Source of the DNA: Deltaproteobacteria bacterium
Lineage (GTDB): Bacteria; Myxococcota_A; Polyangia; Fen-1088
Direction: 5' to 3'
Assembly: GCA_033763315.1 (NCBI GenBank)
Contig: JANRKS010000019.1
Location: 448,001-512,000 of the forward strand
DNA length: 64,000 nt
How positions within the stretch are numbered: the first letter of the stretch is position 1; each line of letters begins with the position of its first letter. The position numbers were made by a program, and so were the translations under genes. This document shows positions 1 through 64,000 of this stretch, one piece after another. The notes below the pieces were generated by a model. It saw only the letters and a program-made list of their open reading frames with translations. It did not search any database and was not told where the DNA came from.

Positions 1-246
1 GTGTTGGACGGCGCGTTTGTCATCCGCGAGGACGGCGTGGTTTTGGCGGCGGGGCGATACCTCAACTTCGACGAACAAAACGTGCAGGTGCCGCTGGGGT
101 TGGGCGCTCGTCACATGGCTGCGGCCGGCATCAGCACACAGACCGAGGCCATTGCGGTGGCCGTATCGCAAACGTCGGGGGTCGTGCGCGTGTTCAAAAA
201 GGGGCGTGCCGTGCTGGAATTGGCGCCGCGCACCCGCCGCGGCTAA
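1..246 (+). CDS. Diadenylate cyclase (DisA_N/DAC) domain protein, 3' part; truncated by window edge
   Basis: DAC motifs DGA (LDGAFVI) and GxRHxAA (GLGARHMAAAGIS), followed by AVSQTSG. Confidence 0.8.
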   Translation: MLDGAFVIREDGVVLAAGRYLNFDEQNVQVPLGLGARHMAAAGISTQTEAIAVAVSQTSGVVRVFKKGRAVLELAPRTRRG

Positions 247-1889
247 GGCGCGGGCAGCACAACACGGAACAAGCCCGCTGGGTCCGTAACGGTTTCTGCG
301 CGCAGCACCGCCGGAGCGGTGAGAGGCCCTTCGTAGACCATCACGCGGCACGCGCCACACGGCGTTTGCAGTGGTGTGACGACCTTGCCTTGGGCGACAC
401 GACCGGACGGCAAGGTGAGGTTCAGCAACAACCCTTCGTTGCTTATCGTCGCGTTCCAAACCGTGAAGGGAATGGCTTCGCCTTGAGGAGGCCTCACCTC
501 CACGCGAAACACGCCTGCGTCCACTCGCAGGCGGAAGGCCCCCCCGGCGTCTGTGGTTGTAACCGCGTCGCCCAGCCAATGGGGAACCCCGCAGTCCATC
601 GTGCCCGGCAATGGCCCCAGTCGAACGGCAGTGACCACGGCGCCCCTCAACGGTGACAGGTCCGCTCGCTTCAACACGCCGGCCAAAGCGGGCCTTCGCG
701 GAAGTTCGAGGGCGGCCGTGGTGGGCACGTTCGTCGAGTCGGAGGCTGCAGGCCCCACGCCGAACGACCGCACGCACGACGACGCCGCCTCCGAACCGCT
801 GGGGCTCACCACCTGCACCGCGTATTGGCGTACGCCTTCGAGCGTCCCCGCAATGAGTGGGACATCGACCGTTCCATCAGCGCCTGCTTGAACGTCCTGC
901 CCGTAGCGGGCAGACACGCCGACGCCGGTAGAAGGCAGTTTGGTCTCAAAGCGCAGCAAAGCCGCCACAACCGGCGTGTACGCTCCCATCGAATCCACCG
1001 CGACGACTGGCACACGGAATAGTTGTGGCGTGGGATGCGCTGGGAACCGAAGAACGCCGGCGTCCGTGGCCGCGGGTGGGAGCGCGTAGAACAAACTGGG
1101 CGCGGGGCCTGTTCCTGGCAAACCTAACTGTAGCACGGCCGCATCGGTCGCAGGGTCGCTAGCCCGGGTAAATGTGACACGAAAACGGCCGTCGGCACCT
1201 ATCGGTGCCTTTGCGCTCACCAGCTGACCGTCGCGGAACACTTGCGCCACATAGCCGACCGCACTTTGGTCGAACTCTGTCCGAACGCTGCCTTCCACAA
1301 CACGAAGTTCCGCCAGTGGGGGCAACAAAAGTTCCATGCGCTCCTGCAGAGCCAAGGTGTGAGCCGAAGGGGGCGTCACGGTGTCAACCGGCGAGCGTGG
1401 CAGCACGACGACCGTCGCCACTTCTTGCGCCCGCGTTTGCGGCACAGACAAAGTAAACGCAGCGCCACCTCCCATCACCGCGATCGCTGCCACCGCGTTA
1501 AAGAGCAAAGGGGGGGCGCCTGGAACGAGCGAAGGCAGTTGTGCACTGACGGCCAATTCACCCTGCGAAAGCTGCGCGAACTGCGACGTCGGGGCGGCCT
1601 TCACTGTGCCCGACACGCTCAGCCTGGCCGACAGGGGCAAAGGCGTTACAGAACTTGCGCCAAACACCGCGTTGGGAAACTCGGTGATGGCCGCCTCCAA
1701 GCCCGGTGCGGGAAAGACCGCGACATGCAACAACCGCGGGCCCGGCTCCTTCGGCACACACGTTTTAGCCAAGCAGGTCTCGGAAACGGAACATTGGCTA
1801 TCACTGCCGCAACCGCCCGCCATCGGTTCCGTGTTGCAGGCACCAAGAGCCCAGACGCTGGCAGCGACCACAGCGCCCATCCCCTTCAT
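243..1889 (-). CDS. Putative lipoprotein with carboxypeptidase-regulatory-like beta-sandwich repeats
   Basis: Lipobox-like ALGAC, short Cys-rich segment (CGSDSQC...C...C) and repeated TDxxGxF strands; start at 1889 gives an ATGA overlap with the upstream gene. Confidence 0.6.
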   Translation of the reverse strand: MKGMGAVVAASVWALGACNTEPMAGGCGSDSQCSVSETCLAKTCVPKEPGPRLLHVAVFPAPGLEAAITEFPNAVFGASSVTPLPLSARLSVSGTVKAAPTSQFAQLSQGELAVSAQLPSLVPGAPPLLFNAVAAIAVMGGGAAFTLSVPQTRAQEVATVVVLPRSPVDTVTPPSAHTLALQERMELLLPPLAELRVVEGSVRTEFDQSAVGYVAQVFRDGQLVSAKAPIGADGRFRVTFTRASDPATDAAVLQLGLPGTGPAPSLFYALPPAATDAGVLRFPAHPTPQLFRVPVVAVDSMGAYTPVVAALLRFETKLPSTGVGVSARYGQDVQAGADGTVDVPLIAGTLEGVRQYAVQVVSPSGSEAASSCVRSFGVGPAASDSTNVPTTAALELPRRPALAGVLKRADLSPLRGAVVTAVRLGPLPGTMDCGVPHWLGDAVTTTDAGGAFRLRVDAGVFRVEVRPPQGEAIPFTVWNATISNEGLLLNLTLPSGRVAQGKVVTPLQTPCGACRVMVYEGPLTAPAVLRAETVTDPAGLFRVVLPAP

Positions 1890-2410
1890 TGACATGCTTT
1901 CTTCACGTTCCACGTCAACCGCAACACGCGCGCGGTTTCAGGCACCACATCAAACGGAAACTCTGAAGATGGAGATTCTTCAAACCCCCGATCGGAAACC
2001 ACCAACATCGCACGGTGCTCTGATCCGCCCACGAGATCGCGAAAACAGATGGGCTTGAACCTAACCACGCGCGTGCGCACTTCCGCGCCGCCCGCAGAGG
2101 GTTCCAAGATCTCACCATCGAACCGTCGGCTCACCAGCCTGGAATAGGGCGGATAGTTAAATAGCCACCGCAGTGACAAGCGATCTTGTGGATTCGGATC
2201 CGCAAGCGTCACCACGATCTCATCGTTTTCGCCCACTGGGGATCCAATGGGTGGCGACACGTTCACCACGTACGGCGAAAGGTTTGGCTCAGGATCCTGG
2301 AACTCAGGCGACACGGGAAGAATGCAGGCGCAAGGCATCAACGCCACGGCCAACGTCACGGCCCAACGTCGCCAGCGAACCACCTTTGATGTGCCGCCCA
2401 AAAACTGCAC
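1886..2410 (-). CDS. Putative lipoprotein, unknown function
   Basis: Basic N-terminus, hydrophobic stretch and PCAC; co-oriented and overlapping with the downstream gene. Confidence 0.55.
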   Translation of the reverse strand: MQFLGGTSKVVRWRRWAVTLAVALMPCACILPVSPEFQDPEPNLSPYVVNVSPPIGSPVGENDEIVVTLADPNPQDRLSLRWLFNYPPYSRLVSRRFDGEILEPSAGGAEVRTRVVRFKPICFRDLVGGSEHRAMLVVSDRGFEESPSSEFPFDVVPETARVLRLTWNVKKACQ

Positions 2411-2435
2411 CGCTCACATCTTAACGCGAACGCCG

Positions 2436-4265
2436 CTATCGATCCCAGGCTTCGTCCGAAGCATTTTCGCCGCCCGCGGGCAGCGGCCCGTCTTCCTTTT
2501 CCAGGTGACGGAAAATGGTGCGCGGATCCACGCCCAGATCGCGCGCGGTCTTCGTGCGGTTGCCATCGTTGAGCGCCAAGATCTCGTTGATGTACTCGCG
2601 CTGGAATTTTTCCTTGGCCTCGTTCAAAGGCAGGATAGGGGGCAGATCCGTCGGCAGAAGCCCCAGATCTTCGGGACCCAGCAGTGCCTTGTCGGCCAGC
2701 ACCACCGCTTTTTTGATCCGGTTTTCAAGCTCCCGGATGTTGCCCGGCCAGTTGTGCCGCTTCAGCGAAGCGATGGCACCAGGTGAATAACCCTTCACCT
2801 TGCTGCCGTATTCGGGCGCATACCTGCCGAGCATGTAGCGAGCCAGCATGACTATGTCTTCGCCACGCTCGCGCAGCGCCGGCAGGTGCAACTGCACCAC
2901 GTTCAGACGGTAATACAGATCCTCCCGGAACCGGCCGTTGCGTATCTCTTCTTCGAGGTTGCGGTGGGTGGCCGCGATGACTCGGATGTCGACCTGCTCT
3001 TGTTTGTTGTCACCCACGCGGGTCACAACCCGCTCCTGCAACGCGCGCAGGATCTTCACCTGCAGCGACATCGGCATCTCGCCAATCTCATCCAGGAACA
3101 ACGTGCCGCCGTTGGCCGATTGAAAGCGGCCCACCTTATTGGTCACGGCACCCGTAAAGGCGCCTCTGACATAACCGAACAGTTCCGACTCCAGCAGGTT
3201 TTCGGGAATGGCACCGCAATTGATGGTAACGAAGGGCCCCTTGGCGCGCGCCGATCGGTTGTGAAGCTCGTGCGCGATGAGCTCCTTGCCCGTGCCCGTT
3301 TCGCCCGTGACCAACACCGAAATGTCGGTGGCCGAGACTTTCTGTACCTTCCGAAACACCTCTTGCATCGGTGGGCAAGAGCCCACGATCTCGCCAAAGC
3401 GCATGCGCTCCAGGTGTTCCAGCAACGAACGTTTGTCGAGGCTCAGTTCGTTCACCATCAAGGCGTTGCGAATGATGAGCGACGCCTGTGCCGCGAAGAT
3501 CGAGAGCAGTTCAAGATGCGTGTCATCGAACAAGCGGGCGACGTTGTCGTTGCCCACGTAGATCACGCCCAGCAAGTCGCCACGCTCCAGCATCGGCACG
3601 CACATCACCGAAGTCAGCTTCAGGTTCACCACCGAAGCGGCCGTGCGGAAGCTGTCGTCGTTGAGCGCATCTGAAACGATGATGGCCTTCTTCGTTTCCA
3701 CCACCTTGGCCAAGATGGAATCCGAAAGGTGGCTAATCGCGTTCGCGATGCTTTCGCGCCGCAGGTTGCGCGCCACCTTCACCACGGGCTCGCCTGATTC
3801 CACCAGCACGATGAAGCCTTTGTCAGCGTTGCTGACTTGAATCACCATGTCGATCAGCGATTCCAGCAGCGCGGGTACCTCATAGTTGCCCATCAACTGT
3901 TGAGAAAACTCGAACAGTTTCTTGTATGAGTTCAGCTCGGCAATCGTTTTTGCAGCCACGTCGTCGGAAACGGGGGTGTCGTAAAGCGAGAACTCGAGCT
4001 CGGCTGGCCCCATCCGCACGCGATCCTCGTGTGCCAAACGATGCTTGGTGCGCTTGCGGCCGTTGACGAACATCTCGGCGCCGCGCTCAAGCACCGCCAA
4101 GTGAAAGTCGCGCCCGTCAAAGTTGATGTGGGCGTGGGTATCACCCAGCAGGGGATCGGGCAACACCACGTCGCAGTCCTCGCCCCGCCCTAAGGACGTG
4201 AGCTTCTTATAGATGTGATAGACCTTGACGCCTGACGCGGGCAGATGAATTTTCAGCGTTGCCAT
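2436..4265 (-). CDS. Sigma54-dependent enhancer-binding protein with FHA, GAF, AAA+ and Fis-HTH domains
   Basis: FHA (LGRGEDCDVVL...HAHI), GAF, Walker A GETGTGKE, GAFTGA, Walker B FLDEIGE, FREDLYYRL, WPGNIREL and C-terminal HTH. Confidence 0.93.
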   Translation of the reverse strand: MATLKIHLPASGVKVYHIYKKLTSLGRGEDCDVVLPDPLLGDTHAHINFDGRDFHLAVLERGAEMFVNGRKRTKHRLAHEDRVRMGPAELEFSLYDTPVSDDVAAKTIAELNSYKKLFEFSQQLMGNYEVPALLESLIDMVIQVSNADKGFIVLVESGEPVVKVARNLRRESIANAISHLSDSILAKVVETKKAIIVSDALNDDSFRTAASVVNLKLTSVMCVPMLERGDLLGVIYVGNDNVARLFDDTHLELLSIFAAQASLIIRNALMVNELSLDKRSLLEHLERMRFGEIVGSCPPMQEVFRKVQKVSATDISVLVTGETGTGKELIAHELHNRSARAKGPFVTINCGAIPENLLESELFGYVRGAFTGAVTNKVGRFQSANGGTLFLDEIGEMPMSLQVKILRALQERVVTRVGDNKQEQVDIRVIAATHRNLEEEIRNGRFREDLYYRLNVVQLHLPALRERGEDIVMLARYMLGRYAPEYGSKVKGYSPGAIASLKRHNWPGNIRELENRIKKAVVLADKALLGPEDLGLLPTDLPPILPLNEAKEKFQREYINEILALNDGNRTKTARDLGVDPRTIFRHLEKEDGPLPAGGENASDEAWDR

Positions 4266-4352
4266 TGTTCTTCCGTGCCGTTGCCTGTCTATAGCGCAGA
4301 GCGCCGATAGGCAACCCCAAGTAGTATCACGGCTTGCAGGCCACAGGGCTAG

Positions 4353-5402
4353 TCAGAACCGCAAAGCCAAGCCTGCGCCCAGGCGGTCGCCGACCATCGC
4401 TGGGAACAATGACACCTTGACGCCCTCGTGTGGCAGCGGCTTGGTGCCAGAAACGGGCACCAAACGAGGCGAGCCGATCATCACGACGTCCTCGTAGTGC
4501 AACAAAGCGTCCACCACGCCCCAGGTGGCAACGGCGAAAAAAAGGCCCCCCGAGACAAGCTGCACGTTCAACAACAGCGCCGAACGTTTCTCGGCCGTGC
4601 GATCCACGTCCTCGGACGCACAATCGCCCGAGGCGCCGCCCGTCACCGCGGGAGTTTTCTTGCACCGCAACGTGTAGTTGGTGCCATACAATAAGAAGTT
4701 CGTGGTGAAGGCCGCCAGTGACACGGCGGCCAGGGCTGATTCCGCCCCCATGAACATCCATCCCTTGCTGGCCTGCCCGTTTTGAAACTGGCCCGCACCG
4801 AAGGGAATGAGCGCCACGGCCAAAGAGTGCCGCTGGTAGTTGCGCTCAAGGATCTGTTGCGGCCGCGGCTTCACCCGCTGGGCCTCCGCCTTCTCAGCCT
4901 CATGGCGCCGCCGCTCAAGGGACGCGATCTGCGCCTCTTGGTCGCGCAAAATCTCGTTGAAGAAGTCGACCACCCGGGGCGGGTCAAGCAGCGGATCGAA
5001 ACGATAATCAGGGCGCAATTCCAGCAAGCGCAGGAACTCTTGGCGGGCTTCGGTCGGCTGGTTCTCAAAGAGGTGCGCCACGCCCAACATGCGGTGCGAC
5101 CGCACCACCTGGCTCTCCTCGTCGAAACGGATGTCGGGGTAGAGCATCGGCCGCAGCAGCTCGATCGCGCGGGCGTATTCGCCGCGATCAAAAGCGATGC
5201 GGCCGCGTTCAAAGGTTTCGGCCGCGGTTGCAATGGGCGGTCGATCTGGCGCCAGCGTGGGTTCGGGCTCAGGCGGCGGGGGCGTCTGCACACGGGCCGG
5301 CTTTGGCTTGGGCTTCGGCGCCGGAGCCGCGCGCGCGTGTTCAACCCAAATCAGGGTACACAAGGCACACGTGGCAAGGCAGCACGAAAGGGACGGACGC
5401 AT
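4353..5402 (-). CDS. Secreted tetratricopeptide-repeat protein with hydrophobic C-terminal domain
   Basis: Signal peptide, Pro-rich linker, TPR-like helices (AFDRGEYARAIELL), PFGAGQFQNG segment and C-terminal ...LALRF. Confidence 0.7.
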   Translation of the reverse strand: MRPSLSCCLATCALCTLIWVEHARAAPAPKPKPKPARVQTPPPPEPEPTLAPDRPPIATAAETFERGRIAFDRGEYARAIELLRPMLYPDIRFDEESQVVRSHRMLGVAHLFENQPTEARQEFLRLLELRPDYRFDPLLDPPRVVDFFNEILRDQEAQIASLERRRHEAEKAEAQRVKPRPQQILERNYQRHSLAVALIPFGAGQFQNGQASKGWMFMGAESALAAVSLAAFTTNFLLYGTNYTLRCKKTPAVTGGASGDCASEDVDRTAEKRSALLLNVQLVSGGLFFAVATWGVVDALLHYEDVVMIGSPRLVPVSGTKPLPHEGVKVSLFPAMVGDRLGAGLALRF

Positions 5403-5423
5403 CAGAATCTGGGTTTGCGGCGC

Positions 5424-7271
5424 TTAGGGCAGCTCAACGGTAATGGTTTTGGCTTCACCGGGCGTGACGTTGAGCTCCTGCATCACGGGACGATTCCTCT
5501 CATCCACCACTGTAACAATCAAACTCTTTCTCAAATCATCGTCTGCGAAAAACGGCACGCGCACAAGTTGCCCTGGCACGGCCGCGAACTGCCATTTGGA
5601 GGTCCCCCCGACGCTGCTCAAAAGCACGCTCGCTTTGCTGCCGGCCGGGGTCACTTTCACGATCAACGCGGCTGGCTGGCCCTGCAGGCGTGCTGTGATG
5701 TGATCGTTCACCGGGCGATACTTGTTCGGACCCACGGTCACCCTTGCCGCATAAAAACCATCTTTGCGAAATTCAATGATGTGTTCGCCGTCCCATGGCA
5801 CTGAAAGCTGGTGGTTCTCGGGGCCGTAATCGAACTGTTTCACGCCGTCCAAGAAAACGGCCACGGCTTGGGGGTTGGGCCCCAAGGTGAAACGCACCGG
5901 CGGTGCAAGCGCGGGCGCCACAGGAGGCTCCGTCACAACCGCCGGCTCGGGCACCGAATGGACCGCGGTGCGTGTTCTCTTCGGAGAGCCTACGGGTGCC
6001 AAAGCGATCGGTGAGGGCGAGGGCGCCGCCGGCTCGGTGCGCGGGGGCAACGCCGCCGCGACTTCAGTTTTTGGCGGCGCAGTGTTGTTTGGCACGGTCT
6101 GCTGGCTGGCAGCCCCCGTGACGACTTTTGTTGGAAGAGGGTCGGGCACCAGCCGGAACACCAACGCGGTTCCCGACACCAAAACAGCCGTCGCAAACAC
6201 GCCCACCAAGGTACGACGCAGCCGCTGCCCCCGTTCAAGGGCACGCACAGCCGTCAACGCCGCCGGGTAATGCGGGTCCAGCGCCAGGGCACGATTCCAC
6301 AATTCGATCGCCAAAGCCGTGCGCTTGTTGCCCAATGCGGTTTTGCCCGCCTCCGTCAACGTGGCCAGCATGCGGGGTTTCAAATCCGCCGCGTAAATTT
6401 CAGGGGCGGCGAAGAACTTATGCAGTTCCTGGCGCGGGTCGACCAAGCCAGCCTGGGCCACGTACTCGCGCAGATCGTCGGCCAACGCTTTGGCTGTGGG
6501 GTAACGGTCGTCCGGCTCCCTGGCCAAGGCGCGGGAAATGATTTTGGTCAGCTGTGCGCCGATCAGCTGGTTTTTGCTGCGTGGATCCGGATAACGCGCA
6601 TCGGTGATGCGCTTGAACACCTCGTGCGGGTTTCGGCCGGCAAAGGGCAGGGCGCCCGTCGCCAGCTGGTACAGAATAATCCCCAAGGCAAAGACGTCGG
6701 TACGCACGTCCACTGAGCGACCTTCGATAAGTTCGGGGGCCATGTACGCGGGCGAGCCGATCAACTGGCCCGTCACGGTCATACGCTCCATGTCCATCAC
6801 TTGGGCAACACCAAAGTCCATCAGCTTCAGCAAGCCGTCTCGCCGAACCATGATGTTCTCGGGCTTGATGTCTCGGTGAAGGATCCCAAGGCCGTGCGCG
6901 TGGGCCAGGGCGTTCGCCACCTCGATGACCATCATCGCCGCCAGTTCGGGGTAAACCAGATGGCGGTCTGTGAGCCATTGTTTGAGGGTGAGCCCTTCGA
7001 TGAACTCGGTGACGATGTAAGCCGAAGCCGAGTCGGGGCCCGAGTAGTCGAAGATCTGCACGATGTTCTCGTGCTGCAACTTCGCCACCGCCTGTGCCTC
7101 GCGCCGCAGACGCGCTTTTGATTCGGCCTCGGCGAGCAAATGGCTGTGCAGCACCTTCACCGCGACGTCGCGCTGAAGGCTTTCGTCGCGCGCTCGATAC
7201 ACGACGGCCATACCGCCTTGGCCAACTTCTTCAAGGACGCGGTAGCGAGAGGGGATCTCCGCGGGAAGCAA
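5424..7271 (-). CDS. Hanks-type Ser/Thr protein kinase with one TM helix and an extracytoplasmic PEGA-like region
   Basis: GQGGMAVVY, VAVK, HRDIKPEN, DFG and YMAPE all intact; TM helix then Pro-rich linker. Confidence 0.93.
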   Translation of the reverse strand: MLPAEIPSRYRVLEEVGQGGMAVVYRARDESLQRDVAVKVLHSHLLAEAESKARLRREAQAVAKLQHENIVQIFDYSGPDSASAYIVTEFIEGLTLKQWLTDRHLVYPELAAMMVIEVANALAHAHGLGILHRDIKPENIMVRRDGLLKLMDFGVAQVMDMERMTVTGQLIGSPAYMAPELIEGRSVDVRTDVFALGIILYQLATGALPFAGRNPHEVFKRITDARYPDPRSKNQLIGAQLTKIISRALAREPDDRYPTAKALADDLREYVAQAGLVDPRQELHKFFAAPEIYAADLKPRMLATLTEAGKTALGNKRTALAIELWNRALALDPHYPAALTAVRALERGQRLRRTLVGVFATAVLVSGTALVFRLVPDPLPTKVVTGAASQQTVPNNTAPPKTEVAAALPPRTEPAAPSPSPIALAPVGSPKRTRTAVHSVPEPAVVTEPPVAPALAPPVRFTLGPNPQAVAVFLDGVKQFDYGPENHQLSVPWDGEHIIEFRKDGFYAARVTVGPNKYRPVNDHITARLQGQPAALIVKVTPAGSKASVLLSSVGGTSKWQFAAVPGQLVRVPFFADDDLRKSLIVTVVDERNRPVMQELNVTPGEAKTITVELP

Positions 7272-7404
7272 CGGTCGAATCCTAGTCCTGAACGGATGTC
7301 AAAGCGACCGAAATTCCCGGTCTCGCAAAAGGCCCGCAGCCTGATTGTGCCAGGAACACCGCCCCGGCTAGCCCCATCCTCGCTTTCGTCCTAAGCTCTA
7401 GCCG

Positions 7405-8205
7405 GTGCCCGGCACAGACAACAGCGGCGTTTCGCGTCGCCTGCTCTTGCGTCGCCGTGTCTCCCGGCGGGTCAAGCCTTGGGCGGCAGGCGCATTGGTG
7501 TCGGGCGCTGTGTTGGCGGCGGTCCTCACCATGGGCGCCACGCACGCCCCCCGTTGGGAATCGGTGGGTCCGGGCATTGAGCACCGGTTCTTGGACGCCA
7601 GGGACGTTCAGGCCGATCTTGTGCGGTTCGACCTTGAGAGGTTCAATCCCACGCTTGAAATCCCAGGCGCGGCCGGCCCTTTGACGGCGGCGGGCCTAGC
7701 CAAAAGCCACAATGTTGTGGCGGCGATCAACGGGGGCTTCTTCGATCCGCAGTGGCGTCCGCTGGGGCTTCGCGTGTCACAGGGCCACGTGCGATCACCG
7801 CTCCGCTCGCGCGCCGATTGGGGCGTCTTTTTCACGCGAGCTGGTCGCGCTCGCATCGTCCACACCAGTGAATACGAGCCGCACCCCGCAGATGAAACGG
7901 CAATCCAAGTCGGGCCGCGGCTGCTTATTGATGGTGCGGCTGTGAAGTTGAAACCGCAGGTGGCATACCGCAGCGCCTTGGCCGTGGGCCACGAGGGACG
8001 TCAGTTGACGTTGGTCTCCACGGCGGTGCCGGTGGACGCCAACGCCTTAGCGCATGCCCTTGAACGGTTGGGCGAATTTGATTCCGCCCTATTGCTCGAC
8101 GGCGGACCGTCCGCGCAGTTGTTTGTGCAGACGGGAACGTTCGCCATCGATCGCCCCGGCGCCTATGGGGTGCCCGACTTGTTGGTGATGCAGCCCCGCC
8201 ATTAG
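7405..8205 (+). CDS. Phosphodiester glycosidase (NAGPA-like) family protein
   Basis: AAINGGFF, QVGPRL, RSALAV and LLLDGGPS motifs. Confidence 0.8.
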   Translation: MPGTDNSGVSRRLLLRRRVSRRVKPWAAGALVSGAVLAAVLTMGATHAPRWESVGPGIEHRFLDARDVQADLVRFDLERFNPTLEIPGAAGPLTAAGLAKSHNVVAAINGGFFDPQWRPLGLRVSQGHVRSPLRSRADWGVFFTRAGRARIVHTSEYEPHPADETAIQVGPRLLIDGAAVKLKPQVAYRSALAVGHEGRQLTLVSTAVPVDANALAHALERLGEFDSALLLDGGPSAQLFVQTGTFAIDRPGAYGVPDLLVMQPRH

Positions 8206-9320
8206 GGGTGCGCGTTGTTCAAGTGTTCACGCAGCAGATCGCGGCCAAAATCTCCGTTGAAGTCGCGCCAAATGGTGTGCACGTGGTTGGCGCCATTTTG
8301 GGTGTTGTCGTATTCCACCAAGAACGTGGGGCCACTGATGCGGTAATAGTGCGGATCCCCGCGCTTGATGCCGCCGGCCCAACCGAACCGCAGTTTGTCG
8401 GCACCTGCCGCTTTGACCTTTGCCAAACGTTCGGCAGCCAAAGCCGGATTCAGCGTGCCCGCAAAGACACCAAGCAGTGCCACGAGGGTGCTCTTGTGTT
8501 TCGCATCCAGTGAAGCCGCACTGATGCCAACTTCGGGCAGGGGCTTCACTTCGCTGGCGGGGCCGGTCACAATTTCGGGCGGCGCCGTTTGATCGAAGAT
8601 GGCCTTCGCGCGCAGCTCGTCTGAAAGCGACATCAAGAACTTGCGCCCCTCGTCCTCCTCGGTGCCAAGCGCGCGTGTGCCTTTCATCGGCCCCTCACGC
8701 ACCTCACCGGGGTTGGCGCCCAAGAACGACGGCGACGTGGCCACGAGGTGCCCGTTAACGATCGTAAAGTTCAATGAGATGTGATGCCCTTCGACCTTCC
8801 ATCCCCAGTTACCGGCGGGCGTGGGCGTGCCGAATACCGAGAACCAATATTTCTCCGGGTCGCGCTTGATGGGATCCTTCTCCATATCCCGCAACACTGT
8901 CTCAAGCGTCATAATGAGCTTCGCTTTCGCGTAGCCGGGAACGCTGAGGCCTGTCTTCAATAAGGCATGTGCGAGCGTGCGTTGCTGGGGCGACATGGCC
9001 TTGATCGGCAGGCCCGTGCGGTCCTTCGGAATGAAATGCCACTCTGTCCGTCCCGGAACATCGAAGGCAAACACCGCGCGCGCTTTTTCTTCGGCCGACA
9101 ACGCCGCAACGAAATTATCCGCTGCCTTCGCCATCGCGGCGGCGGGTCCGGCGGGGCCGCGTGCGATCACCCAAGCCGCTGACAGTGCCGTGGCGAAGAA
9201 GCCCATAAGGCCGACCAAGCCCAACGCCAACCAACCCCGGTGGGGCGACACAAACCAACCCCGGTGGGGAATCACACCTGACATGCGCATAAGAGGACTC
9301 AACGGCTTTTCGGCCCGCAC
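8202..9320 (-). CDS. DUF3500 domain secreted protein (start uncertain, possibly 9290 or 9284)
   Basis: WHFIP, WGWKVEGHHISLNF, PSFLGANP, YYRISGP and HVHTIWRD motifs. Confidence 0.8.
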   Translation of the reverse strand: MRAEKPLSPLMRMSGVIPHRGWFVSPHRGWLALGLVGLMGFFATALSAAWVIARGPAGPAAAMAKAADNFVAALSAEEKARAVFAFDVPGRTEWHFIPKDRTGLPIKAMSPQQRTLAHALLKTGLSVPGYAKAKLIMTLETVLRDMEKDPIKRDPEKYWFSVFGTPTPAGNWGWKVEGHHISLNFTIVNGHLVATSPSFLGANPGEVREGPMKGTRALGTEEDEGRKFLMSLSDELRAKAIFDQTAPPEIVTGPASEVKPLPEVGISAASLDAKHKSTLVALLGVFAGTLNPALAAERLAKVKAAGADKLRFGWAGGIKRGDPHYYRISGPTFLVEYDNTQNGANHVHTIWRDFNGDFGRDLLREHLNNAHP

Positions 9321-9416
9321 GTCAACCGCCCGACGCGCGGGAGGCCAAAGTCACGTGGCCCAACGCACGCAGGTGATACCGCGCAACTTTGTTGTCTTGG
9401 CCGCGATAACGGGATC

Positions 9417-10151
9417 ATGACCGCCTTGCAATGGCTCAAACTGCAAAGCCGCGAGCTGCTTTGGCCCTCGCGCTGTGCCGCATGCGACGCCTTCGTCGCT
9501 CCTGACGTGGCCTTCTGTGCCGCTTGTGAGCCGTCGATCACCGCCCTGGGGCAAGCATGCACGCTGTGTGCGATGCCCAGATCTGCATTGGGTGAAGGCG
9601 AGGGCGAGGGGCCTTGCCAGCGGTGCCAACGCCAGCCGTGGCGCTTCGCATCCGTGCGGGCCGCTGTTTTGTATGGCGGCGCCATCAGCACCGCCCTTGT
9701 GCGCTTTAAGCACGGTCGCCAAGACCTGGTGCATGCGTTGGCCCCACTGGTGTGGGCTGGTTTGGCAGCCACGCCGGATTTGGCGGAGGCCCTGATCGTG
9801 CCTGTGCCTTTGCACCCTCGACGTTTGCGACAACGCGGGTTCAATCAGGCCTTCGATTTGGCCCGCGCCGCCACAGAGCAAGCGGCTGCCGGTTTGCGCC
9901 TGGCGCTTGCCCCTTTGTGCATGCGGCGTCTCACCGACGGTCTGCACGTGGCCCAAGAAACGGCGGCCGCGCGACGGGCGCGAGCGCAAGGTGCTTTTGC
10001 GGTCGCACAGCCCAGGCGCGTCGCTGGGCGTCCCGTCATATTGGTCGACGATGTCCTCACGACGGGCGCCACCAGTGGCGCTTGTGCCGAAGCCCTGCTG
10101 GCTGCGGGCGCCACATCGGTCAGCCTCGTGGTGGCCGCCCGCACCGTCTAA
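9417..10151 (+). CDS. comF: ComF family protein (zinc ribbons plus PRTase domain)
   Basis: Four CxxC pairs, VPVPLH, RGFNQA and LVDDVLTTGAT. Confidence 0.88.
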   Translation: MTALQWLKLQSRELLWPSRCAACDAFVAPDVAFCAACEPSITALGQACTLCAMPRSALGEGEGEGPCQRCQRQPWRFASVRAAVLYGGAISTALVRFKHGRQDLVHALAPLVWAGLAATPDLAEALIVPVPLHPRRLRQRGFNQAFDLARAATEQAAAGLRLALAPLCMRRLTDGLHVAQETAAARRARAQGAFAVAQPRRVAGRPVILVDDVLTTGATSGACAEALLAAGATSVSLVVAARTV

Positions 10152-12421
10152 CGGGCCGTTTGATCGGGCAAGCGAACGGCTTCGCGCAACGTTTTGGCGC
10201 TCCCGGCCGGCGGCGGCGCCGGAGGCTTCGCGGGCACAGGCGCCGGTGGCGGGGTCGGAATTTCCGGCTCGTCGGTGGGGGGCGCTGCTTTGCCTGCCGG
10301 CTCGGCTAGCGACGACCTTTTGGGTGTCGTCGTCTTGTCTGCCGGCGCGGCAGGTGTTGGCCCCGGCACCGCCTTCGTCTGGGGCGCAGGAGCCTCCTTG
10401 GGGCCATTTTCGACCCCCGGCATTTTCGGTGTCTGCTTGGCGGGCGGCGTCTCTTGCGGCGTTCCCTTTCCACCGGGAGTCACCTCGGCCTTGTCCTTCC
10501 CTTCAACCTCGGCCTTTTGTTTGCGGATGAGTTCCGCTTCATCGAAAACCTTTTTCGAGTTCGGTGGCAAACGGCTGCTGAATACGCCTTCAATGTGGAA
10601 CATCACGCGCCGGTTCCGTGCCCGGCCTTCATCCGTCTCGTTGTCGGCCCAAGGCTTGGCGCCACCTTGGCCAAGCGCTGACAGCCGTTTCGGATCCACC
10701 CCTTTACCAACCAAATACGCCACGACGGTTTCGGCGCGCATGACCGAAAGCCTCTGATTCCAGTCGTCGGGGCCGGTGGCATCCGCGTGGCCCTCAACCG
10801 CGCAGCGGCCGATTTCAGGGTGCGCCTTCAGCGTGAGCGCGATCTGATCCAGGATGTTCCAGAAGCGGTGCCGCACCCGGAAGCGGTTGGTGGTGAAGAA
10901 CACCGCCTGCAGGGTCTCGAGCTCCTTTTCGCCGATGCGCACCTGAGGCGCGCCTTCGTCAGGGCAACCATCGTCATCTTGGCGGCCGTTGATCGTTTCG
11001 GCCTGGGCGGGGCACTTGTCGTCTGCGTCCAAGATGCCGTCTTTATCGTTGTCGGGATCAGGGCAGCCGTCCTCGTCTTCGAAGCCATCTTTGTCTTCGG
11101 CGTCGTCAGGGCATTTGTCGTCGCGATCCAAAATGCCGTCGCCGTCTTTGTCGGTGGCGGGCACTTCGTCGGGGCAGCCGTCTTCGTCTTGGAACTCGTT
11201 TATGGTTTCCGGCTCATTCGGGCACTTGTCAGTCGCGTCCGCGATCCCGTCTTTGTCGTTGTCGAGGTCGGGGCAGCCATCTTCATCCTCGAAGCCGTCC
11301 AAATCTTCGGGATCCGAAGGGCACTGATCGAGCGCGTCCAAGATGCCGTCTTTGTCATTGTCAGGATCGGGGCAGCCATCCAGGTCCTCGAAGCCGTCTT
11401 TGTCTTCCGGGTCGTCGGGGCACGCGTCTTTGGTGTCAACCAACCCGTCGCGATCGGCGTCGGGCGGATCGTTGGTCCAGGCAAGCGTGGCAAGCACTCG
11501 CCACGCGGGTGAGCCAACGCCAGAAACCACACCCAACCCGGCCGCGGCGCCAACGTTGAATTGACCCATCTGGTACCGGCCGCCAACAAGTGCCTCAAGC
11601 GGGGTCAGGCGGCGCTTCAGAACGCCATCCGTGGCAGGCGTTGAACCAAGCAATTCAACAATGCCGTGAAACGCACGCCCGAAACGCTTGTCGGCTCCTG
11701 CGCCGAACGTCACCTCGTTGCGAACGGGCGTGCCAAGCAGGCTGGTGCTTTCGCGAAGCCTCATCCCAAGGCGTGCGCCCCACTGCAAGCTGCGGCGTTT
11801 GTGCGCCAGCACCAGACGTGGCTCCACCGTTAACCCCGGATTGTTGACGTACGTGCCCGTTTGCCCAAACGGCGATGTGGCGGTCAGTCCCGCGCCAAGG
11901 GACCAACCATCCGCACCTTGTTCCCACAACCGTGCTCGCACCGTGAAGCGCGCGTCGCCCACACCCGTGTCTGGCGTGGGCGCGGCGCCGAGCGGCGCGT
12001 CACCCGCCTGCGACAAGGTCACAGGCAAGGCCACCGCCAATTCGAAGCGACCCAACAAGCCGATCGCCATCATCAAGTCGGCGGCTGCGGCCGAGCGAAC
12101 CGCGTCCTTGGTGGTGCTGGTCCCAGCCGCCAGCGACGTCACGCGCAGTGCAGACGCGGCGTAATTCACGTCCAGGGCCACCGCTAACTTCAAGTGCCCG
12201 AGCGGCTTGGTGCCCTCCAACCCAAAGCCGCGATTGGCCGCCGTGACGGGCCGATAGCGTTGCAGTTCGACCACGCCTTGGCTTTGGGCATGAGCAACCG
12301 AAGGAACCAGCAGAGCACCACCCACCGCCGCCAATCCAGCCAGACCAGCGAGCCGGCCAGGCGAAAGACGGTCTTCGCTCTTAGGGATCTTCAATGTGGG
12401 CTTCACCGTATCAGCTGTCAC
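10148..12421 (-). CDS. Outer-membrane protein: beta-barrel, thrombospondin type-3 repeats and OmpA C-terminal domain (TraB-like architecture)
   Basis: Signal peptide, amphipathic strands, many DxDxDGIxDxxDxCP repeats, OmpA motifs EGHAD...NQRLSVMRA...NRRV and Pro-rich tail. Confidence 0.85.
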   Translation of the reverse strand: MTADTVKPTLKIPKSEDRLSPGRLAGLAGLAAVGGALLVPSVAHAQSQGVVELQRYRPVTAANRGFGLEGTKPLGHLKLAVALDVNYAASALRVTSLAAGTSTTKDAVRSAAAADLMMAIGLLGRFELAVALPVTLSQAGDAPLGAAPTPDTGVGDARFTVRARLWEQGADGWSLGAGLTATSPFGQTGTYVNNPGLTVEPRLVLAHKRRSLQWGARLGMRLRESTSLLGTPVRNEVTFGAGADKRFGRAFHGIVELLGSTPATDGVLKRRLTPLEALVGGRYQMGQFNVGAAAGLGVVSGVGSPAWRVLATLAWTNDPPDADRDGLVDTKDACPDDPEDKDGFEDLDGCPDPDNDKDGILDALDQCPSDPEDLDGFEDEDGCPDLDNDKDGIADATDKCPNEPETINEFQDEDGCPDEVPATDKDGDGILDRDDKCPDDAEDKDGFEDEDGCPDPDNDKDGILDADDKCPAQAETINGRQDDDGCPDEGAPQVRIGEKELETLQAVFFTTNRFRVRHRFWNILDQIALTLKAHPEIGRCAVEGHADATGPDDWNQRLSVMRAETVVAYLVGKGVDPKRLSALGQGGAKPWADNETDEGRARNRRVMFHIEGVFSSRLPPNSKKVFDEAELIRKQKAEVEGKDKAEVTPGGKGTPQETPPAKQTPKMPGVENGPKEAPAPQTKAVPGPTPAAPADKTTTPKRSSLAEPAGKAAPPTDEPEIPTPPPAPVPAKPPAPPPAGSAKTLREAVRLPDQTAR
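10960..11470 (-). repeat. Coding tandem TSP3 (Ca-binding Asp-rich) repeats; approximate bounds
   Basis: Repeated DxDKDGIxDxxDxCPxxxEDxDGFEDEDGCP units in the OmpA protein. Confidence 0.85.
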
Positions 12422-12493
12422 GGAGTGGGGAAATGTTGCGCGTCAAGATCGCGACAACTCAAGCCATCCACTTCGGAACTTCTCACTCTTTCC

Positions 12494-12521
12494 TTGACAC
12501 CTGCGGTTGGGTAATTAGTGT
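12494..12521 (+). promoter_or_regulatory. Sigma70-type promoter for tRNA-Val/infC
   Basis: TTGACA (12494-12499), 16-bp spacer, TAGTGT (12516-12521), just upstream of the tRNA. Confidence 0.6.
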
Positions 12522-12544
12522 ACGCAAACTGAATTTAACCAAAC

Positions 12545-12619
<75 letters not shown>

Positions 12620-12782
12620 GTTTGTCTGCCGGAAGCCGTGCATCTCTGCGCGCCCGGCGCAATCTGGAGGCCCGCCTGCAGGCCAATTTGGGTGCTATGT
12701 TGGTCCACCCTTTACCGAATCCCTATATGCTTGACCTCAATATGCCGATGCACGGCATCCCTCTGTCGAAAAAGTAGAGCGC

Positions 12783-13478
12783 ATGAACATTAGAAGGCGA
12801 CCGTTTCCCGAGCGAAGGACTGATGATAACCACCGTGTGGGGCGAAGAATCCGCGTACCTGAAGTTCGCGTGATCGGTGCGGATGGCAAGCAAGTAGGCG
12901 TTATCCCCACGCATGAAGCGCTCTCGATGGCGGATGCCCTGGGCCTTGAGTTGGTTGAGGTCGATCCGCGCGCCAAGCCGCCGGTGTGCCGCATCTTGGA
13001 CTACGGCAAGTTCAAGTACGAGACGTCGAAGAAGGAAAAGGCTTCACGCAAACACCAAAGCACCGTGGTGGTCAAAGAGATCAAGCTGCGCCCGAAGACG
13101 GACACGCACGATTTCGAGTTCAAGCTTAACCACATCAAGCGGTTCTTGGGTGAAGGCAACAAGTGCAAGTTGGTGGTCGTGTTCCGCGGCCGCGAGATCG
13201 TTCACCCTGAAACCGGTGAAGCGATGTTGAGCAACGTTTTGGCTGCGTTGGGTGACTACGCGCAAATCGAACAGCGGCCGTCGTTGGAAGGCAAGCGCAT
13301 GGTCATGATCATCGGACCCAAGGCTGGCGTCATCCGTCCGCGACCGGTGGCACCTGCCCCTGGTCCTGCTGGCGTTGCTGGGCCCGCAGCGGCTGCCCCC
13401 GCACCTGCCGGGGCGCCCGCGTCGTCGGCCGCCGCGCCCTCGGCGCCACCCGCGCCTGGCCCTGGCCGCCCTGCGTAA
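12783..13478 (+). CDS. infC: Translation initiation factor IF-3 with Pro/Ala-rich C-terminal tail (start ATG 12783 or ATT 12789)
   Basis: IRVPEVRVIG, PPVCRILDYGKFKYE and KEIKLRP; upstream of rpmI-rplT. Confidence 0.97.
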   Translation: MNIRRRPFPERRTDDNHRVGRRIRVPEVRVIGADGKQVGVIPTHEALSMADALGLELVEVDPRAKPPVCRILDYGKFKYETSKKEKASRKHQSTVVVKEIKLRPKTDTHDFEFKLNHIKRFLGEGNKCKLVVVFRGREIVHPETGEAMLSNVLAALGDYAQIEQRPSLEGKRMVMIIGPKAGVIRPRPVAPAPGPAGVAGPAAAAPAPAGAPASSAAAPSAPPAPGPGRPA

Positions 13479-13520
13479 CTAAAAAACCCACCGAACCAGC
13501 GATTTTGCAACGCAAAAGTG

Positions 13521-13548
13521 TTGCATGCGGTCGCCGGGTCTATATACT
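13521..13548 (+). promoter_or_regulatory. Putative internal promoter for rpmI-rplT
   Basis: TTGCAT (13521-13526), 16 bp, TATACT (13543-13548); ATG 11 nt downstream, no Shine-Dalgarno. Confidence 0.5.
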
Positions 13549-13559
13549 CCGCCGCTCTC

Positions 13560-13763
13560 ATGGCCAACTACAAGATGAAGACGAACAGCGGCGCCAAAAA
13601 GCGCTTCAAGCTGACTGCAAAGGGAAGGGTCAAGCGCAAACGGGCCAACCTGCGCCACAACCTGACCAGCAAGTCAGCCGAGCAAAAGCGGCGGCTGCGC
13701 AAAGGCGGATACATCGCCAAGTCACAAGAGCATCAAATCAAGGCGATGCTCCCCTACGGTTAA
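13560..13763 (+). CDS. rpmI: 50S ribosomal protein L35
   Basis: KMKTNSGAKKRFKLTAKG...RHNL; synteny. Confidence 0.97.
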   Translation: MANYKMKTNSGAKKRFKLTAKGRVKRKRANLRHNLTSKSAEQKRRLRKGGYIAKSQEHQIKAMLPYG

Positions 13764-13826
13764 TCTGATTGTGTCTCCAGCGTCTCTCGGAGATACGCAG
13801 CTACGGAATTAAAGGAATAGTAGCCA

Positions 13827-14177
13827 ATGCCTCGCGCTAAAGGTGGTTTTAAAACTCGTCGTCGTCGCAACCGCATATTGAAGCACGCCAAGGGCTTCCG
13901 CGGTGGACGTCATCGTTTGTGGAAGACGGCTGTTGAGGCCGTTCATCGCAAGTGGCGTTATGCCCTGTTTCACAGGCGGAAGAAGAAAGGCGACTTCCGC
14001 GCCTTGTGGATCGTGCGTATCAACGCCGTGGCTCGTGAGCTTGGCACAACGTACTCGCGCTTGATCGCTGGCCTCAAGAAGGCTGGCGTTGAATTGGATC
14101 GTAAGATTTTGGCCGATCTCGCTTTGACCGACCCCAATGCCTTTGCCAAGGTCGTTGAAGTCGCCAAGGCTGCGTAA
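13827..14177 (+). CDS. rplT: 50S ribosomal protein L20
   Basis: MPRAKGG...AKGFRG...[15 protein letters not shown]...[10 protein letters not shown]. Confidence 0.98.
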
Positions 14178-14226
14178 GCCCCCGATTCATTCCCATCGCG
14201 ACTGGCCCAACGCCAGACGCCGAAAG

Positions 14227-14261
14227 AAACGCGGAGCCCAGTCTTGGGTCTCCGCGTTTTT
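14227..14261 (+). terminator. Intrinsic terminator after rplT
   Basis: Stem AAACGCGGAG..CTCCGCGTTT with inner CCCA/TGGG, followed by a T-run. Confidence 0.7.
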
Positions 14262-14318
14262 GGTTTTAAAGTCGCAACGCTTCGCTAACGCCGTGAAGGC
14301 TTCAGAAAAAGGTGTGCC

Positions 14319-15392
14319 GTGAGCACAGAGGGCGCCGCCAACGTAGAGCCATTGATTGCAGAGCTGCGGCAGATACCTGCGGCTTTTGCCGCGGAAATCG
14401 CAGGTCTCGTGACGGAACCCGAGATCCGCGCCGTGCAATCAAAGTTCCTGGGCAAGAAGGGACGCCTCGCGGAAGTGATGAAGCTGCTCGGGCGCCTCTC
14501 GGCCGAAGATCGCCCCAAAGTGGGCGCCGCCGCGAACGACACCCGTTCGGAGATGGAAAAGGCTATCGAGGAACGTTTGGCCGCCGTTGAGGACGCAGCG
14601 TTGGCAGGAGACTTGGCTCGCTCGGTGGATGTGACTTTGCCGCCACGAGGGCAGGGGATCGGCACTTTGCATCCGCTCACCTTGGTGCGCCTTGAGATTG
14701 AACAAGTGTTCGCACGCATGGGCTTCGAGGTGCGTACAGGGCCGTGGGTCGAGTCGGAGTGGAATAACTTCGACGCTCTCAACACCCCTGCGGATCACCC
14801 CGCGCGCGACATGCAGGATACTTTCTTCGTCGAAGGCGGGTTGGTGCTGCGTTCGCACACGTCCCCGGTGCAGATCCGCACCATGCTGGCAGGGCCGCCA
14901 CCCGTGCGCATCATCGCGCCCGGCAACGTCTTTCGGCGCGACGACGACGCCACCCACACGCCGATGTTCCCTCAGGTCGAAGGGCTGGAAGTGGGTCCCA
15001 ACGTTAGTTTCGCGGATCTCAAAGGCACCTTGCTTGATTTCGTTGGCCGCTTCTTTGGTCCAGGCACGCGCATTCGCTTGCGCCCCAGCTTCTTTCCCTT
15101 CACAGAGCCTTCGGCCGAGCTGGATGCCAGTTGCTTTAAGTGCGATGGCAAAGATGGCTCGTGCCGGCTGTGTAAAGGCACGGGCTGGGTTGAGATCGGC
15201 GGCTGCGGGATGGTGCATCCGAACGTGTTCAAGCACGTGGGATACGACCCGCAGCAGGTCACGGGCTACGCGTTCGGCATGGGGCTCTCCCGCATGGCGA
15301 TGCTGAAATATGAAATTTCGGATCTGCGCTTGTTCTACGACAACGACGTGCGGTTCCTTCAACAATTTTCTCAATCGTTATCGCAAGCTTAG
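14319..15392 (+). CDS. pheS: Phenylalanine-tRNA ligase alpha subunit
   Basis: HPARDMQDTF, LRSHTSPVQ, FFPFTEPS and GYAFGMG. Confidence 0.98.
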   Translation: MSTEGAANVEPLIAELRQIPAAFAAEIAGLVTEPEIRAVQSKFLGKKGRLAEVMKLLGRLSAEDRPKVGAAANDTRSEMEKAIEERLAAVEDAALAGDLARSVDVTLPPRGQGIGTLHPLTLVRLEIEQVFARMGFEVRTGPWVESEWNNFDALNTPADHPARDMQDTFFVEGGLVLRSHTSPVQIRTMLAGPPPVRIIAPGNVFRRDDDATHTPMFPQVEGLEVGPNVSFADLKGTLLDFVGRFFGPGTRIRLRPSFFPFTEPSAELDASCFKCDGKDGSCRLCKGTGWVEIGGCGMVHPNVFKHVGYDPQQVTGYAFGMGLSRMAMLKYEISDLRLFYDNDVRFLQQFSQSLSQA

Positions 15393-15401
15393 AGGCCCAT
15401 C

Positions 15402-17819
15402 GTGAGAATTTCCTTTAACTGGCTGCGCGATTTTTTGCCCACGCTTCCCCGCGACCCTGTGCAGGTCGCGGCCGATCTGACGCGCCTCGGGTTTGAGGTT
15501 GAGGGCACCACGCATCTGGGCCGTGGGTTGTCGGGCTTGTTGGTGGCCGAAGTGCTTGCCTATAGGCCTCACCCGCAGGCCAGCAAACTTCGCATCGTTA
15601 CGGTGAAGGCCGGCGCGCGCACGGACGAAGTTGTGTGTGGCGCGGCCAATGTTCCCGAGCCAGGTGGCAAAGTTTGCTGGGCGCCCCCAGGGGCCACGTT
15701 GCCTGGGTTCACGATGGCGGCGAAGGAGATTCGCGGCGTGATGTCGCCTGGCATGTTGTGCAGCGAGGAAGAGCTGGGTCTCGCGCCAAGCGCCGACGGG
15801 ATCTTGATCTTGGACGCCGATGCGCCCTCCGGTGCTGATCCGGTTTCTACGTTTGGCTTGGCCGATACAGTTTTCGAGGTGAACGTCACGCCCAACCGGG
15901 GCGACGCGCTTTCGCATCTCGGTCTAGCGCGCGAACTTGCCGCGGCCTACAGCGCGGAATTGGTCATGCCTGCGACCCCCGCGTTGAAGGTGGGCGCAGG
16001 CGCCCAAGCCTTGGACGTAGTGATCCAAGACAACAAGGCCTGCCGGCGCTACCAGGCCCGTTTCTTTGCAAACGTCGTTGTTGGTCCCAGCCCACTCGCC
16101 ATGCGGATGCGTTTGTTGGCCTGCGGTGTGCGTTCGATATCGAACCTTGTCGACATCACAAACTACGTGCTTCTGGAGCTGGGGCACCCACTGCATGCCT
16201 TCGACCTGGATAAGGTCAAAGGTGCCGTTTACGTGCGGCGCGCCCATCCCGGCGAGCGATTGGTTACGCTCGATGGCGTTGAGCGCGTGCTCGAAGCTGG
16301 CGACACGGTCATTGCTGACGAGCAAAGCCCCATTGCCTTGGCCGGCGTCATGGGAGGCCAATCGACAGAAATCGGGCCCAACACGAAGAACGTGTTGCTT
16401 GAGACGGCCACATTCGATCCCGTGAGCGTGCGCAAGACAGCCAAGCGCTTGTCGCTGCATAGCGAAGCTTCGCACCGCTTTGAGCGTGGCGTGGATTCTG
16501 AGGGCATTGCACGCGCAGCCGCAAGGGCCGCTGAATTGATTTGCGGTTTGGCGCAAGCGCAACAGGCGGATCAAGTTGTGGATCGCTATCCTTCGCCGCC
16601 CACGCGCCGACAGGCCTCATTAACGTTGGCCACGCTTCGCAAGCTTTCGGGCGACACAAACCGAAACCTCGAAGGCGCCAAGCGAACCTTGTCGCGGCTG
16701 TGCGACGAAGTGCGTATCACGGGCCACGGCGACAGCGCGCGTTTGGATCTGGGGATTCCGTCGTACCGGCCCGACCTCAGCATGGAAGCCGATCTGGTGG
16801 AAGAGGTGCTGCGGCACGAAGGCTACGAAAGCGTCGTTCCCCGCCGTATGATTTTCAACGCCAAGGCCGCGCCGAACCCCGAAGCGCCGAGCGATCTGGC
16901 GCGCGCACGTTTCGTCTCCGCGGGGCTCAACGAAGTTGTGACCTGGGGCTTCGTGCCGTCGGGGTGGCTCTCGGCCTTGGCTCCTGCCGCGCCCGAAGCG
17001 CATCAACGCTTGGTCCGCGGGTTGGCCGTGTCCAATCCTATATCCGCCGACTACGAAGTCATGCGCACCTCTTTGTTGCCCGGATTGGTGGAGACGGCGA
17101 AGCGCAACCTTTCGCGTGGCGTTCAAAGCCTTGCGTTGTTCGAGGTGGGGCCTGTGGTTGAGCGCGCGGAACAGGCCGGCCATGTGACGGCTGCACAGCA
17201 AAACCACGCCTCAGCGCTGTTGTGCGGTTTGCAACCCGGGTGGCTGCGGCCCGGCGCAGCCGTCGATTTCTTTGACCTCAAACGCGTCGCCGCCGCGGTG
17301 CTTGCGGGCTTCGCCTTGCAGGACGCGCGCTACGTCCCTGTCAGTGACGTGCCGTTCTTGCATCCTGGCGTGGGGGCCTCGATCGAAGTGCAGGGGCAGC
17401 GGGTGGGCTTGTTGGGTGAACTGCACCCTCGCACGCGCAAAGCCCTGCGGCTGACCGAGACGGCCTTTTACCTCGAGCTTTACCTCGACCAATTTCCGGC
17501 CGCTGCAGCCGCGATCCACCCGATCCTGCCTCCGCGGTATCCAGCCACGACGCGTGACATCTCGTTCTGGGTGGATGAAAGCGTCACCGCCCAAGCACAA
17601 CAGGATGCGTTGTGGTCCACGCCGTCGCCGCTGCTTCGCGCGGTATCCGTGCTTGAGGATTTCCGCGATCCGAAATATGTGCCCGCCAAAAAGAAGGGCA
17701 TGCTGTGGACGCTCACGTACCGCGCGGACGACCGCACACTCACGGATGCCGAAGTGGATGCCGCGCACGCTGGCGTGCTGGCCGCCTTACAAGCGGCTTT
17801 CCCACTGCAACTGCGGTGA
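15402..17819 (+). CDS. pheT: Phenylalanine-tRNA ligase beta subunit
   Basis: VCGAANV, TPNRGDALS, DITNYV, RFERG, RPDL...DLVEEV and C-terminal anticodon-binding domain. Confidence 0.97.
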   Translation: MRISFNWLRDFLPTLPRDPVQVAADLTRLGFEVEGTTHLGRGLSGLLVAEVLAYRPHPQASKLRIVTVKAGARTDEVVCGAANVPEPGGKVCWAPPGATLPGFTMAAKEIRGVMSPGMLCSEEELGLAPSADGILILDADAPSGADPVSTFGLADTVFEVNVTPNRGDALSHLGLARELAAAYSAELVMPATPALKVGAGAQALDVVIQDNKACRRYQARFFANVVVGPSPLAMRMRLLACGVRSISNLVDITNYVLLELGHPLHAFDLDKVKGAVYVRRAHPGERLVTLDGVERVLEAGDTVIADEQSPIALAGVMGGQSTEIGPNTKNVLLETATFDPVSVRKTAKRLSLHSEASHRFERGVDSEGIARAAARAAELICGLAQAQQADQVVDRYPSPPTRRQASLTLATLRKLSGDTNRNLEGAKRTLSRLCDEVRITGHGDSARLDLGIPSYRPDLSMEADLVEEVLRHEGYESVVPRRMIFNAKAAPNPEAPSDLARARFVSAGLNEVVTWGFVPSGWLSALAPAAPEAHQRLVRGLAVSNPISADYEVMRTSLLPGLVETAKRNLSRGVQSLALFEVGPVVERAEQAGHVTAAQQNHASALLCGLQPGWLRPGAAVDFFDLKRVAAAVLAGFALQDARYVPVSDVPFLHPGVGASIEVQGQRVGLLGELHPRTRKALRLTETAFYLELYLDQFPAAAAAIHPILPPRYPATTRDISFWVDESVTAQAQQDALWSTPSPLLRAVSVLEDFRDPKYVPAKKKGMLWTLTYRADDRTLTDAEVDAAHAGVLAALQAAFPLQLR

Positions 17820-17905
17820 CGCCGTGCACGCGATGGCGTGCTGTGGCAGCCAAGTGGGCGCAAGGCTTTGACATCAGGGGGGAACTGGGGCTTAATTGTC
17901 CCGCC

Positions 17906-18184
17906 ATGACGAAAGCCGACATCGTCGAAATCGTGTACGAGAAGGTTGGGGGATTTTCGAAGAAAGAAGCGGCCGACATCGTCGAGACGGTCTTCGATAC
18001 GATCAAAGACACCTTGGAAAAGGGTGAGAAGATCAAGATCTCCGGTTTTGGCAACTTCGTGGTGCGCGACAAGAACTCGCGTGCAGGCCGCAACCCCCAG
18101 ACCGGCGAAGAGATAACGATCAGCGCGCGCCGCGTGTTGACGTTTAAGCCAAGCCAAGTTCTCAAGAACGCATTGAACGACTAA
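17906..18184 (+). CDS. ihfA: Integration host factor alpha subunit
   Basis: MTKADIV...KISGFGNF...GRNPQTGE...RRVLTFKPS; follows pheT. Confidence 0.95.
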   Translation: MTKADIVEIVYEKVGGFSKKEAADIVETVFDTIKDTLEKGEKIKISGFGNFVVRDKNSRAGRNPQTGEEITISARRVLTFKPSQVLKNALND

Positions 18185-18237
18185 TCCCGCAGCCCCAGCG
18201 GGTGGCTTGGGTCTCATTGTTTTGAGCGCTGACGTTC

Positions 18238-18618
18238 ATGCCACGCCCGAAAAAACGCACCGTTCTTTCGCCTGAGATTCCCGACAGACCCTTCTTCAAG
18301 ATCGGCGACGTCGCGAAGCTGTGTGCCGTAAAGCCGTATGTGCTTCGGTACTGGGAAACAGAGTTCAAATCTCTGCGGCCGCAAAAGACCACGTCCGGGC
18401 AACGCCTCTACACACGAGAGCACGTGGACCTCGTGCTGCGCATCCGCGATTTGCTGCACAACCAACGTTTTACGATCGAAGGCGCACGCGCCTCGCTGCG
18501 CGATCAGGGGCTGAAAGAAGAGACAACAGCCAAGGTTCCCGACCCAGCGTTGGACCGCGAGACTTTGAAAAAATTAAAGCAGGGGATCATTGACCTTTTG
18601 GCGTTGGTAGAGCAATAG
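18238..18618 (+). CDS. MerR-family regulator of the type that follows ihfA
   Basis: FKIGDVAKL...YVLRYWETEF..LRPQK...QRLY...FTIEGA. Confidence 0.9.
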   Translation: MPRPKKRTVLSPEIPDRPFFKIGDVAKLCAVKPYVLRYWETEFKSLRPQKTTSGQRLYTREHVDLVLRIRDLLHNQRFTIEGARASLRDQGLKEETTAKVPDPALDRETLKKLKQGIIDLLALVEQ

Positions 18619-18665
18619 TACACGGCCTCGCAGGACGGTGGTCTGCCACCTAAAGTGAGGAAGTT

Positions 18666-18741
<76 letters not shown>

Positions 18742-18796
18742 CCAAAAACCCTACCTAAGCTTTCAAGGCCAACTCTTAACCGTTGGAGATCTGCGA

Positions 18797-19594
18797 TTGC
18801 AACAGCGACCGCTTATCCTGCTCAGCAATGACGATGGGATAGGAGCGCCGGGGCTCGCAGCCTTGATAGCGGCGGTAGAGGATCTGGGTGACGTCATCGT
18901 TGCCGCTCCCGATCGCGAGCGCAGCGCCGCCAGCCATTCGATCACGCTCAACAGCCCTTTGCGTGTTGATGAGATTGCGCCTCAGCGTTACGCGATTGAT
19001 GGCACGCCCGTGGATTGCATCTACATCGCGGCCCTGCACTTGGCGCCGCGCAAACCGGCGCTTTGCATCTCGGGCATCAACGACGGCTTCAATCTCGGCT
19101 CAGACGTGTTCTATTCGGGCACTGTGGCCGCGGCCGTGGAAGCCACCTTGCGAGGCATTCCTTCAATCGCCGTTTCAGGGGAGCGGCAGCGGCCGCATGA
19201 TTTTGCCGCGGGCGCGGCGTTTGTGCGTGAGCTGGCGGCCGAGACGCTGGCCCGCGGGCAAAAGCAATCGCCGTTTCCCGAGGGCGCGTTGTTGAATGTG
19301 AACATTCCTGCGGGCGCGCTGTCAGGTTACCAAGTGACCTTTCTCGGCCGGCGTGTGTACCGCGATCAGGTGGACGTTCGCGCCGATCTGCGCGGCCGTT
19401 CGTATTATTGGATCGGCGGCCCGGAAGAAAAGGCCACGGATCTGCCGGGGAGCGATTGCAGCGCCGTGCAAAGTGGCGTGGCTTCGGTGACGCCGTTGGC
19501 CTTGGATCTCACGCACGGTGCCTTGCTGCGCGATCTGCAGTCTTGGGACGTGGGCACGTTTGTCCGCGCCGCCACCACGCACGAAAAACCTTAA
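18797..19594 (+). CDS. surE: 5'/3'-nucleotidase SurE
   Basis: LSNDDGI, SAASHSIT, GTPVDC, SGINDG and YSGTVAAA. Confidence 0.96.
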   Translation: MQQRPLILLSNDDGIGAPGLAALIAAVEDLGDVIVAAPDRERSAASHSITLNSPLRVDEIAPQRYAIDGTPVDCIYIAALHLAPRKPALCISGINDGFNLGSDVFYSGTVAAAVEATLRGIPSIAVSGERQRPHDFAAGAAFVRELAAETLARGQKQSPFPEGALLNVNIPAGALSGYQVTFLGRRVYRDQVDVRADLRGRSYYWIGGPEEKATDLPGSDCSAVQSGVASVTPLALDLTHGALLRDLQSWDVGTFVRAATTHEKP

Positions 19595-19601
19595 GGCAAA
19601 C

Positions 19602-20354
19602 ATGTTACGCGCGTCGCTGCTGTGGGTTTTGGGCTTGGCGTTGGCGACGAGCGGTTGTGGTGGCAGCTGGCCTTACTGGCCATGGTCGCCGTCTGACAAG
19701 CCGCTGCACGCGGAGCCGCCGCCCGGCACGTGGCACGTGGTCAAAGAAGGCGAAACGTTGGCCACGCTGTCAGAGAAGGCCGCCGTGCCGGTGGAAGATC
19801 TGCGCGAGATCAATGGCCTTGCGAAAGGCCAAGAGCCCAAAGCCGGGCAGCTGCTGTTCTTGTTGGGCCCCGACAAACACGAACAAACCAAAATCGTGGG
19901 CGCCACCGAGGTCCCCCGCCGCGGGCCCGGCAGCGTCACGAACACCGAGCACCGGCCGCAGGCGCGCGAAGATGGGCGCTTGGCTTGGCCCGTGGCGCGG
20001 CCGCTGGTGTCATCAACGTTTGGTGATCGCTGGGGCCGGCATCACGAGGGCATCGATCTGTCAGCGCCGTTGGGCACCGCTGTGTTCGCGGCCGACGATG
20101 GCGTGGTGATCTACTCAGACAACCTGCTCTCGGGCTACGGCAACATGATCATCATCGAACACCGGGGCGGGCTGCTGACCGCGTACGCGCACAATTCGGT
20201 GTTGATGGCTCAACGAGGCGACAAGGTGCGCCGCGGCCAGCCCATCGCCCGCGTGGGGCAAAGCGGCCGTGCCACGGCGCCTCACCTGCATTTTGAGGTG
20301 CGCCTGGGCGACGAGCCGCGCGATCCAATGCAGTTTCTGCCGCCGCTAAAGTGA
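19602..20354 (+). CDS. LysM plus M23 peptidase-domain lipoprotein (NlpD-like)
   Basis: Lipobox TSGC, LysM (HVVKEGETL), M23 HEGID...YAH...PHLHFE; follows surE. Confidence 0.9.
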   Translation: MLRASLLWVLGLALATSGCGGSWPYWPWSPSDKPLHAEPPPGTWHVVKEGETLATLSEKAAVPVEDLREINGLAKGQEPKAGQLLFLLGPDKHEQTKIVGATEVPRRGPGSVTNTEHRPQAREDGRLAWPVARPLVSSTFGDRWGRHHEGIDLSAPLGTAVFAADDGVVIYSDNLLSGYGNMIIIEHRGGLLTAYAHNSVLMAQRGDKVRRGQPIARVGQSGRATAPHLHFEVRLGDEPRDPMQFLPPLK

Positions 20355-20385
20355 AAAAGGGTGTCGCTTTTTCAAGCGGCACCCT
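20354..20385 (-). terminator. Intrinsic terminator for thrS, convergent with the nlpD-like gene
   Basis: Hairpin AGGGTGTCGCTT..AAGCGGCACCCT flanked by an A-run that reads as U-tract on the minus strand. Confidence 0.6.
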
Positions 20386-20411
20386 CATTCATCAAAGCCT
20401 ATTCTGCTGTT

Positions 20412-22382
20412 TTACTTCGACCAAGGCCCCATCGTGGACACCAGCGTTTCGAGCGACATTTCGCCCAACTCGCCCTTGTCGCGCGAGCGAACGTTGATGC
20501 TGTTGTTGGCTTGTTCTTTTTCGCCAACCACGATCACCAACGGCAGCTTCTGCAAGCTGGCGTCGCGAATTTTGTAACCCACACGATCGTCGCTGAGGTT
20601 CACTTCGGCACGGATGCCTTGGTCCAACAACTTGTTGTGGATCTCGCGCGCGTACCCGATGAACTTTTCGCTGATGGGGATCACCAACGCCTGCACAGGC
20701 GACAGCCATAAGGGGAAGGCGCCCGCGTAGTTTTCGATGATGATGCCCAAGAAGCGCTCAATGCTGCCGTAGCAAGCACGGTGCAACATCACAGGCGTGT
20801 GCTTTTGCCCATCGGCCCCGATGTACGTCAAACCAAAGCGCTGCGGCATCGAGAAATCAAGCTGAATGGTGCCGCATTGCCATGAGCGCTTGAGAACGTC
20901 CCGGATGTGAAAGTCGATCTTCGGCCCATAGAACGCACCGTCGCCGGGGTTCAGCTGGTACTCGACCTGCTTTTCATCCAGGGCTTCTTTGAGCGCCGTC
21001 TCGGCCTTGTTCCACATCTCATCGGTGCCCAAGCTCTTGGCCGGGCGCGTGGACAATTCAAGCCGCACGTCCGTGAGATCAAAGGTGCCATAAACCTCGC
21101 GGAAGAAATCGATGAGCATCGAGATCTCCGACTTGATCTGATCGATCGTACAGAAGTGGTGCGCGTCGTCCTGCGTGAAGGCTTGCACGCGGAACAACCC
21201 GTGCCGTACGCCCGAAAGCTCACGACGGTGTACCAGCCCCATCTCGGCGATGCGCAACGGGAACTGGTTGTGCGAGTGCATGTGCGTTCGGTAGGTGATC
21301 AAGTGGCCCGGGCAGTTCATGGGCTTGACCGCCATCGGCCGATCTTCTTCAACGTTGTCGCGCACCTTTTCCGGGTTGGCCGGATCGCGCAGCTTCAACT
21401 TCGTGAAGAACATGTTCTCAAGGTAATTGTCGTAGTGGCCGGACGTGTGCCACAGCTCCTCGCTCAATACGAGGGGCGTTTTGACCTCCATATAGCCGCG
21501 GCGGCGCAACAGTTTGCGCATGTAATCCGTCAGCGTCGTGAACAGCGTGGTGCCGCGCGGATGGAAAAACGGAAAGCCTGGGGCCTCGTCGTGAAAGCTG
21601 AATAGATCCAGCTTCTCGCCCAAAAGCCTGTGATCGCGCTTCTTTGCTTCTTCAAGGACGTGCAGGTATTCCTTGAGATCGTTCTTATCGAAGAACGCCG
21701 TGCCATACACGCGCGTGAGCTGCTCACGGTTGGCGTCTGCGCGCCAATACGAACCGCCCGTCTTCGTGAGCTTCGTGTTCTTCAGCCACCCCGTGTGCGG
21801 CACGTGCGGACCGCGACACAAATCGATGAAATCGCCGTGCTTGTAGAACGTCAGCTCTTCGCCACGCCCCTTGATGTCGCCGACAATCTCTTGCTTGAAT
21901 TTGTTGTTGCCACCATCAATCGCGCGGTAGCGGGCGAAGTGCTCGTTCGCCTCGTCGTAGCTGGAAACACAGCGCACAAACGGCGCGTTGCCGTCGGCGA
22001 TCTTCTGCATCTCTTCTTCGATGCGGGGCAAATCGTCGGGCGAGATCTTCCCCTCGGGCAAAAAGATGTCGTAGTAAAAGCCGTCTTCGATCACCGGACC
22101 GATCGTCAACTGCGCCTTCGGATAAAGCCGCAAAATGGCATCGGCCATCAAGTGGGCCGCGGAGTGCCGCAGCACTTCCAGGGCTTCGGCGTCGCGCTTG
22201 GTGAGCAAGGCCACCTCGGCGCCATTGGGCAGCGCGCGCTGCAGATCCACCACCGTGCCGTTGACCTTGGCGGCCACGGCGGCCTTGGCCAGGCCTGGTC
22301 CAATGCTGGCAGCCAAATCGGCGGCGCTCGCACCATCGGCCAGATCCCGGGCCGACCCATCGGGAAGTTTCACACTGATCAT
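20412..22382 (-). CDS. thrS: Threonine-tRNA ligase
   Basis: TGS domain, RHSAAHL, DLCRGPH, KPMNCPGH, FTQDDAH, YGPKID and GTIQLDF. Confidence 0.98.
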   Translation of the reverse strand: MISVKLPDGSARDLADGASAADLAASIGPGLAKAAVAAKVNGTVVDLQRALPNGAEVALLTKRDAEALEVLRHSAAHLMADAILRLYPKAQLTIGPVIEDGFYYDIFLPEGKISPDDLPRIEEEMQKIADGNAPFVRCVSSYDEANEHFARYRAIDGGNNKFKQEIVGDIKGRGEELTFYKHGDFIDLCRGPHVPHTGWLKNTKLTKTGGSYWRADANREQLTRVYGTAFFDKNDLKEYLHVLEEAKKRDHRLLGEKLDLFSFHDEAPGFPFFHPRGTTLFTTLTDYMRKLLRRRGYMEVKTPLVLSEELWHTSGHYDNYLENMFFTKLKLRDPANPEKVRDNVEEDRPMAVKPMNCPGHLITYRTHMHSHNQFPLRIAEMGLVHRRELSGVRHGLFRVQAFTQDDAHHFCTIDQIKSEISMLIDFFREVYGTFDLTDVRLELSTRPAKSLGTDEMWNKAETALKEALDEKQVEYQLNPGDGAFYGPKIDFHIRDVLKRSWQCGTIQLDFSMPQRFGLTYIGADGQKHTPVMLHRACYGSIERFLGIIIENYAGAFPLWLSPVQALVIPISEKFIGYAREIHNKLLDQGIRAEVNLSDDRVGYKIRDASLQKLPLVIVVGEKEQANNSINVRSRDKGELGEMSLETLVSTMGPWSK

Positions 22383-22506
22383 GTTTTTCTCCTGTGTGCG
22401 AGACGGATACCCCCGAACTCGCGGTTGTTAAAGGCAGACCGGATACTGCCGGCTGCCGACGTTCAAAATGCCGTGACTTGCCCCAGTCGTCAAGGCACAC
22501 ACGCGG

Positions 22507-22989
22507 CTACGCAGGGGCAGGGGATGTCACATCCCGCTTCACAAGCGCGCCGCCCGCGGTTTCGATAATGAAGGTCACCGGGCCATCGTTGGCCAAAGTG
22601 ACCAGCATATCGGCGCCAAATCGGCCGGTTTGAACATGCACGCCGGCCCCGCGCAGCTGCGACACAAACAGCTCATAAAGCGCATTGGCCCGCTCGGGCG
22701 CTTCTGCGCTGTCGAAGCTCGGTCGGTTGCCCTTATACAGCCGACCCACAAGTGTAAATTGGCTGACGGCCAACACCTCGCCGTTGACGTCCTTGATGGT
22801 GAGGTCCATAGGCGTTTTCCCCGCGAACATGCGCAGCGCCACAAGTTTGCGAACCGTGGCCTCAACGTCGGCTTCCGTGTCGCCCCGAGCCACGCCCACC
22901 AAAACCATCAGACCGTGGCCGATGCGGCCCACCACCTCGTCGCCCACCGTCACCTGGGCGTGCTGCACCCGTTGGACCACGGAAATCAT
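22507..22989 (-). CDS. dtd: D-aminoacyl-tRNA deacylase
   Basis: VVQRV, SQFTL, GNRPSF, FGADM and NDGPVT. Confidence 0.96.
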   Translation of the reverse strand: MISVVQRVQHAQVTVGDEVVGRIGHGLMVLVGVARGDTEADVEATVRKLVALRMFAGKTPMDLTIKDVNGEVLAVSQFTLVGRLYKGNRPSFDSAEAPERANALYELFVSQLRGAGVHVQTGRFGADMLVTLANDGPVTFIIETAGGALVKRDVTSPAPA

Positions 22990-23522
22990 CGCGCGCCCTC
23001 ACGTGGCTGCCCGAACACCTTGCACCACAGGTCATCGGCCGCGCTTTCTAAGCCGGGTTGCAAAGCGGGCAGAGCGCTGAACACGTCTTTGATTCCCTGG
23101 TCGATGAGCTGGCGCATGGGTGCAGGTAGGTCTGGTGGCAATTCATCTTCGTCAAGCACTTCGGGTGAAGCGCCTGGGCGGCACAAAACGTCTAACTCCA
23201 GGTCGTGCCACTGCAACGCATCGGCCGAAATGGTGGTTTCGTGGGCAATGTTGAAATAGTGGGCCAAGGTGGTGCCGGTGGGGGTGAGCCAATGGTAAAC
23301 GTTGTAAAGGCGGTCGCGCCAAAAATGCCCAAAGGTCACGGTGCCCGTGGGCAGGTCAATGTCAGCCACGCGCATGGGGCGGTCGGAAATGAAAAGCACG
23401 GTGACATTTGTTTCGTTACCGTCCAACCGCTGGCACGTAAACACCTTGTGCTGACCTTGCAAGGTAATCTTGGTTTCGACGATCGTGCTGAACGGTTTGG
23501 CGATATCGTGAGACGAAGCCAC
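22986..23522 (-). CDS. DUF402 domain protein
   Basis: YNVY...YFNI...WHDLELDV...VLDEDEL pattern. Confidence 0.75.
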   Translation of the reverse strand: MASSHDIAKPFSTIVETKITLQGQHKVFTCQRLDGNETNVTVLFISDRPMRVADIDLPTGTVTFGHFWRDRLYNVYHWLTPTGTTLAHYFNIAHETTISADALQWHDLELDVLCRPGASPEVLDEDELPPDLPAPMRQLIDQGIKDVFSALPALQPGLESAADDLWCKVFGQPREGAR

Positions 23523-23574
23523 GCCCGCAAGCTAGCAGAGACAGCCGGCCACGAGGGTCGCGAAGGAAACACCC

Positions 23575-24540
23575 ATGGACTCACGCATTAAACGGACACG
23601 ACTGCTGGGCAACCCACCTCCGGCCAGCGAGATCACGCCGGAGGCGGTTTATAAAGCGCGGCGGCAATTCATGGCGGGCGCCGTGGCTGTGGGCCTCACA
23701 GGGGTGCCGGCGCTGGCGCAGGCAGAAGGGGCAGCGAAAACGGCTTCGTTGGGTGGCGTCAAACCAAGCCCCCTGTCGGTGACAGGCGAAGAAACCAGCA
23801 GCTGGGACAACGCCACCACCTACAATAACTTCTATGAATTCGGCACCAGCAAATCGGACCCCGCAGAAAATGCCCACACGCTGAAAACCAAACCATGGAC
23901 GATCGTGTGTGAGGGCGAGCTCAAGAAGCCACAAAGGATCGACATCGACGTGTTGATCAAGATGTTCCCGCTCGAAGAGCGCGTGTCCCGTTTTCGCTGC
24001 GTGGAAGCGTGGTCGATGGTGATTCCCTGGGTGGGCTTCTCGTTGAGCAAGCTGCTGCAAAAGCTTGAACCCAGCTCGCGCGCCAAGTACGTGGCCTTCG
24101 AGACGCTTTACGATCCAGACCACATGCCGGGGCAACATCGTGCGGTGCTCGATTGGCCTTATGTGGAGGGCCTGCGGATCGACGAAGCCATGCATCCGTT
24201 GGCGATGCTCTCGGTGGGCATGTATGGCCGCGTGCTGCCCAATCAAAACGGCGCGCCCCGGCGCTTGAGCGTGCCATGGAAATACGGCTTCAAGAGCATC
24301 AAATCCATCGCGAAGATCAAGCTTGTGGAGCAGCAACCCAAGACGGCCTGGAACGTCAGCAACCCCGGGGAATATGGCTTTTATTCAAACGTGAACCCGC
24401 AAGTGGATCACCCGCGCTGGAGCCAAGCGAAGGAACGTCGGATTGGCGAGTTTTTACGCCGCAAGACGCTGATGTTCAACGGCTACTCAACCCAAGTGGC
24501 CAGCCTGTATACCGGCATGGATTTGCGGAAGAACTACTAG
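23575..24540 (+). CDS. msrP: Protein-methionine-sulfoxide reductase, catalytic subunit
   Basis: EITPE, Tat motif [26 protein letters not shown] and PWKYGFKS. Confidence 0.97.
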
Positions 24541-24543
24541 GGC

Positions 24544-25152
24544 ATGTCGCGTTCGCAAGTGGTGTGGTTGGGTAGGGCGCTCGCAATTGTTCCGGCGGTG
24601 GTGCTTGGCGCGCAGGCGCTGACGGGCGGCCTTGGCGCCAATCCGATTGAAGCGCTGCTTAACCGATTGGGGTGGTGGACTTTGCTGGTGTTGCTGGCCT
24701 CGCTGGCGATCACGCCGGTGCGAACGATGTTCAAGGTTGGCGTGGTGGCGCCGTGGCGCCGCACATTTGGTTTGGCGGCCTTCTGGTACGGTCTTGCACA
24801 CGTCAGCGTCTACCTCGGCGTCGATAAATTCTTCGACGTCGCCGAAGTGTGGGAAGACGTTGTGAAGCGGCCCTTCATCACCGTGGGCGCCTTCGCTTTT
24901 GTGTTGCTGCTGGTTCTGGCAATCACGTCGACTGCACGTATGGTGAAACGATTGGGAGGCAAACGCTGGCGCGCCGTTCACCGGATGGCTTATGTCGCGG
25001 CGGCGGCGGGGGTGGTGCACTTCATCTGGCGCGTGAAAGCGGATCTGCGAGAGCCTCTCATCTTCGGCAGCGTGCTGGCGATCCTGCTGGCCGTGCGCGT
25101 GGCGCTGTGGCTGCGTAAGCGCACGCCGCTTGGCGCAGCAAAACTAAAGTGA
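24544..25152 (+). CDS. msrQ: Protein-methionine-sulfoxide reductase, heme-binding membrane subunit
   Basis: ANPIE, RRTFGL..F.Y..AH, LAITS, WRAVHR..Y and HF; follows msrP. Confidence 0.93.
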   Translation: MSRSQVVWLGRALAIVPAVVLGAQALTGGLGANPIEALLNRLGWWTLLVLLASLAITPVRTMFKVGVVAPWRRTFGLAAFWYGLAHVSVYLGVDKFFDVAEVWEDVVKRPFITVGAFAFVLLLVLAITSTARMVKRLGGKRWRAVHRMAYVAAAAGVVHFIWRVKADLREPLIFGSVLAILLAVRVALWLRKRTPLGAAKLK

Positions 25153-25223
25153 CCCCGGCGAGGCTCGAACACGCGACCTACGGTTTAGGAAACCGTCGCT
25201 CTATCCAACTGAGCTACGGGGCC
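25150..25223 (-). tRNA. tRNA-Arg(CCT), CCA not encoded
   Basis: Minus strand reads GGCCCCGTAGCTCAGTTGGATAGAGC, anticodon arm ACGGT-TTCCTAA-ACCGT, GTTCGAGC, CGGGGTCA. Confidence 0.95.
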
Positions 25224-25278
25224 GATCAACGGTGACCTTAGGATAGAACACCTGCCTTGTCCACCGCACGCGCTGGCG

Positions 25279-26277
25279 CTACACGCGGTTGCGCAGCATC
25301 AGTTCTTTGGGGTGGGGCTGTAGATACGTTTGGCCCAGCAGATACTCCACGTTGTGCCGTCGGATGTGGTGCTTTAGCAGCGTCAGCGGCACGATCAAAG
25401 GTGATTGGCCGCGGCGGTGATCATCGATGAGCGACATCACCTCGTTGCGATCGTCTGCGTCCAGGTGGGGGCGCAAATAACCCGCCATGTGTTGCATCAC
25501 GTTGGCGTGGCGGCCCGGCGTCGCCCGTTTTTTGAGCGCCGCCATAAACTCGGTTTCGTATCGTTCGCGCAATTGCGCGCGCGGCATCGCCTTAGCGCCT
25601 GCCACCAGTTGCCCCAGGCTTTTATAAGCTTCCGGTGAATGCGCCATCAGCGTCAGTTTGTGCGCCGTGTGAAAAGCCACCAGCGCGCCCACCGTCCAAC
25701 GTTGGGCCCACAAGGCTTTGAGGCGTTTATACGCAAACAGCCGTTCGATGAAATTCTCGCGCAGCGCCGGATCTTCAAGGCGACCTTCTTCTTCGACCGG
25801 CAGATTCGGAAAACGAGAGAGCAGGGCGGCCGCAAATAAGCCGACGCCGTCTTTGCTTGGTTGGCTCGGCTCACCGTTGTCACCCGCAGGCGGGTAAAGC
25901 TTCACCCGCTCCATACCGCAGCTGGGGGACGCCTTTTTCAGGACGTAACCGTCCAAATCTTCGTCATCGAGGTCGGCCGTGCGTTTGTGGGCGAAGCGCT
26001 CCATGCGCGCGGTCCAGTCTTCGCCGCTGTCGGGAGCGATCATCAGCGTCTTGCCCGCTTTGTTACGCACAAGCCGAACGGTGGGGCGTGGAATCGACAT
26101 GCCCGCCTCAATCTCAGGGCACACCGCCACCCATTGCACATAGGGCCCAAGCACATCCACCAAGAACCCGTCGCGTTTGTGCTGGCCGTCGAAACGCACC
26201 TTGGCTCCCAACAGGCACATCGAAACGCCGACGCGTAAGGCATCCACGCCCGGCTCTGGTTTGTCGCCTTGCCCCAT
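25279..26277 (-). CDS. YbgA-like DUF523 (thiouracil desulfidase-type) plus DUF1722 protein
   Basis: GVSMCLLG..VRFDG, VCPE, SPSCG, EEEGRL...RENF, HKLTLMAH and QTYLQPHP. Confidence 0.88.
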   Translation of the reverse strand: MGQGDKPEPGVDALRVGVSMCLLGAKVRFDGQHKRDGFLVDVLGPYVQWVAVCPEIEAGMSIPRPTVRLVRNKAGKTLMIAPDSGEDWTARMERFAHKRTADLDDEDLDGYVLKKASPSCGMERVKLYPPAGDNGEPSQPSKDGVGLFAAALLSRFPNLPVEEEGRLEDPALRENFIERLFAYKRLKALWAQRWTVGALVAFHTAHKLTLMAHSPEAYKSLGQLVAGAKAMPRAQLRERYETEFMAALKKRATPGRHANVMQHMAGYLRPHLDADDRNEVMSLIDDHRRGQSPLIVPLTLLKHHIRRHNVEYLLGQTYLQPHPKELMLRNRV

Positions 26278-26326
26278 GGAACAACAATGGCCGAGATCTG
26301 GAGGCCCTGCTACTTTCCGCGTGCCC

Positions 26327-27349
26327 ATGCCCGATTCACCGCCTGCCTCTGGTCCGCCGCCCTCCAACCAAAAAGGCGGGGAAAGCGTGCAGACAGGCGG
26401 CGGTTTGCCGATCCGGGCGCGCACCGTCTCGTTCGTGGCCGCACCCGACGACGTGGGACAGCGCCTCGATCAATTATTGGCCAAGCGCATTGAGGGTTTG
26501 TCGCGGCGCCAGGCCCGCACGCTGTTGGATTTGGGCGGCGTGTTCGTGAACAAGGTGCGGACCAAGTTTGCGGCGCGGCCCACGCAAGCGGGCGATGAGG
26601 TCACGGCTTACATCGGCGGGGCGCTGTCGCGCGCGAAGAACCAGGTGGGAACGGCGGCGCGTGAGGAAGATGCCGCCAAGCTGCCGGCTTACGAAGTGAT
26701 GTTTGAAGACGAGGACATCGTGGTGGTGAACAAGCCCGCGGGTCTTCTCACCGCGCCCACGCCCGAAAGTGACCGCAACAATTTGGCCGATCTGTTGTCC
26801 CGCCGGGGACCACGGCGTTCGCGCCTGTTTGTGGTTCACCGGTTAGATCTGCAAACGAGCGGCGTGCTGGTGTTTGCCAAATCGCCCTGGGCAAATCGCG
26901 TGTTGTCAGAGCGTTTTGCCGTACACGACATGTTCCGCGAATACTTGGCGGTCGTGGCGGGCGCCTTCCCCGGTGACGTGGCCACAATTGATCGTCCGGT
27001 CGGGGGCAAGCGGGCGGTGACGCACGTTGAAGTGGCGGAGCGGCTGGGTGAACTGGCCTCGGTGTTGCGCCTGCGTCTGGAGACCGGCCGCACCCACCAG
27101 ATCCGGCTGCATGTGCGCTCCCTTGGGTGCCAGGTGCTGGGGGATCCCGACGTGCCCAAGGTCAAGGGCCTGCCCGTTCCGCCCCGCATGGCTCTTCATG
27201 CAGCGCGTCTCGAATTTGCGCACCCCGTAACGCGGGAAGCCCTGGCCTACGAGGCGCCTGTGCCTGTGGAGCTTGGGAACTACATTACGAAGCTGCGGGC
27301 AGGTGCCGCCGAACCGTCTGGGCCATCTGTTGGCCCGGAAGGGGAATAA
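26327..27349 (+). CDS. RluA-family pseudouridine synthase with S4 domain
   Basis: QRLDQLL, VVNKPAG, catalytic HRLD, TGRTHQIR and LHA. Confidence 0.92.
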   Translation: MPDSPPASGPPPSNQKGGESVQTGGGLPIRARTVSFVAAPDDVGQRLDQLLAKRIEGLSRRQARTLLDLGGVFVNKVRTKFAARPTQAGDEVTAYIGGALSRAKNQVGTAAREEDAAKLPAYEVMFEDEDIVVVNKPAGLLTAPTPESDRNNLADLLSRRGPRRSRLFVVHRLDLQTSGVLVFAKSPWANRVLSERFAVHDMFREYLAVVAGAFPGDVATIDRPVGGKRAVTHVEVAERLGELASVLRLRLETGRTHQIRLHVRSLGCQVLGDPDVPKVKGLPVPPRMALHAARLEFAHPVTREALAYEAPVPVELGNYITKLRAGAAEPSGPSVGPEGE

Positions 27350-27497
27350 AGAACTTCGGATTGCACTTTATGTGCGACCAAATGGTGTCGTTGGCTATCT
27401 TACTCTCCACTAGTTTTGGTCTAACCACTAAGGCCCAAGATATGGAATACGAAAGCTCAGCATCGTTGTGCGCGCGCCGGTGGGACGGGGGGATTCG

Positions 27498-28373
27498 GTG
27501 AATCGAGATACTTATGTGGCAATCGGACTGATGGTGTTCCTGGGCACGTCAGTCTTGGCATACTTAGGAAGGTTGATCATGCGCGGCCGGGCCCGTGTGG
27601 ATCGGCTGAACCAAGACGGCGGCAGCGCCATGCTCTCCGTGCCGATCATGGAGTTGGGTTACTGGGTGCTGCGGCCGGTTGTGAAGCTGCTCGATCGAGC
27701 CGGAGCCACACCCAACGCGGTGACCCTTTTTGCGGTGGTTCCTGCGTGCTTCGCCGCGGTGGCGGGCGGTTTTGGAGCCTTCGCGACCGTGTGCCTCCTG
27801 GGGATGACTTCTGCCTTTTGCGATGCGCTTGATGGCATGTTGGCCAAGTACCAGGGGGTGTCGTCGCGTTCGGGTCAGGCGCTTGATTCAGTCTTGGACC
27901 GCGTCACAGAATCGGTGATTCTCATTGGGTTGGCGGTCTACTTCCGGGGATCCGTCTCGCTGTTGTTGGTCGCCTTGTTGGCGCTGTTCGGTGGCTATAT
28001 GACCAGCTACGTCTCAGCGAAGGCCGAGGTGATGAAGGTGGCTATCCCGCGAGGGCAAATGCGCCGCCCCGAGCGTGCCGTTTACTTGATGAGTGGGTGT
28101 GCCTTCACGCCTTTGTGGGCCTTGCTGATGCCATCCGCCGCACATCCTGCGTTGCGCTTCCTGCCTGTGGTTGTGGCCATGGCTTTGATCGGCGTCATCG
28201 CCACCTGGTCGGCGCTTGCGCGCTTGCATGCGCTTGTCGTCGGCGCCGCTTTGCCGCTTGAGGCAGCGGACGCGGCCGCAGACCGCGCGCCCCGCGCCGC
28301 CACGCAAGAGCTGACGCCCATCCCGGTCACCCCAGAAGCCTTCGCGCCCGCAAAGTCCCGGGGTGTGGCGTAA
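27498..28373 (+). CDS. CDP-alcohol phosphatidyltransferase
   Basis: TPNAVT and DALDGMLAK...SGQALDSVLDR signature. Confidence 0.9.
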   Translation: MNRDTYVAIGLMVFLGTSVLAYLGRLIMRGRARVDRLNQDGGSAMLSVPIMELGYWVLRPVVKLLDRAGATPNAVTLFAVVPACFAAVAGGFGAFATVCLLGMTSAFCDALDGMLAKYQGVSSRSGQALDSVLDRVTESVILIGLAVYFRGSVSLLLVALLALFGGYMTSYVSAKAEVMKVAIPRGQMRRPERAVYLMSGCAFTPLWALLMPSAAHPALRFLPVVVAMALIGVIATWSALARLHALVVGAALPLEAADAAADRAPRAATQELTPIPVTPEAFAPAKSRGVA

Positions 28374-28379
28374 CCGCGC

Positions 28380-29540
<1,161 letters not shown>

Positions 29541-29553
29541 GGGGTGTCTTTCG

Positions 29554-31920
29554 TTAATTCCGCAGGGGCTTGCTGGTGGTCAACATGTGTTGAATGCGTG
29601 CGCGGGTCTTCTCCTCGCCGCACAATGACAGGAAGGCTTCGCGCTCAAGATCCAGCAGGTGCTGCTCGGTCACCTTGGCGCCGCCTGCCACGTCCCCACC
29701 GCTTAAGATGCGCGCGAGGTGCCTTCCGATTCGTGCGTCGTGCTCGCTGATTCGATGGGCGTCGGCAAGGTTGTGCAAAGCCGCATTCATCGTGGCGGCC
29801 CCCGACGCGCCCACCACTTTAATCCGGCGCGGGGGAGGGGGACGGTAACCCGCGCGCGCCAGCCCAAGCGCCCACTGCTTCGCGTCGGCGAGCAATGTAT
29901 CCCGGCTCATGGACACCGAATCGCCCGTGCGCAGGTAACCGAGATCTCGCGCTTCCTCGGCGCTCGTGGATACGCGGGCCGTGCCCAGGTACTCGAACGG
30001 CTCGCGAACAACGCCCAGCAGATCGATGTTCGGGTTGCTGCCCACCATCGCGCTGGCTCGCGCGGCCAGTTCCATGCAGCCGCCACCCGCGGGGATGAGA
30101 CCCACGCCCACTTCCACGCAGCCGACATAAAGCTCGGCCGCGGCTCGCACATATTGGCAACCAAGCACAACTTCGGCGCCGCCACCCAATGCCAAACCGA
30201 ACGGAGCGCACACCACGGGTACGTGCGCGTAGCGCGTGCGCATGCAGGCGTTTTGAAAGCCCACCAACATCTGATCGATGGCCTTGTAGTTGTTTTGCGA
30301 CAGACCCACCATCAGTGAGAACAGGTTGGCGCCGGCACAGAATGCTTCGGGGGCTTCGTTGCCAATGATGAGCGCCACGCCCTCGCGTTCGGCGCGGTCC
30401 ACACCCTTGTGCATCATCGCGATGATGTCGGGATCGATCGCGTTCATCTTCGAGTGAAATTCCACGCAGAAAACGCCGTCGCCGATGTCCAGCAATGAAG
30501 CGCTGGCGTTGCGTTCCACCTCGCCGCCCCAGGCACGCACCTCTTCAAGCGAGAGGCTGCGTTCATCCTGAGCCACCGGCCGATAGCCGCCGCGCGATTC
30601 CAGATAGGACAGCTGCGTAGGTGTCTCACGCTTGTAGAACCGCTCTTCCCCTGCAGCCACGCGTTCCTTCACCCACGCGGGCACCGAAAGTCCCATGGCT
30701 TCCATTTTGGCGACCGTGTCTTTGACGCCCAAGGCGTCCCAGGTTTCAAACGGACCGCGGTCCCAACCAAAGCCCCATTTCATGGCGCGATCAATGTCGA
30801 CCACGGAATCGGCGATCTCGCCCAAGCGATTGGCTGCGTAGATCAGCGTCTCGTAGATCACTTGCCGCGCCAAAGTCGAGGCGCGGTCGTCACCGTTGAC
30901 GACCCTGCGGGTGCGCTCGTCTACATCGTCAACGCCTTTGGTGGCCCCGATCGAGGCGAAGCGTGGCTTTTCGCCGGGCTTGTATTCGAGCGTCTTGAGA
31001 TCAAGTTGCAAGATGTCCTTGCCCTCTTTCTTGTAGAAGCCCTGGCGCGCTTTGCTGCCCAGCCATTTGCGTTCCACCAGCTGGCGTAACACGGGCGGCA
31101 GCGCGAACACGTCGCGGCGTTCGTCGTTGGCGAGCGCTTCGTAACAGTTGTTGGCCACGTGGGCGAGGGTGTCCAGGCCCACCACGTCGGCTGTGCGGAA
31201 CACGGCGCTTTTGGGGCGGCCCAAGGCTTTGCCGAAGATCGCGTCCACCTCTTCCACGGAATAACCTTGCTCGGCAGCCAAGGTCAGCGTTCGCATCAGG
31301 CCGAACGTGCCCACCCGGTTGGCGATGAAGTTGGGCGTGTCCTTGGCCCGCACAAGGCCTTTGCCCAGCAACGTGCCACACACGCGCTCGGCCAGGTCAA
31401 TGGCAGCGTCGGCAGTGTCGTCGCCGGTGACAACCTCCACCAACTTGAGGTAGCGGGGTGGGTTGAAAAAGTGGGTGATGAGGAAGCGCTTCTTGAAGGC
31501 CAAGCTGCGGCCTTCCACCAGTTCGGCCAAGGGCAATCCAGACGTGTTGGACGCGATGACGGCGTCGCCGCCCATGGCATCGAGGCGCTCGTAAAGCTTG
31601 CGCTTGATGCCCAGGTTCTCAATGACGGCCTCAACAATAAAGTCGCACTTGGCGGCGTCTTGCAGGTTGTCTTCCAAGTTCCCCACGCGGACAAGGGCCT
31701 CGAACCGCTTGGCAAAAAAGCTGGCCGGTTTGCTGGCTTTCGCCCGCGACAACCCATCCTCCGCCACCTTGTTCCGAAGGCCCGGCTTGTCGGGCGGGGC
31801 GTCCTTCGGAGGAATGTCCAGCAGAAGAACCTTCAATCCTGCATTCGCCAGGTGGGCGGCGATGGCGGCTCCCATCACGCCCGCACCCAAAACGGCGACC
31901 TCATCGATCGGCTTGGCCAT
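29554..31920 (-). CDS. 3-hydroxyacyl-CoA dehydrogenase / enoyl-CoA hydratase (FadN-type)
   Basis: GAGVMG, SNTSG, HFFNPPRY, FIANR and C-terminal crotonase fold (ALGGGAE...EVGVGLIP). Confidence 0.93.
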   Translation of the reverse strand: MAKPIDEVAVLGAGVMGAAIAAHLANAGLKVLLLDIPPKDAPPDKPGLRNKVAEDGLSRAKASKPASFFAKRFEALVRVGNLEDNLQDAAKCDFIVEAVIENLGIKRKLYERLDAMGGDAVIASNTSGLPLAELVEGRSLAFKKRFLITHFFNPPRYLKLVEVVTGDDTADAAIDLAERVCGTLLGKGLVRAKDTPNFIANRVGTFGLMRTLTLAAEQGYSVEEVDAIFGKALGRPKSAVFRTADVVGLDTLAHVANNCYEALANDERRDVFALPPVLRQLVERKWLGSKARQGFYKKEGKDILQLDLKTLEYKPGEKPRFASIGATKGVDDVDERTRRVVNGDDRASTLARQVIYETLIYAANRLGEIADSVVDIDRAMKWGFGWDRGPFETWDALGVKDTVAKMEAMGLSVPAWVKERVAAGEERFYKRETPTQLSYLESRGGYRPVAQDERSLSLEEVRAWGGEVERNASASLLDIGDGVFCVEFHSKMNAIDPDIIAMMHKGVDRAEREGVALIIGNEAPEAFCAGANLFSLMVGLSQNNYKAIDQMLVGFQNACMRTRYAHVPVVCAPFGLALGGGAEVVLGCQYVRAAAELYVGCVEVGVGLIPAGGGCMELAARASAMVGSNPNIDLLGVVREPFEYLGTARVSTSAEEARDLGYLRTGDSVSMSRDTLLADAKQWALGLARAGYRPPPPRRIKVVGASGAATMNAALHNLADAHRISEHDARIGRHLARILSGGDVAGGAKVTEQHLLDLEREAFLSLCGEEKTRARIQHMLTTSKPLRN

Positions 31921-32112
31921 AAAACTACGATACCGCAACATGCCGTTCGTTGCGCGGTTGTGAACAAAATCTAAACGGCAACAATCCGGCGACGGCGTAA
32001 GTGACGACCCTTTAAAGATGTGTGCCTATGTCCTGAAAGGGAATGCGAACTTTGTTTACCAGGGCTCCTTACACTCTTGATTGCGGCTGCCGCATGACGC
32101 AAGCTGCGGCCC

Positions 32113-33570
32113 ATGAATCGAGTGAGTCTTAGCCTTCACGCCGCATGTGCTTTTGCGGTCTTAACTCTTGGTTTCACGGTGCCGTCTTTCGGCCAGGAAA
32201 CGGCGGCGCCGGAATCCGATCCTGCATTGCAGGCGGCCAAGGCGGAGTTCGAAGAAGCGCAGCGGTTGTTCATCAAAGAACAATTCGATGGCGCGGCGGC
32301 GAAGTTCGTGGCGGCTTTTGAGAAGAAGCCCTACGCGGCTTTCTTATTCAACGCCGCCGTTTCGTTCGAGCGCAGCCAAAAATGGGAATTGGCGATCGAT
32401 TATTTTCAGCGCTACATCGACCGCAACCCCGAGGCCAAAGACAAGCGTGACGTTGAACTGCGCTTGCAAGGGTTGCAGCGTGTGCTGACCGCCAGCCGTG
32501 CCGCAGCGGCGCCGCAGCCCGGCCAGGCGCCGGCGGCTCCCGCGGAGGTGGCGATGTTGCCTGCGCTTGAGACGAAGGGCCTGGTGATCATCGATTCGAA
32601 ACCGCAGGGCGCCACGATTTACCTTGAGGACAAGAAGAACGGGCCATTGGGCACCACGCAGTGGCAAGGCTCGTTGGAACCTCGCCCGGTCAAGATCATC
32701 GTGGAAGCCAAGGGTTTCAAGGCAGAGTCTCGCTTGATCAATCCCCGGTCAGACAAGATCGTGGATGTGTACATCGCTTTATCCGAGGAGCACTTCTTGG
32801 GGTGGGTCGAGATTGCGTCGAACGTCGCGGGCGCTGACGTTTACCTCGACAAGAAAGAAATCGGCGCCATAGGCCGTACGCCCTACACCGGCCACATCAA
32901 ACCGGGCAAGCACATGCTTTGGGTGGAGAAGGCAGGGTACGGATCGGTGCAAAAGGAAATCGAAGTGCAGCCGGGCACGGCCACCACGCACATCGTGGAT
33001 CTCGCGAAGGTTTCCGTAGGCTGGATTGCAGTTGTGGGCAAGAAGAGCCGGGGCGCAAAGCTTTACGTTGATGAAAAATTCGCCTGCGACACGCCCTGCC
33101 AATACGAGACCACCCCTGGCAACCACGACGTGCGCGTGGAGCAAGAAGGCATGGAGAACTACGAGGCCAACCTGCCGGTCAAGCAGGCCACGCAAACCTT
33201 GGTTGAGGTTCAATTCAATCCCAAACCGCCGCGCACGCGGGCCTGGACCACAGCCGTGCTGTCGGCGGCATTTTTGGGCGGCGGCATTTATGCCGGTCTG
33301 CAAGCCAACGATCGCGAAGATGGTTTGAAGAAAGACATCGCGGCGGGCCGCCTCATCGATAACAACGATCCGCGGGTGAGTGAGGGAAAACTTTGGGCGA
33401 TTGGGGCCGACGTCGCGTTCGGGCTTTCGGCCATCACGGGGATTATGTCGGTCTACAACTTTCTTCGTTCAAACGACGCAAGCAAGGCTGAGCTCGATGA
33501 GAAAAATGTGGCGATTACACCCGTAGGAATGCCTGGTGGGGCAGGGCTCTTCGCCTCGGGGAGGTTCTAA
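32113..33570 (+). CDS. TPR plus PEGA-domain secreted protein
   Basis: Signal peptide, TPR helices, three PEGA-like repeats (IDSKPQGATIYL; IASNVAGADVYLD...GRTP), hydrophobic helices and C-terminal ...SGRF. Confidence 0.8.
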   Translation: MNRVSLSLHAACAFAVLTLGFTVPSFGQETAAPESDPALQAAKAEFEEAQRLFIKEQFDGAAAKFVAAFEKKPYAAFLFNAAVSFERSQKWELAIDYFQRYIDRNPEAKDKRDVELRLQGLQRVLTASRAAAAPQPGQAPAAPAEVAMLPALETKGLVIIDSKPQGATIYLEDKKNGPLGTTQWQGSLEPRPVKIIVEAKGFKAESRLINPRSDKIVDVYIALSEEHFLGWVEIASNVAGADVYLDKKEIGAIGRTPYTGHIKPGKHMLWVEKAGYGSVQKEIEVQPGTATTHIVDLAKVSVGWIAVVGKKSRGAKLYVDEKFACDTPCQYETTPGNHDVRVEQEGMENYEANLPVKQATQTLVEVQFNPKPPRTRAWTTAVLSAAFLGGGIYAGLQANDREDGLKKDIAAGRLIDNNDPRVSEGKLWAIGADVAFGLSAITGIMSVYNFLRSNDASKAELDEKNVAITPVGMPGGAGLFASGRF

Positions 33571-33573
33571 ATT

Positions 33574-34962
33574 ATGCGTCGTCTAATACAAACAGTGTGC
33601 ATGGGTATCGCCGCCACGTCTTTGAGCGTGGGGTGTGATTGGAAGAAGCTGGATGACGCCGTGGAGAAGGCGCCCGTATTGAGTGTGGGTGCGCCCGGCG
33701 GTTATTTGGGCAACGACGTCGGTCGGCTGATCGTGGCTTTGCCGCCTCCAGCGGAGCGTCCCGAAGTGGCGGCACGCTTCTTTGTGGCGTCAATCACGAA
33801 GGTGGCGGCCGCTGTTGTGGAGCTTGATGCCAAGGGCAAGGCCACGGTGATCAACGTGCCCGACACGGTGCTGACGCCCTTGAACAGCACGCCAATCGGG
33901 TCGGTCGCTTTGGCTCTGCGGCCGGACGAGGCGTTTCCATCCGTGCTGTTGGGTGTGCCTGATTTCAAAACGGCCGAGATCCGCAACGGCGCGATGTTTA
34001 GGCTGAAGATCTCCCCTGGCAATGTGTTCACGCTCGACGCTGGCCTTTTGCCCCCGCCCACTTTGGCCGTTGGGGCGAAGGCGCAGCAATTCTCGGGCAT
34101 TCAAGGGTATGGCCGTGGTGTGGCCTCGGGTAACGTTTCAGGCAATGCCGCTTTCGATGATTGGGTGGTTGCCGGGAACGCGGGCGTGGCCCTGATCGAA
34201 GATGGCGCTGCAAATCTGCCGCAGGTGCTTACGCCCCCAAGCGCATGTGCGCTTGACCTTAACCCCATTCGCTTGGGGCACCTTTACGAACTCTCGCGCG
34301 CGGTGGCCATTGGCGACCTGATGGACTTGCCTGGTGGTGAAATTGCGGTGGGCGTGCCCGATGCCGTGGGCGCGGGCAAGGTCGTGCTGCTGCATCGAAG
34401 TGAAACCGAGCTCGGATGCCCCACCACCATCACAGTTCCGGGCAGCCCTAGCTTCGGTTCGGCCGTGGTTGCGGGCGATCTGAATGGCGATGGAAAGGCT
34501 GATCTCGTTGTCGGCGCCCCTCAAGACAAGGTCTACGTGTTCTTTGGACCATTTACGCCTGCGGTGCCGCCCACCCCAAGCTTGATCATCAACCCACCGG
34601 CAGGGGCGCAGGCCGCGGACTTCGGCGCGCGCTTGGCCTTGATGGAACTCGATGCCGCATCACCCGGCCCGGAGATCGTTATAGCCGCGCCCAATTACCC
34701 CGCGGGTGGAAAGACAGGCACAGGTGCCTTGTTTGTGTTCAAGGCGGACGGAACGCAATCGCCACTTACGATCTCAGACATCGATCCCGAAGCCAACAGC
34801 GGCCTTGGCGAAGCCATTGCGGTCGTACCGTTCCGCAACCCAAGCTGCGCCGCGGGGCCTGATCGACCTGTGCTTGTGGCCGGAGCGAATGAAGAAGTGT
34901 TCACATACTTTGCGTTGCCCGGGGCACTTCCGGATCCGCGCTGCTTCCCAGCCGCGAAATAG
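33574..34962 (+). CDS. Lipoprotein with FG-GAP (integrin-alpha-like propeller) repeats
   Basis: Lipobox SVGC; FGSAVVAGDLNGDGKADLVVGAP and related repeats. Confidence 0.8.
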   Translation: MRRLIQTVCMGIAATSLSVGCDWKKLDDAVEKAPVLSVGAPGGYLGNDVGRLIVALPPPAERPEVAARFFVASITKVAAAVVELDAKGKATVINVPDTVLTPLNSTPIGSVALALRPDEAFPSVLLGVPDFKTAEIRNGAMFRLKISPGNVFTLDAGLLPPPTLAVGAKAQQFSGIQGYGRGVASGNVSGNAAFDDWVVAGNAGVALIEDGAANLPQVLTPPSACALDLNPIRLGHLYELSRAVAIGDLMDLPGGEIAVGVPDAVGAGKVVLLHRSETELGCPTTITVPGSPSFGSAVVAGDLNGDGKADLVVGAPQDKVYVFFGPFTPAVPPTPSLIINPPAGAQAADFGARLALMELDAASPGPEIVIAAPNYPAGGKTGTGALFVFKADGTQSPLTISDIDPEANSGLGEAIAVVPFRNPSCAAGPDRPVLVAGANEEVFTYFALPGALPDPRCFPAAK

Positions 34963-35016
34963 GCGCTATCGTATCGACGCTCATCCTCATATTCACCGTC
35001 ACGCGCGGGGGTCGTT

Positions 35017-36378
35017 ATGCGCCTTGCGAGCCTTTTAGGCCCCAATCTCGACGAAAATCTATTGGCCAGCCCCGCTGAACTGGCGGAGCTGCTGGAAGAA
35101 GTTCACGCGGCGGATCTATCCGAGCTTATTGCCGAGCTCGAAGATCCGCCGGCGGTAAAACTGCTGACGAATCTGCCCCGCGAAGCTGTGGCCGAAGCGC
35201 TCGACTTCATGGAGCACGGCCGGCGCGCCGAGCTGGTGGAGCAAATCGAACGCAGTGTGGCCGCTGAGTTGACCGACCTAATGTCGGCCGACGAGCGCGT
35301 CGACCTTCTGCAAGAGCTCGAGCCCGACGTTCGCGCCGACATCTTGTCGCGCATGGATAAGGAAGAGCGGCAAGACGTCCGCGACCTTATCAACTATTCG
35401 GAATCGAGCGCGGGTGGTCTGATGACCACCGAATACGTGGCTCTGTCGCCGGAGCTGACGGTGGAACGCGCCATTGAACAAGTGCGGCGGACCGCGGAAG
35501 AGAAAGAGACGATTTACGAAGCCTACGCGGTGGATCCAAACGGAACCCTTGTGGGCGTGATTTCGCTGCGCCAGCTTTTGTTGGCGCCCGCCAGCCGCAA
35601 GTTATCCGACTTGATGGAGCCCGATGTTGTATCGGTGCCGGTGGAGATGGATCAAGAAGAAGTGGCGCACGTGTTTCAGCGTTACGACTTGTTGGCCCTG
35701 CCGGTCGTCGATTCGACCCACAAGCTGCTTGGCATTGTCACCGTCGATGACGTTGTGCACGTGCTCAAAGAAGAGCAGGCGGAAGACATCCAGAAGTTGG
35801 GCGCCGTGGCGGCCCCCGCGGGTTCATACTTTGACACCAGCTTTTGGACTTACCTTCGCAGCCGCGCCGTGTGGCTTGTGGTTTTGTTCATTGGGCAAAG
35901 CTTCACTGTCAGCGTGCTCAAGCATTACGGCACTGTTACGGCCACCGTGGTGGCGTTGACGTTCTTTATTCCGCTCATCATCTCGTCAGGTGGCAACACC
36001 GGAAATCAAGCAGCAGCGCTCGTGATCCGTGGCATGGCGCTGGGGGAGTTCGAGTTCGGCGACGCCGCCAAGATTCTGTGGCGCGAATGCCGGATGGGCC
36101 TGGCCTTGGGGGGCATCCTTGGGTGTTTGGGCATGGTGATGGCCGCATTCATCGGCAACCACGAAGGCGTTCGTTTTGCCTTGGCGGTTGGCACGGCCCT
36201 GGTGGCGTGCGTGACGTTGGGCTCTGTTGTGGGGGCCGGCATGCCACTGCTCATCCGGCGGCTGGGCCTCGATCCGGCTGTGGCGTCGGGCCCCTTCATC
36301 GCTTCGCTGCTCGACGTGATGGGCATCTTCATCTACGTCGAGACAGCCGTCTTGATGCTGGGCTTGGCCCGGCATTAG
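35017..36378 (+). CDS. mgtE: Magnesium transporter MgtE
   Basis: MgtE_N, CBS pair (SAGGLMT), SSGGNTGNQ and LDPAVASGPFI. Confidence 0.96.
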   Translation: MRLASLLGPNLDENLLASPAELAELLEEVHAADLSELIAELEDPPAVKLLTNLPREAVAEALDFMEHGRRAELVEQIERSVAAELTDLMSADERVDLLQELEPDVRADILSRMDKEERQDVRDLINYSESSAGGLMTTEYVALSPELTVERAIEQVRRTAEEKETIYEAYAVDPNGTLVGVISLRQLLLAPASRKLSDLMEPDVVSVPVEMDQEEVAHVFQRYDLLALPVVDSTHKLLGIVTVDDVVHVLKEEQAEDIQKLGAVAAPAGSYFDTSFWTYLRSRAVWLVVLFIGQSFTVSVLKHYGTVTATVVALTFFIPLIISSGGNTGNQAAALVIRGMALGEFEFGDAAKILWRECRMGLALGGILGCLGMVMAAFIGNHEGVRFALAVGTALVACVTLGSVVGAGMPLLIRRLGLDPAVASGPFIASLLDVMGIFIYVETAVLMLGLARH

Positions 36379-36387
36379 GCCGCCTCT

Positions 36388-37419
36388 TCAGCCGTTCTTT
36401 ACGGTGTTCACCAGCGCATCGACGGTTTCGAGAGGCGTATCAGGATAGATGCCGTGGCCGAGGTTAAACACGTGGCCTCGGCGTTGGCCTTCCGCGATGA
36501 TGCTGCGGGCTTGGCGAACCACCTCGTTCGGCGGGCCCAGCAGCAGGGCGGGATCCAAATTGCCTTGAACGGCCGCATCGGGAGCGCCGCCCGCGGCCAA
36601 GCGGCGGCGCGCTTCTGACAACGGAATGTGCCAATCGATGCCGTACATATCGGCGCCCACTTTTGCCAGGCGGTCCAGCATCGTGGTGGCGCCGTTGGGA
36701 AAGTAGATCACGGGCACGCTGGTGGCCTGCACGGCTTTCACCAAGGCCGTTGTGGGTCCCACCAAAAAGCGATCCCAATCTTCTACCGAAGCCACACCCA
36801 CCCAGCTGTCGAAGATCTGAATCGCCTGCGCCCCGGCATGCACCTGGGCGATGAGGTAGGCCGCCGTGGCTTCGGCGATTTTTTCGAGCAACCGCTTGCT
36901 GGCTTCGGGCTGCGTGTAGAACAATCGCTTGGTCTCGACGAAGCGTTTCGATGTTTTGCCTTCGATGGCATACGTCGAAACCGTAAACGGCGCGCCAGCG
37001 AAGCCAATCAAGGGCGTGGGGCCAAGTTTGTCCAGCTCGGGCCGCAAGCGCTTGATCGTTTCCAGCACGAACGGTGTGCCCTTGGCAGGATCGAACAACG
37101 TGAGCCGGTCGACGTCCTCGGCGGTGCGCACAGGATTGGAGATCGCGGGGCCCTGCTCCGTGAACGACACGTCGAGACCCATCGGCTCAAGCGGGATCAG
37201 GAGATCCGAGAACAATATGGCCGCATCGAAGCCATAGCGACGCAAAGGCTGCAAAGTCACCTCTGCGGCGCGCTCCGGGTTCTTGCACAAATCCAGAAAC
37301 GATACGTTGGCCCGCAAAGCGCGATATTCGGGCAAATAGCGGCCCGCCTGGCGCATCAGCCACAAGGGTGGTCGGTCAGTTGTTTCGCCTCGGCACGCTC
37401 GCAAGAACAGGGGTTGCAC
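36388..37419 (-). CDS. hemE: Uroporphyrinogen decarboxylase
   Basis: PLWLMRQAGRYLPEY, AILFSD, GFAGAPFT, QGNLDP and FNLGHG. Confidence 0.97.
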   Translation of the reverse strand: MQPLFLRACRGETTDRPPLWLMRQAGRYLPEYRALRANVSFLDLCKNPERAAEVTLQPLRRYGFDAAILFSDLLIPLEPMGLDVSFTEQGPAISNPVRTAEDVDRLTLFDPAKGTPFVLETIKRLRPELDKLGPTPLIGFAGAPFTVSTYAIEGKTSKRFVETKRLFYTQPEASKRLLEKIAEATAAYLIAQVHAGAQAIQIFDSWVGVASVEDWDRFLVGPTTALVKAVQATSVPVIYFPNGATTMLDRLAKVGADMYGIDWHIPLSEARRRLAAGGAPDAAVQGNLDPALLLGPPNEVVRQARSIIAEGQRRGHVFNLGHGIYPDTPLETVDALVNTVKNG

Positions 37420-37494
37420 AAAGGCTTTCTATCTCAGGCCCCGCGTAACGTCCATCAAGCTTGCCAGGGCAGGGGGCGGCGCTATGAAATGGCG

Positions 37495-38469
37495 ATGTCG
37501 CGATCTGTGCTTGTGCATGCAGTGGGGGGCCCCGAGGTTTTGCGCCTTGAGACGGTGGACGTGCCGCCCCCAGGGCCCGGCGAGCTGCGGCTGCGGCAAA
37601 CGTTCGCCGGCCTCAACTACATCGACGTTTATTACCGCACGGGCGTCTATAAAGCGCCGTCACTGCCCTTCGTGGCGGGGCAAGAAGGCGCTGGCGTGGT
37701 CGAGGCCTTGGGCCCAGGCGTGCAAGGGTTCGCCGTGGGAGATCGCGTGGCTTACGCAGGGCCCATGGGCGCCTACGCACAAACGCGCGTCTTACCTGCA
37801 GACCGCGCCGTAAAGCTGCCCGCAGAAATCCCCGACGACGTGGCCGCCGCCATGATGCTCAAAGGAATGACGGCGCAGTACCTATTGCAGCAAACCTTCG
37901 CGGTGAAGCCAGGCGACGTGGTGTTGTTTCACGCAGCCGCCGGCGGCGTGGGATTGATCGCTTGCCAGTGGGCCAAGGCGCTGGGCGCCACTGTGATAGG
38001 CACCGTGGGTTCAGATGCCAAGGCCGCGTTGGCGCGCGCGCACGGCTGCGATCACACCATTGTCTATGGCCGTGAGAACTTCGTTGAGCGCGTGCATGAA
38101 ATCACGGGCGGCAAGAAGGCCTCGGTGGTTTACGACGGCGTCGGCAAAGACACGTTCGATGGCTCATTGGATTGTTTGCGTCCGCGCGGCATGATGGTGT
38201 TGTTCGGCCAGTCGTCCGGCAAAGTGCCCCCATTCGATCTAGGCCTGCTTGCCGCGAAGGGCTCGCTGTTCATCACGCGCCCTTCGTTGTTTGCCTATAC
38301 GGCCAGCCGCGCCGAGCTCGAAGCGTGTGCCAAATCGCTGATCGATGTGGTGGCACGCAAGGTGGTGACGATTCCCATCGGTGCCCGCTACGCGTTGGCT
38401 GATGTGGCGCAAGCACACCGCGATCTGGAAGCGCGCCAAACAACAGGCGCCAGCGTCTTGGCTGTGTGA
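37495..38469 (+). CDS. qor: NADPH:quinone oxidoreductase (start 37489 or 37495)
   Basis: GGPEVL, GLNYIDVY, MLKGMTAQYL, HAAAGGVG and KGSLFITRP. Confidence 0.92.
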   Translation: MSRSVLVHAVGGPEVLRLETVDVPPPGPGELRLRQTFAGLNYIDVYYRTGVYKAPSLPFVAGQEGAGVVEALGPGVQGFAVGDRVAYAGPMGAYAQTRVLPADRAVKLPAEIPDDVAAAMMLKGMTAQYLLQQTFAVKPGDVVLFHAAAGGVGLIACQWAKALGATVIGTVGSDAKAALARAHGCDHTIVYGRENFVERVHEITGGKKASVVYDGVGKDTFDGSLDCLRPRGMMVLFGQSSGKVPPFDLGLLAAKGSLFITRPSLFAYTASRAELEACAKSLIDVVARKVVTIPIGARYALADVAQAHRDLEARQTTGASVLAV

Positions 38470-38473
38470 TGTG

Positions 38474-39841
38474 CTAACGGCGTTGGCTTCCCGGCGGAGG
38501 CAAAGTGGCGGTGCTGGGCTTGGCGGAGCGGTAGAGCAGAGCCGCCGCCAAGCCCAACGTGGCCAGCACGAACCACGCGCCTCGCGGTGAAACAGTCTCG
38601 AGCAAGAACACGCCCAGCACGGGCCCGATGGTTTGCGCGGCGCCTTGAAAAAGTCCGAAGATACCGGTGTAGCGCGCGACCTTGTCGGGCGGCGCCAACG
38701 CAGCAACGCGCGCTTGTTGTGCAGGCGCGGTCATGATCTCGCACAAGGTGATGAGGCCCACGCAGGCCAACAACGAGACATGGTTGAAGGCCAGCCCGCA
38801 GGCCGCGAAAGCCGCCATATAGCCCAAGGATCCGAACACCAACGTTTTCGCCGTGCCCAGTTTGCGAATCCACTGCACGGCGGGCAGTTGCAGCATCACA
38901 ACCAAGATCGCGTTGAGCGTAAACAAGGTGCCCACCTGCGCGCGCCCGAGCCCCACGTACTTGGCCGCGAACACGGACATCATGTGATACATCTGCGTTT
39001 GCAGCATGAAGTAAGCAAACGATCCGAACAGGAAGCGCAAAAACGCGGGATCGCCACCGAACGCCAACATGTCGAAAAAGCTCGGTGTTTGCCGCGGCTT
39101 TTCGGGCCGCGTTTCCGGGATGAACATCGCCATCACGGGCGCCAACAAGGTGAAGGGCGCGCAGACATAGAAAAGGAAACTGAAGTCGGCGCTCGCCGCC
39201 AGCGTGGCCACCAACGGGCCCGCCACCCAACCCAAGCTGCTGCCGACCCGGTGCAACGAAAACGCAGCCACGCGCTCCTCGCGCGAAGCGAGCGACGCCA
39301 CCACGGCCCACGCCACGGGATCATAGAAGCCGCGCAGGGCACCGTTGACGATCGTAAGCGCAGCGATGACTCCGAACGAAGCGCCATGCCCAAGCGCGTA
39401 CCCGAGCAGCGCCAGGTTTGCCGAGCGAACAATCATCCCCGCCACCAACACCGGGCGGCGGCCCACACGATCGGCCAAGTGCCCCGCCACCCATTGCATG
39501 GCTGCACATCCCGCGCTCGACATCGCCCACAAGCCGCCGATGCGCAACACAGAGATGCCGCGATCGACCACCAAGTGCATCGCCAAAAACGGCATCACGA
39601 CAGCGAAGCCCGCGGTGACCACGAAGCGTACGGCTGCCAGCAGCCAAATGTGCGCGTCCATCGCGGGGATCTGGATGACGGGTGCCACGGACGCAGGGAT
39701 CGTCACGCGCCGCACGGGCGCTGCTTTGTGGGGGCCAGGTGGCGCGTGCTGAGGCGGCCCCTCATCACGTAGGGTGTCGGTGGCGCGAACAGGCGCCGGG
39801 CCTGGCGGCCCCTGTTTTGCGCCGGGCGCAGGAAGGCTCAC
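38474..39841 (-). CDS. MFS transporter
   Basis: About 12 hydrophobic helices; motif A GHLADRVGRRP. Confidence 0.9.
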   Translation of the reverse strand: MSLPAPGAKQGPPGPAPVRATDTLRDEGPPQHAPPGPHKAAPVRRVTIPASVAPVIQIPAMDAHIWLLAAVRFVVTAGFAVVMPFLAMHLVVDRGISVLRIGGLWAMSSAGCAAMQWVAGHLADRVGRRPVLVAGMIVRSANLALLGYALGHGASFGVIAALTIVNGALRGFYDPVAWAVVASLASREERVAAFSLHRVGSSLGWVAGPLVATLAASADFSFLFYVCAPFTLLAPVMAMFIPETRPEKPRQTPSFFDMLAFGGDPAFLRFLFGSFAYFMLQTQMYHMMSVFAAKYVGLGRAQVGTLFTLNAILVVMLQLPAVQWIRKLGTAKTLVFGSLGYMAAFAACGLAFNHVSLLACVGLITLCEIMTAPAQQARVAALAPPDKVARYTGIFGLFQGAAQTIGPVLGVFLLETVSPRGAWFVLATLGLAAALLYRSAKPSTATLPPPGSQRR

Positions 39842-39880
39842 GAAGAGCGCTATCGGCAGAACCGGCGAGCCTCTTGATCG

Positions 39881-40357
39881 CTAGACGGGACCGTAACGGC
39901 GCACTTCCACATACAGTTTTTGCGTGTCATCCCACGCAAATTGCACCGAGCCACGCACCCCATCGGCCTGCACGTCCACCACCAGATATTCGACGGGATA
40001 AGCGGGCTCGTCACCCATTTTTGCGGCGGCTTGATCGGTGTCGCTGAAGTAGGCGCCCACGTTGGCGTGGGAGTGGTAAATCAGCTTGGCCGGCTCGTTG
40101 CCGCGCAGGCTCTTTTGCAAGCGGAAGATGTCGCCCGTATCGAAGTTGTAGGCGGTGTGGGCGTCGCGAGAGAATTGGACCGGATCTTCGGCGTGCAGAT
40201 CATCTTGAATGTTGCGGCAGATCTGGGCGCGGTTGGCGTCTGGGGCATCCTTCGGTCCAAAGATGATGCCGCAGCACTCTTTCGGATATTCGGTGCGCGC
40301 GTGGGCGTAGATCTCAGCCAGGGCGTTCGTGGCCACTACCGGATGTTCGTTCGACAT
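39881..40357 (-). CDS. JAB/MPN+ (JAMM) metallopeptidase, Mec-like
   Basis: YPKECCG glutamate and HSH-x7-S-x2-D (HSHANVGAYFSDTD). Confidence 0.9.
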   Translation of the reverse strand: MSNEHPVVATNALAEIYAHARTEYPKECCGIIFGPKDAPDANRAQICRNIQDDLHAEDPVQFSRDAHTAYNFDTGDIFRLQKSLRGNEPAKLIYHSHANVGAYFSDTDQAAAKMGDEPAYPVEYLVVDVQADGVRGSVQFAWDDTQKLYVEVRRYGPV

Positions 40358-40366
40358 GTGGGTGTT

Positions 40367-41410
40367 CTAGCGGGCGGGCGTCGTTTCGCTTGCTTGGGTT
40401 TTGGGTGACTCTTGCGCGCTGATGGGCGCCTCGAAATAGCGATCCGCGCGGTCAGGGAAAACGGTGACGATCACGCCTTTTTGGCCGGCCGCATGCAGCT
40501 GCTTGGCCAAGCGAACCGCTCCCGCCAAAGCCGCGCCTGAGGAGTGGCCCACCAAAATGCCGGCCTCGGCGCCCAACCGATCGCTGACGTCCCATGCCTC
40601 ATCCGTTGGCATCGACAGAACGCCTGTGAGCTGGTCGGGGTGATAGATCTCGGGCACAAGTGAGCTCGCCATGTGCTTGAGCCCTTCGAGGCCATGCAAG
40701 GCATCGTCGGGTTCCACTGCCCAAATCTCGACTTTGTTGTTGTGTTCGCGCAGACCGCGGCCGGTGCCCATGATGGTGCCACTCGTGCCAATGCCGGCAA
40801 CGAAATGGGTGACGCGCCCTTGCGTCTGCTCCCAGATCTCTTGCGCGGTGGTGAGGTAGTGGCCACGCGGGTTCGATTCGTTGCCGTACTGGTCGGGATA
40901 GAAGAACTTTTCTGGATGCTCACCCACAAGCCTGCGGCACAAGCGAATCGCGCCGTCTGAGCCCTCGAGTTCCGACGACAGCTCAAGGTGGGTGCCAAAC
41001 GCTTCGGTGATTTTCCGACGCGCCCATGACACGTTGCCAGGCAAAACCAGCGTGATGGAGTAACCCAGGGCCGCACCGATCATTGAATAGGCAATGCCCG
41101 TGTTGCCCGACGAGGCATCGATGAGCGTGCGATCCTTTGTGAGCCGTCCGGCCGTCACGGCGTCGCGAATCATTTGGACGGCGGCACGATCCTTGACCGA
41201 CCCGCCTGGATTCATGAATTCGCACTTGGCCCAGATCTCCACGCCGGGAAAGTCTTTGTCGAACGAGCTGAGCCGCACAAGCGGCGTGTGGCCGATAAGC
41301 TGCGTGACGTCGTCCGCCACGCGCGCACGAGCGCGTTCAACAGCCAGTTCGTCCACGTCGTAGTCGAGCGTGGAAGGTATGGATGACGGTGCGAGGGAAG
41401 TGGTGGCCAT
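40367..41410 (-). CDS. PLP-dependent cysteine synthase family protein (CysM-like)
   Basis: NPGGSVKDR, SSGNTG, GTSGT and HGLEGLKHM; next to the JAMM gene. Confidence 0.88.
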   Translation of the reverse strand: MATTSLAPSSIPSTLDYDVDELAVERARARVADDVTQLIGHTPLVRLSSFDKDFPGVEIWAKCEFMNPGGSVKDRAAVQMIRDAVTAGRLTKDRTLIDASSGNTGIAYSMIGAALGYSITLVLPGNVSWARRKITEAFGTHLELSSELEGSDGAIRLCRRLVGEHPEKFFYPDQYGNESNPRGHYLTTAQEIWEQTQGRVTHFVAGIGTSGTIMGTGRGLREHNNKVEIWAVEPDDALHGLEGLKHMASSLVPEIYHPDQLTGVLSMPTDEAWDVSDRLGAEAGILVGHSSGAALAGAVRLAKQLHAAGQKGVIVTVFPDRADRYFEAPISAQESPKTQASETTPAR

Positions 41411-41435
41411 GGTGACGCGAGGGTGAATGTGAGGC

Positions 41436-42125
41436 TTAAGGAGCGGGCCAAGCGATGTTATGCGTGATTGGATGGTTTTCGCGCGTCGAAAACGGCACGT
41501 TTAGGTGTCGAATGACGCCTGTGGCCGCGGCTTCGGCAGACACACCCGGGCCACGGCCAAGCAAAGACCACAACACTTCGGTTGCGGCCAGGGTGCCCGC
41601 CAACACGTCGGTGCCGTGATCGATGGCAGACACATCCGACTGTGGGTGACTCGGCCCGGGCGGCACGCTGGGAACGTCGCTGTCGGGGCCTCCCGGCGCC
41701 GGTCGGAGGGATAGCAGGTCTAAAGCGCCCGAATCTTTGCGCCACCGGGCCACAACGGCGGGGACGCGCAGGCGTCGGCACGCTTCCACAAAGGAATCGT
41801 CCGCAAAGCTCGCCCGCAGGGCTACATCGCACCCGGCAAGCGCCGCAGCCCACGCCGATCCCGCTGAGGCGACTTTGACTTCGTCAAAGCGTGCAGCCGG
41901 GGCAAGCGCCGCCAGCGATGAGGCGTCCGCCGCGGCTGGCAGCAGCACCCGGAAGGCCCGCACGCCCGCGCACGCCAAATAAAGCGTGGCCGTCTCAAGG
42001 GCCAATGTGCCCTCGGCGTCCACAACCAACGCCACCGTTGCGTCCAAAATGCGTTGCTGGCCCCTGGATCCCACTTCGGGAAGGGCCACATGACGGATGA
42101 AACGGCGGGCGTCGGCGAAATCCAT
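41436..42125 (-). CDS. Degenerate ThiF/MoeB-fold protein, predicted catalytically inactive
   Basis: Keeps RFIRHVALPEVGSRGQQRI, YLACAGV and GTLAATE; lacks GxGxxG, the SNLxRQ loop and CxxC pairs. Confidence 0.7.
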   Translation of the reverse strand: MDFADARRFIRHVALPEVGSRGQQRILDATVALVVDAEGTLALETATLYLACAGVRAFRVLLPAAADASSLAALAPAARFDEVKVASAGSAWAAALAGCDVALRASFADDSFVEACRRLRVPAVVARWRKDSGALDLLSLRPAPGGPDSDVPSVPPGPSHPQSDVSAIDHGTDVLAGTLAATEVLWSLLGRGPGVSAEAAATGVIRHLNVPFSTRENHPITHNIAWPAP

Positions 42126-42182
42126 GGCAAGCACAAGCCGCCAACCTACTTTGCCGGGCGGGGCAGAGCAGGGGCTTTGGTA

Positions 42183-42458
42183 TTAGCGGCCGCCAGCGAT
42201 CGCGGGAACGATCGAGATTTCGTCGCTGTCTTTCACAGCGGTTTCAAGATTCTGTTGAAAGCGAATGTCTTCGTCGTTGGCGAAAATATTCACGAAGCGA
42301 CGCACTTTGCCTTGGTCGTCGCAAATGCGTTCTTTGATGCCGGGGTATTGCGTTTCAAGCGACGCAATCACCTGCGCGATGTTGGCGCCGCTGGCCTGGA
42401 CTTCCTCAAGACCGTTCGTGAGCTTGCGAAGTGGTGTGGGAATGCGGACGGTGGCCAT
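42183..42458 (-). CDS. Ubiquitin-like sulfur carrier (MoaD/ThiS/CysO family) ending in GG-R
   Basis: VRIPTPLR...FVNIF..DEDIRF...SIVPAIAGGR. Confidence 0.92.
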   Translation of the reverse strand: MATVRIPTPLRKLTNGLEEVQASGANIAQVIASLETQYPGIKERICDDQGKVRRFVNIFANDEDIRFQQNLETAVKDSDEISIVPAIAGGR

Positions 42459-42515
42459 GGAAGATGTCTCCTTAGTGTTTTCAGACGAGATGTGATGAGC
42501 AGGCGGTGCCAGAGG

Positions 42516-43817
42516 TTACGAGACGTAACCGGTAAAGGCCCCGGAACCAACCAATTGATCGAAGTCGCCCAACTTGGGGCCGATGAGGCTGGGCTTCCGC
42601 ACGCGGTCAACCAGCGGATCTTGCGTTTTGAGGCCTTGGCCTGTGATGGACAAAACCACCGGACCATCGTTGGAACCAATGCGGCCTTGTTGCACCAATT
42701 TTTTGGCGGCACCCAAAGTCACGCCGCCTGCCGTTTCGGTGAAAATGCCCTCGTTTTCCGCCAGAGCCAAGATGGCTTCGCAAATATCGTCATCGTTGGG
42801 CAACGCGGCGAAACCGCCTGAACCCAGCATTGACTGGCGGGCGTAGATGGCGTCGGCAGGGTTGCCGATGGCCAAGCTTTTGGCGATCGTTTGCGGGGTT
42901 TTCACCGGCTTTACGTAATCACGCTCCTCCACAACCATCGACGCGATCGGGCCGCAGCCGGCCGCTTGTGCGCCGTGGATCTTGGTGGCGCGTGATTCCA
43001 CAAAGCCAAGCTTCGTGAATTCCTTGAACGCCTTATCGATCTTGGTGATGAGCGAGCCACCGGCCATGGGCACAACCACGTGCGCCGGCACTTTCCAGCC
43101 CAGTTGCTCGGCGATTTCATAGCCAAATGCCTTTGAGCCTTCGGCGTAAAACGGCCGCAAGTTCACGTTCACGAAGCCCCAACCGTACTTGCCCGCGATC
43201 TCGGAGCACAAGCGGTTGACGTCATCGTAAGTGCCGTTGACGCCCACGACGCGCGCGCCGTAAACGCTGGTGGCCAGAACCTTTGCAGGTTCGAGGTCGT
43301 GCGGAATCAAAATGACGGCGGGCATACCCACGGACGCCGCTTGCGACGCGGTGGCATTCGCCAGGTTGCCTGTGCTGGCGCACGCCACAACCTTGATACC
43401 GAATTCGCGTGCCTTGCTGATCGCCACAGACACCACGCGGTCCTTGAAAGACAGGGTGGGGTAGCTAACCGAATCGTTCTTAAGCCACAGCTCTTTGACG
43501 CCCAGCCATTTGGCCAAGCGATCGGCCTTCACAAGCGGGGTCATTCCGGTTTGCGCACCCACCGAGGGTGGGCCATCAAGCGGCAACAGCTCAGCGTAAC
43601 GCCACATCGAGTTCATGCGGTTCTCGATCGCTTTGCGCGTGAGCGACTTCGCGATGGCCTCGTAGTCGTAGGCGATTTCCAATGGCCCAAAGCAGAACTC
43701 ACACACGTGAATCGGTTGCTTCGGGTACTCGCTGCCGCACTCGCGGCACTTCATGGCTTTGACGAAAGACACTTCGCTTTGGTTCTTGCTGAGGTTATGG
43801 GCTGACACGGCGTTCAT
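42516..43817 (-). CDS. Threonine-synthase-like PLP enzyme, sulfur-carrier-associated subfamily
   Basis: N-terminal CRECG...CEFCFGPLE, PLP lysine SFKDR, ASTGN and TIAKSLAIGNP; directly upstream of the carrier. Confidence 0.88.
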   Translation of the reverse strand: MNAVSAHNLSKNQSEVSFVKAMKCRECGSEYPKQPIHVCEFCFGPLEIAYDYEAIAKSLTRKAIENRMNSMWRYAELLPLDGPPSVGAQTGMTPLVKADRLAKWLGVKELWLKNDSVSYPTLSFKDRVVSVAISKAREFGIKVVACASTGNLANATASQAASVGMPAVILIPHDLEPAKVLATSVYGARVVGVNGTYDDVNRLCSEIAGKYGWGFVNVNLRPFYAEGSKAFGYEIAEQLGWKVPAHVVVPMAGGSLITKIDKAFKEFTKLGFVESRATKIHGAQAAGCGPIASMVVEERDYVKPVKTPQTIAKSLAIGNPADAIYARQSMLGSGGFAALPNDDDICEAILALAENEGIFTETAGGVTLGAAKKLVQQGRIGSNDGPVVLSITGQGLKTQDPLVDRVRKPSLIGPKLGDFDQLVGSGAFTGYVS

Positions 43818-44578
43818 GGGTTCTCGCTCCGACGGTGCAAGGGCTGGCAGGCCGGGGCGCCGTAGGCCCGAGCGTCCAAGCCGGTGATCGCAGGCGCATC
43901 ACCACACACCCGACAAGCGGGATTGCGGCGGAAGGTGATGGTGCGCATGGTCATGGCGGGCGAATCATAGCGGATGAGACGGCCGGAAAAGGCTGGTGTC
44001 TTACCACAAAGTAAACGAATCGCCTCGTTCGCTTGTGCAGATCCCAAAACCCCCGGCACGGGTCCCAAAACGCCCGCTTCGGCGCAGTTGGGCGCGTCGG
44101 CGCCAGAAGGTAGCTCCTCGAACAGGCACCGGTAACAAGGTCGCCCCCCCGCTGGCACCGTGATGAGCTGGCCCATCGTGCCCACAGCTGCGGCGTGCAC
44201 AAAGGCTTTGCCCCCAAGCACGCACGCATCGTTGACCAAGAACTTGGTTTCCAGGTTGTCGGAGCCGTCCAGAACCACGTCGTGCGCGGCGACCAACGCG
44301 GCGGCGTTCAGGGTTGAAAAACGTTCACGGCGCGGCGTGACCGCGGTTTGCGGAAAACGCTTGCGTAAAAAACCGGCGATGGAATCCACTTTGGGATGGC
44401 CGATGAACGCGTCCGTGTGAAGCACCTGGCGGTGCAGGTTCGACTCATCGACCAAGTCGTCATCCAGCACTGTAAGTTCCGCCAGGCCGGCGGCGACCAA
44501 CGTTAAGGCTGCGCCACAGCCCAAACCACCAGCGCCAATTAACAACACCCGGCCGGGCAACAACGCAGAAGCACTCAC
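43814..44578 (-). CDS. MoeB/ThiF E1-like adenylyltransferase lacking the N-terminal helix and with no rhodanese domain
   Basis: GAGGLG, DDDLVDESNLHRQ, DGSDN, CYRC, CAEAGV and CRVC; GTG at 44578 overlaps the cysK stop (GTGA). Confidence 0.9.
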   Translation of the reverse strand: MSASALLPGRVLLIGAGGLGCGAALTLVAAGLAELTVLDDDLVDESNLHRQVLHTDAFIGHPKVDSIAGFLRKRFPQTAVTPRRERFSTLNAAALVAAHDVVLDGSDNLETKFLVNDACVLGGKAFVHAAAVGTMGQLITVPAGGRPCYRCLFEELPSGADAPNCAEAGVLGPVPGVLGSAQANEAIRLLCGKTPAFSGRLIRYDSPAMTMRTITFRRNPACRVCGDAPAITGLDARAYGAPACQPLHRRSENP

Positions 44579-45564
44579 GAGCGGGAACCCGGCTCCGCCA
44601 GACCCGGGAACTGTTTGGCGAACGCTTCGTCGGTGCTGAAGTAACGTTCCCCGGTGTCGCACAAAACAGTGACCACCGTTTTGCCTGGACCAAGCGCGGC
44701 CGCCACTTCCAAAGCCACCTTCACTGACGCGCCAGCCGAGATGCCCACCAGCAAGCCTTCTTTGCGGGCCAACGCCAACTTGGTGCGTTGCGCGTCTTCC
44801 TCGGTCACGCGACGAACGTCCGACAACAAACTGCGATCCAGAATGTCTGGAACGAAGCCAGCGCCGATGCCGTCGATGCGGTGTTCGCCGGGCAGTCCGC
44901 CCGATAGCACGGGGCTGCGATCGGGTTCGACGGCGATCAACAACACGTTGGGGTTTGCCCTGCGAAACGCCTGACCCACGCCGGTGATCGTGCCGCCCGT
45001 GCCAACGCCGGCCACGAACGCATCAGGCTTGCGGCCGTCCAACGTTTGCAGCTGCGCCAAGATCTCCGGCCCGGTGGTGTGCCTGTGGGCCGCCGGGTTG
45101 GCTGGGTTCTTGAATTGTTGCAACATGACGAACGAAGGGTTTTCTTCGCATAGCTCAAGAGCCTTGCGAACGGCGCCGTTCATCACGTCAGCGGCGGGCG
45201 TGAGATGCAGTTCCGCGCCATAGGCCTTCAACAACATGCGACGCTCGAGCGACATGTTGTCGGGCATCGTGAGGATGAGCCGGTAGCCTTTGACGGCGCA
45301 CACCAACGCCAGGCCCACGCCCGTGTTGCCAGAGGTGGGCTCGACCAACACCGTCTTACCAGGCACCAAGCGTCCCTCGCGTTCGGCGGTTTCGATCATG
45401 GAAAGCGCGACGCGATCTTTAACGCTGCCACCAGGGTTGAAATGCTCGCACTTGGCGAACACATCCGCCGACGCTGCGCCGGGCAGATTTCGCAAGCGCA
45501 CAAGCGGGGTGCCGCCGATCAGCGCCAGCATGTTGCGAACCACAGGAAGGTCAGGGCGGGACAC
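44575..45564 (-). CDS. cysK: Cysteine synthase A
   Basis: NPGGSVKDR, EPTSGNTG, GTGGT, HRIDGIGAGFVP and DTGERYFST. Confidence 0.93.
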   Translation of the reverse strand: MSRPDLPVVRNMLALIGGTPLVRLRNLPGAASADVFAKCEHFNPGGSVKDRVALSMIETAEREGRLVPGKTVLVEPTSGNTGVGLALVCAVKGYRLILTMPDNMSLERRMLLKAYGAELHLTPAADVMNGAVRKALELCEENPSFVMLQQFKNPANPAAHRHTTGPEILAQLQTLDGRKPDAFVAGVGTGGTITGVGQAFRRANPNVLLIAVEPDRSPVLSGGLPGEHRIDGIGAGFVPDILDRSLLSDVRRVTEEDAQRTKLALARKEGLLVGISAGASVKVALEVAAALGPGKTVVTVLCDTGERYFSTDEAFAKQFPGLAEPGSRS

Positions 45565-45565
45565 G

Positions 45566-45925
45566 TTAAGGCCTTTCGCCGATGTCTACGATGCTGCACG
45601 CATTGATGGGGTCAAGTCCCAGCTTCTCAGCTTCAGCGATGAGGGCGTCGCTTTCCGCGCCGGGGTTCACCCAAAATTCCTTGGGGGCCTTGTCACGAAT
45701 GGCAGGCAGCAACGCCAAGCCGACGGCCGGGGGCACATAAAGCGAGATGCGGTCGATGGCTTCGCTGATGTCTTCCAAACGCCTGACCACGGGCAGCCCT
45801 TCAATCGTTTCTTCGCTTGGGTTCACCGGGATCACTTTCCAACCCTGGCGTTGGTAAGCACGAACGGCTTTGTTGCCGAACTTCTTCGGATCATTTGAAG
45901 CGCCCACAACCACGACGGTAGGCAC
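45566..45925 (-). CDS. CoA-binding domain protein (YccU-like)
   Basis: VVGASNDPKKFG...VIPVNP...WVNPGAE...C; GTG at 45925 just after the upstream stop. Confidence 0.85.
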   Translation of the reverse strand: MPTVVVVGASNDPKKFGNKAVRAYQRQGWKVIPVNPSEETIEGLPVVRRLEDISEAIDRISLYVPPAVGLALLPAIRDKAPKEFWVNPGAESDALIAEAEKLGLDPINACSIVDIGERP

Positions 45926-45926
45926 C

Positions 45927-46262
45927 TTACAGGCCTTCCGTTTCGGCGGCCGTGCGGCCGCACTCTGAACATCGGCCTTGAGCGTCCAGCAGGCCAGTGC
46001 AGGCGCCATCAGGACACAAGCGGCGGCTTGGATCCAGGCCGGACAGCTCTGACGAATCGTCGGCGGAAGCGGAAAACACAACCTCCCCCGCCTCAGGCGC
46101 AAGATTCGTCTCGGGCCCGAGCGAGGCCACGGTGGGTGCATTCACAAACGTTCGGCGGCATTCGGCGCACCAGCCGGATTCGTCCAACACGCCCGTGCAG
46201 GCACCATCCGGACACAGCCGGCGGGTGGTCGGATCAAACGCGGTCTCTTCGGTCGCACTCAT
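45927..46262 (-). CDS. Small protein with two tandem Cys4 (zinc-ribbon-like) motifs
   Basis: RRLCPDGACTGVLDESGWCAEC and RRLCPDGACTGLLDAQGRCSEC; abuts the next gene. Confidence 0.7.
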   Translation of the reverse strand: MSATEETAFDPTTRRLCPDGACTGVLDESGWCAECRRTFVNAPTVASLGPETNLAPEAGEVVFSASADDSSELSGLDPSRRLCPDGACTGLLDAQGRCSECGRTAAETEGL

Positions 46263-46361
46263 GGGTGTGGCAAATCCAAACAATCAAGGAAAACATTCAG
46301 GAAAGCGAGGCCCAGGCTTTGAAAGCCGCCCCGGAACAAGGCATATAGTGACGCACTCGCC

Positions 46362-47585
46362 ATGTCCACTCCATCGTCAACGTCATCAGGCAGGTTTGGG
46401 CCCTTCGGGGGCCGTTATGTGTCGGAAACACTGATTCCGTCACTCGACGAATTGACGGCGGCTTGGGAGCGCGAGTCAAAGAACCCTGAGTTTCTGGCTG
46501 AAGTGGACCGGCTGCTCAAGGACTACGTGGGCCGCCCAACGCCGCTTTCACGTGCGGATCGCTTGGCTGCTGACCTGCTCAAGGAAACCGGCAAGCGTGT
46601 GCGGCTTTACCTAAAGCGCGAGGACTTGTGCCACACGGGCGCGCACAAGATCAACAACACCATCGGCCAAGTGCTGCTGGCAAAGCGGATGGGAAAAACG
46701 CGCATCATCGCCGAGACGGGCGCGGGCCAGCACGGCGTTGCCACGGCCACGGCGTGTGCTTTGTTCGGAATGCCGTGTGAGGTCTACATGGGCGCGGTGG
46801 ACGTGGAGCGACAAGCGCTCAACGTGTTCCGCATGAAGCTGCTGGGCGCCAAAGTTCACGCCGTCACAGGCGGAACGGCCACACTTAAAGACGCCATGAA
46901 CGAGGCCCTGCGCGACTGGGTCACGAACGTGCGCGACACCTACTACGTGATCGGTTCGGTGGCGGGGCCGCACCCGTACCCGACGCTGGTGCGCGATCTC
47001 CAGGCCGTGATCGGCCGTGAGGCGCGCGCGCAGGTACTGGAAGCCACAGGCCAACTGCCTGATGCGGCCGTGGCTTGCGTGGGCGGCGGCTCGAACGCTA
47101 TGGGCTTGTTCCACGCGTTTGTTCCGGATGCCACGGTTCAGCTTTTCGGCGTCGAAGCGGCGGGCGACGGCGTGAACACGGGGCGGCACGCGGCCACGCT
47201 CACGGCGGGCAAAGTGGGCGTGTTGCACGGGTCGAAATCCTACGTTTTGTGCGACGACGAAGGCCAAATCGCCGAAGCGCATTCAATTTCAGCGGGCTTG
47301 GATTACCCAGGCGTGGGGCCCGAGCACTCGTATCTGAAAGACACGGGCCGGGCGAAATACGTTTCTGTCACCGACACAGAGGCGCTGGCGGGCCTGCAAC
47401 GTTTGGGGCGCAACGAAGGCATCTTGTGCGCGCTCGAAACCGCGCACGCTGTGGCAGCGCTGCCGCAAGTGCTGGCGCAGTTGCCTGACAACGCGGTGGT
47501 GGTTGTGAACATCTCGGGCCGCGGCGACAAAGACATGGGGCACGTGGCCAAGGCGTTGGGCGTTGAGCTGGGAGGCAAAGCTTAA
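46362..47585 (+). CDS. trpB: Tryptophan synthase beta subunit
   Basis: [30 protein letters not shown] and [14 protein letters not shown]. Confidence 0.98.
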
Positions 47586-48398
47586 ATGGCCGCTGCTTCG
47601 ACACGCATTGCCCAAGCGTTCGCGAAGGCCACCGCCGAAGGCCGCAAGGCGCTGGTCATTTACCTTACCGCCGGTGATCCCAACATCGAAACCAGCTTCG
47701 AGCTCATCCTGGCTGCGGCGGATGCCGGCATGGATGTGCTTGAGCTCGGCATTCCGTGGAGCGATCCCTCAGCCGATGGTTTGGCGATTCAAGGCGCCAT
47801 GCAACGGGCTCTGGAGGCGGGCGGCGGAATGTCCGCGGCCCTGAAGCTATGTAGACGGTTGCGTGAGGCGCGCCCCGCGCTGCCGATTGTTCTGTTCGGT
47901 TATGCGAACCCCATCGTCGTCAAAGGCTGTGCTGCCTTCGCGAAGGCGGCGCGCGAGGCCGGGGCCGACGCCGTGTTGTGCGTGGACTGGCCGGCCGATG
48001 AGGATCGCGAGCTGCCGAACGCCCTGGCGGCCGAAGGTCTGGCGTTTGTGCCCCTGTTGGCACCCACGTCCACGCCCGATCGTGTGCGGGCGGCGTTAGA
48101 CGTGGCCGGCGGTTTCGTTTATTACGTTTCGCTCACCGGCATCACGGGCGCCAAGCTCACGGATTTCTCCGGCCCTGCGGCGCACGTGGCCCAAATCCGC
48201 GCGGCCGCCGAAAACCGCTTGCCCGTCGTGGTGGGCTTCGGCATCGCGACCGCCGCCGATGTCAAGACGGTGGCTGCCTTCGCGGACGGGGTCGTGGTGG
48301 GCAGCGCCGCCGTGCGGGTCATCGAGACGACGCCCAAAGATGGGGTTTCCAAGGCCTTGTCCACAATGATTGGCGGATTGGCCGCCGGCTTAAAATAG
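47586..48398 (+). CDS. trpA: Tryptophan synthase alpha subunit
   Basis: YLTAGDP, ELGIPWSDPSADG, LLAPTS, VGFGI and GVVVGSA. Confidence 0.97.
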   Translation: MAAASTRIAQAFAKATAEGRKALVIYLTAGDPNIETSFELILAAADAGMDVLELGIPWSDPSADGLAIQGAMQRALEAGGGMSAALKLCRRLREARPALPIVLFGYANPIVVKGCAAFAKAAREAGADAVLCVDWPADEDRELPNALAAEGLAFVPLLAPTSTPDRVRAALDVAGGFVYYVSLTGITGAKLTDFSGPAAHVAQIRAAAENRLPVVVGFGIATAADVKTVAAFADGVVVGSAAVRVIETTPKDGVSKALSTMIGGLAAGLK

Positions 48399-48418
48399 CG
48401 GCGTTCGCTTGCCGGGCT

Positions 48419-48748
48419 TCAATCCTCAAGCGGGCCCACGCGCGTTCGTATGTCCGTGACCAGGGGCTCGCCCAGGTCGGCAAGCATGCGTTCCATCAAC
48501 GTTCGTTTGCACATCGTAAGCTCTTGCGCCAAGGCCGAGCTTTCCAAGCGCACGATGAGCGTTCCCTCTTTAAGCCGCTCGGGGCGTGAGTGTTTCGAAA
48601 GCTGCGCCCCTGCGGCGGCGTCGTAAGCCATGAACACGCGTTGCTCCACGCTGCGTGCGGCCCCGCCCAGGCGCGCCACAACTTGCGGCAGCAGGTCCGC
48701 GAAGGTTTGCGGAACTGTGTGGCTTGGCCTTCGCGTGGGGCGCTTCAT
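48419..48748 (-). CDS. DUF721/DciA family protein
   Basis: W-like helix then HSRPERLKEGTLIV...SALAQEL...VTDIRTRVG pattern. Confidence 0.7.
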   Translation of the reverse strand: MKRPTRRPSHTVPQTFADLLPQVVARLGGAARSVEQRVFMAYDAAAGAQLSKHSRPERLKEGTLIVRLESSALAQELTMCKRTLMERMLADLGEPLVTDIRTRVGPLED

Positions 48749-48858
48749 GGCTTCGCTCTTACGGCCGCGGCGCGAGGGAAGCAAGCTGTTTTGGACGCAC
48801 CCCTAACGTTGTTCTTTCGCGCCCGTTTCACGCATGTGATCGGCTATCATCCGCACCC

Positions 48859-49251
48859 ATGTCCCACCAATCCATCTCCACGCCTTCAGCCCCAAGCGCG
48901 ATTGGTCCCTACGTGCAAGCGAAGGTGGCGCTGGGCTCGCGCATGGTGTTCTGCTCGGGCCAAATCCCGTTGGACCCGGCTTCGGGCGCCTTTGTGGGCG
49001 AGGGCGACGTTTCGGCGCAAACGCACAGGGTGCTGCAAAACTTAGGCGCGGTGTTGGAGGCGGCGGGGGTGGGTTTCAGCGAAGTCGTCAAGACCACTAT
49101 CTTCTTGGTGGATATGGCTGACTTCGCAGTGGTGAACCAAGTTTACGCCACGTATTTCACGGGCGAATTTCCAGCCCGTGCAACGGTGGCCGTGGCCGCG
49201 TTGCCGCGAGGCGCGCGTGTTGAGATCGAAGCCATTGCGATTGCGGCTTAG
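48859..49251 (+). CDS. ridA: RidA family enamine/imine deaminase
   Basis: APSAIGPY.QA, SGQIPLDP, VVKTTIFL, PARATV and VEIEAIA. Confidence 0.92.
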   Translation: MSHQSISTPSAPSAIGPYVQAKVALGSRMVFCSGQIPLDPASGAFVGEGDVSAQTHRVLQNLGAVLEAAGVGFSEVVKTTIFLVDMADFAVVNQVYATYFTGEFPARATVAVAALPRGARVEIEAIAIAA

Positions 49252-51289
49252 GCAGCGCGCCTCACTCAAAGCCATTTTGTGGGCGCCGCCCGTGCTGTGC
49301 CTGCTTGCGGTGGCTTGCCACAAGCGGCCCGCTGTTACGCCCGCCACGCCCGGCAGCGTGGAAGGCAAGGTGACCGCCACGCACGGCGTTTCCTTGCACG
49401 GTTTGAAGGTTGCCTTGAGGCGCGCCAACACGGTGGGCGGGACGTTGTCGGCGGCCACCACCACCGATGCCTCCGGGCGCTTCCGCGTGGCCCCCGTGGC
49501 GCCCGGTCAATACATCATCGAATGCGAAATCGCGGGGCGCTCCGCCTCGGTTGGTTTGGTGGTTCAACCGGGTGAAACGCTGCGAACGGTGCTCCGCCTG
49601 CAAGATCCTGCCCGGCTCACCGGGCGCGTCTTGGACCGCAAGGGCAATCCCGTGCCGTCCGCGCTGGTTTTGGTGTGGCCCAGCGGTCAAGGCACAACCC
49701 AAGCCCAAGAAAGCGTCACCAGCGAGCAGGGCACTTTCGTCTTCGAGCAACTGTTTCCCGGGAATCTCAGCGTGCTCGTGCAGGCGGCAGGCATCGGGTC
49801 CGTGAAATTGGATCCCGTCTCGGTTCCGTCACGCCCGCTGGTCATAAACCTCGACGGCGTGGGCCTCAGCATTGAAGGCAGCGTGGTGGGGCCGAAAGGT
49901 CCTGAGCCACAGGCCACCGTTCGCCTGGGTGGCGCCGGTTTGCGTTCGGCCCGCACCACGGAGACAGACACGCAAGGGCGCTTTCGGTTTCACGGGCTGG
50001 GGCCGGGCGAGTACGCATTGCGGGCGGGCACAGTGGTGTTGGCGTCATCGACCCGGGCCGTCACCGTTGCAGATGCCGATGTCACGGGCGAGCCATTGCG
50101 ATTGGGCCCGGGGGAAGTGATCTCGGGCAACGTGATCGATGGCGCACGCAAACCTTTGGGCGGCGCACGCGTGGTGGTGCAGGCCGTGCCTCCCGACGAT
50201 TGCCCCGAAGTTCTCACGCCCGACGTGGTTGGATATTTTTCCACCATCGCGCTGCCGCGCGGGCAATACGAAGTCAGCGCCGCCATGCCCGGTTTCGTGG
50301 CTGAGGCGCCGCAGCGGATCACGATCAATGGAAGACCGCCAGCGCTTTCCCTGGCGCTTTTTCGCGCCGGCCGCGTTGTGGGCCGCGTGGTGTTGCCAAA
50401 TGGCAAACCAGCCGCGGGGGCGCAGATCAACGTCACCTCACCCGCGGGCTCGCGTTACCCACGCGATCGGCTGCCAGTGGTGTCGGGAAACTTGCCCCTT
50501 GCTGCGGAAGCCGCTGCCTTGGGCACGCAACTTTTGCCTCATGTCATGCGAACGCGTTCGGTGACCGCCGATGCCAAGGGCACATTCTCGTTGGGTGAAC
50601 TGCGGCCCGGATCGTATGGCTTGGCTGCGTCGCTTGAAGGGGCAGGGCGGGTGACGGCGAAACCGCGGCTTGTGACGGAAGGCACCGCCACCGATTTCGG
50701 TACGCTCACGCTTGTGCCCGTGGTGTCGGCCGCTCCCACAATCACCCCGATGCCCACGGGCGCACGCACGCTTATTGGCACAGTCAAAGACGCCAAAGGC
50801 AAGAAGGTGCCGAACGCTTCGGTGGCCGTCGGTCTCACAGCTGACCCATCGTCCGAGTTCGTCAGCACCATCGCAAACTCGGAAGGCAACTTTGTGTTTT
50901 CGAGCTTGCCCGATGGCAAAGCCCTCACGGTGCGCGCGCGCCACCCCGAACTCGGCAGCACAGCGCTGCCGGTGGGTGGCACGGACAAAAGCGTGGCACT
51001 GCGTTTCTTGGCGCCCGGAGGAATCGAGGGCGAGGTTGTGGACGCGCGCGGACGCTTCGTGCAAGACGCACGCGTCAGCCTGCGATCGGCCGACGGCACG
51101 CTAGGCCCGCCGGTTCAGATGGCGGGGGCTGGGTTTCGAGCCCTGGGCGTTCCCTCCGGCAGCTGGACGCTGGTGGTGCAGATTGGCGACGCCCCCCCCG
51201 CCATACAGATGCCCCTTGAGGTCCCACCGGCGGCACAGCCTGGTGTGGCTTCGCTGCGTGGCATCCGCGTAAAGCTTCCGAAGCCATAA
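49241..51289 (+). CDS. Lipoprotein with about seven carboxypeptidase-regulatory-like beta-sandwich repeats (start uncertain)
   Basis: Lipobox AVAC; repeated GxVxDxxGxPVxxA...TDxxGxFxFxxLxPGxY units. Confidence 0.75.
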   Translation: MRLRQRASLKAILWAPPVLCLLAVACHKRPAVTPATPGSVEGKVTATHGVSLHGLKVALRRANTVGGTLSAATTTDASGRFRVAPVAPGQYIIECEIAGRSASVGLVVQPGETLRTVLRLQDPARLTGRVLDRKGNPVPSALVLVWPSGQGTTQAQESVTSEQGTFVFEQLFPGNLSVLVQAAGIGSVKLDPVSVPSRPLVINLDGVGLSIEGSVVGPKGPEPQATVRLGGAGLRSARTTETDTQGRFRFHGLGPGEYALRAGTVVLASSTRAVTVADADVTGEPLRLGPGEVISGNVIDGARKPLGGARVVVQAVPPDDCPEVLTPDVVGYFSTIALPRGQYEVSAAMPGFVAEAPQRITINGRPPALSLALFRAGRVVGRVVLPNGKPAAGAQINVTSPAGSRYPRDRLPVVSGNLPLAAEAAALGTQLLPHVMRTRSVTADAKGTFSLGELRPGSYGLAASLEGAGRVTAKPRLVTEGTATDFGTLTLVPVVSAAPTITPMPTGARTLIGTVKDAKGKKVPNASVAVGLTADPSSEFVSTIANSEGNFVFSSLPDGKALTVRARHPELGSTALPVGGTDKSVALRFLAPGGIEGEVVDARGRFVQDARVSLRSADGTLGPPVQMAGAGFRALGVPSGSWTLVVQIGDAPPAIQMPLEVPPAAQPGVASLRGIRVKLPKP

Positions 51290-51292
51290 ACC

Positions 51293-52501
51293 ATGAACAA
51301 CCACGGCCGCAAGGCTTGGGCTGCCAGGGAAGGTGTCGTAAGCTCGCCCGCCTTGTTTGCCCGTACCCTCACCGCACGCAACGCGGGCCTCGCCTGCGCG
51401 ATGGTTCTGATCGCCGCATGTAAGCCAGCCGCCGAAGCGCCGCTTGGTCCTTCCCCATCGTTCATGCTGTTGCAAGCCGAGGGCGCGGCCGACAGCCTGC
51501 CCCTTGTGACCCCCGTCAAGGGCACCGACGGTGCTGCCGCGAACGTGACCGCCGCCCTCAACGACGGCTTCGCCGCGGAACTGTTGCGCACCGTCTATGT
51601 CACCCAGCAATACATTCAAAATGCCCCCGGTTCGCAACCCGCCTCTGCGCGGGCCTTGGCGTGGGCCAAAGACGCGACGCCGTTTGTGTTGAACGCGCCG
51701 CAGCCGACGGGCAGGGGCGTGGCCTTACGCGGCCCCTGGCTGGGTGGCCCGTTGCTGCGCCCACAAACAAATTACATTGGTGTGCCGCTTAACAAAGAGC
51801 CTCGGCAGTTGGTGCCCGAGCTGGCTCGTTACATCGGCAGCTATCTTGGTTCCGCTGCGGCCACGGCAGGCGCGTTCGACGCGGAAACTTCCCCCTTGGC
51901 GAGCGCGTACGCAAAGGCGATGGAGGTCATCGCGCGCGAGTGGAAGGGCACGGCGGGCGGTGGGATGAGGCCCCAGCTCAGTGAGGTGGACGGGAACCTT
52001 TTTGCGGGCGTGCGCGAGAATCGTTTTGTGTTGGACGCGCAAGGCAAGCTTCGCCCCCCCTTGGACTTGCTTGGCGATGAAGGGGTTGCGGCCACGGTGT
52101 TTTACCGCTGGTTCCAGGACAAGCAGCTGATGAAGACGGTGGCGGATGATGCGTTCTACGCACCGTTGAAGTCGGATCGCATCCCCCCCGGGGTGAGCCC
52201 CGCGGTCGTGCTCGGCACGTTCCGTAATCTCCAGATGAAGGTACTGGGCGCTTGGATTGATGCCGTCCGCGCGGGGCACGGACCCAAGAACATCGCCGAT
52301 CTCGTGAGGCTTTACGGCCAGCGGTTTCCTGCGGAGCGCGCGGCCGTGATTCGTTTGTTTGTGGCCACCACCTATGGCGCCACGGTGAAGCCGCCGGGGC
52401 TTTCGCCCAAACCCGAAGACGCCACAACCACATTGGCGGCGCTTACGGCGTTGTCTGACGACGTGATATCTGGCAAAACGCCTTTGCTCTCCTTACCTTA
52501 G
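51293..52501 (+). CDS. Hypothetical lipoprotein
   Basis: 402-aa ORF starting 3 nt after the upstream stop; lipobox-like IAAC; no recognised domain. Confidence 0.55.
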   Translation: MNNHGRKAWAAREGVVSSPALFARTLTARNAGLACAMVLIAACKPAAEAPLGPSPSFMLLQAEGAADSLPLVTPVKGTDGAAANVTAALNDGFAAELLRTVYVTQQYIQNAPGSQPASARALAWAKDATPFVLNAPQPTGRGVALRGPWLGGPLLRPQTNYIGVPLNKEPRQLVPELARYIGSYLGSAAATAGAFDAETSPLASAYAKAMEVIAREWKGTAGGGMRPQLSEVDGNLFAGVRENRFVLDAQGKLRPPLDLLGDEGVAATVFYRWFQDKQLMKTVADDAFYAPLKSDRIPPGVSPAVVLGTFRNLQMKVLGAWIDAVRAGHGPKNIADLVRLYGQRFPAERAAVIRLFVATTYGATVKPPGLSPKPEDATTTLAALTALSDDVISGKTPLLSLP

Positions 52502-52549
52502 CGCTTTCCCTTTGGCTTTTACTTTCACTTTTGTTCTAAGCACACACAC

Positions 52550-53530
52550 ATGACCCAACCTTCACCTTTGGCAGGCAAGCGCATCGTCGTCACCGGCGGC
52601 CGCGGCTTTTTGGGCAGCTTCGTTGTCGAGAAACTGCGGGCGCGTGGCGCGGCAGAGATCTTTGCCCCCAATAGCTCCCAATACGACCTGGTCAACCGCG
52701 AGGCTTGCCAGCAACTGCTGGCGGACACGCAACCGGATCTGGTGTTTCACCTGGCGGCCCGCGTGGGTGGCATCGGTGCCAACCAGAAGAATCCGGGGCG
52801 CTTCCTGTTCGAGAACGCCATGATGGCGCTGCACCTGTTTGAGGAATGCCGTTTGGCCGGCGTAAAGAAGCTGGTGGCCGCGGGGACCATCTGCGCTTAT
52901 CCCAAATTCGCCCCCATTCCGTTCAAAGAGGACGACATCTGGAACGGTTATCCCGAAGAAACCAACGCCCCTTACGGCGTCGCCAAGAAGATGATGATCG
53001 TGCAGTCTTCGGCTTACCGGGATCAATACAACTTCAACAGCATCGTGCTGTTCCCCGTGAACCTCTACGGCCCGCGCGACAACTTCGATCTCGAAAGCTC
53101 GCACGTCATTCCAGCGATGATTCGCAAGTGCCTTGAGGCGAAAGACCAAGGCCACAAAGAAGTGGTGCTGTGGGGCGACGGCTCGCCCACGCGCGAGTTC
53201 CTTTATGTTGAGGATGCCGCCGAAGGCCTGATCCGGGGCGCTGAATCTTATGATTCAAGCGATCCCGTGAACCTTGGTTCGGGCGAGGAAATCAGCATCA
53301 AAGCGCTTGCAGAACTGATTGCCCAAGCCACAGGCTTTACCGGACAATTCCGTTGGGACACCTCACGGCCCAATGGCCAACCGCGCCGCCGCCTGGACGT
53401 CACACGGGCCAAAGAGCGATTTGATTTTTCAGCGCAAGTGTCATTCAAAGAAGGGATCACGCGCACCGTGAACTGGTTCGTAAATTCACAAATGACCGCC
53501 CACACGGCATTGTCGGGAGCACAACGATGA
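52550..53530 (+). CDS. fcl: GDP-L-fucose synthase
   Basis: [38 protein letters not shown] and SHVIPA. Confidence 0.93.
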
Positions 53531-54558
53531 GCGACGTCACAAAGAAAGCAGAACCCCGCAAGGCCTTGATCACGGGCATCACCGGACAAGATGGCTCTTA
53601 CTTGGCCGAGCTCTTGTTGAAAAAGGGCTACGAGGTTCATGGCGTTGTACGCCGTTCCAGCTCGTTCAACACCGAACGCCTTGAAGACATTTACCAAGAT
53701 CCGCACACCGAAAATTATCGACTCCGCCTGGTGTATGGCGATTTGGACGACGCCAGCTCGCTCAACCGCATTCTTGAAACGGTTCGCCCAGACGAAATCT
53801 ATAACCTGGGTGCGCAAAGCCACGTGCGTGTGAGCTTCGACGTTCCGGAATACACATGCAATACCGTGGGCATGGGCACGCTGCGTTTGCTCGAAGCCAT
53901 GCGCGAGATCGTGCCGAGGAGCCGGTTTTACCAAGCCTCGTCGTCAGAGATGTTTGGCGCGGCGAAACCTCCGCAAAGCGAGACCACGCCGTTTCAGCCG
54001 CAATCGCCTTATGCGTGCGCCAAGGTCTTCGCGCACCAACTTTGCCAAAATTACCGCGCGGCTTACGGGCTGTTCATCAGCTGCGGCATTTTGTTCAACC
54101 ACGAAAGCCCGCGCCGTGGCGTTCCCTTCGTCACGCGCAAGATCACGCGCGCGGCAGCCCGCATCAAGCATGGCCTTGAGAAGAAGCTGTTTTTGGGCAA
54201 CCTTGAAGCCAAGCGCGACTGGGGCTTTGCGGGCGACTATGTGGAAGCGATGTGGTTGATGCTTCAACACGACAAACCCGATGATTTCGTCGTGGCGACC
54301 GGTGAATCGCATTCGGTGAAGGAGTGTTTAGAGGTCGCTTTCAAAACGATGGGCCTCAATTGGGAAGAACACGTGGAGATCGATCCGCGTTACTTCCGCC
54401 CCACCGAAGTGGATCACTTGTTGGGTGATGCCAGCAAGGCGAAGCGGGAACTGAAGTGGGATCCGAAAGTTCGCTTCCGCGAGTTGGTCGAGATGATGGT
54501 GCGCGCCGATGAGGCGGATCTCCGTGCGTCTTTGGCTGGCCGCGCGCCTGCCCGCTAA
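53527..54558 (+). CDS. gmd: GDP-mannose 4,6-dehydratase
   Basis: [37 protein letters not shown] and RDWG. Confidence 0.97.
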
Positions 54559-54579
54559 GCTCAAGCGAGGAACATAAAC

Positions 54580-55437
54580 ATGACCACCCTCACCGCGATC
54601 ATTCTGGGCGCACAGGGCACGTTGGGCAAAGCGTTGGCAGACAACCTGCCGCGCTTGGGCATCCACGTGCTGGCCGCGCACACGCGCGCCACGTGCGACA
54701 TCGTGGATCACAGCGCGGTGGAGGGGGCCTTGCTGAGCGCCCGACCGAATTTGGTGTTCAACGCCGCGGCCTACACAAATGTGGACAAGGCCGAGGACGA
54801 GCCAGATCCGTGCTACATCGCGAACGCCATCGGCCCGCAAAATGTGGCGCACGCCTGCGCGCGCGTGGGTGCCAAGCTTGTTCACTACTCCACCGACTTC
54901 GTGTTCGACGGCGAGCAAGAGCGGCCTTACGACGAGTTCGATCCGGTCTCTCCGCAGGGCGTCTACGCCCGCAGCAAAGTGGCCGGTGAGCGGCTGGTGA
55001 TGGCGGCGTGGGCGCAAAGCTTTGTCATGCGCGTGGGCTGCCTCTATGGGCGCGGCGGTCGCAACTTTCCAAGCACGATCTTGGATCGTCTGAAGCGGGG
55101 CGAGGCCATCAAAGCCGATGCCGAACGCAAGGGCTCACCCACCTGGGTTGTGCCGGTGGTGGAAGCCTCCGCCGCCTTGGCGCGCTCGGAATGGTTTGGG
55201 CTTTATCACAGCACCGCCAATGGCGAGACCACCTGGGCCGATTACGCTCATTTCTTGGCCGCCCAGATCGGCGCGCCCACGGGCAACGTCACGGCGTTGC
55301 CCTATGGAGCTCTGTCGCTCAAAGCGCCGCGCCCACGCCGGTCGATCCTGGACAACCGCATGCTGCGTTTGCGTGGGCTTGACGTGCTCGGCACGTGGCA
55401 AGACCAAGCGCTGCGCTACCTGCAGTCAGAAGGCTGA
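54580..55437 (+). CDS. rfbD: dTDP-4-dehydrorhamnose reductase
   Basis: GAQGTLG, NAAAYTNVDKAE, STDFVFDG, YARSK..GE and GSPT. Confidence 0.9.
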   Translation: MTTLTAIILGAQGTLGKALADNLPRLGIHVLAAHTRATCDIVDHSAVEGALLSARPNLVFNAAAYTNVDKAEDEPDPCYIANAIGPQNVAHACARVGAKLVHYSTDFVFDGEQERPYDEFDPVSPQGVYARSKVAGERLVMAAWAQSFVMRVGCLYGRGGRNFPSTILDRLKRGEAIKADAERKGSPTWVVPVVEASAALARSEWFGLYHSTANGETTWADYAHFLAAQIGAPTGNVTALPYGALSLKAPRPRRSILDNRMLRLRGLDVLGTWQDQALRYLQSEG

Positions 55438-55471
55438 AAAAACAACGGGCGCCTCGCGACGCCCGTTGCTT
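55437..55471. terminator. Hairpin terminator between convergent rfbD and rfbA
   Basis: AAAAAA-CAACGGGCG...CGCCCGTTG. Confidence 0.65.
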
Positions 55472-55484
55472 GCGGCGGCTGCGC

Positions 55485-56225
55485 TTATTCGGCTGGCCCT
55501 TCGAGCGTCCACGCCAGGTCGTTCGCCTGCCGCAACGAGGGGAACGTGCCGGCATCGGTCCACCAACCTGGAAGCTCATTCCAAGACAGTGTGCCCCGCG
55601 CGATGTACGCGTTGTTCACGTCGGTGATCTCAAGTTCGCCACGGCCTGACGGCTTGAGCGTGTCGATGATGTTGAACACCTCTTCGTCGTAAAAGTACAC
55701 GCCGGTGACGGCCAGATCGCTGGGGGGATCTTTGGGCTTCTCGATGATTCTGGTCACCTTGTTGCCCTCGGTCACCGCCACGCCATAGCGGCCCGGATCA
55801 TGAACCTTCTGCACCAAGATCTTGGCGCCGGCCTGTTGTTCGCGGAAGGCATCGGCGAAAGGCTTGATCGAGTTTTGAAAGATGTTGTCGCCCAAAATGA
55901 CGGCCAATCGACCGCCGCGGCCAAAGCGGCGCGCCAAGCCCAAGGCCTGCGCAATGCCGCCCGCTTGATCCTGAACGCGGTAGGTGAACTCGCAACCGAA
56001 CTCGTGACCGCTGCCCAACAACGCCACCACGTCGCCCATGTGCTCAGTGCCGGTGACGATCAAGATCTCCTTAATCCCGGCCTCAAGCATCTTGCGCACG
56101 GGGTGGAAAATCATCGGCTCACGCCCAACCGGCAACAGGTGCTTGTTCGTTACCTTGGTCAAGGGGAACAAGCGTGAGCCTGTGCCGCCAGCCAAAACAA
56201 CGCCCCTCAGATCCGTCTCTTTCAT
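55485..56225 (-). CDS. rfbA: Glucose-1-phosphate thymidylyltransferase, short form
   Basis: GVVLAGGTGSRLFPLT..NKHLLPV, LGDN, EKP, RGELEITD and WTDAGT. Confidence 0.88.
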   Translation of the reverse strand: MKETDLRGVVLAGGTGSRLFPLTKVTNKHLLPVGREPMIFHPVRKMLEAGIKEILIVTGTEHMGDVVALLGSGHEFGCEFTYRVQDQAGGIAQALGLARRFGRGGRLAVILGDNIFQNSIKPFADAFREQQAGAKILVQKVHDPGRYGVAVTEGNKVTRIIEKPKDPPSDLAVTGVYFYDEEVFNIIDTLKPSGRGELEITDVNNAYIARGTLSWNELPGWWTDAGTFPSLRQANDLAWTLEGPAE

Positions 56226-56273
56226 GGTTTCTGCCTGCTTTTCTTGATCGTCGCCCAAGCTAAGTGTGGCGCC

Positions 56274-57284
56274 CTAGATGGCGCCGTATTGCTGCTGATA
56301 ATACTCGCGGTAAGCGCCGCTGCGAACCCGCTCCCACCACGTTTTATTGCTGCGGTACCACGCCACCGTCTCAGCCAGACCTTGCTCAAAGTCGCGCGTG
56401 GGCTTCCAGCCAAGCTGCGAGCGGATCTTCGAGGCGTCCATCGCGTAACGGCGATCGTGGCCCGGCCGGTCAGCGACGTATTTGATCAGTGAGTCGCTTG
56501 CGCCCGTGAGACGCAAAATGTCGCGAATCACCGACAAATTGGGACGATCGTTTTCGGCGCCGATATTGTAAACGTGGCCCGTGGTGCCGCGCGTGAGCAC
56601 CAAATCGATCGCCGCGGCATGATCTTCCACGTGGATCCAATCGCGCACTTGCATCCCGTCGCCATAAACAGGCAGCGGTTTGCCTTCAAAGGCGTTCAAA
56701 ATCATCAGCGGGATCAGCTTCTCGGGAAACTGAAAGGGCCCGTAATTGTTCGAGCAGCGGGTGGTCACAGTCTCCAGCCCGTGCGTGTGATGGAACGCGC
56801 TCACCAAGTGGTCGGCGGCGGTTTTGCTGGCGGAGTAGGGGCTGCGCGGGTCAATCGGGGACGTTTCGCTGAACGCGCCGGTGGGCCCCAACGAGCCATA
56901 AACCTCGTCGGTAGAAACCTGCAAGAACCGTTTGAGCTTGCTGTCCTTGGCGGCTTCAAGCAGCGCAAGCGTGCCTTGCACGTTGGTTTCCACGAACGGC
57001 GCGGCCGACATGATGCTGCGATCCACGTGGCTTTCAGCCGCGAAGTTCACGATGGCGTCAATCTGGTGCTCGGCGATGAGCTTACGTACCAAAGCGCCGT
57101 CACGAATGTCGCCCTTGACGAACACGTGCCCCGGATCGCTTTTCAGGTCAGCCAATGATTCAAGGTTGCCCGCGTAGGTTAGGACGTCGAGATTCACAAC
57201 CTTAGACGCTGGCCGCAAACGGCGCACAAGCCGCACGTAACACTGGCCGATGAAGCCGGCCCCTCCGGTGACAATCAGATTCAC
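56274..57284 (-). CDS. rfbB: dTDP-glucose 4,6-dehydratase
   Basis: TGGAGFIG, AAESHVDRSI, STDEVYG, YSASK and DRPGHDRRY. Confidence 0.96.
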   Translation of the reverse strand: MNLIVTGGAGFIGQCYVRLVRRLRPASKVVNLDVLTYAGNLESLADLKSDPGHVFVKGDIRDGALVRKLIAEHQIDAIVNFAAESHVDRSIMSAAPFVETNVQGTLALLEAAKDSKLKRFLQVSTDEVYGSLGPTGAFSETSPIDPRSPYSASKTAADHLVSAFHHTHGLETVTTRCSNNYGPFQFPEKLIPLMILNAFEGKPLPVYGDGMQVRDWIHVEDHAAAIDLVLTRGTTGHVYNIGAENDRPNLSVIRDILRLTGASDSLIKYVADRPGHDRRYAMDASKIRSQLGWKPTRDFEQGLAETVAWYRSNKTWWERVRSGAYREYYQQQYGAI

Positions 57285-57377
57285 AGGCCGAGACTTAGCC
57301 CAGCAACGCCGTGGCTGTCAAAGGTTGGCGTTAAGCGGCTCGACAAACTACGGGGTTTGCGGTTGACTGAGCGCCCC

Positions 57378-58109
57378 GTGACCGCCCCCCCAACTACGCT
57401 TATCGTCATTCCTACTTACAACGAGCGTGAATGCCTGCCCGAAATTGTGGCCGCCGTTCGTAACGCCGTCCCGTACGCAACGATTCAGATCGTCGACGAC
57501 AACTCACCCGATGGCACGGGCGCTTTGGCCGATGACCTGGCCGCGGCCGATCCGCAAGTGCGCGTCCTTCACAGAACGGGTAAAGCTGGTTTGGGCGCCG
57601 CCTACTTGGACGCTTTCGGCCGCGCCTTGGCCGAAGACACCTGGGATCGCGTGGTTCAAATGGACGCTGATTTTTCGCACGCCCCCGCGGATGTGCCCCG
57701 TCTTCTGGCGGCGCTTGATGCCGGCGCAGACCTGGCGGTGGGCTCGCGTTACACCAGCGGCGGCGGCACGCGCAACTGGGGGCTCGGCCGGCGTATCATC
57801 AGCCGCGGTGGTGGCACGTATGCGCGCGTCGTGCTGGGCGTGGGCGTGCATGACCTCACGGCGGGCTTTAAGGCCTGGAAGGTCCAAACTCTGCGCAACA
57901 TCAACCTGGCAGCGGTGGGCGCGCGCGGCTACGGCTTTCAAATCGAGATGACTTTCCGTGTGCTTCGCAACGGCATGAAGGTCACCGAAGTGCCGATCTT
58001 GTTCGAGGACCGCCGCGTGGGCGAATCCAAGATGTCGGGCAGCATCTTCTTCGAGGCTGCGTCGTTGGTGTGGCGCCTTCGCCGTTCCATTCCAGTGGGC
58101 CGTGGGTGA
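57378..58109 (+). CDS. Polyprenol-monophosphomannose synthase-like GT2
   Basis: IPTYNE, VDDNSPDGT, GLGAAY, QMDADFSH, GYGFQIE and DRRVGESKMS. Confidence 0.9.
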   Translation: MTAPPTTLIVIPTYNERECLPEIVAAVRNAVPYATIQIVDDNSPDGTGALADDLAAADPQVRVLHRTGKAGLGAAYLDAFGRALAEDTWDRVVQMDADFSHAPADVPRLLAALDAGADLAVGSRYTSGGGTRNWGLGRRIISRGGGTYARVVLGVGVHDLTAGFKAWKVQTLRNINLAAVGARGYGFQIEMTFRVLRNGMKVTEVPILFEDRRVGESKMSGSIFFEAASLVWRLRRSIPVGRG

Positions 58110-59607
58110 ACCTCAAAGCGTTGAGCCGCCCACCCGGCGGGTGCTGGCCTTCGGAGCGATCCTGTGGCTGACCTTCGCGTTCTTTATCCCCGCCGCGTCG
58201 TGGAACCCCAACGCTCGCTTTGATTTAACTTTGGCGTTGGTCCACCACCAACAGCTGAACATCGACGCCTACCACGCCAACACGGGCGATAAAGCCCACT
58301 TCGGCGGCCATTATTATTGCGACAAAGCGCCAGGCGTCTCGCTCTTGGCGGTGCCGGCCTACGCCGTGTTCGCGGCCGCGCGGCAAGCCCTTGGTTGGCC
58401 GTCGCCAAGCGTTGTTACGGTGGGGCGTGATGGTTCCGCCTACGCCACCCCGCGCGGTGACGGGCGCGACGACGTGCTTCTCAATGGCGGGTTTCGCTGG
58501 GGACAATACACCTGCACAGTGTTCACCTCCGGCCTGGCGGGCGCCGCCTTGGGCATGATGCTGATGGCCGCCGCCTATCGAAATGGCCGATCGCTGGCCG
58601 ACTCCACCGCCATCGCCATCGCCGCGACGTTGGGCACCTTGCTGTTCCCCTACAGCACAAGCTTTTACGGCCACGTGCCGGCGGCGGCTTTGGCGTTTGG
58701 CAGCTTTGTTTTGCTAGCCGCTCCGGGCCCCAAGGCGAAGCTCTTCTTTGCCGGATCGCTGGCTGCCGCCGCCGTGGCGTGTGAATGGCCTGCGGCCTTG
58801 ATCGCCTTGGCACTCACGGGATTCATCGTGCACCAACACTCATGGCGCGCCCTGGCCCCCTGGTGCTTGGGCGCCGCTTTGCCCGCGCTCGGCGTCGCGC
58901 TTTACAACCACTGCGCTTTTGGCAGTGTGCTTGGCTCGGGTTACACGCATCTGGTTGATCCGCGCTTCGCGGCCGGCATGTCACGCGGCTTGATGGGCAT
59001 CACGTGGCCATCGCCGCGTGTGCTGTTGGCTGAGTTGTTCGGCCGCTCCCGTGGCTTGTTTTATACAGGCCCCGTACTGCTGCTGGCCACGGCGGGGCTG
59101 TGGCGCCCCACAGGCGCGACACGGTTGTTGGCGTCAGCCGTTGTCGCAAGCTTTCTGCTGCTTTCCGCGGGGTATTTCATGTGGTGGGGCGGAGCCGCCT
59201 TTGGGCCGCGCCACGTGATTCCAGCGCTGCCGTTTTGGTGTTTGGGCCTGCTGTGGGCCTGGCCCTCATCCACCCAGAACGACATTGGCGGTGCGCCTCA
59301 CCGCGCCCGCGATCGTTGGCATGGCCACCTCACGTTCGCCTGCGTGGCCTGGTCAGTGGCCAACATGACGTTGGGCACGGCCGTTGGATTTGAGGCGCCT
59401 TTGACCACCGATTTGTTGTTCCGCTACACATACCCGTTGGCCGTGCGCGGCCAAATCCCGTTCATGCCCGGCGGTTCCAACCTGGGACGCTTGCTTGGCT
59501 TGCCGGGCCCGCTATCACTACTGCCCCTCGTCTTGGTATGGGGTGCGTACATCAGCTGGGTGTGGCGGTGGCTGCCATTGCCACCCCAGTTGCAGCCGAA
59601 GGATTAA
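58102..59607 (+). CDS. Multi-pass membrane protein, probable GT-C-fold glycosyltransferase
   Basis: Many TM helices, loop motif YCDKAPG and late FGPRH; overlaps the GT2 gene. Confidence 0.6.
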   Translation: MGEPQSVEPPTRRVLAFGAILWLTFAFFIPAASWNPNARFDLTLALVHHQQLNIDAYHANTGDKAHFGGHYYCDKAPGVSLLAVPAYAVFAAARQALGWPSPSVVTVGRDGSAYATPRGDGRDDVLLNGGFRWGQYTCTVFTSGLAGAALGMMLMAAAYRNGRSLADSTAIAIAATLGTLLFPYSTSFYGHVPAAALAFGSFVLLAAPGPKAKLFFAGSLAAAAVACEWPAALIALALTGFIVHQHSWRALAPWCLGAALPALGVALYNHCAFGSVLGSGYTHLVDPRFAAGMSRGLMGITWPSPRVLLAELFGRSRGLFYTGPVLLLATAGLWRPTGATRLLASAVVASFLLLSAGYFMWWGGAAFGPRHVIPALPFWCLGLLWAWPSSTQNDIGGAPHRARDRWHGHLTFACVAWSVANMTLGTAVGFEAPLTTDLLFRYTYPLAVRGQIPFMPGGSNLGRLLGLPGPLSLLPLVLVWGAYISWVWRWLPLPPQLQPKD

Positions 59608-59613
59608 CTGTTT

Positions 59614-61392
59614 ATGAGCGAGCCCACGTCACCAGGTTCATTGGTGGTTGTTGACGAAGACAGCACCCGCGCGCCCGAACGTCTGGCCGTGGCCATCATC
59701 GTGGTGCTTATCGGCGCGTTCTTGGGCCAAGTGCTGCGCTTCCCGTTCATCTACGACGATCACTGGACCATCGTTCACAACCCCGTGGTCACAAGCCTGT
59801 GGAACCTGCCGAGCCTGCTGGGGTTTCGTTTTGCCGCCGAAGGCGTGCCCGACGCTGGCCGCCCCACGATGCTGGCGACGATCCTTTTGGACGTGAAGCT
59901 GTGGGGTTTCGTGCCGCTTGGTTTTCACCTGCAAAACTTGTTTTGGCACGCGGCCGCTTCGGTGTTCGTGCTTTTCGGTTTGCGGCACGTGACGATGTCG
60001 TTGCCGGTGGCACTGTTCGGCGCCTCGCTGTTTGCGGTGCATCCCCTCAATGTCGAAGCCGTCACCGTGGTGAATTACCGCGAGGATCTTCTGGTTGGCA
60101 CGTTCTTGTTGGCGGCGTTGTTCGCGATGGGTGCGGGTCGACGCTCGCTGGCCGCGGGCAAAAAACGCGGTTTTAAGACCCTGGCCTTCATCTTGTTCGT
60201 CATCGCGGCGTTCGCGAAAGAGTCGGCCTATGTCGCGCCTTTGTTGGTGCTGGTGCTTGATTGGCTTCCGCCGCCACGCCTGCATCCGGCCATCCCCGCG
60301 CGCGGTTTGCCCCCTGGGCGCGACCCGCGCGAACGCTGGCTCGACGCCACGATGGCCACGGCCGCGGTGGCGCTGGTGTTCGTGTGGCGCGCGCTGGCGA
60401 TCGGCCGCATGGCCACGGTCTCAACCACGGCCGAGGTGGGCGCCGCCGGCGTGTTCTTGCGCCTCGTCGAAGGCTGCCATGCCTTCATCGCGGGCCTGTT
60501 CCAAGTGGTGGCGCCACGAGGTCTTTCGCCCGAATACGATCCCGCGACCGTCGATGGCTTTGGTCTGTTCATGGGTGCGCTTGCCATCCTTGTGACCGCC
60601 GCGCTTGGCCTTGTGGTTTACCTGCTGCGCCGGCGCGCATCGCTTGTGGCATTGGGCTTGGCCTTCGCTTTGGTGGCGTATCTGCCCACGCTTGGGTTCA
60701 TTGGCATCACGAACGAACGCGCCGATCGCTATTTCTACGTACCGATGATGGGCCTTGTGCTGGTGGTGGTCTCGGGCCTGTCACACGCCACCGAGTGGCT
60801 AAACAGAAAACTGCGAAAGGGCCGCCCGCCCATTGCCATCCTGGGCACCCCGGTGGTGTGGCTGATCGCTGCGGCTGCGGTGGCTGGCAGCGGCATGCTG
60901 GCTCGCGCCCAATCCACGGTGTGGGCCGACGAGGAATTGATGTGGGCGCGCTCGATACGGGTGGCGCCCAATTCGCCGCGCGCCTGGGCCGGGTACGCCT
61001 CAAGCTTGCTTGAGAAACGCAAGAATCAAGAGGCAGAAATGGCCGTTTCGGCGGGCCTGCAACGCTTCAATGAAGATTCGCGTCTGCGCGAACTGCTGGC
61101 GTTGGTGTACATGAACGAAGGCTCGTTCGTCAGCGCCTGCAGCGTGCTGAAGGAAACGGCCGACGACGGCGCCGCATACGAGCGAGCCCAACGCGCCAGC
61201 AACCTGGGTTACTGCTTGATGCAGATCGGCCGCCTGGAAGAAGCCTTGCCGCACTTCGAGAAGTCGCGAAAGCTGGCGCCCTGGTTCGATCAAGCGTGGA
61301 CAAACGAAGCTGAAGCTTTGCGACGCTTGGGTCGCGAGACAGAAGCAAAACAGCTCATCGATCAGCTCAACGCCCGCGAACACCGCGAATAA
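59614..61392 (+). CDS. TMTC-like (GT-C plus C-terminal TPR) putative protein O-glycosyltransferase
   Basis: FIYDD..I..NP, GRP, FHLQNL..H, LFAVHP..VEAV, AKESA, ADRYFYVP and W..EE.MW, then TPRs. Confidence 0.8.
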   Translation: MSEPTSPGSLVVVDEDSTRAPERLAVAIIVVLIGAFLGQVLRFPFIYDDHWTIVHNPVVTSLWNLPSLLGFRFAAEGVPDAGRPTMLATILLDVKLWGFVPLGFHLQNLFWHAAASVFVLFGLRHVTMSLPVALFGASLFAVHPLNVEAVTVVNYREDLLVGTFLLAALFAMGAGRRSLAAGKKRGFKTLAFILFVIAAFAKESAYVAPLLVLVLDWLPPPRLHPAIPARGLPPGRDPRERWLDATMATAAVALVFVWRALAIGRMATVSTTAEVGAAGVFLRLVEGCHAFIAGLFQVVAPRGLSPEYDPATVDGFGLFMGALAILVTAALGLVVYLLRRRASLVALGLAFALVAYLPTLGFIGITNERADRYFYVPMMGLVLVVVSGLSHATEWLNRKLRKGRPPIAILGTPVVWLIAAAAVAGSGMLARAQSTVWADEELMWARSIRVAPNSPRAWAGYASSLLEKRKNQEAEMAVSAGLQRFNEDSRLRELLALVYMNEGSFVSACSVLKETADDGAAYERAQRASNLGYCLMQIGRLEEALPHFEKSRKLAPWFDQAWTNEAEALRRLGRETEAKQLIDQLNAREHRE

Positions 61393-61402
61393 CCAGGGCA
61401 TG

Positions 61403-61441
61403 AAAAAAGCCTCCGGCCCTGGCGTGGGCGGGAGGCTTTTT
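61403..61441. terminator. Bidirectional intrinsic terminator
   Basis: AAAAAAGCCTCC...GGAGGCTTTTT between convergent genes. Confidence 0.85.
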
Positions 61442-61456
61442 CGGGAAGCGACGGGC

Positions 61457-62035
61457 TTAGAAGCGCGTGTCGGTTACGGCCATCGTTCCCTTGGCGTCGT
61501 AACGAATCTTGCTGCACTCGGTGCGGTTCGCGTATGTCCAGCCGATGAAGTCAGGATCGTTTGACTTGCTCTTGGCAAGATAAGCGTTCGCCCATTCCAC
61601 GTGCTGCGGGTTTTCGGGATCGTAAAGGCGAGGGCGCAGAACGCGTTCCTCGAAGAACGAGTAGAAGGCATCATCCGCCGGCGTGAGCTTGCTGGCCCAG
61701 GGGTGCCCCTCGGGCAGCGGCTGCAACCAGTTGGCAGGCATCTCGATGGTGCCATCGGGGTGCTTCACCGGTTGGCCAAGCTTGGCGACGCCCAGAAGTT
61801 TGCCTTGCGTCTTCAAGGTCAGGCGTTGGTTCTCGTTCAAGGAAAGCCCATCTTGCGACAAGGCTTCGTTCAAAGTGCGAATGCGATAGCTGTTGACCTC
61901 GTCCATCGTGCGGAACTCGGCCGTCTTCAGGTCAGCACAAACGTCTGGCAAGCAGGCGTAGTTGGCTGTGGCTGCCACCAAACCGGCGATGGCGAACAAG
62001 AACATCAAGCGCTGAAATTGAGGGTGCTTCTTCAT
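61457..62035 (-). CDS. Hypothetical exported protein
   Basis: Signal-like N-terminus (MKKHPQ...LFAIAGLVAATANYAC), GC3-rich codons and a downstream terminator. Confidence 0.65.
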   Translation of the reverse strand: MKKHPQFQRLMFLFAIAGLVAATANYACLPDVCADLKTAEFRTMDEVNSYRIRTLNEALSQDGLSLNENQRLTLKTQGKLLGVAKLGQPVKHPDGTIEMPANWLQPLPEGHPWASKLTPADDAFYSFFEERVLRPRLYDPENPQHVEWANAYLAKSKSNDPDFIGWTYANRTECSKIRYDAKGTMAVTDTRF

Positions 62036-62208
62036 GGGGACGGGAGCCTCCGAAATGGGCAATAGGGGCGCATCTTAGACAGGGGCCTACATCAGGGTCA
62101 ACAACCGGAATGGAAATAAGCACTTAGGCCGGCCGAGGGCGCGAAAAACGGCCAGTTGTGTGACCCCGAACTGGGCCGTGAGGGCAACGCCAAGGCATCG
62201 ATCTGGAT

Positions 62209-62275
62209 GTATCCACTGATAATAAAAACTAGTGGATACATTCGGTATCCACTACAATCGTGTTGTAGAGGATAC
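62209..62275. promoter_or_regulatory. Two tandem palindromic operator-like sites, GTATCCACT-N13-AG(T/A)GGATAC
   Basis: Sites at 62209-62239 and 62245-62275; the second includes the GAGGA Shine-Dalgarno of the gene at 62279. Confidence 0.7.
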
Positions 62276-62278
62276 GAA

Positions 62279-63325
62279 ATGTCGCTGTTCACCATTCACG
62301 CCCGCGCCCTGACGAGCCTCTACGCCGACGTTGAAGGGGTGGCGCTGACGCTGCATTCGCCGCTGCTCGGCACGCCTGGCTCCGTGGTGGAGCGCACCAA
62401 CGCCAGCGGTTTCCGTTTCTATAGCCATCAGTTCTATAACGGCGACGGCAAGAAAACGGAACGCTACATCGCCGGCCCCGTGGGCGCCCCTGAGGCCGAT
62501 GCCGCCGCCGAAGCCGTGCGGCAACAGCTGGTCGAGGTCAAAGATCTGGTGCCATCGCTGCGTCTTTTAGGCCGCGAGGGCTTCAACTTGGTGGACGCCA
62601 AAACCTACGCCACGTTGGCCAGCCTGGCGAAACACGGGGTTTTCACGGCGGGCGCCACGCTGATCGGCTCGCACGCCTACGGCATCATCCTAAACCGCCT
62701 TGGCGTGCGCGGCGTTCCTTACGCCACCGAAGACATCGACATTGCCCGCAACGAAGCGTTGGCGTTTGCCGAACGACCTTCGCAAGGCTTTCTTGAAATG
62801 CTCAAGAGCTCTGGGATCGATTTTGTGGAAGTGCCGGGCCTGGATCCGCGCACGCCCGCCACATCGTTTAAGCAAAAGGGGAGAGGGCGCTTCCACGTCG
62901 ATCTGCTGGTGCCTTCACGCACGGATGATTTTCCCGTCGTCGAGGTGCCCGAATTGGCCGCACACGCCACGGGCCTGCCTTACCTCGATTATCTGCTGGC
63001 CGAATCGCAGATGGCGATGCTCGCCGCACGCGAAGGTTGCTGCCCGGTGCGCGTGCCACTTGCTGAGCGCTTCTGCGTTCACAAACTGCTGGTGTCCGCC
63101 CTGCGCACAGGACGCGACGCCAAATCTCAAAAGGACGTGTTTCAAGCGGCCGTACTCGCCGCTGCGTTGGCCGAGCTTGAGCCCGGCGCTTTGGCGTCAG
63201 CGAAGGAGGCCTTGCCAAAACGCGCTGAGAAACTGTGGCGACGGGGCATGGACGCCGTGGCAAAACACATCGAATTCCTACACCCACGGGCCTGGGAGGA
63301 GCTGCAAGGAGCGGCTCACTCCTGA
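62279..63325 (+). CDS. Nucleotidyltransferase-fold protein (GSU2403-like)
   Basis: LIGSHAY...TEDIDIA (G-S, DxD), VDLLVP and ERFCVHKL...KSQKD..QA; SD GAGGA. Confidence 0.8.
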   Translation: MSLFTIHARALTSLYADVEGVALTLHSPLLGTPGSVVERTNASGFRFYSHQFYNGDGKKTERYIAGPVGAPEADAAAEAVRQQLVEVKDLVPSLRLLGREGFNLVDAKTYATLASLAKHGVFTAGATLIGSHAYGIILNRLGVRGVPYATEDIDIARNEALAFAERPSQGFLEMLKSSGIDFVEVPGLDPRTPATSFKQKGRGRFHVDLLVPSRTDDFPVVEVPELAAHATGLPYLDYLLAESQMAMLAAREGCCPVRVPLAERFCVHKLLVSALRTGRDAKSQKDVFQAAVLAAALAELEPGALASAKEALPKRAEKLWRRGMDAVAKHIEFLHPRAWEELQGAAHS

Positions 63326-63545
63326 GCCGGGAATAACCGCGGGAACAGAAAATCAGCGGACGTGGTTGAGAACTTCAAATGCACCTCACCCTTGGGCGAG
63401 TTGGAAGCCAGGATGCCGGCATCGATCATGCGGCGTAGGATGTCGCGCGCGGTGCGTTCCGGTCGCTTCGTAATGCGCGCTGCATCCCCGCGAGCCACGG
63501 CTCCTCCCAGAAAAACCGCGTCCACGAGCAGGGCCGCATCCTCGC
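63316..63545 (-). pseudogene. C-terminal remnant of a Fic-family protein (HTH region only)
   Basis: AALL..VFL.G.VARGDAARIT..PERTAR.IL..M...G.L.SNSPKG.V.L.F.....FLFPRLFP resembles Fic C-termini; the frame stops at 63640-63642 with no Fic motif. Confidence 0.55.
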
Positions 63546-63734
63546 CCCGGGAGGCATAAGGCTGCCGGTCTTTTGAGTGGATTTCGCCGATCCAGTTGAG
63601 CTCAAAAGCGCCCGCGCTGCAAACACTTAACCCACATGCTCAACCTCTTCTTGCCGATCGAGGCTGCCGATCTAGGCCGCGGGGTACCCCGTCGTTTGGG
63701 GAGTATCAAGCTGCTCTTCTCCCGGAAGGAGTGA

Positions 63735-63791
63735 AGTCATATGTGACTCGTGCGCAAGTCACATACGACTCGTGGCCGAGTCATATGACTC
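63735..63791. repeat. Three palindromic AGTC...GACT units at a 22-bp period
   Basis: AGTCATATGTGACT (63735), AGTCACATACGACT (63757) and AGTCATATGACT (63779). Confidence 0.8.
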
Positions 63792-64000
63792 CCCTGTCTG
63801 TGCCTCGACAGATCCTCGCGTTGGTGCGGGGGCAATCGGCATTGAGCAGCGGCATGGGTTTAGCAGTGCACTGATGGCGTGATTCCGTTCGCGCTTACCT
63901 TGGCTGCCAAGTGACCACAAAAAGCGACAAGACCGCTGATGTCACGAAGTTTTAGGTAGACGAGAAACTTCGCAAAGTGTTAGGTCCATGGCGCACAAAT

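What the first reader, a model, noticed from the sequence alone, without database searches (positions are those of the whole stretch)
41436..44578. Split ThiF/MoeB pair suggesting a bacterial heterodimeric E1 with active and inactive adenylation subunits
Seen: 43814-44578 has the catalytic MoeB features (GAGGLG, D..SNLHRQ, D-x-x-DN, CYRC/CRVC zinc pairs, CAEAG). From its coupled GTG start it begins about 9 residues before beta1, so it lacks the RYxRH/Q...GQ N-terminal segment. 41436-42125, in the same operon and directly after the ubiquitin-like gene, has exactly that segment (RFIRHVALPEVGSRGQQRI) plus YLACAGV and GTLAATE. It lacks the glycine loop, the SNLxRQ loop and the zinc cysteines. Established: in homodimeric MoeB an arginine from this N-terminal helix (E. 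coli Arg14) completes the partner's ATP site in trans. In eukaryotic APPBP1-UBA3 and SAE1-SAE2, an inactive adenylation subunit supplies that arginine. Inference: the two genes are subfunctionalised halves of an obligate heterodimeric E1 that activates the neighbouring carrier, a parallel to eukaryotic E1 asymmetry. I do not know of this being described for a bacterial sulfur-carrier system.
Basis: partly seen in the sequence, partly recalled or inferred. Interest (0 to 1): 0.9.

Follow-up and report, generated by a model that had tools for sequence, protein, structure and literature searches.

The report
Two-gene bacterial E1 with dead partner
A bacterial sulfur-amino-acid operon encodes a ubiquitin-E1-like activating enzyme that has lost its N-terminal helix, next to a catalytically dead copy that keeps little more than that helix, which suggests bacteria also evolved the active-plus-inactive subunit design known from eukaryotic E1 enzymes.

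Summary
43814-44578 (-) is a MoeB/ThiF adenylyltransferase with every catalytic motif. It lacks the first ~30 residues of MoeB, so it has no RYxRQ arginine-finger helix. 41436-42125 (-) has a ThiF fold and keeps that helix, but has no glycine loop, no SNLxRQ loop and no DxxDN.

The longer 44662 start is rejected. In relatives the upstream frame is closed, or is only the shadow frame of the CysK 3' end.

The pairing is conserved. A truncated MoeB sits with a degenerate partner in 22 genomes of the window's class and in 20 genomes (21 loci) of the class holding a Candidatus Binatus genome. No truncated MoeB lacks a partner. Five operons with a full-length MoeB have no partner. One operon has two intact copies.

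Conservation in the partner peaks on the N-helix. A complex model supports a MoeB-type heterodimer (ipSAE 0.91, best control 0.00), with the partner's helix touching the ESNLHRQV loop.

Most likely this is a heterodimeric E1 with one active site. It would activate one ThiS-like carrier that feeds CysM and a MetM-like homocysteine synthase.

Two things are unproven: that the pairing is obligate, and that the arginine is required (it is reported as non-essential in MoeB and ThiF). My searches found no published description.

The parts
45566..46141 (-). CoA-binding-domain protein, first conserved gene of the cluster. The true start is probably downstream of 46141.
   Evidence: Pfam CoA_binding_2, E 2.6e-28, residues 75-186. 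It is syntenic next to CysK in many related loci.
44575..45564 (-). CysK-type cysteine synthase. Its 3' end overlaps the shadow frame that gives the spurious long MoeB ORF.
   Evidence: NCBIfam cysK, 402 bits, above its cut-off. PALP, E 7e-79.
43814..44578 (-). MoeB-short: a catalytic E1-like adenylyltransferase that lacks the N-terminal ~30 residues, so it has no arginine-finger helix.
   Evidence: GTG 44578 overlaps the CysK stop. All catalytic motifs are invariant in 18 orthologues. The orthologue profile aligns to E. coli MoeB residues 31-249 only.
42516..43817 (-). Threonine-synthase-like PLP enzyme with an N-terminal Cys4 ribbon. I read it as a MetM-type thiocarboxylate-dependent homocysteine synthase; this is inferred.
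   Evidence: PALP, E 8.8e-65, plus a zinc-ribbon match at residues 23-47. NCBIfam threonine synthase NF006050 scores 293.7 bits, below its cut-off of 303. The pathway is described in GapMind passages.
42183..42458 (-). ThiS/MoaD-like sulfur carrier that ends in GG-R.
   Evidence: Pfam ThiS, E 9.8e-17. NCBIfam SAMP1, 62.7 bits. The sequence ends AIAGGR.
41436..42125 (-). Degenerate ThiF-fold partner (pseudo-E1). It keeps the N-terminal RxxR[QH]..LPxxGxxGQ helix and the dimer-interface helices and has no nucleotide-binding motifs.
40367..41410 (-). CysM-type PLP enzyme. I read it as a carrier-thiocarboxylate-dependent cysteine synthase; this is inferred.
   Evidence: PALP, E 5e-65. NCBIfam cysM, 321.6 bits, below its cut-off of 394.
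39881..40357 (-). JAMM/Mec-type metalloprotease. Its presumed roles are to trim the carrier's C-terminal Arg and to release Cys or Hcy adducts.
   Evidence: Pfam Prok-JAB, E 8.8e-17.

Best explanation
The two genes encode the subunits of an asymmetric MoeB-type dimer. The catalytic subunit (MoeB-short, 43814-44578) has the complete ATP/Mg and carrier-adenylation site and the zinc site. It has lost the N-terminal helix that, in MoeB, ThiF and Uba4 homodimers, reaches across the dimer and places an arginine at the partner's ATP gamma-phosphate. The non-catalytic subunit (41436-42125) has a ThiF fold and keeps that helix and the dimerisation helices, but cannot bind ATP. In the heterodimer its helix covers the SNLHRQ loop of MoeB-short, which gives one complete active site per dimer. 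The enzyme adenylates the GG end of the neighbouring ThiS-like carrier after the JAMM protease removes the terminal Arg. After sulfur transfer, the carrier thiocarboxylate feeds CysM (cysteine) and the MetM-like enzyme (homocysteine).

Shown here: the motifs, the fold, the conservation, the co-occurrence, and an in-silico interface.

Inferred: physical heterodimerisation, dependence of activity on the partner, the role of the arginine, the pathway chemistry, and the sulfur donor.
For: (1) The two sequences are complementary.
- Against NCBIfam NF006444, MoeB-short covers positions 145-376 and the partner covers 124-213.
- Against E. coli MoeB, the MoeB-short profile starts at residue 31.
- The partner profile aligns from ThiF residue 1, with its RfaRq over ThiF RYSRQ.

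(2) The partner is conserved where the hypothesis predicts.
- Eleven columns are invariant in 17 orthologues. Seven of them (R8, R11, L15, P16, G19, G22, Q23) lie in the N-helix.
- The mean majority-residue fraction is 0.76 for residues 7-24, against 0.51 for the whole partner and 0.69 for MoeB-short.
- Shortened natural versions of 100 aa and 148 aa keep the N-helix and the GxLAAxE helix.

(3) Census of the window's class.
- Of the 41 genomes, plus the ThrC-marker searches, 22 genomes have a truncated MoeB with a partner in the operon.
- One genome (G026) has a full-length MoeB and no partner. Its ThiS-CysM gap holds a NIL-like ORF instead.
- Three genomes of the same family that lack the partner also lack the ThrC-like marker.

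(4) Census of an independent lineage, the class of the Candidatus Binatus genome G188. I picked 20 loci by their MoeB-like hit, not by the partner.
- 14 are truncated with a partner.
- 4 are full-length without a partner.
- 1 is full-length but its downstream region runs off the contig.
- 1 (G232) has two intact full-length copies.
- Seven earlier loci in six genomes of that class are truncated with a partner. In three of these the two genes are adjacent.

(5) Complex model.
- ipSAE was 0.91, 0.91 and 0.92 in three runs; the best of 3 controls was 0.00.
- Partner pLDDT was at least 82, and the runs agree in at least 86% of contacts.
- The tool's calibration: this mark was reached by 58 of 80 solved complexes and by 2 of 110 mismatched pairs. 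My own alignments were used, so those counts hold only roughly.
- Partner residues 7-12, 14-15 and 17-18 touch MoeB-short residues 45-52 (ESNLHRQV).

(6) Literature, passages only.
- In Uba4 the nucleotide site uses Arg18 of the second subunit, as in MoeB.
- BilD's inactive domain supplies Arg9 to the active domain.
- The partner tree mirrors the MoeB-short tree within family f1.
Against: - The arginine fingers of MoeB (Arg14) and ThiF (Arg11) are stated to be non-essential for catalysis (passages of PMC13139853). MoeB-short might therefore work as a homodimer.
- MoeB and ThiF homodimers are solved structures, so the complex model may pass by likeness to them. It did not compare heterodimer with homodimer, because only one job was allowed.
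- The first Arg of RxxR is replaced by H or I in two Binatus-class partners.
- One cluster representative reads RRYGKQ, and one partner reads RFGRN.
- The genome also has a full-length rhodanese-MoeB that could in principle pair with MoeB-short.
- The association may trace back to as few as one truncation event, and related genomes are not independent.
- No expression or protein data were examined.
Confidence: 0.65

Rival explanations
1. MoeB-short is a self-sufficient homodimeric adenylyltransferase. The degenerate ThiF-fold protein is an accessory factor that binds something else. It could be a scaffold or chaperone for the carrier, for CysM or the MetM-like enzyme, or for a sulfur donor. 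It could also be a regulator that titrates MoeB-short.
For: The arginine finger is reported as non-essential in MoeB and ThiF. Inactive E1-like domains acting as binding modules are known elsewhere; this is recalled (RiPP cyclodehydratase partners) and was not tested here. The partner evolves faster than MoeB-short (branch length 0.71 against 0.21).
Against: It does not explain three observations. The most conserved part of the partner is exactly the segment MoeB-short has lost. The partner is absent wherever MoeB is full-length. The 100-aa versions keep only the N-helix and one interface helix. No cysteine is conserved across the family, which argues against a sulfur-relay role.
Confidence: 0.2
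2. MoeB-short pairs with the genome's full-length rhodanese-MoeB (contig C2). That protein would supply both the N-helix and a persulfide. The degenerate protein would have an unrelated role.
For: A full-length paralogue with an N-terminal rhodanese domain exists in the same genome. The operon has no sulfurtransferase.
Against: That gene is not linked to the operon. The operon-encoded partner is the one whose presence tracks the truncation. The partner tree mirrors the MoeB-short tree. This pairing was not modelled.
Confidence: 0.07
3. The asymmetry is an annotation artefact. Either MoeB really starts at 44662 and carries its own RSVRQ helix, or the degenerate ORF is a decaying pseudogene.
For: The frame is open back to 44662 and reads RRSVRQ.
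Against: In L035 and L039 the frame is open for only 12 and 19 codons before the VLxIG motif. Seven loci have an ATG 2-8 codons before it. The upstream RSxRQ-like strings sit at varying distances and are the alternative frame of the conserved CysK C-terminus. Every MoeB N-terminus that could be read in the f1 loci lacks the motif. The degenerate ORF is intact, without internal stops, in more than 40 genomes.
Confidence: 0.03

Closest known systems
E. coli MoeB-MoaD and ThiF-ThiS (homodimeric E1-like adenylyltransferases)
   Same: Same fold, same catalytic motifs and the same Cys4 zinc site in MoeB-short. The predicted dimer interface is the same. The carrier is a GG-ended beta-grasp protein.
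   Different: Those are symmetric homodimers in which each subunit gives its N-terminal arginine helix to the other. Here the catalytic chain lacks the helix, and a second, inactive chain carries it. That predicts one active site per dimer.
Eukaryotic heterodimeric E1s: SAE1-SAE2 (SUMO) and NAE1/APPBP1-UBA3 (NEDD8)
   Same: An inactive adenylation subunit paired with an active one, with an arginine from the inactive subunit completing the ATP site (review passages; the arginine detail is partly recalled). The partner profile weakly hits SAE1 (E 0.0088), and SAE1 chains appear in the fold search.
   Different: There is no catalytic-cysteine domain, no ubiquitin-fold domain and no E2. The product is a thiocarboxylate for biosynthesis, not a conjugate. 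The partner is closer to ThiF than to SAE1. The bacterial arrangement most likely arose independently.
BilD, the bacterial antiphage E1 with fused inactive and active adenylation domains
   Same: A bacterial E1 with one active site and a key Arg (Arg9) supplied by the inactive domain (passages of PMC10557695).
   Different: BilD is a single polypeptide with a CYS domain and works with an E2 in protein conjugation. Here there are two separate genes in a sulfur-carrier amino-acid pathway. That paper states that all other known bacterial E1-like proteins form homodimers.
Yeast Tcd1-Tcd2 (ThiF/TcdA-family heterodimer for ct6A)
   Same: A heterodimer in the ThiF family in which a degenerate subunit contributes an arginine finger to the active subunit's ATP site (passages of PMC13139853).
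   Different: It is eukaryotic and its substrate is tRNA. Tcd1 R59A had little effect there, which cautions against assuming that the arginine is essential here.
CysO-CysM-Mec-MoeZ (Mycobacterium) and MetO-MetM-Mec-MoeZ (Streptomyces) thiocarboxylate pathways
   Same: The same set of parts: a ThiS-like carrier, a CysM-like and/or ThrC-like PLP enzyme, and a JAMM protease.
   Different: In those systems the E1 is a single full-length MoeZ with a rhodanese domain, encoded elsewhere in the genome (GapMind passages; the rest is recalled). Here both PLP enzymes share one operon and one carrier, the E1 is split into an active and an inactive gene, and no rhodanese is present.

Membership tests
ThiF/MoeB adenylation-domain family (PF00899): the degenerate partner 41436-42125 | E1 adenylation-domain (Rossmann-like) fold | tested here: met
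   The AF2 model has pLDDT 84.2. Foldseek finds ThiF 1zud at E 2.9e-10 with TM about 0.6, then Uba4 and MoeB. The orthologue profile matches ThiF over its full length at E 2.7e-15.
ThiF/MoeB adenylation-domain family (PF00899): the degenerate partner 41436-42125 | Pfam gathering score | tested here: not met
   13 bits against a cut-off of 28.1; E 0.058; only residues 14-93 match.
ThiF/MoeB adenylation-domain family (PF00899): the degenerate partner 41436-42125 | Nucleotide-binding motifs: GxGxxG loop, SNLxRQ arginine loop, DxxDN Mg/ATP aspartate | tested here: not met
   All three are absent in the window protein and in its 16 aligned orthologues. None of the 54 best cluster representatives has SNLxRQ. 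One of the 54 fits a loose G-loop pattern.
ThiF/MoeB adenylation-domain family (PF00899): the degenerate partner 41436-42125 | N-terminal RYxRQ..GxxGQ helix (trans arginine finger) | tested here: met
   R8, R11, L15, P16, G19, G22 and Q23 are invariant in 17 sequences. The segment aligns to RYSRQ of ThiF and Uba4.
ThiF/MoeB adenylation-domain family (PF00899): the degenerate partner 41436-42125 | Cys4 zinc site | tested here: not met
   Absent in the window's genus. Most other genera keep a C-x-H...CxxC remnant.
MoeB/ThiF catalytic adenylyltransferase: MoeB-short 43814-44578 | Pfam score plus the catalytic motifs (G-loop, SNLxRQ, Lys, DxxDN, Cys4, CAEAG cysteine) | tested here: met
   218 bits. 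The motifs are invariant in 18 orthologues. E 1.9e-58 against E. coli MoeB.
MoeB/ThiF catalytic adenylyltransferase: MoeB-short 43814-44578 | Own N-terminal arginine-finger helix, as in homodimeric members | tested here: not met
   The Pfam match starts at profile position 17. The alignment to MoeB starts at chain residue 31. Every orthologue whose N-terminus can be read lacks the motif.
MoeB/ThiF catalytic adenylyltransferase: MoeB-short 43814-44578 | NCBIfam equivalog cut-offs for MoeB, MoeZ or ThiF | tested here: not met
   The best match is NF006444 at 246 bits against a cut-off of 449. All the others are also below their cut-offs.
Asymmetric (inactive + active adenylation domain) E1 architecture | A stable pseudo-dimer of one inactive and one active adenylation domain | tested here: inconclusive
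   Only a model is available: ipSAE 0.91 against a best control of 0.00. It may pass by likeness to solved homodimers. The homodimer was not modelled.
Asymmetric (inactive + active adenylation domain) E1 architecture | Arginine from the inactive domain completes the active ATP site | not testable with these tools
   The modelled contacts of partner residues 7-18 with the ESNLHRQV loop are consistent with it. Catalysis cannot be tested here.
Canonical eukaryotic-type E1 (UBA1, SAE, NAE, BilD) | Catalytic-cysteine domain in the crossover loop, and an E2 partner | tested here: not met
   MoeB-short is 254 aa with no insertion relative to MoeB. No E2-like gene was seen among the operon's eight proteins.
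MetM/MetO-type thiocarboxylate homocysteine pathway | A ThrC-like enzyme encoded with a ThiS-like carrier, a JAMM protease and an E1 | tested here: met
   The gene content matches the description in the GapMind passages.
MetM/MetO-type thiocarboxylate homocysteine pathway | O-phosphohomoserine plus carrier-COSH gives homocysteine | not testable with these tools
   This needs biochemistry. No sequence comparison to the characterised MetM was made.

The most novel reading that the evidence does not exclude
Bacteria evolved E1 asymmetry independently, by duplication, degeneration and complementation inside a sulfur-carrier operon. The stages all survive in living genomes.
- One full-length MoeB alone (5 operons).
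- Two intact copies (G232).
- A truncated active subunit with a full-size dead subunit.
- A truncated active subunit with a 100-150-aa mini-partner that is little more than the arginine helix and one interface helix.

If so, the partner is obligate, the enzyme has exactly one active site per dimer, and the system is a natural, minimal model of how the inactive-plus-active adenylation-domain design of ubiquitin, SUMO and NEDD8 E1s can arise. A larger family of 220-250-aa G-loop-less ThiF proteins in metagenomes (alignment A3) may be further partners of this kind.
Probability: 0.45. Interest if true: 0.85.

Novelty: new variant of a known kind. Interest (0 to 1): 0.74.

Why it matters
E1 enzymes for ubiquitin, SUMO and NEDD8 work as an inactive adenylation domain paired with an active one. 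Their bacterial relatives, MoeB and ThiF, are the textbook symmetric homodimers. A 2023 structural paper states that all known bacterial E1-like proteins are homodimers apart from the fused antiphage E1 BilD (passage).

A two-gene active/inactive E1 in ordinary sulfur-amino-acid metabolism would be a second, probably independent, origin of that asymmetry. It is conserved across dozens of genera in two distant lineages, and intermediate states are still present in living genomes.

It would also give a small, soluble, experimentally easy system, with chains of about 230-250 aa and natural 100-aa mini-partners. Three questions could be asked with it:
- what the trans N-terminal helix and its arginine really contribute;
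- whether one active site per dimer has a functional advantage;
- how pseudo-enzyme partners become fixed.

On the practical side, the partner is currently unnamed or called "hypothetical" or "ThiF family". The operon's ThrC-like gene is likely to be mis-annotated as threonine synthase (passage).

Tried and rejected
The 44662 start and the pseudogene reading are rejected (see rivals).

I tried to find the genomic context of a second, larger group of G-loop-less ThiF-like proteins. These have an RYSRQ N-terminus, keep two CxxC pairs, are 220-250 aa long, and make up alignment A3. The attempts failed.
- The genome-contig scan with A3 returned 80 loci. My script found a canonical G-loop and SNLxRQ in all of them, so 0 were degenerate.
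- The metagenome-contig scan with P0056 returned 80 loci at 29-37% identity. I judged them canonical from the identity column alone and did not inspect them further.
- A search of 151 genomes of the window's phylum with A3 gave only matches with about 190 bits or less, mostly in ~400-aa frames and none standing out above the canonical MoeZ level. I did not inspect those sequences.
- A sample of 41 genomes of the phylum of G188 gave only N-terminal matches.
- The listing of cluster members gave no informative names.
The context of group A3 therefore remains unknown. In the tree it mixes with the Binatus-class partners.

Other results that did not settle a question:
- The origin of the partner is unresolved. 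The degenerate sequences lie outside a 95%-supported catalytic clade, but the backbone is open and their branches are long.
- The number of truncation events is unresolved: 3 changes on the tree, while well-supported branches force only 1.
- The ThrC-like marker was found in only 2 of 151 genomes of the window's phylum sample. The operon is therefore patchy there.
- Heterodimer versus homodimer modelling, and modelling with ATP or the carrier, were not done because the cap is one complex job.
- No dN/dS was computed, because the orthologues are too diverged.
- No RNA or read data were examined.
- The taxonomic hint for G000 is weak. Its full-length MoeB is closest to those of Nannocystis and Archangium MAGs, at 63% and 58%.

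Papers.
- Passages only were read of PMC1779556, PMC7527816, PMC12355090, PMC13139853, PMC10557695, PMC13759103 and its preprint.
- PMC3227635 was seen only in search listings.
- Lake et al. 2001, Hasebe et al. 2024 and the M. tuberculosis CysO papers were not read. They are cited through other papers or from recall.
- The statement that no description is in print rests on searches only. Supplements were not opened.

Full report
THE LOCUS. The minus strand of 39881-46141 carries a tightly packed cluster. In order it encodes:
- a CoA-binding-domain protein;
- CysK (NCBIfam cysK, 402 bits);
- a MoeB/ThiF adenylyltransferase;
- a threonine-synthase-like PLP enzyme with an N-terminal Cys4 ribbon;
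- a 91-aa ThiS/MoaD-like carrier ending AIAGGR;
- a 229-aa ORF that barely touches Pfam ThiF;
- a CysM-like PLP enzyme;
- a JAMM protease.

This is the gene content of the carrier-thiocarboxylate routes to cysteine (CysO/CysM/Mec; recalled) and to homocysteine (MetO/MetM/Mec/MoeZ; GapMind passages). Here the two routes are merged around a single carrier.

CHECKING THE OBSERVATION.

The catalytic gene has a GTG at 44578 that overlaps the CysK stop as GTGA. From that start, the protein begins 10 residues before VLLIGAGGLG. Pfam ThiF matches at 218 bits but only from profile position 17. A profile of 18 orthologues matches E. coli MoeB chain residues 31-249 (E 1.9e-58) and ThiF residues 28-246. 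The first ~30 residues, which carry the RYxRQ helix, are therefore missing.

The 229-aa ORF scores only 13 bits on Pfam ThiF. A profile of 17 orthologues aligns it to E. coli ThiF from residue 1 to 248 (E 2.7e-15), to Uba4 and to MoeB, and weakly to the inactive SUMO E1 subunit SAE1 (E 0.0088). Its AF2 model has pLDDT 84.2 and pTM 0.84. Foldseek finds ThiF, Uba4, MoeB, MccB, PaaA, Atg7 and SAE1 chains. It is a ThiF-fold protein without the G-loop, the SNLxRQ loop or DxxDN.

Against NCBIfam NF006444 the two proteins are complementary. The partner covers model positions 124-213 and MoeB-short covers 145-376.

THE START CODON. The alternative 44662 start would add RRSVRQ. Comparison with relatives rejects it. 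Across 18 orthologous loci of the same family:
- the frame before the VLxIG motif is open for only 12 codons in L035 and 19 in L039;
- seven loci have an ATG 2-8 codons before the motif;
- where the frame stays open further upstream, it runs through the CysK coding region in another frame;
- the RSxRQ-like strings lie at varying distances from the G-loop.
No locus has an RxxR[QH]...GxxGQ motif upstream of the catalytic G-loop.

CONSERVATION OF THE PARTNER. A search of 41 related genomes found the partner in 21 of 24 genomes of the same family, at 31-55% identity and without internal stops. The three family members that lack it also lack the ThrC-like marker, so the whole operon was not found in them.

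In the 17-sequence alignment, 11 columns are invariant. Seven of them (R8, R11, L15, P16, G19, G22, Q23) lie in the N-terminal helix, two in YLAxAG and two in GTLAAxE. The majority-residue fraction is 0.76 for residues 7-24. It is 0.51 for the whole protein and 0.69 for MoeB-short.

Most genera outside the window's genus retain a GPCPH...CxxCGG remnant of the zinc site. Two genera have natural mini-versions of 148 aa and 100 aa, which keep the N-helix and the GxLAAxE helix. Three other families of the class have 150-175-aa versions next to a truncated MoeB.

CO-OCCURRENCE. In the window's class I could read both features in 22 genomes, one of them split over two contigs. All 22 have a truncated MoeB plus a partner. 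One further genome has the partner, but its MoeB N-terminus lies at a contig edge. One genome (G026) has a full-length operon MoeB (RRYARQ...GQQ) and no partner. Its ThiS-CysM gap encodes an ~80-aa NIL-like protein instead.

ESM Atlas look-alikes pointed to Candidatus Binatota. A Candidatus Binatus genome (G188) has two such pairs. One lies in an operon ordered MoeB-short, ThrC-like, ThiS, CysM, NIL, partner. The other has the two genes adjacent, next to a HAD hydrolase, APS kinase and ATP sulfurylase.

In a 41-genome sample of that class I fetched 20 loci chosen by their MoeB-like hit, not by the partner. The result:
- 14 have a truncated MoeB plus a partner. Two of these partners I found by eye; their first Arg is replaced by H or I, and the second Arg is kept.
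- 4 have a full-length MoeB and no partner.
- 1 has a full-length MoeB, but the downstream region is off the contig.
- 1 (G232) has a full-length operon MoeB plus a second, intact, catalytic-looking paralogue at the partner's position.

Together with seven earlier loci that makes 21 loci in 20 genomes. Across both lineages, no truncated MoeB lacks a partner and no full-length MoeB has a degenerate partner.

Caveats: related genomes are not independent, and the first batch of loci was ascertained through the partner itself.

TREES. One search used 90 rows. I dropped eleven spurious Arg-rich shadow frames and two partners shorter than 140 aa. The catalytic proteins form a 95%-supported clade. 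Inside it, the truncated ones from both lineages group together (92), with the full-length G026 operon MoeB as sister (89). The family-f1 partners form a 100% clade whose internal pairs mirror the MoeB-short tree. The partner's end branch is about three times longer (0.71 against 0.21).

The degenerate sequences, including the metagenomic A3 group, form an unresolved grade. The partner's origin is therefore not settled.

One search used 60 catalytic cores, with the N-terminal columns left out. The truncation label needs 3 changes on that tree, but well-supported branches force only 1. The intact partner-position paralogue of G232 groups with canonical MoeBs (96).

INTERFACE MODEL. The single complex job gave ipSAE values of 0.91, 0.91 and 0.92, against a best control of 0.00. 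Partner pLDDT was at least 82 and contact agreement at least 86%. In the tool's calibration this mark is reached by 58 of 80 solved complexes and 2 of 110 mismatched pairs; that holds only roughly here, because my own alignments were used.

The interface is the MoeB-type dimer interface. Partner residues 7-12, 14-15 and 17-18 touch MoeB-short residues 45-52 (ESNLHRQV). That loop's arginine corresponds to the ATP-binding Arg73 of MoeB (review passage).

Homodimeric MoeB and ThiF structures are solved, so the pass shows likeness. It does not prove that this pair binds, and it does not compare heterodimer with homodimer.

MECHANISM AND ITS WEAK POINT. In Uba4, as in MoeB, each nucleotide site uses an arginine of the second subunit (passage). 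In BilD the inactive domain gives Arg9 to the active domain. The simplest reading is that the partner restores the missing trans helix to MoeB-short, which gives one active site per dimer.

However, the yeast Tcd paper states that the arginine fingers of MoeB (Arg14) and ThiF (Arg11) are not essential, and that Tcd1 R59A had little effect. The helix as a whole, acting as a lid or as part of the interface, may matter more than the arginine. It also remains possible that MoeB-short works as a homodimer.

I put 0.65 on a functional heterodimer in which the partner supplies the N-helix. I put less on strict obligateness.

NOVELTY. My eight literature searches found no description of a two-gene active/inactive E1 for a bacterial sulfur carrier. 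A 2023 paper says that all known bacterial E1-like proteins except BilD are homodimers. The 2006 survey of prokaryotic Ub-like operons has no occurrence of "heterodimer", "two E1", "paralog" or "threonine synthase". NCBIfam has no model for the partner.

Noticed in passing
proteins P0055-P0100; alignment A3: A larger metagenomic group of 220-250-aa ThiF-like proteins. They have an invariant L.D.QIERYSRQ..GxxGQ N-terminus and keep both CxxC pairs, but have no G-loop, no SNLxRQ and no DxxDN. The nearest ESM Atlas clusters are mostly Candidatus Binatota. These may be further dead E1 partners. I could not obtain their gene context.
   Followed up: partly
L251 (G232:C2), about 5100-6064 and about 8900-9700, minus strand: An operon with two intact full-length MoeB-like genes. 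One is at the catalytic position. The other is at the partner position and carries GAGAVG, SNLHRQ, CYRC and CPVC. This looks like the state before degeneration.
   Followed up: partly
L239 10318-10635; L263 about 9283-9594; L045 gap 1935-2236 (minus strand): A small (~80-105 aa) NIL-like protein ending ...GV.VEPIE.NVIE sits between CysM (or ThiS) and the partner in Binatus-class operons. In the one operon of the window's class that has a full-length MoeB, it occupies the ThiS-CysM gap. Its role is unknown.
   Followed up: no
L240 (G188:C80) 1-3540, minus strand: A second MoeB-short plus partner pair in the same Binatus genome. It lies directly upstream of a HAD-like hydrolase, APS kinase (CysC-like) and an ATP-sulfurylase-like gene, with no carrier or PLP enzyme in view.
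   Followed up: partly
L037 7566-7590 and L038 5526-5550, minus strand: In two genera the partner ORF has no ATG, GTG or TTG before the conserved helix. It opens right after the ThiS stop (TAA/TAG TCC CTG AA..). This suggests a CTG start or coupled re-initiation.
   Followed up: no
window 45927-46283, minus strand: A 118-aa ORF with two copies of a RRLCPDGACTG.LD..G.C.EC.RT motif, which looks like a double zinc ribbon. It overlaps the annotated 5' part of the CoA-binding ORF, so that gene probably starts further downstream.
   Followed up: no
G000:C2:288992-289699 (L001): The genome's only ThiF-family gene that matches the Pfam profile from position 1 is a ~400-aa rhodanese-MoeB fusion. It is closest (63% and 58%) to those of Nannocystis and Archangium MAGs. 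That is a weak hint that the window comes from Myxococcota.
   Followed up: partly
L209 (G006:C124) 1192-4575: About 3.2 kb is inserted between MoeB-short and the ThrC-like gene. The insertion ends in a duplicated fragment of the MoeB C-terminus (4411-4575).
   Followed up: no
window 42183-42458 and orthologues: The carrier ends GG-R in the window and in the Binatus genome (AIAGGR). It therefore needs trimming before adenylation. A JAMM gene is in the window's operon but was not seen in the Binatus-class loci that I tabulated.
   Followed up: no
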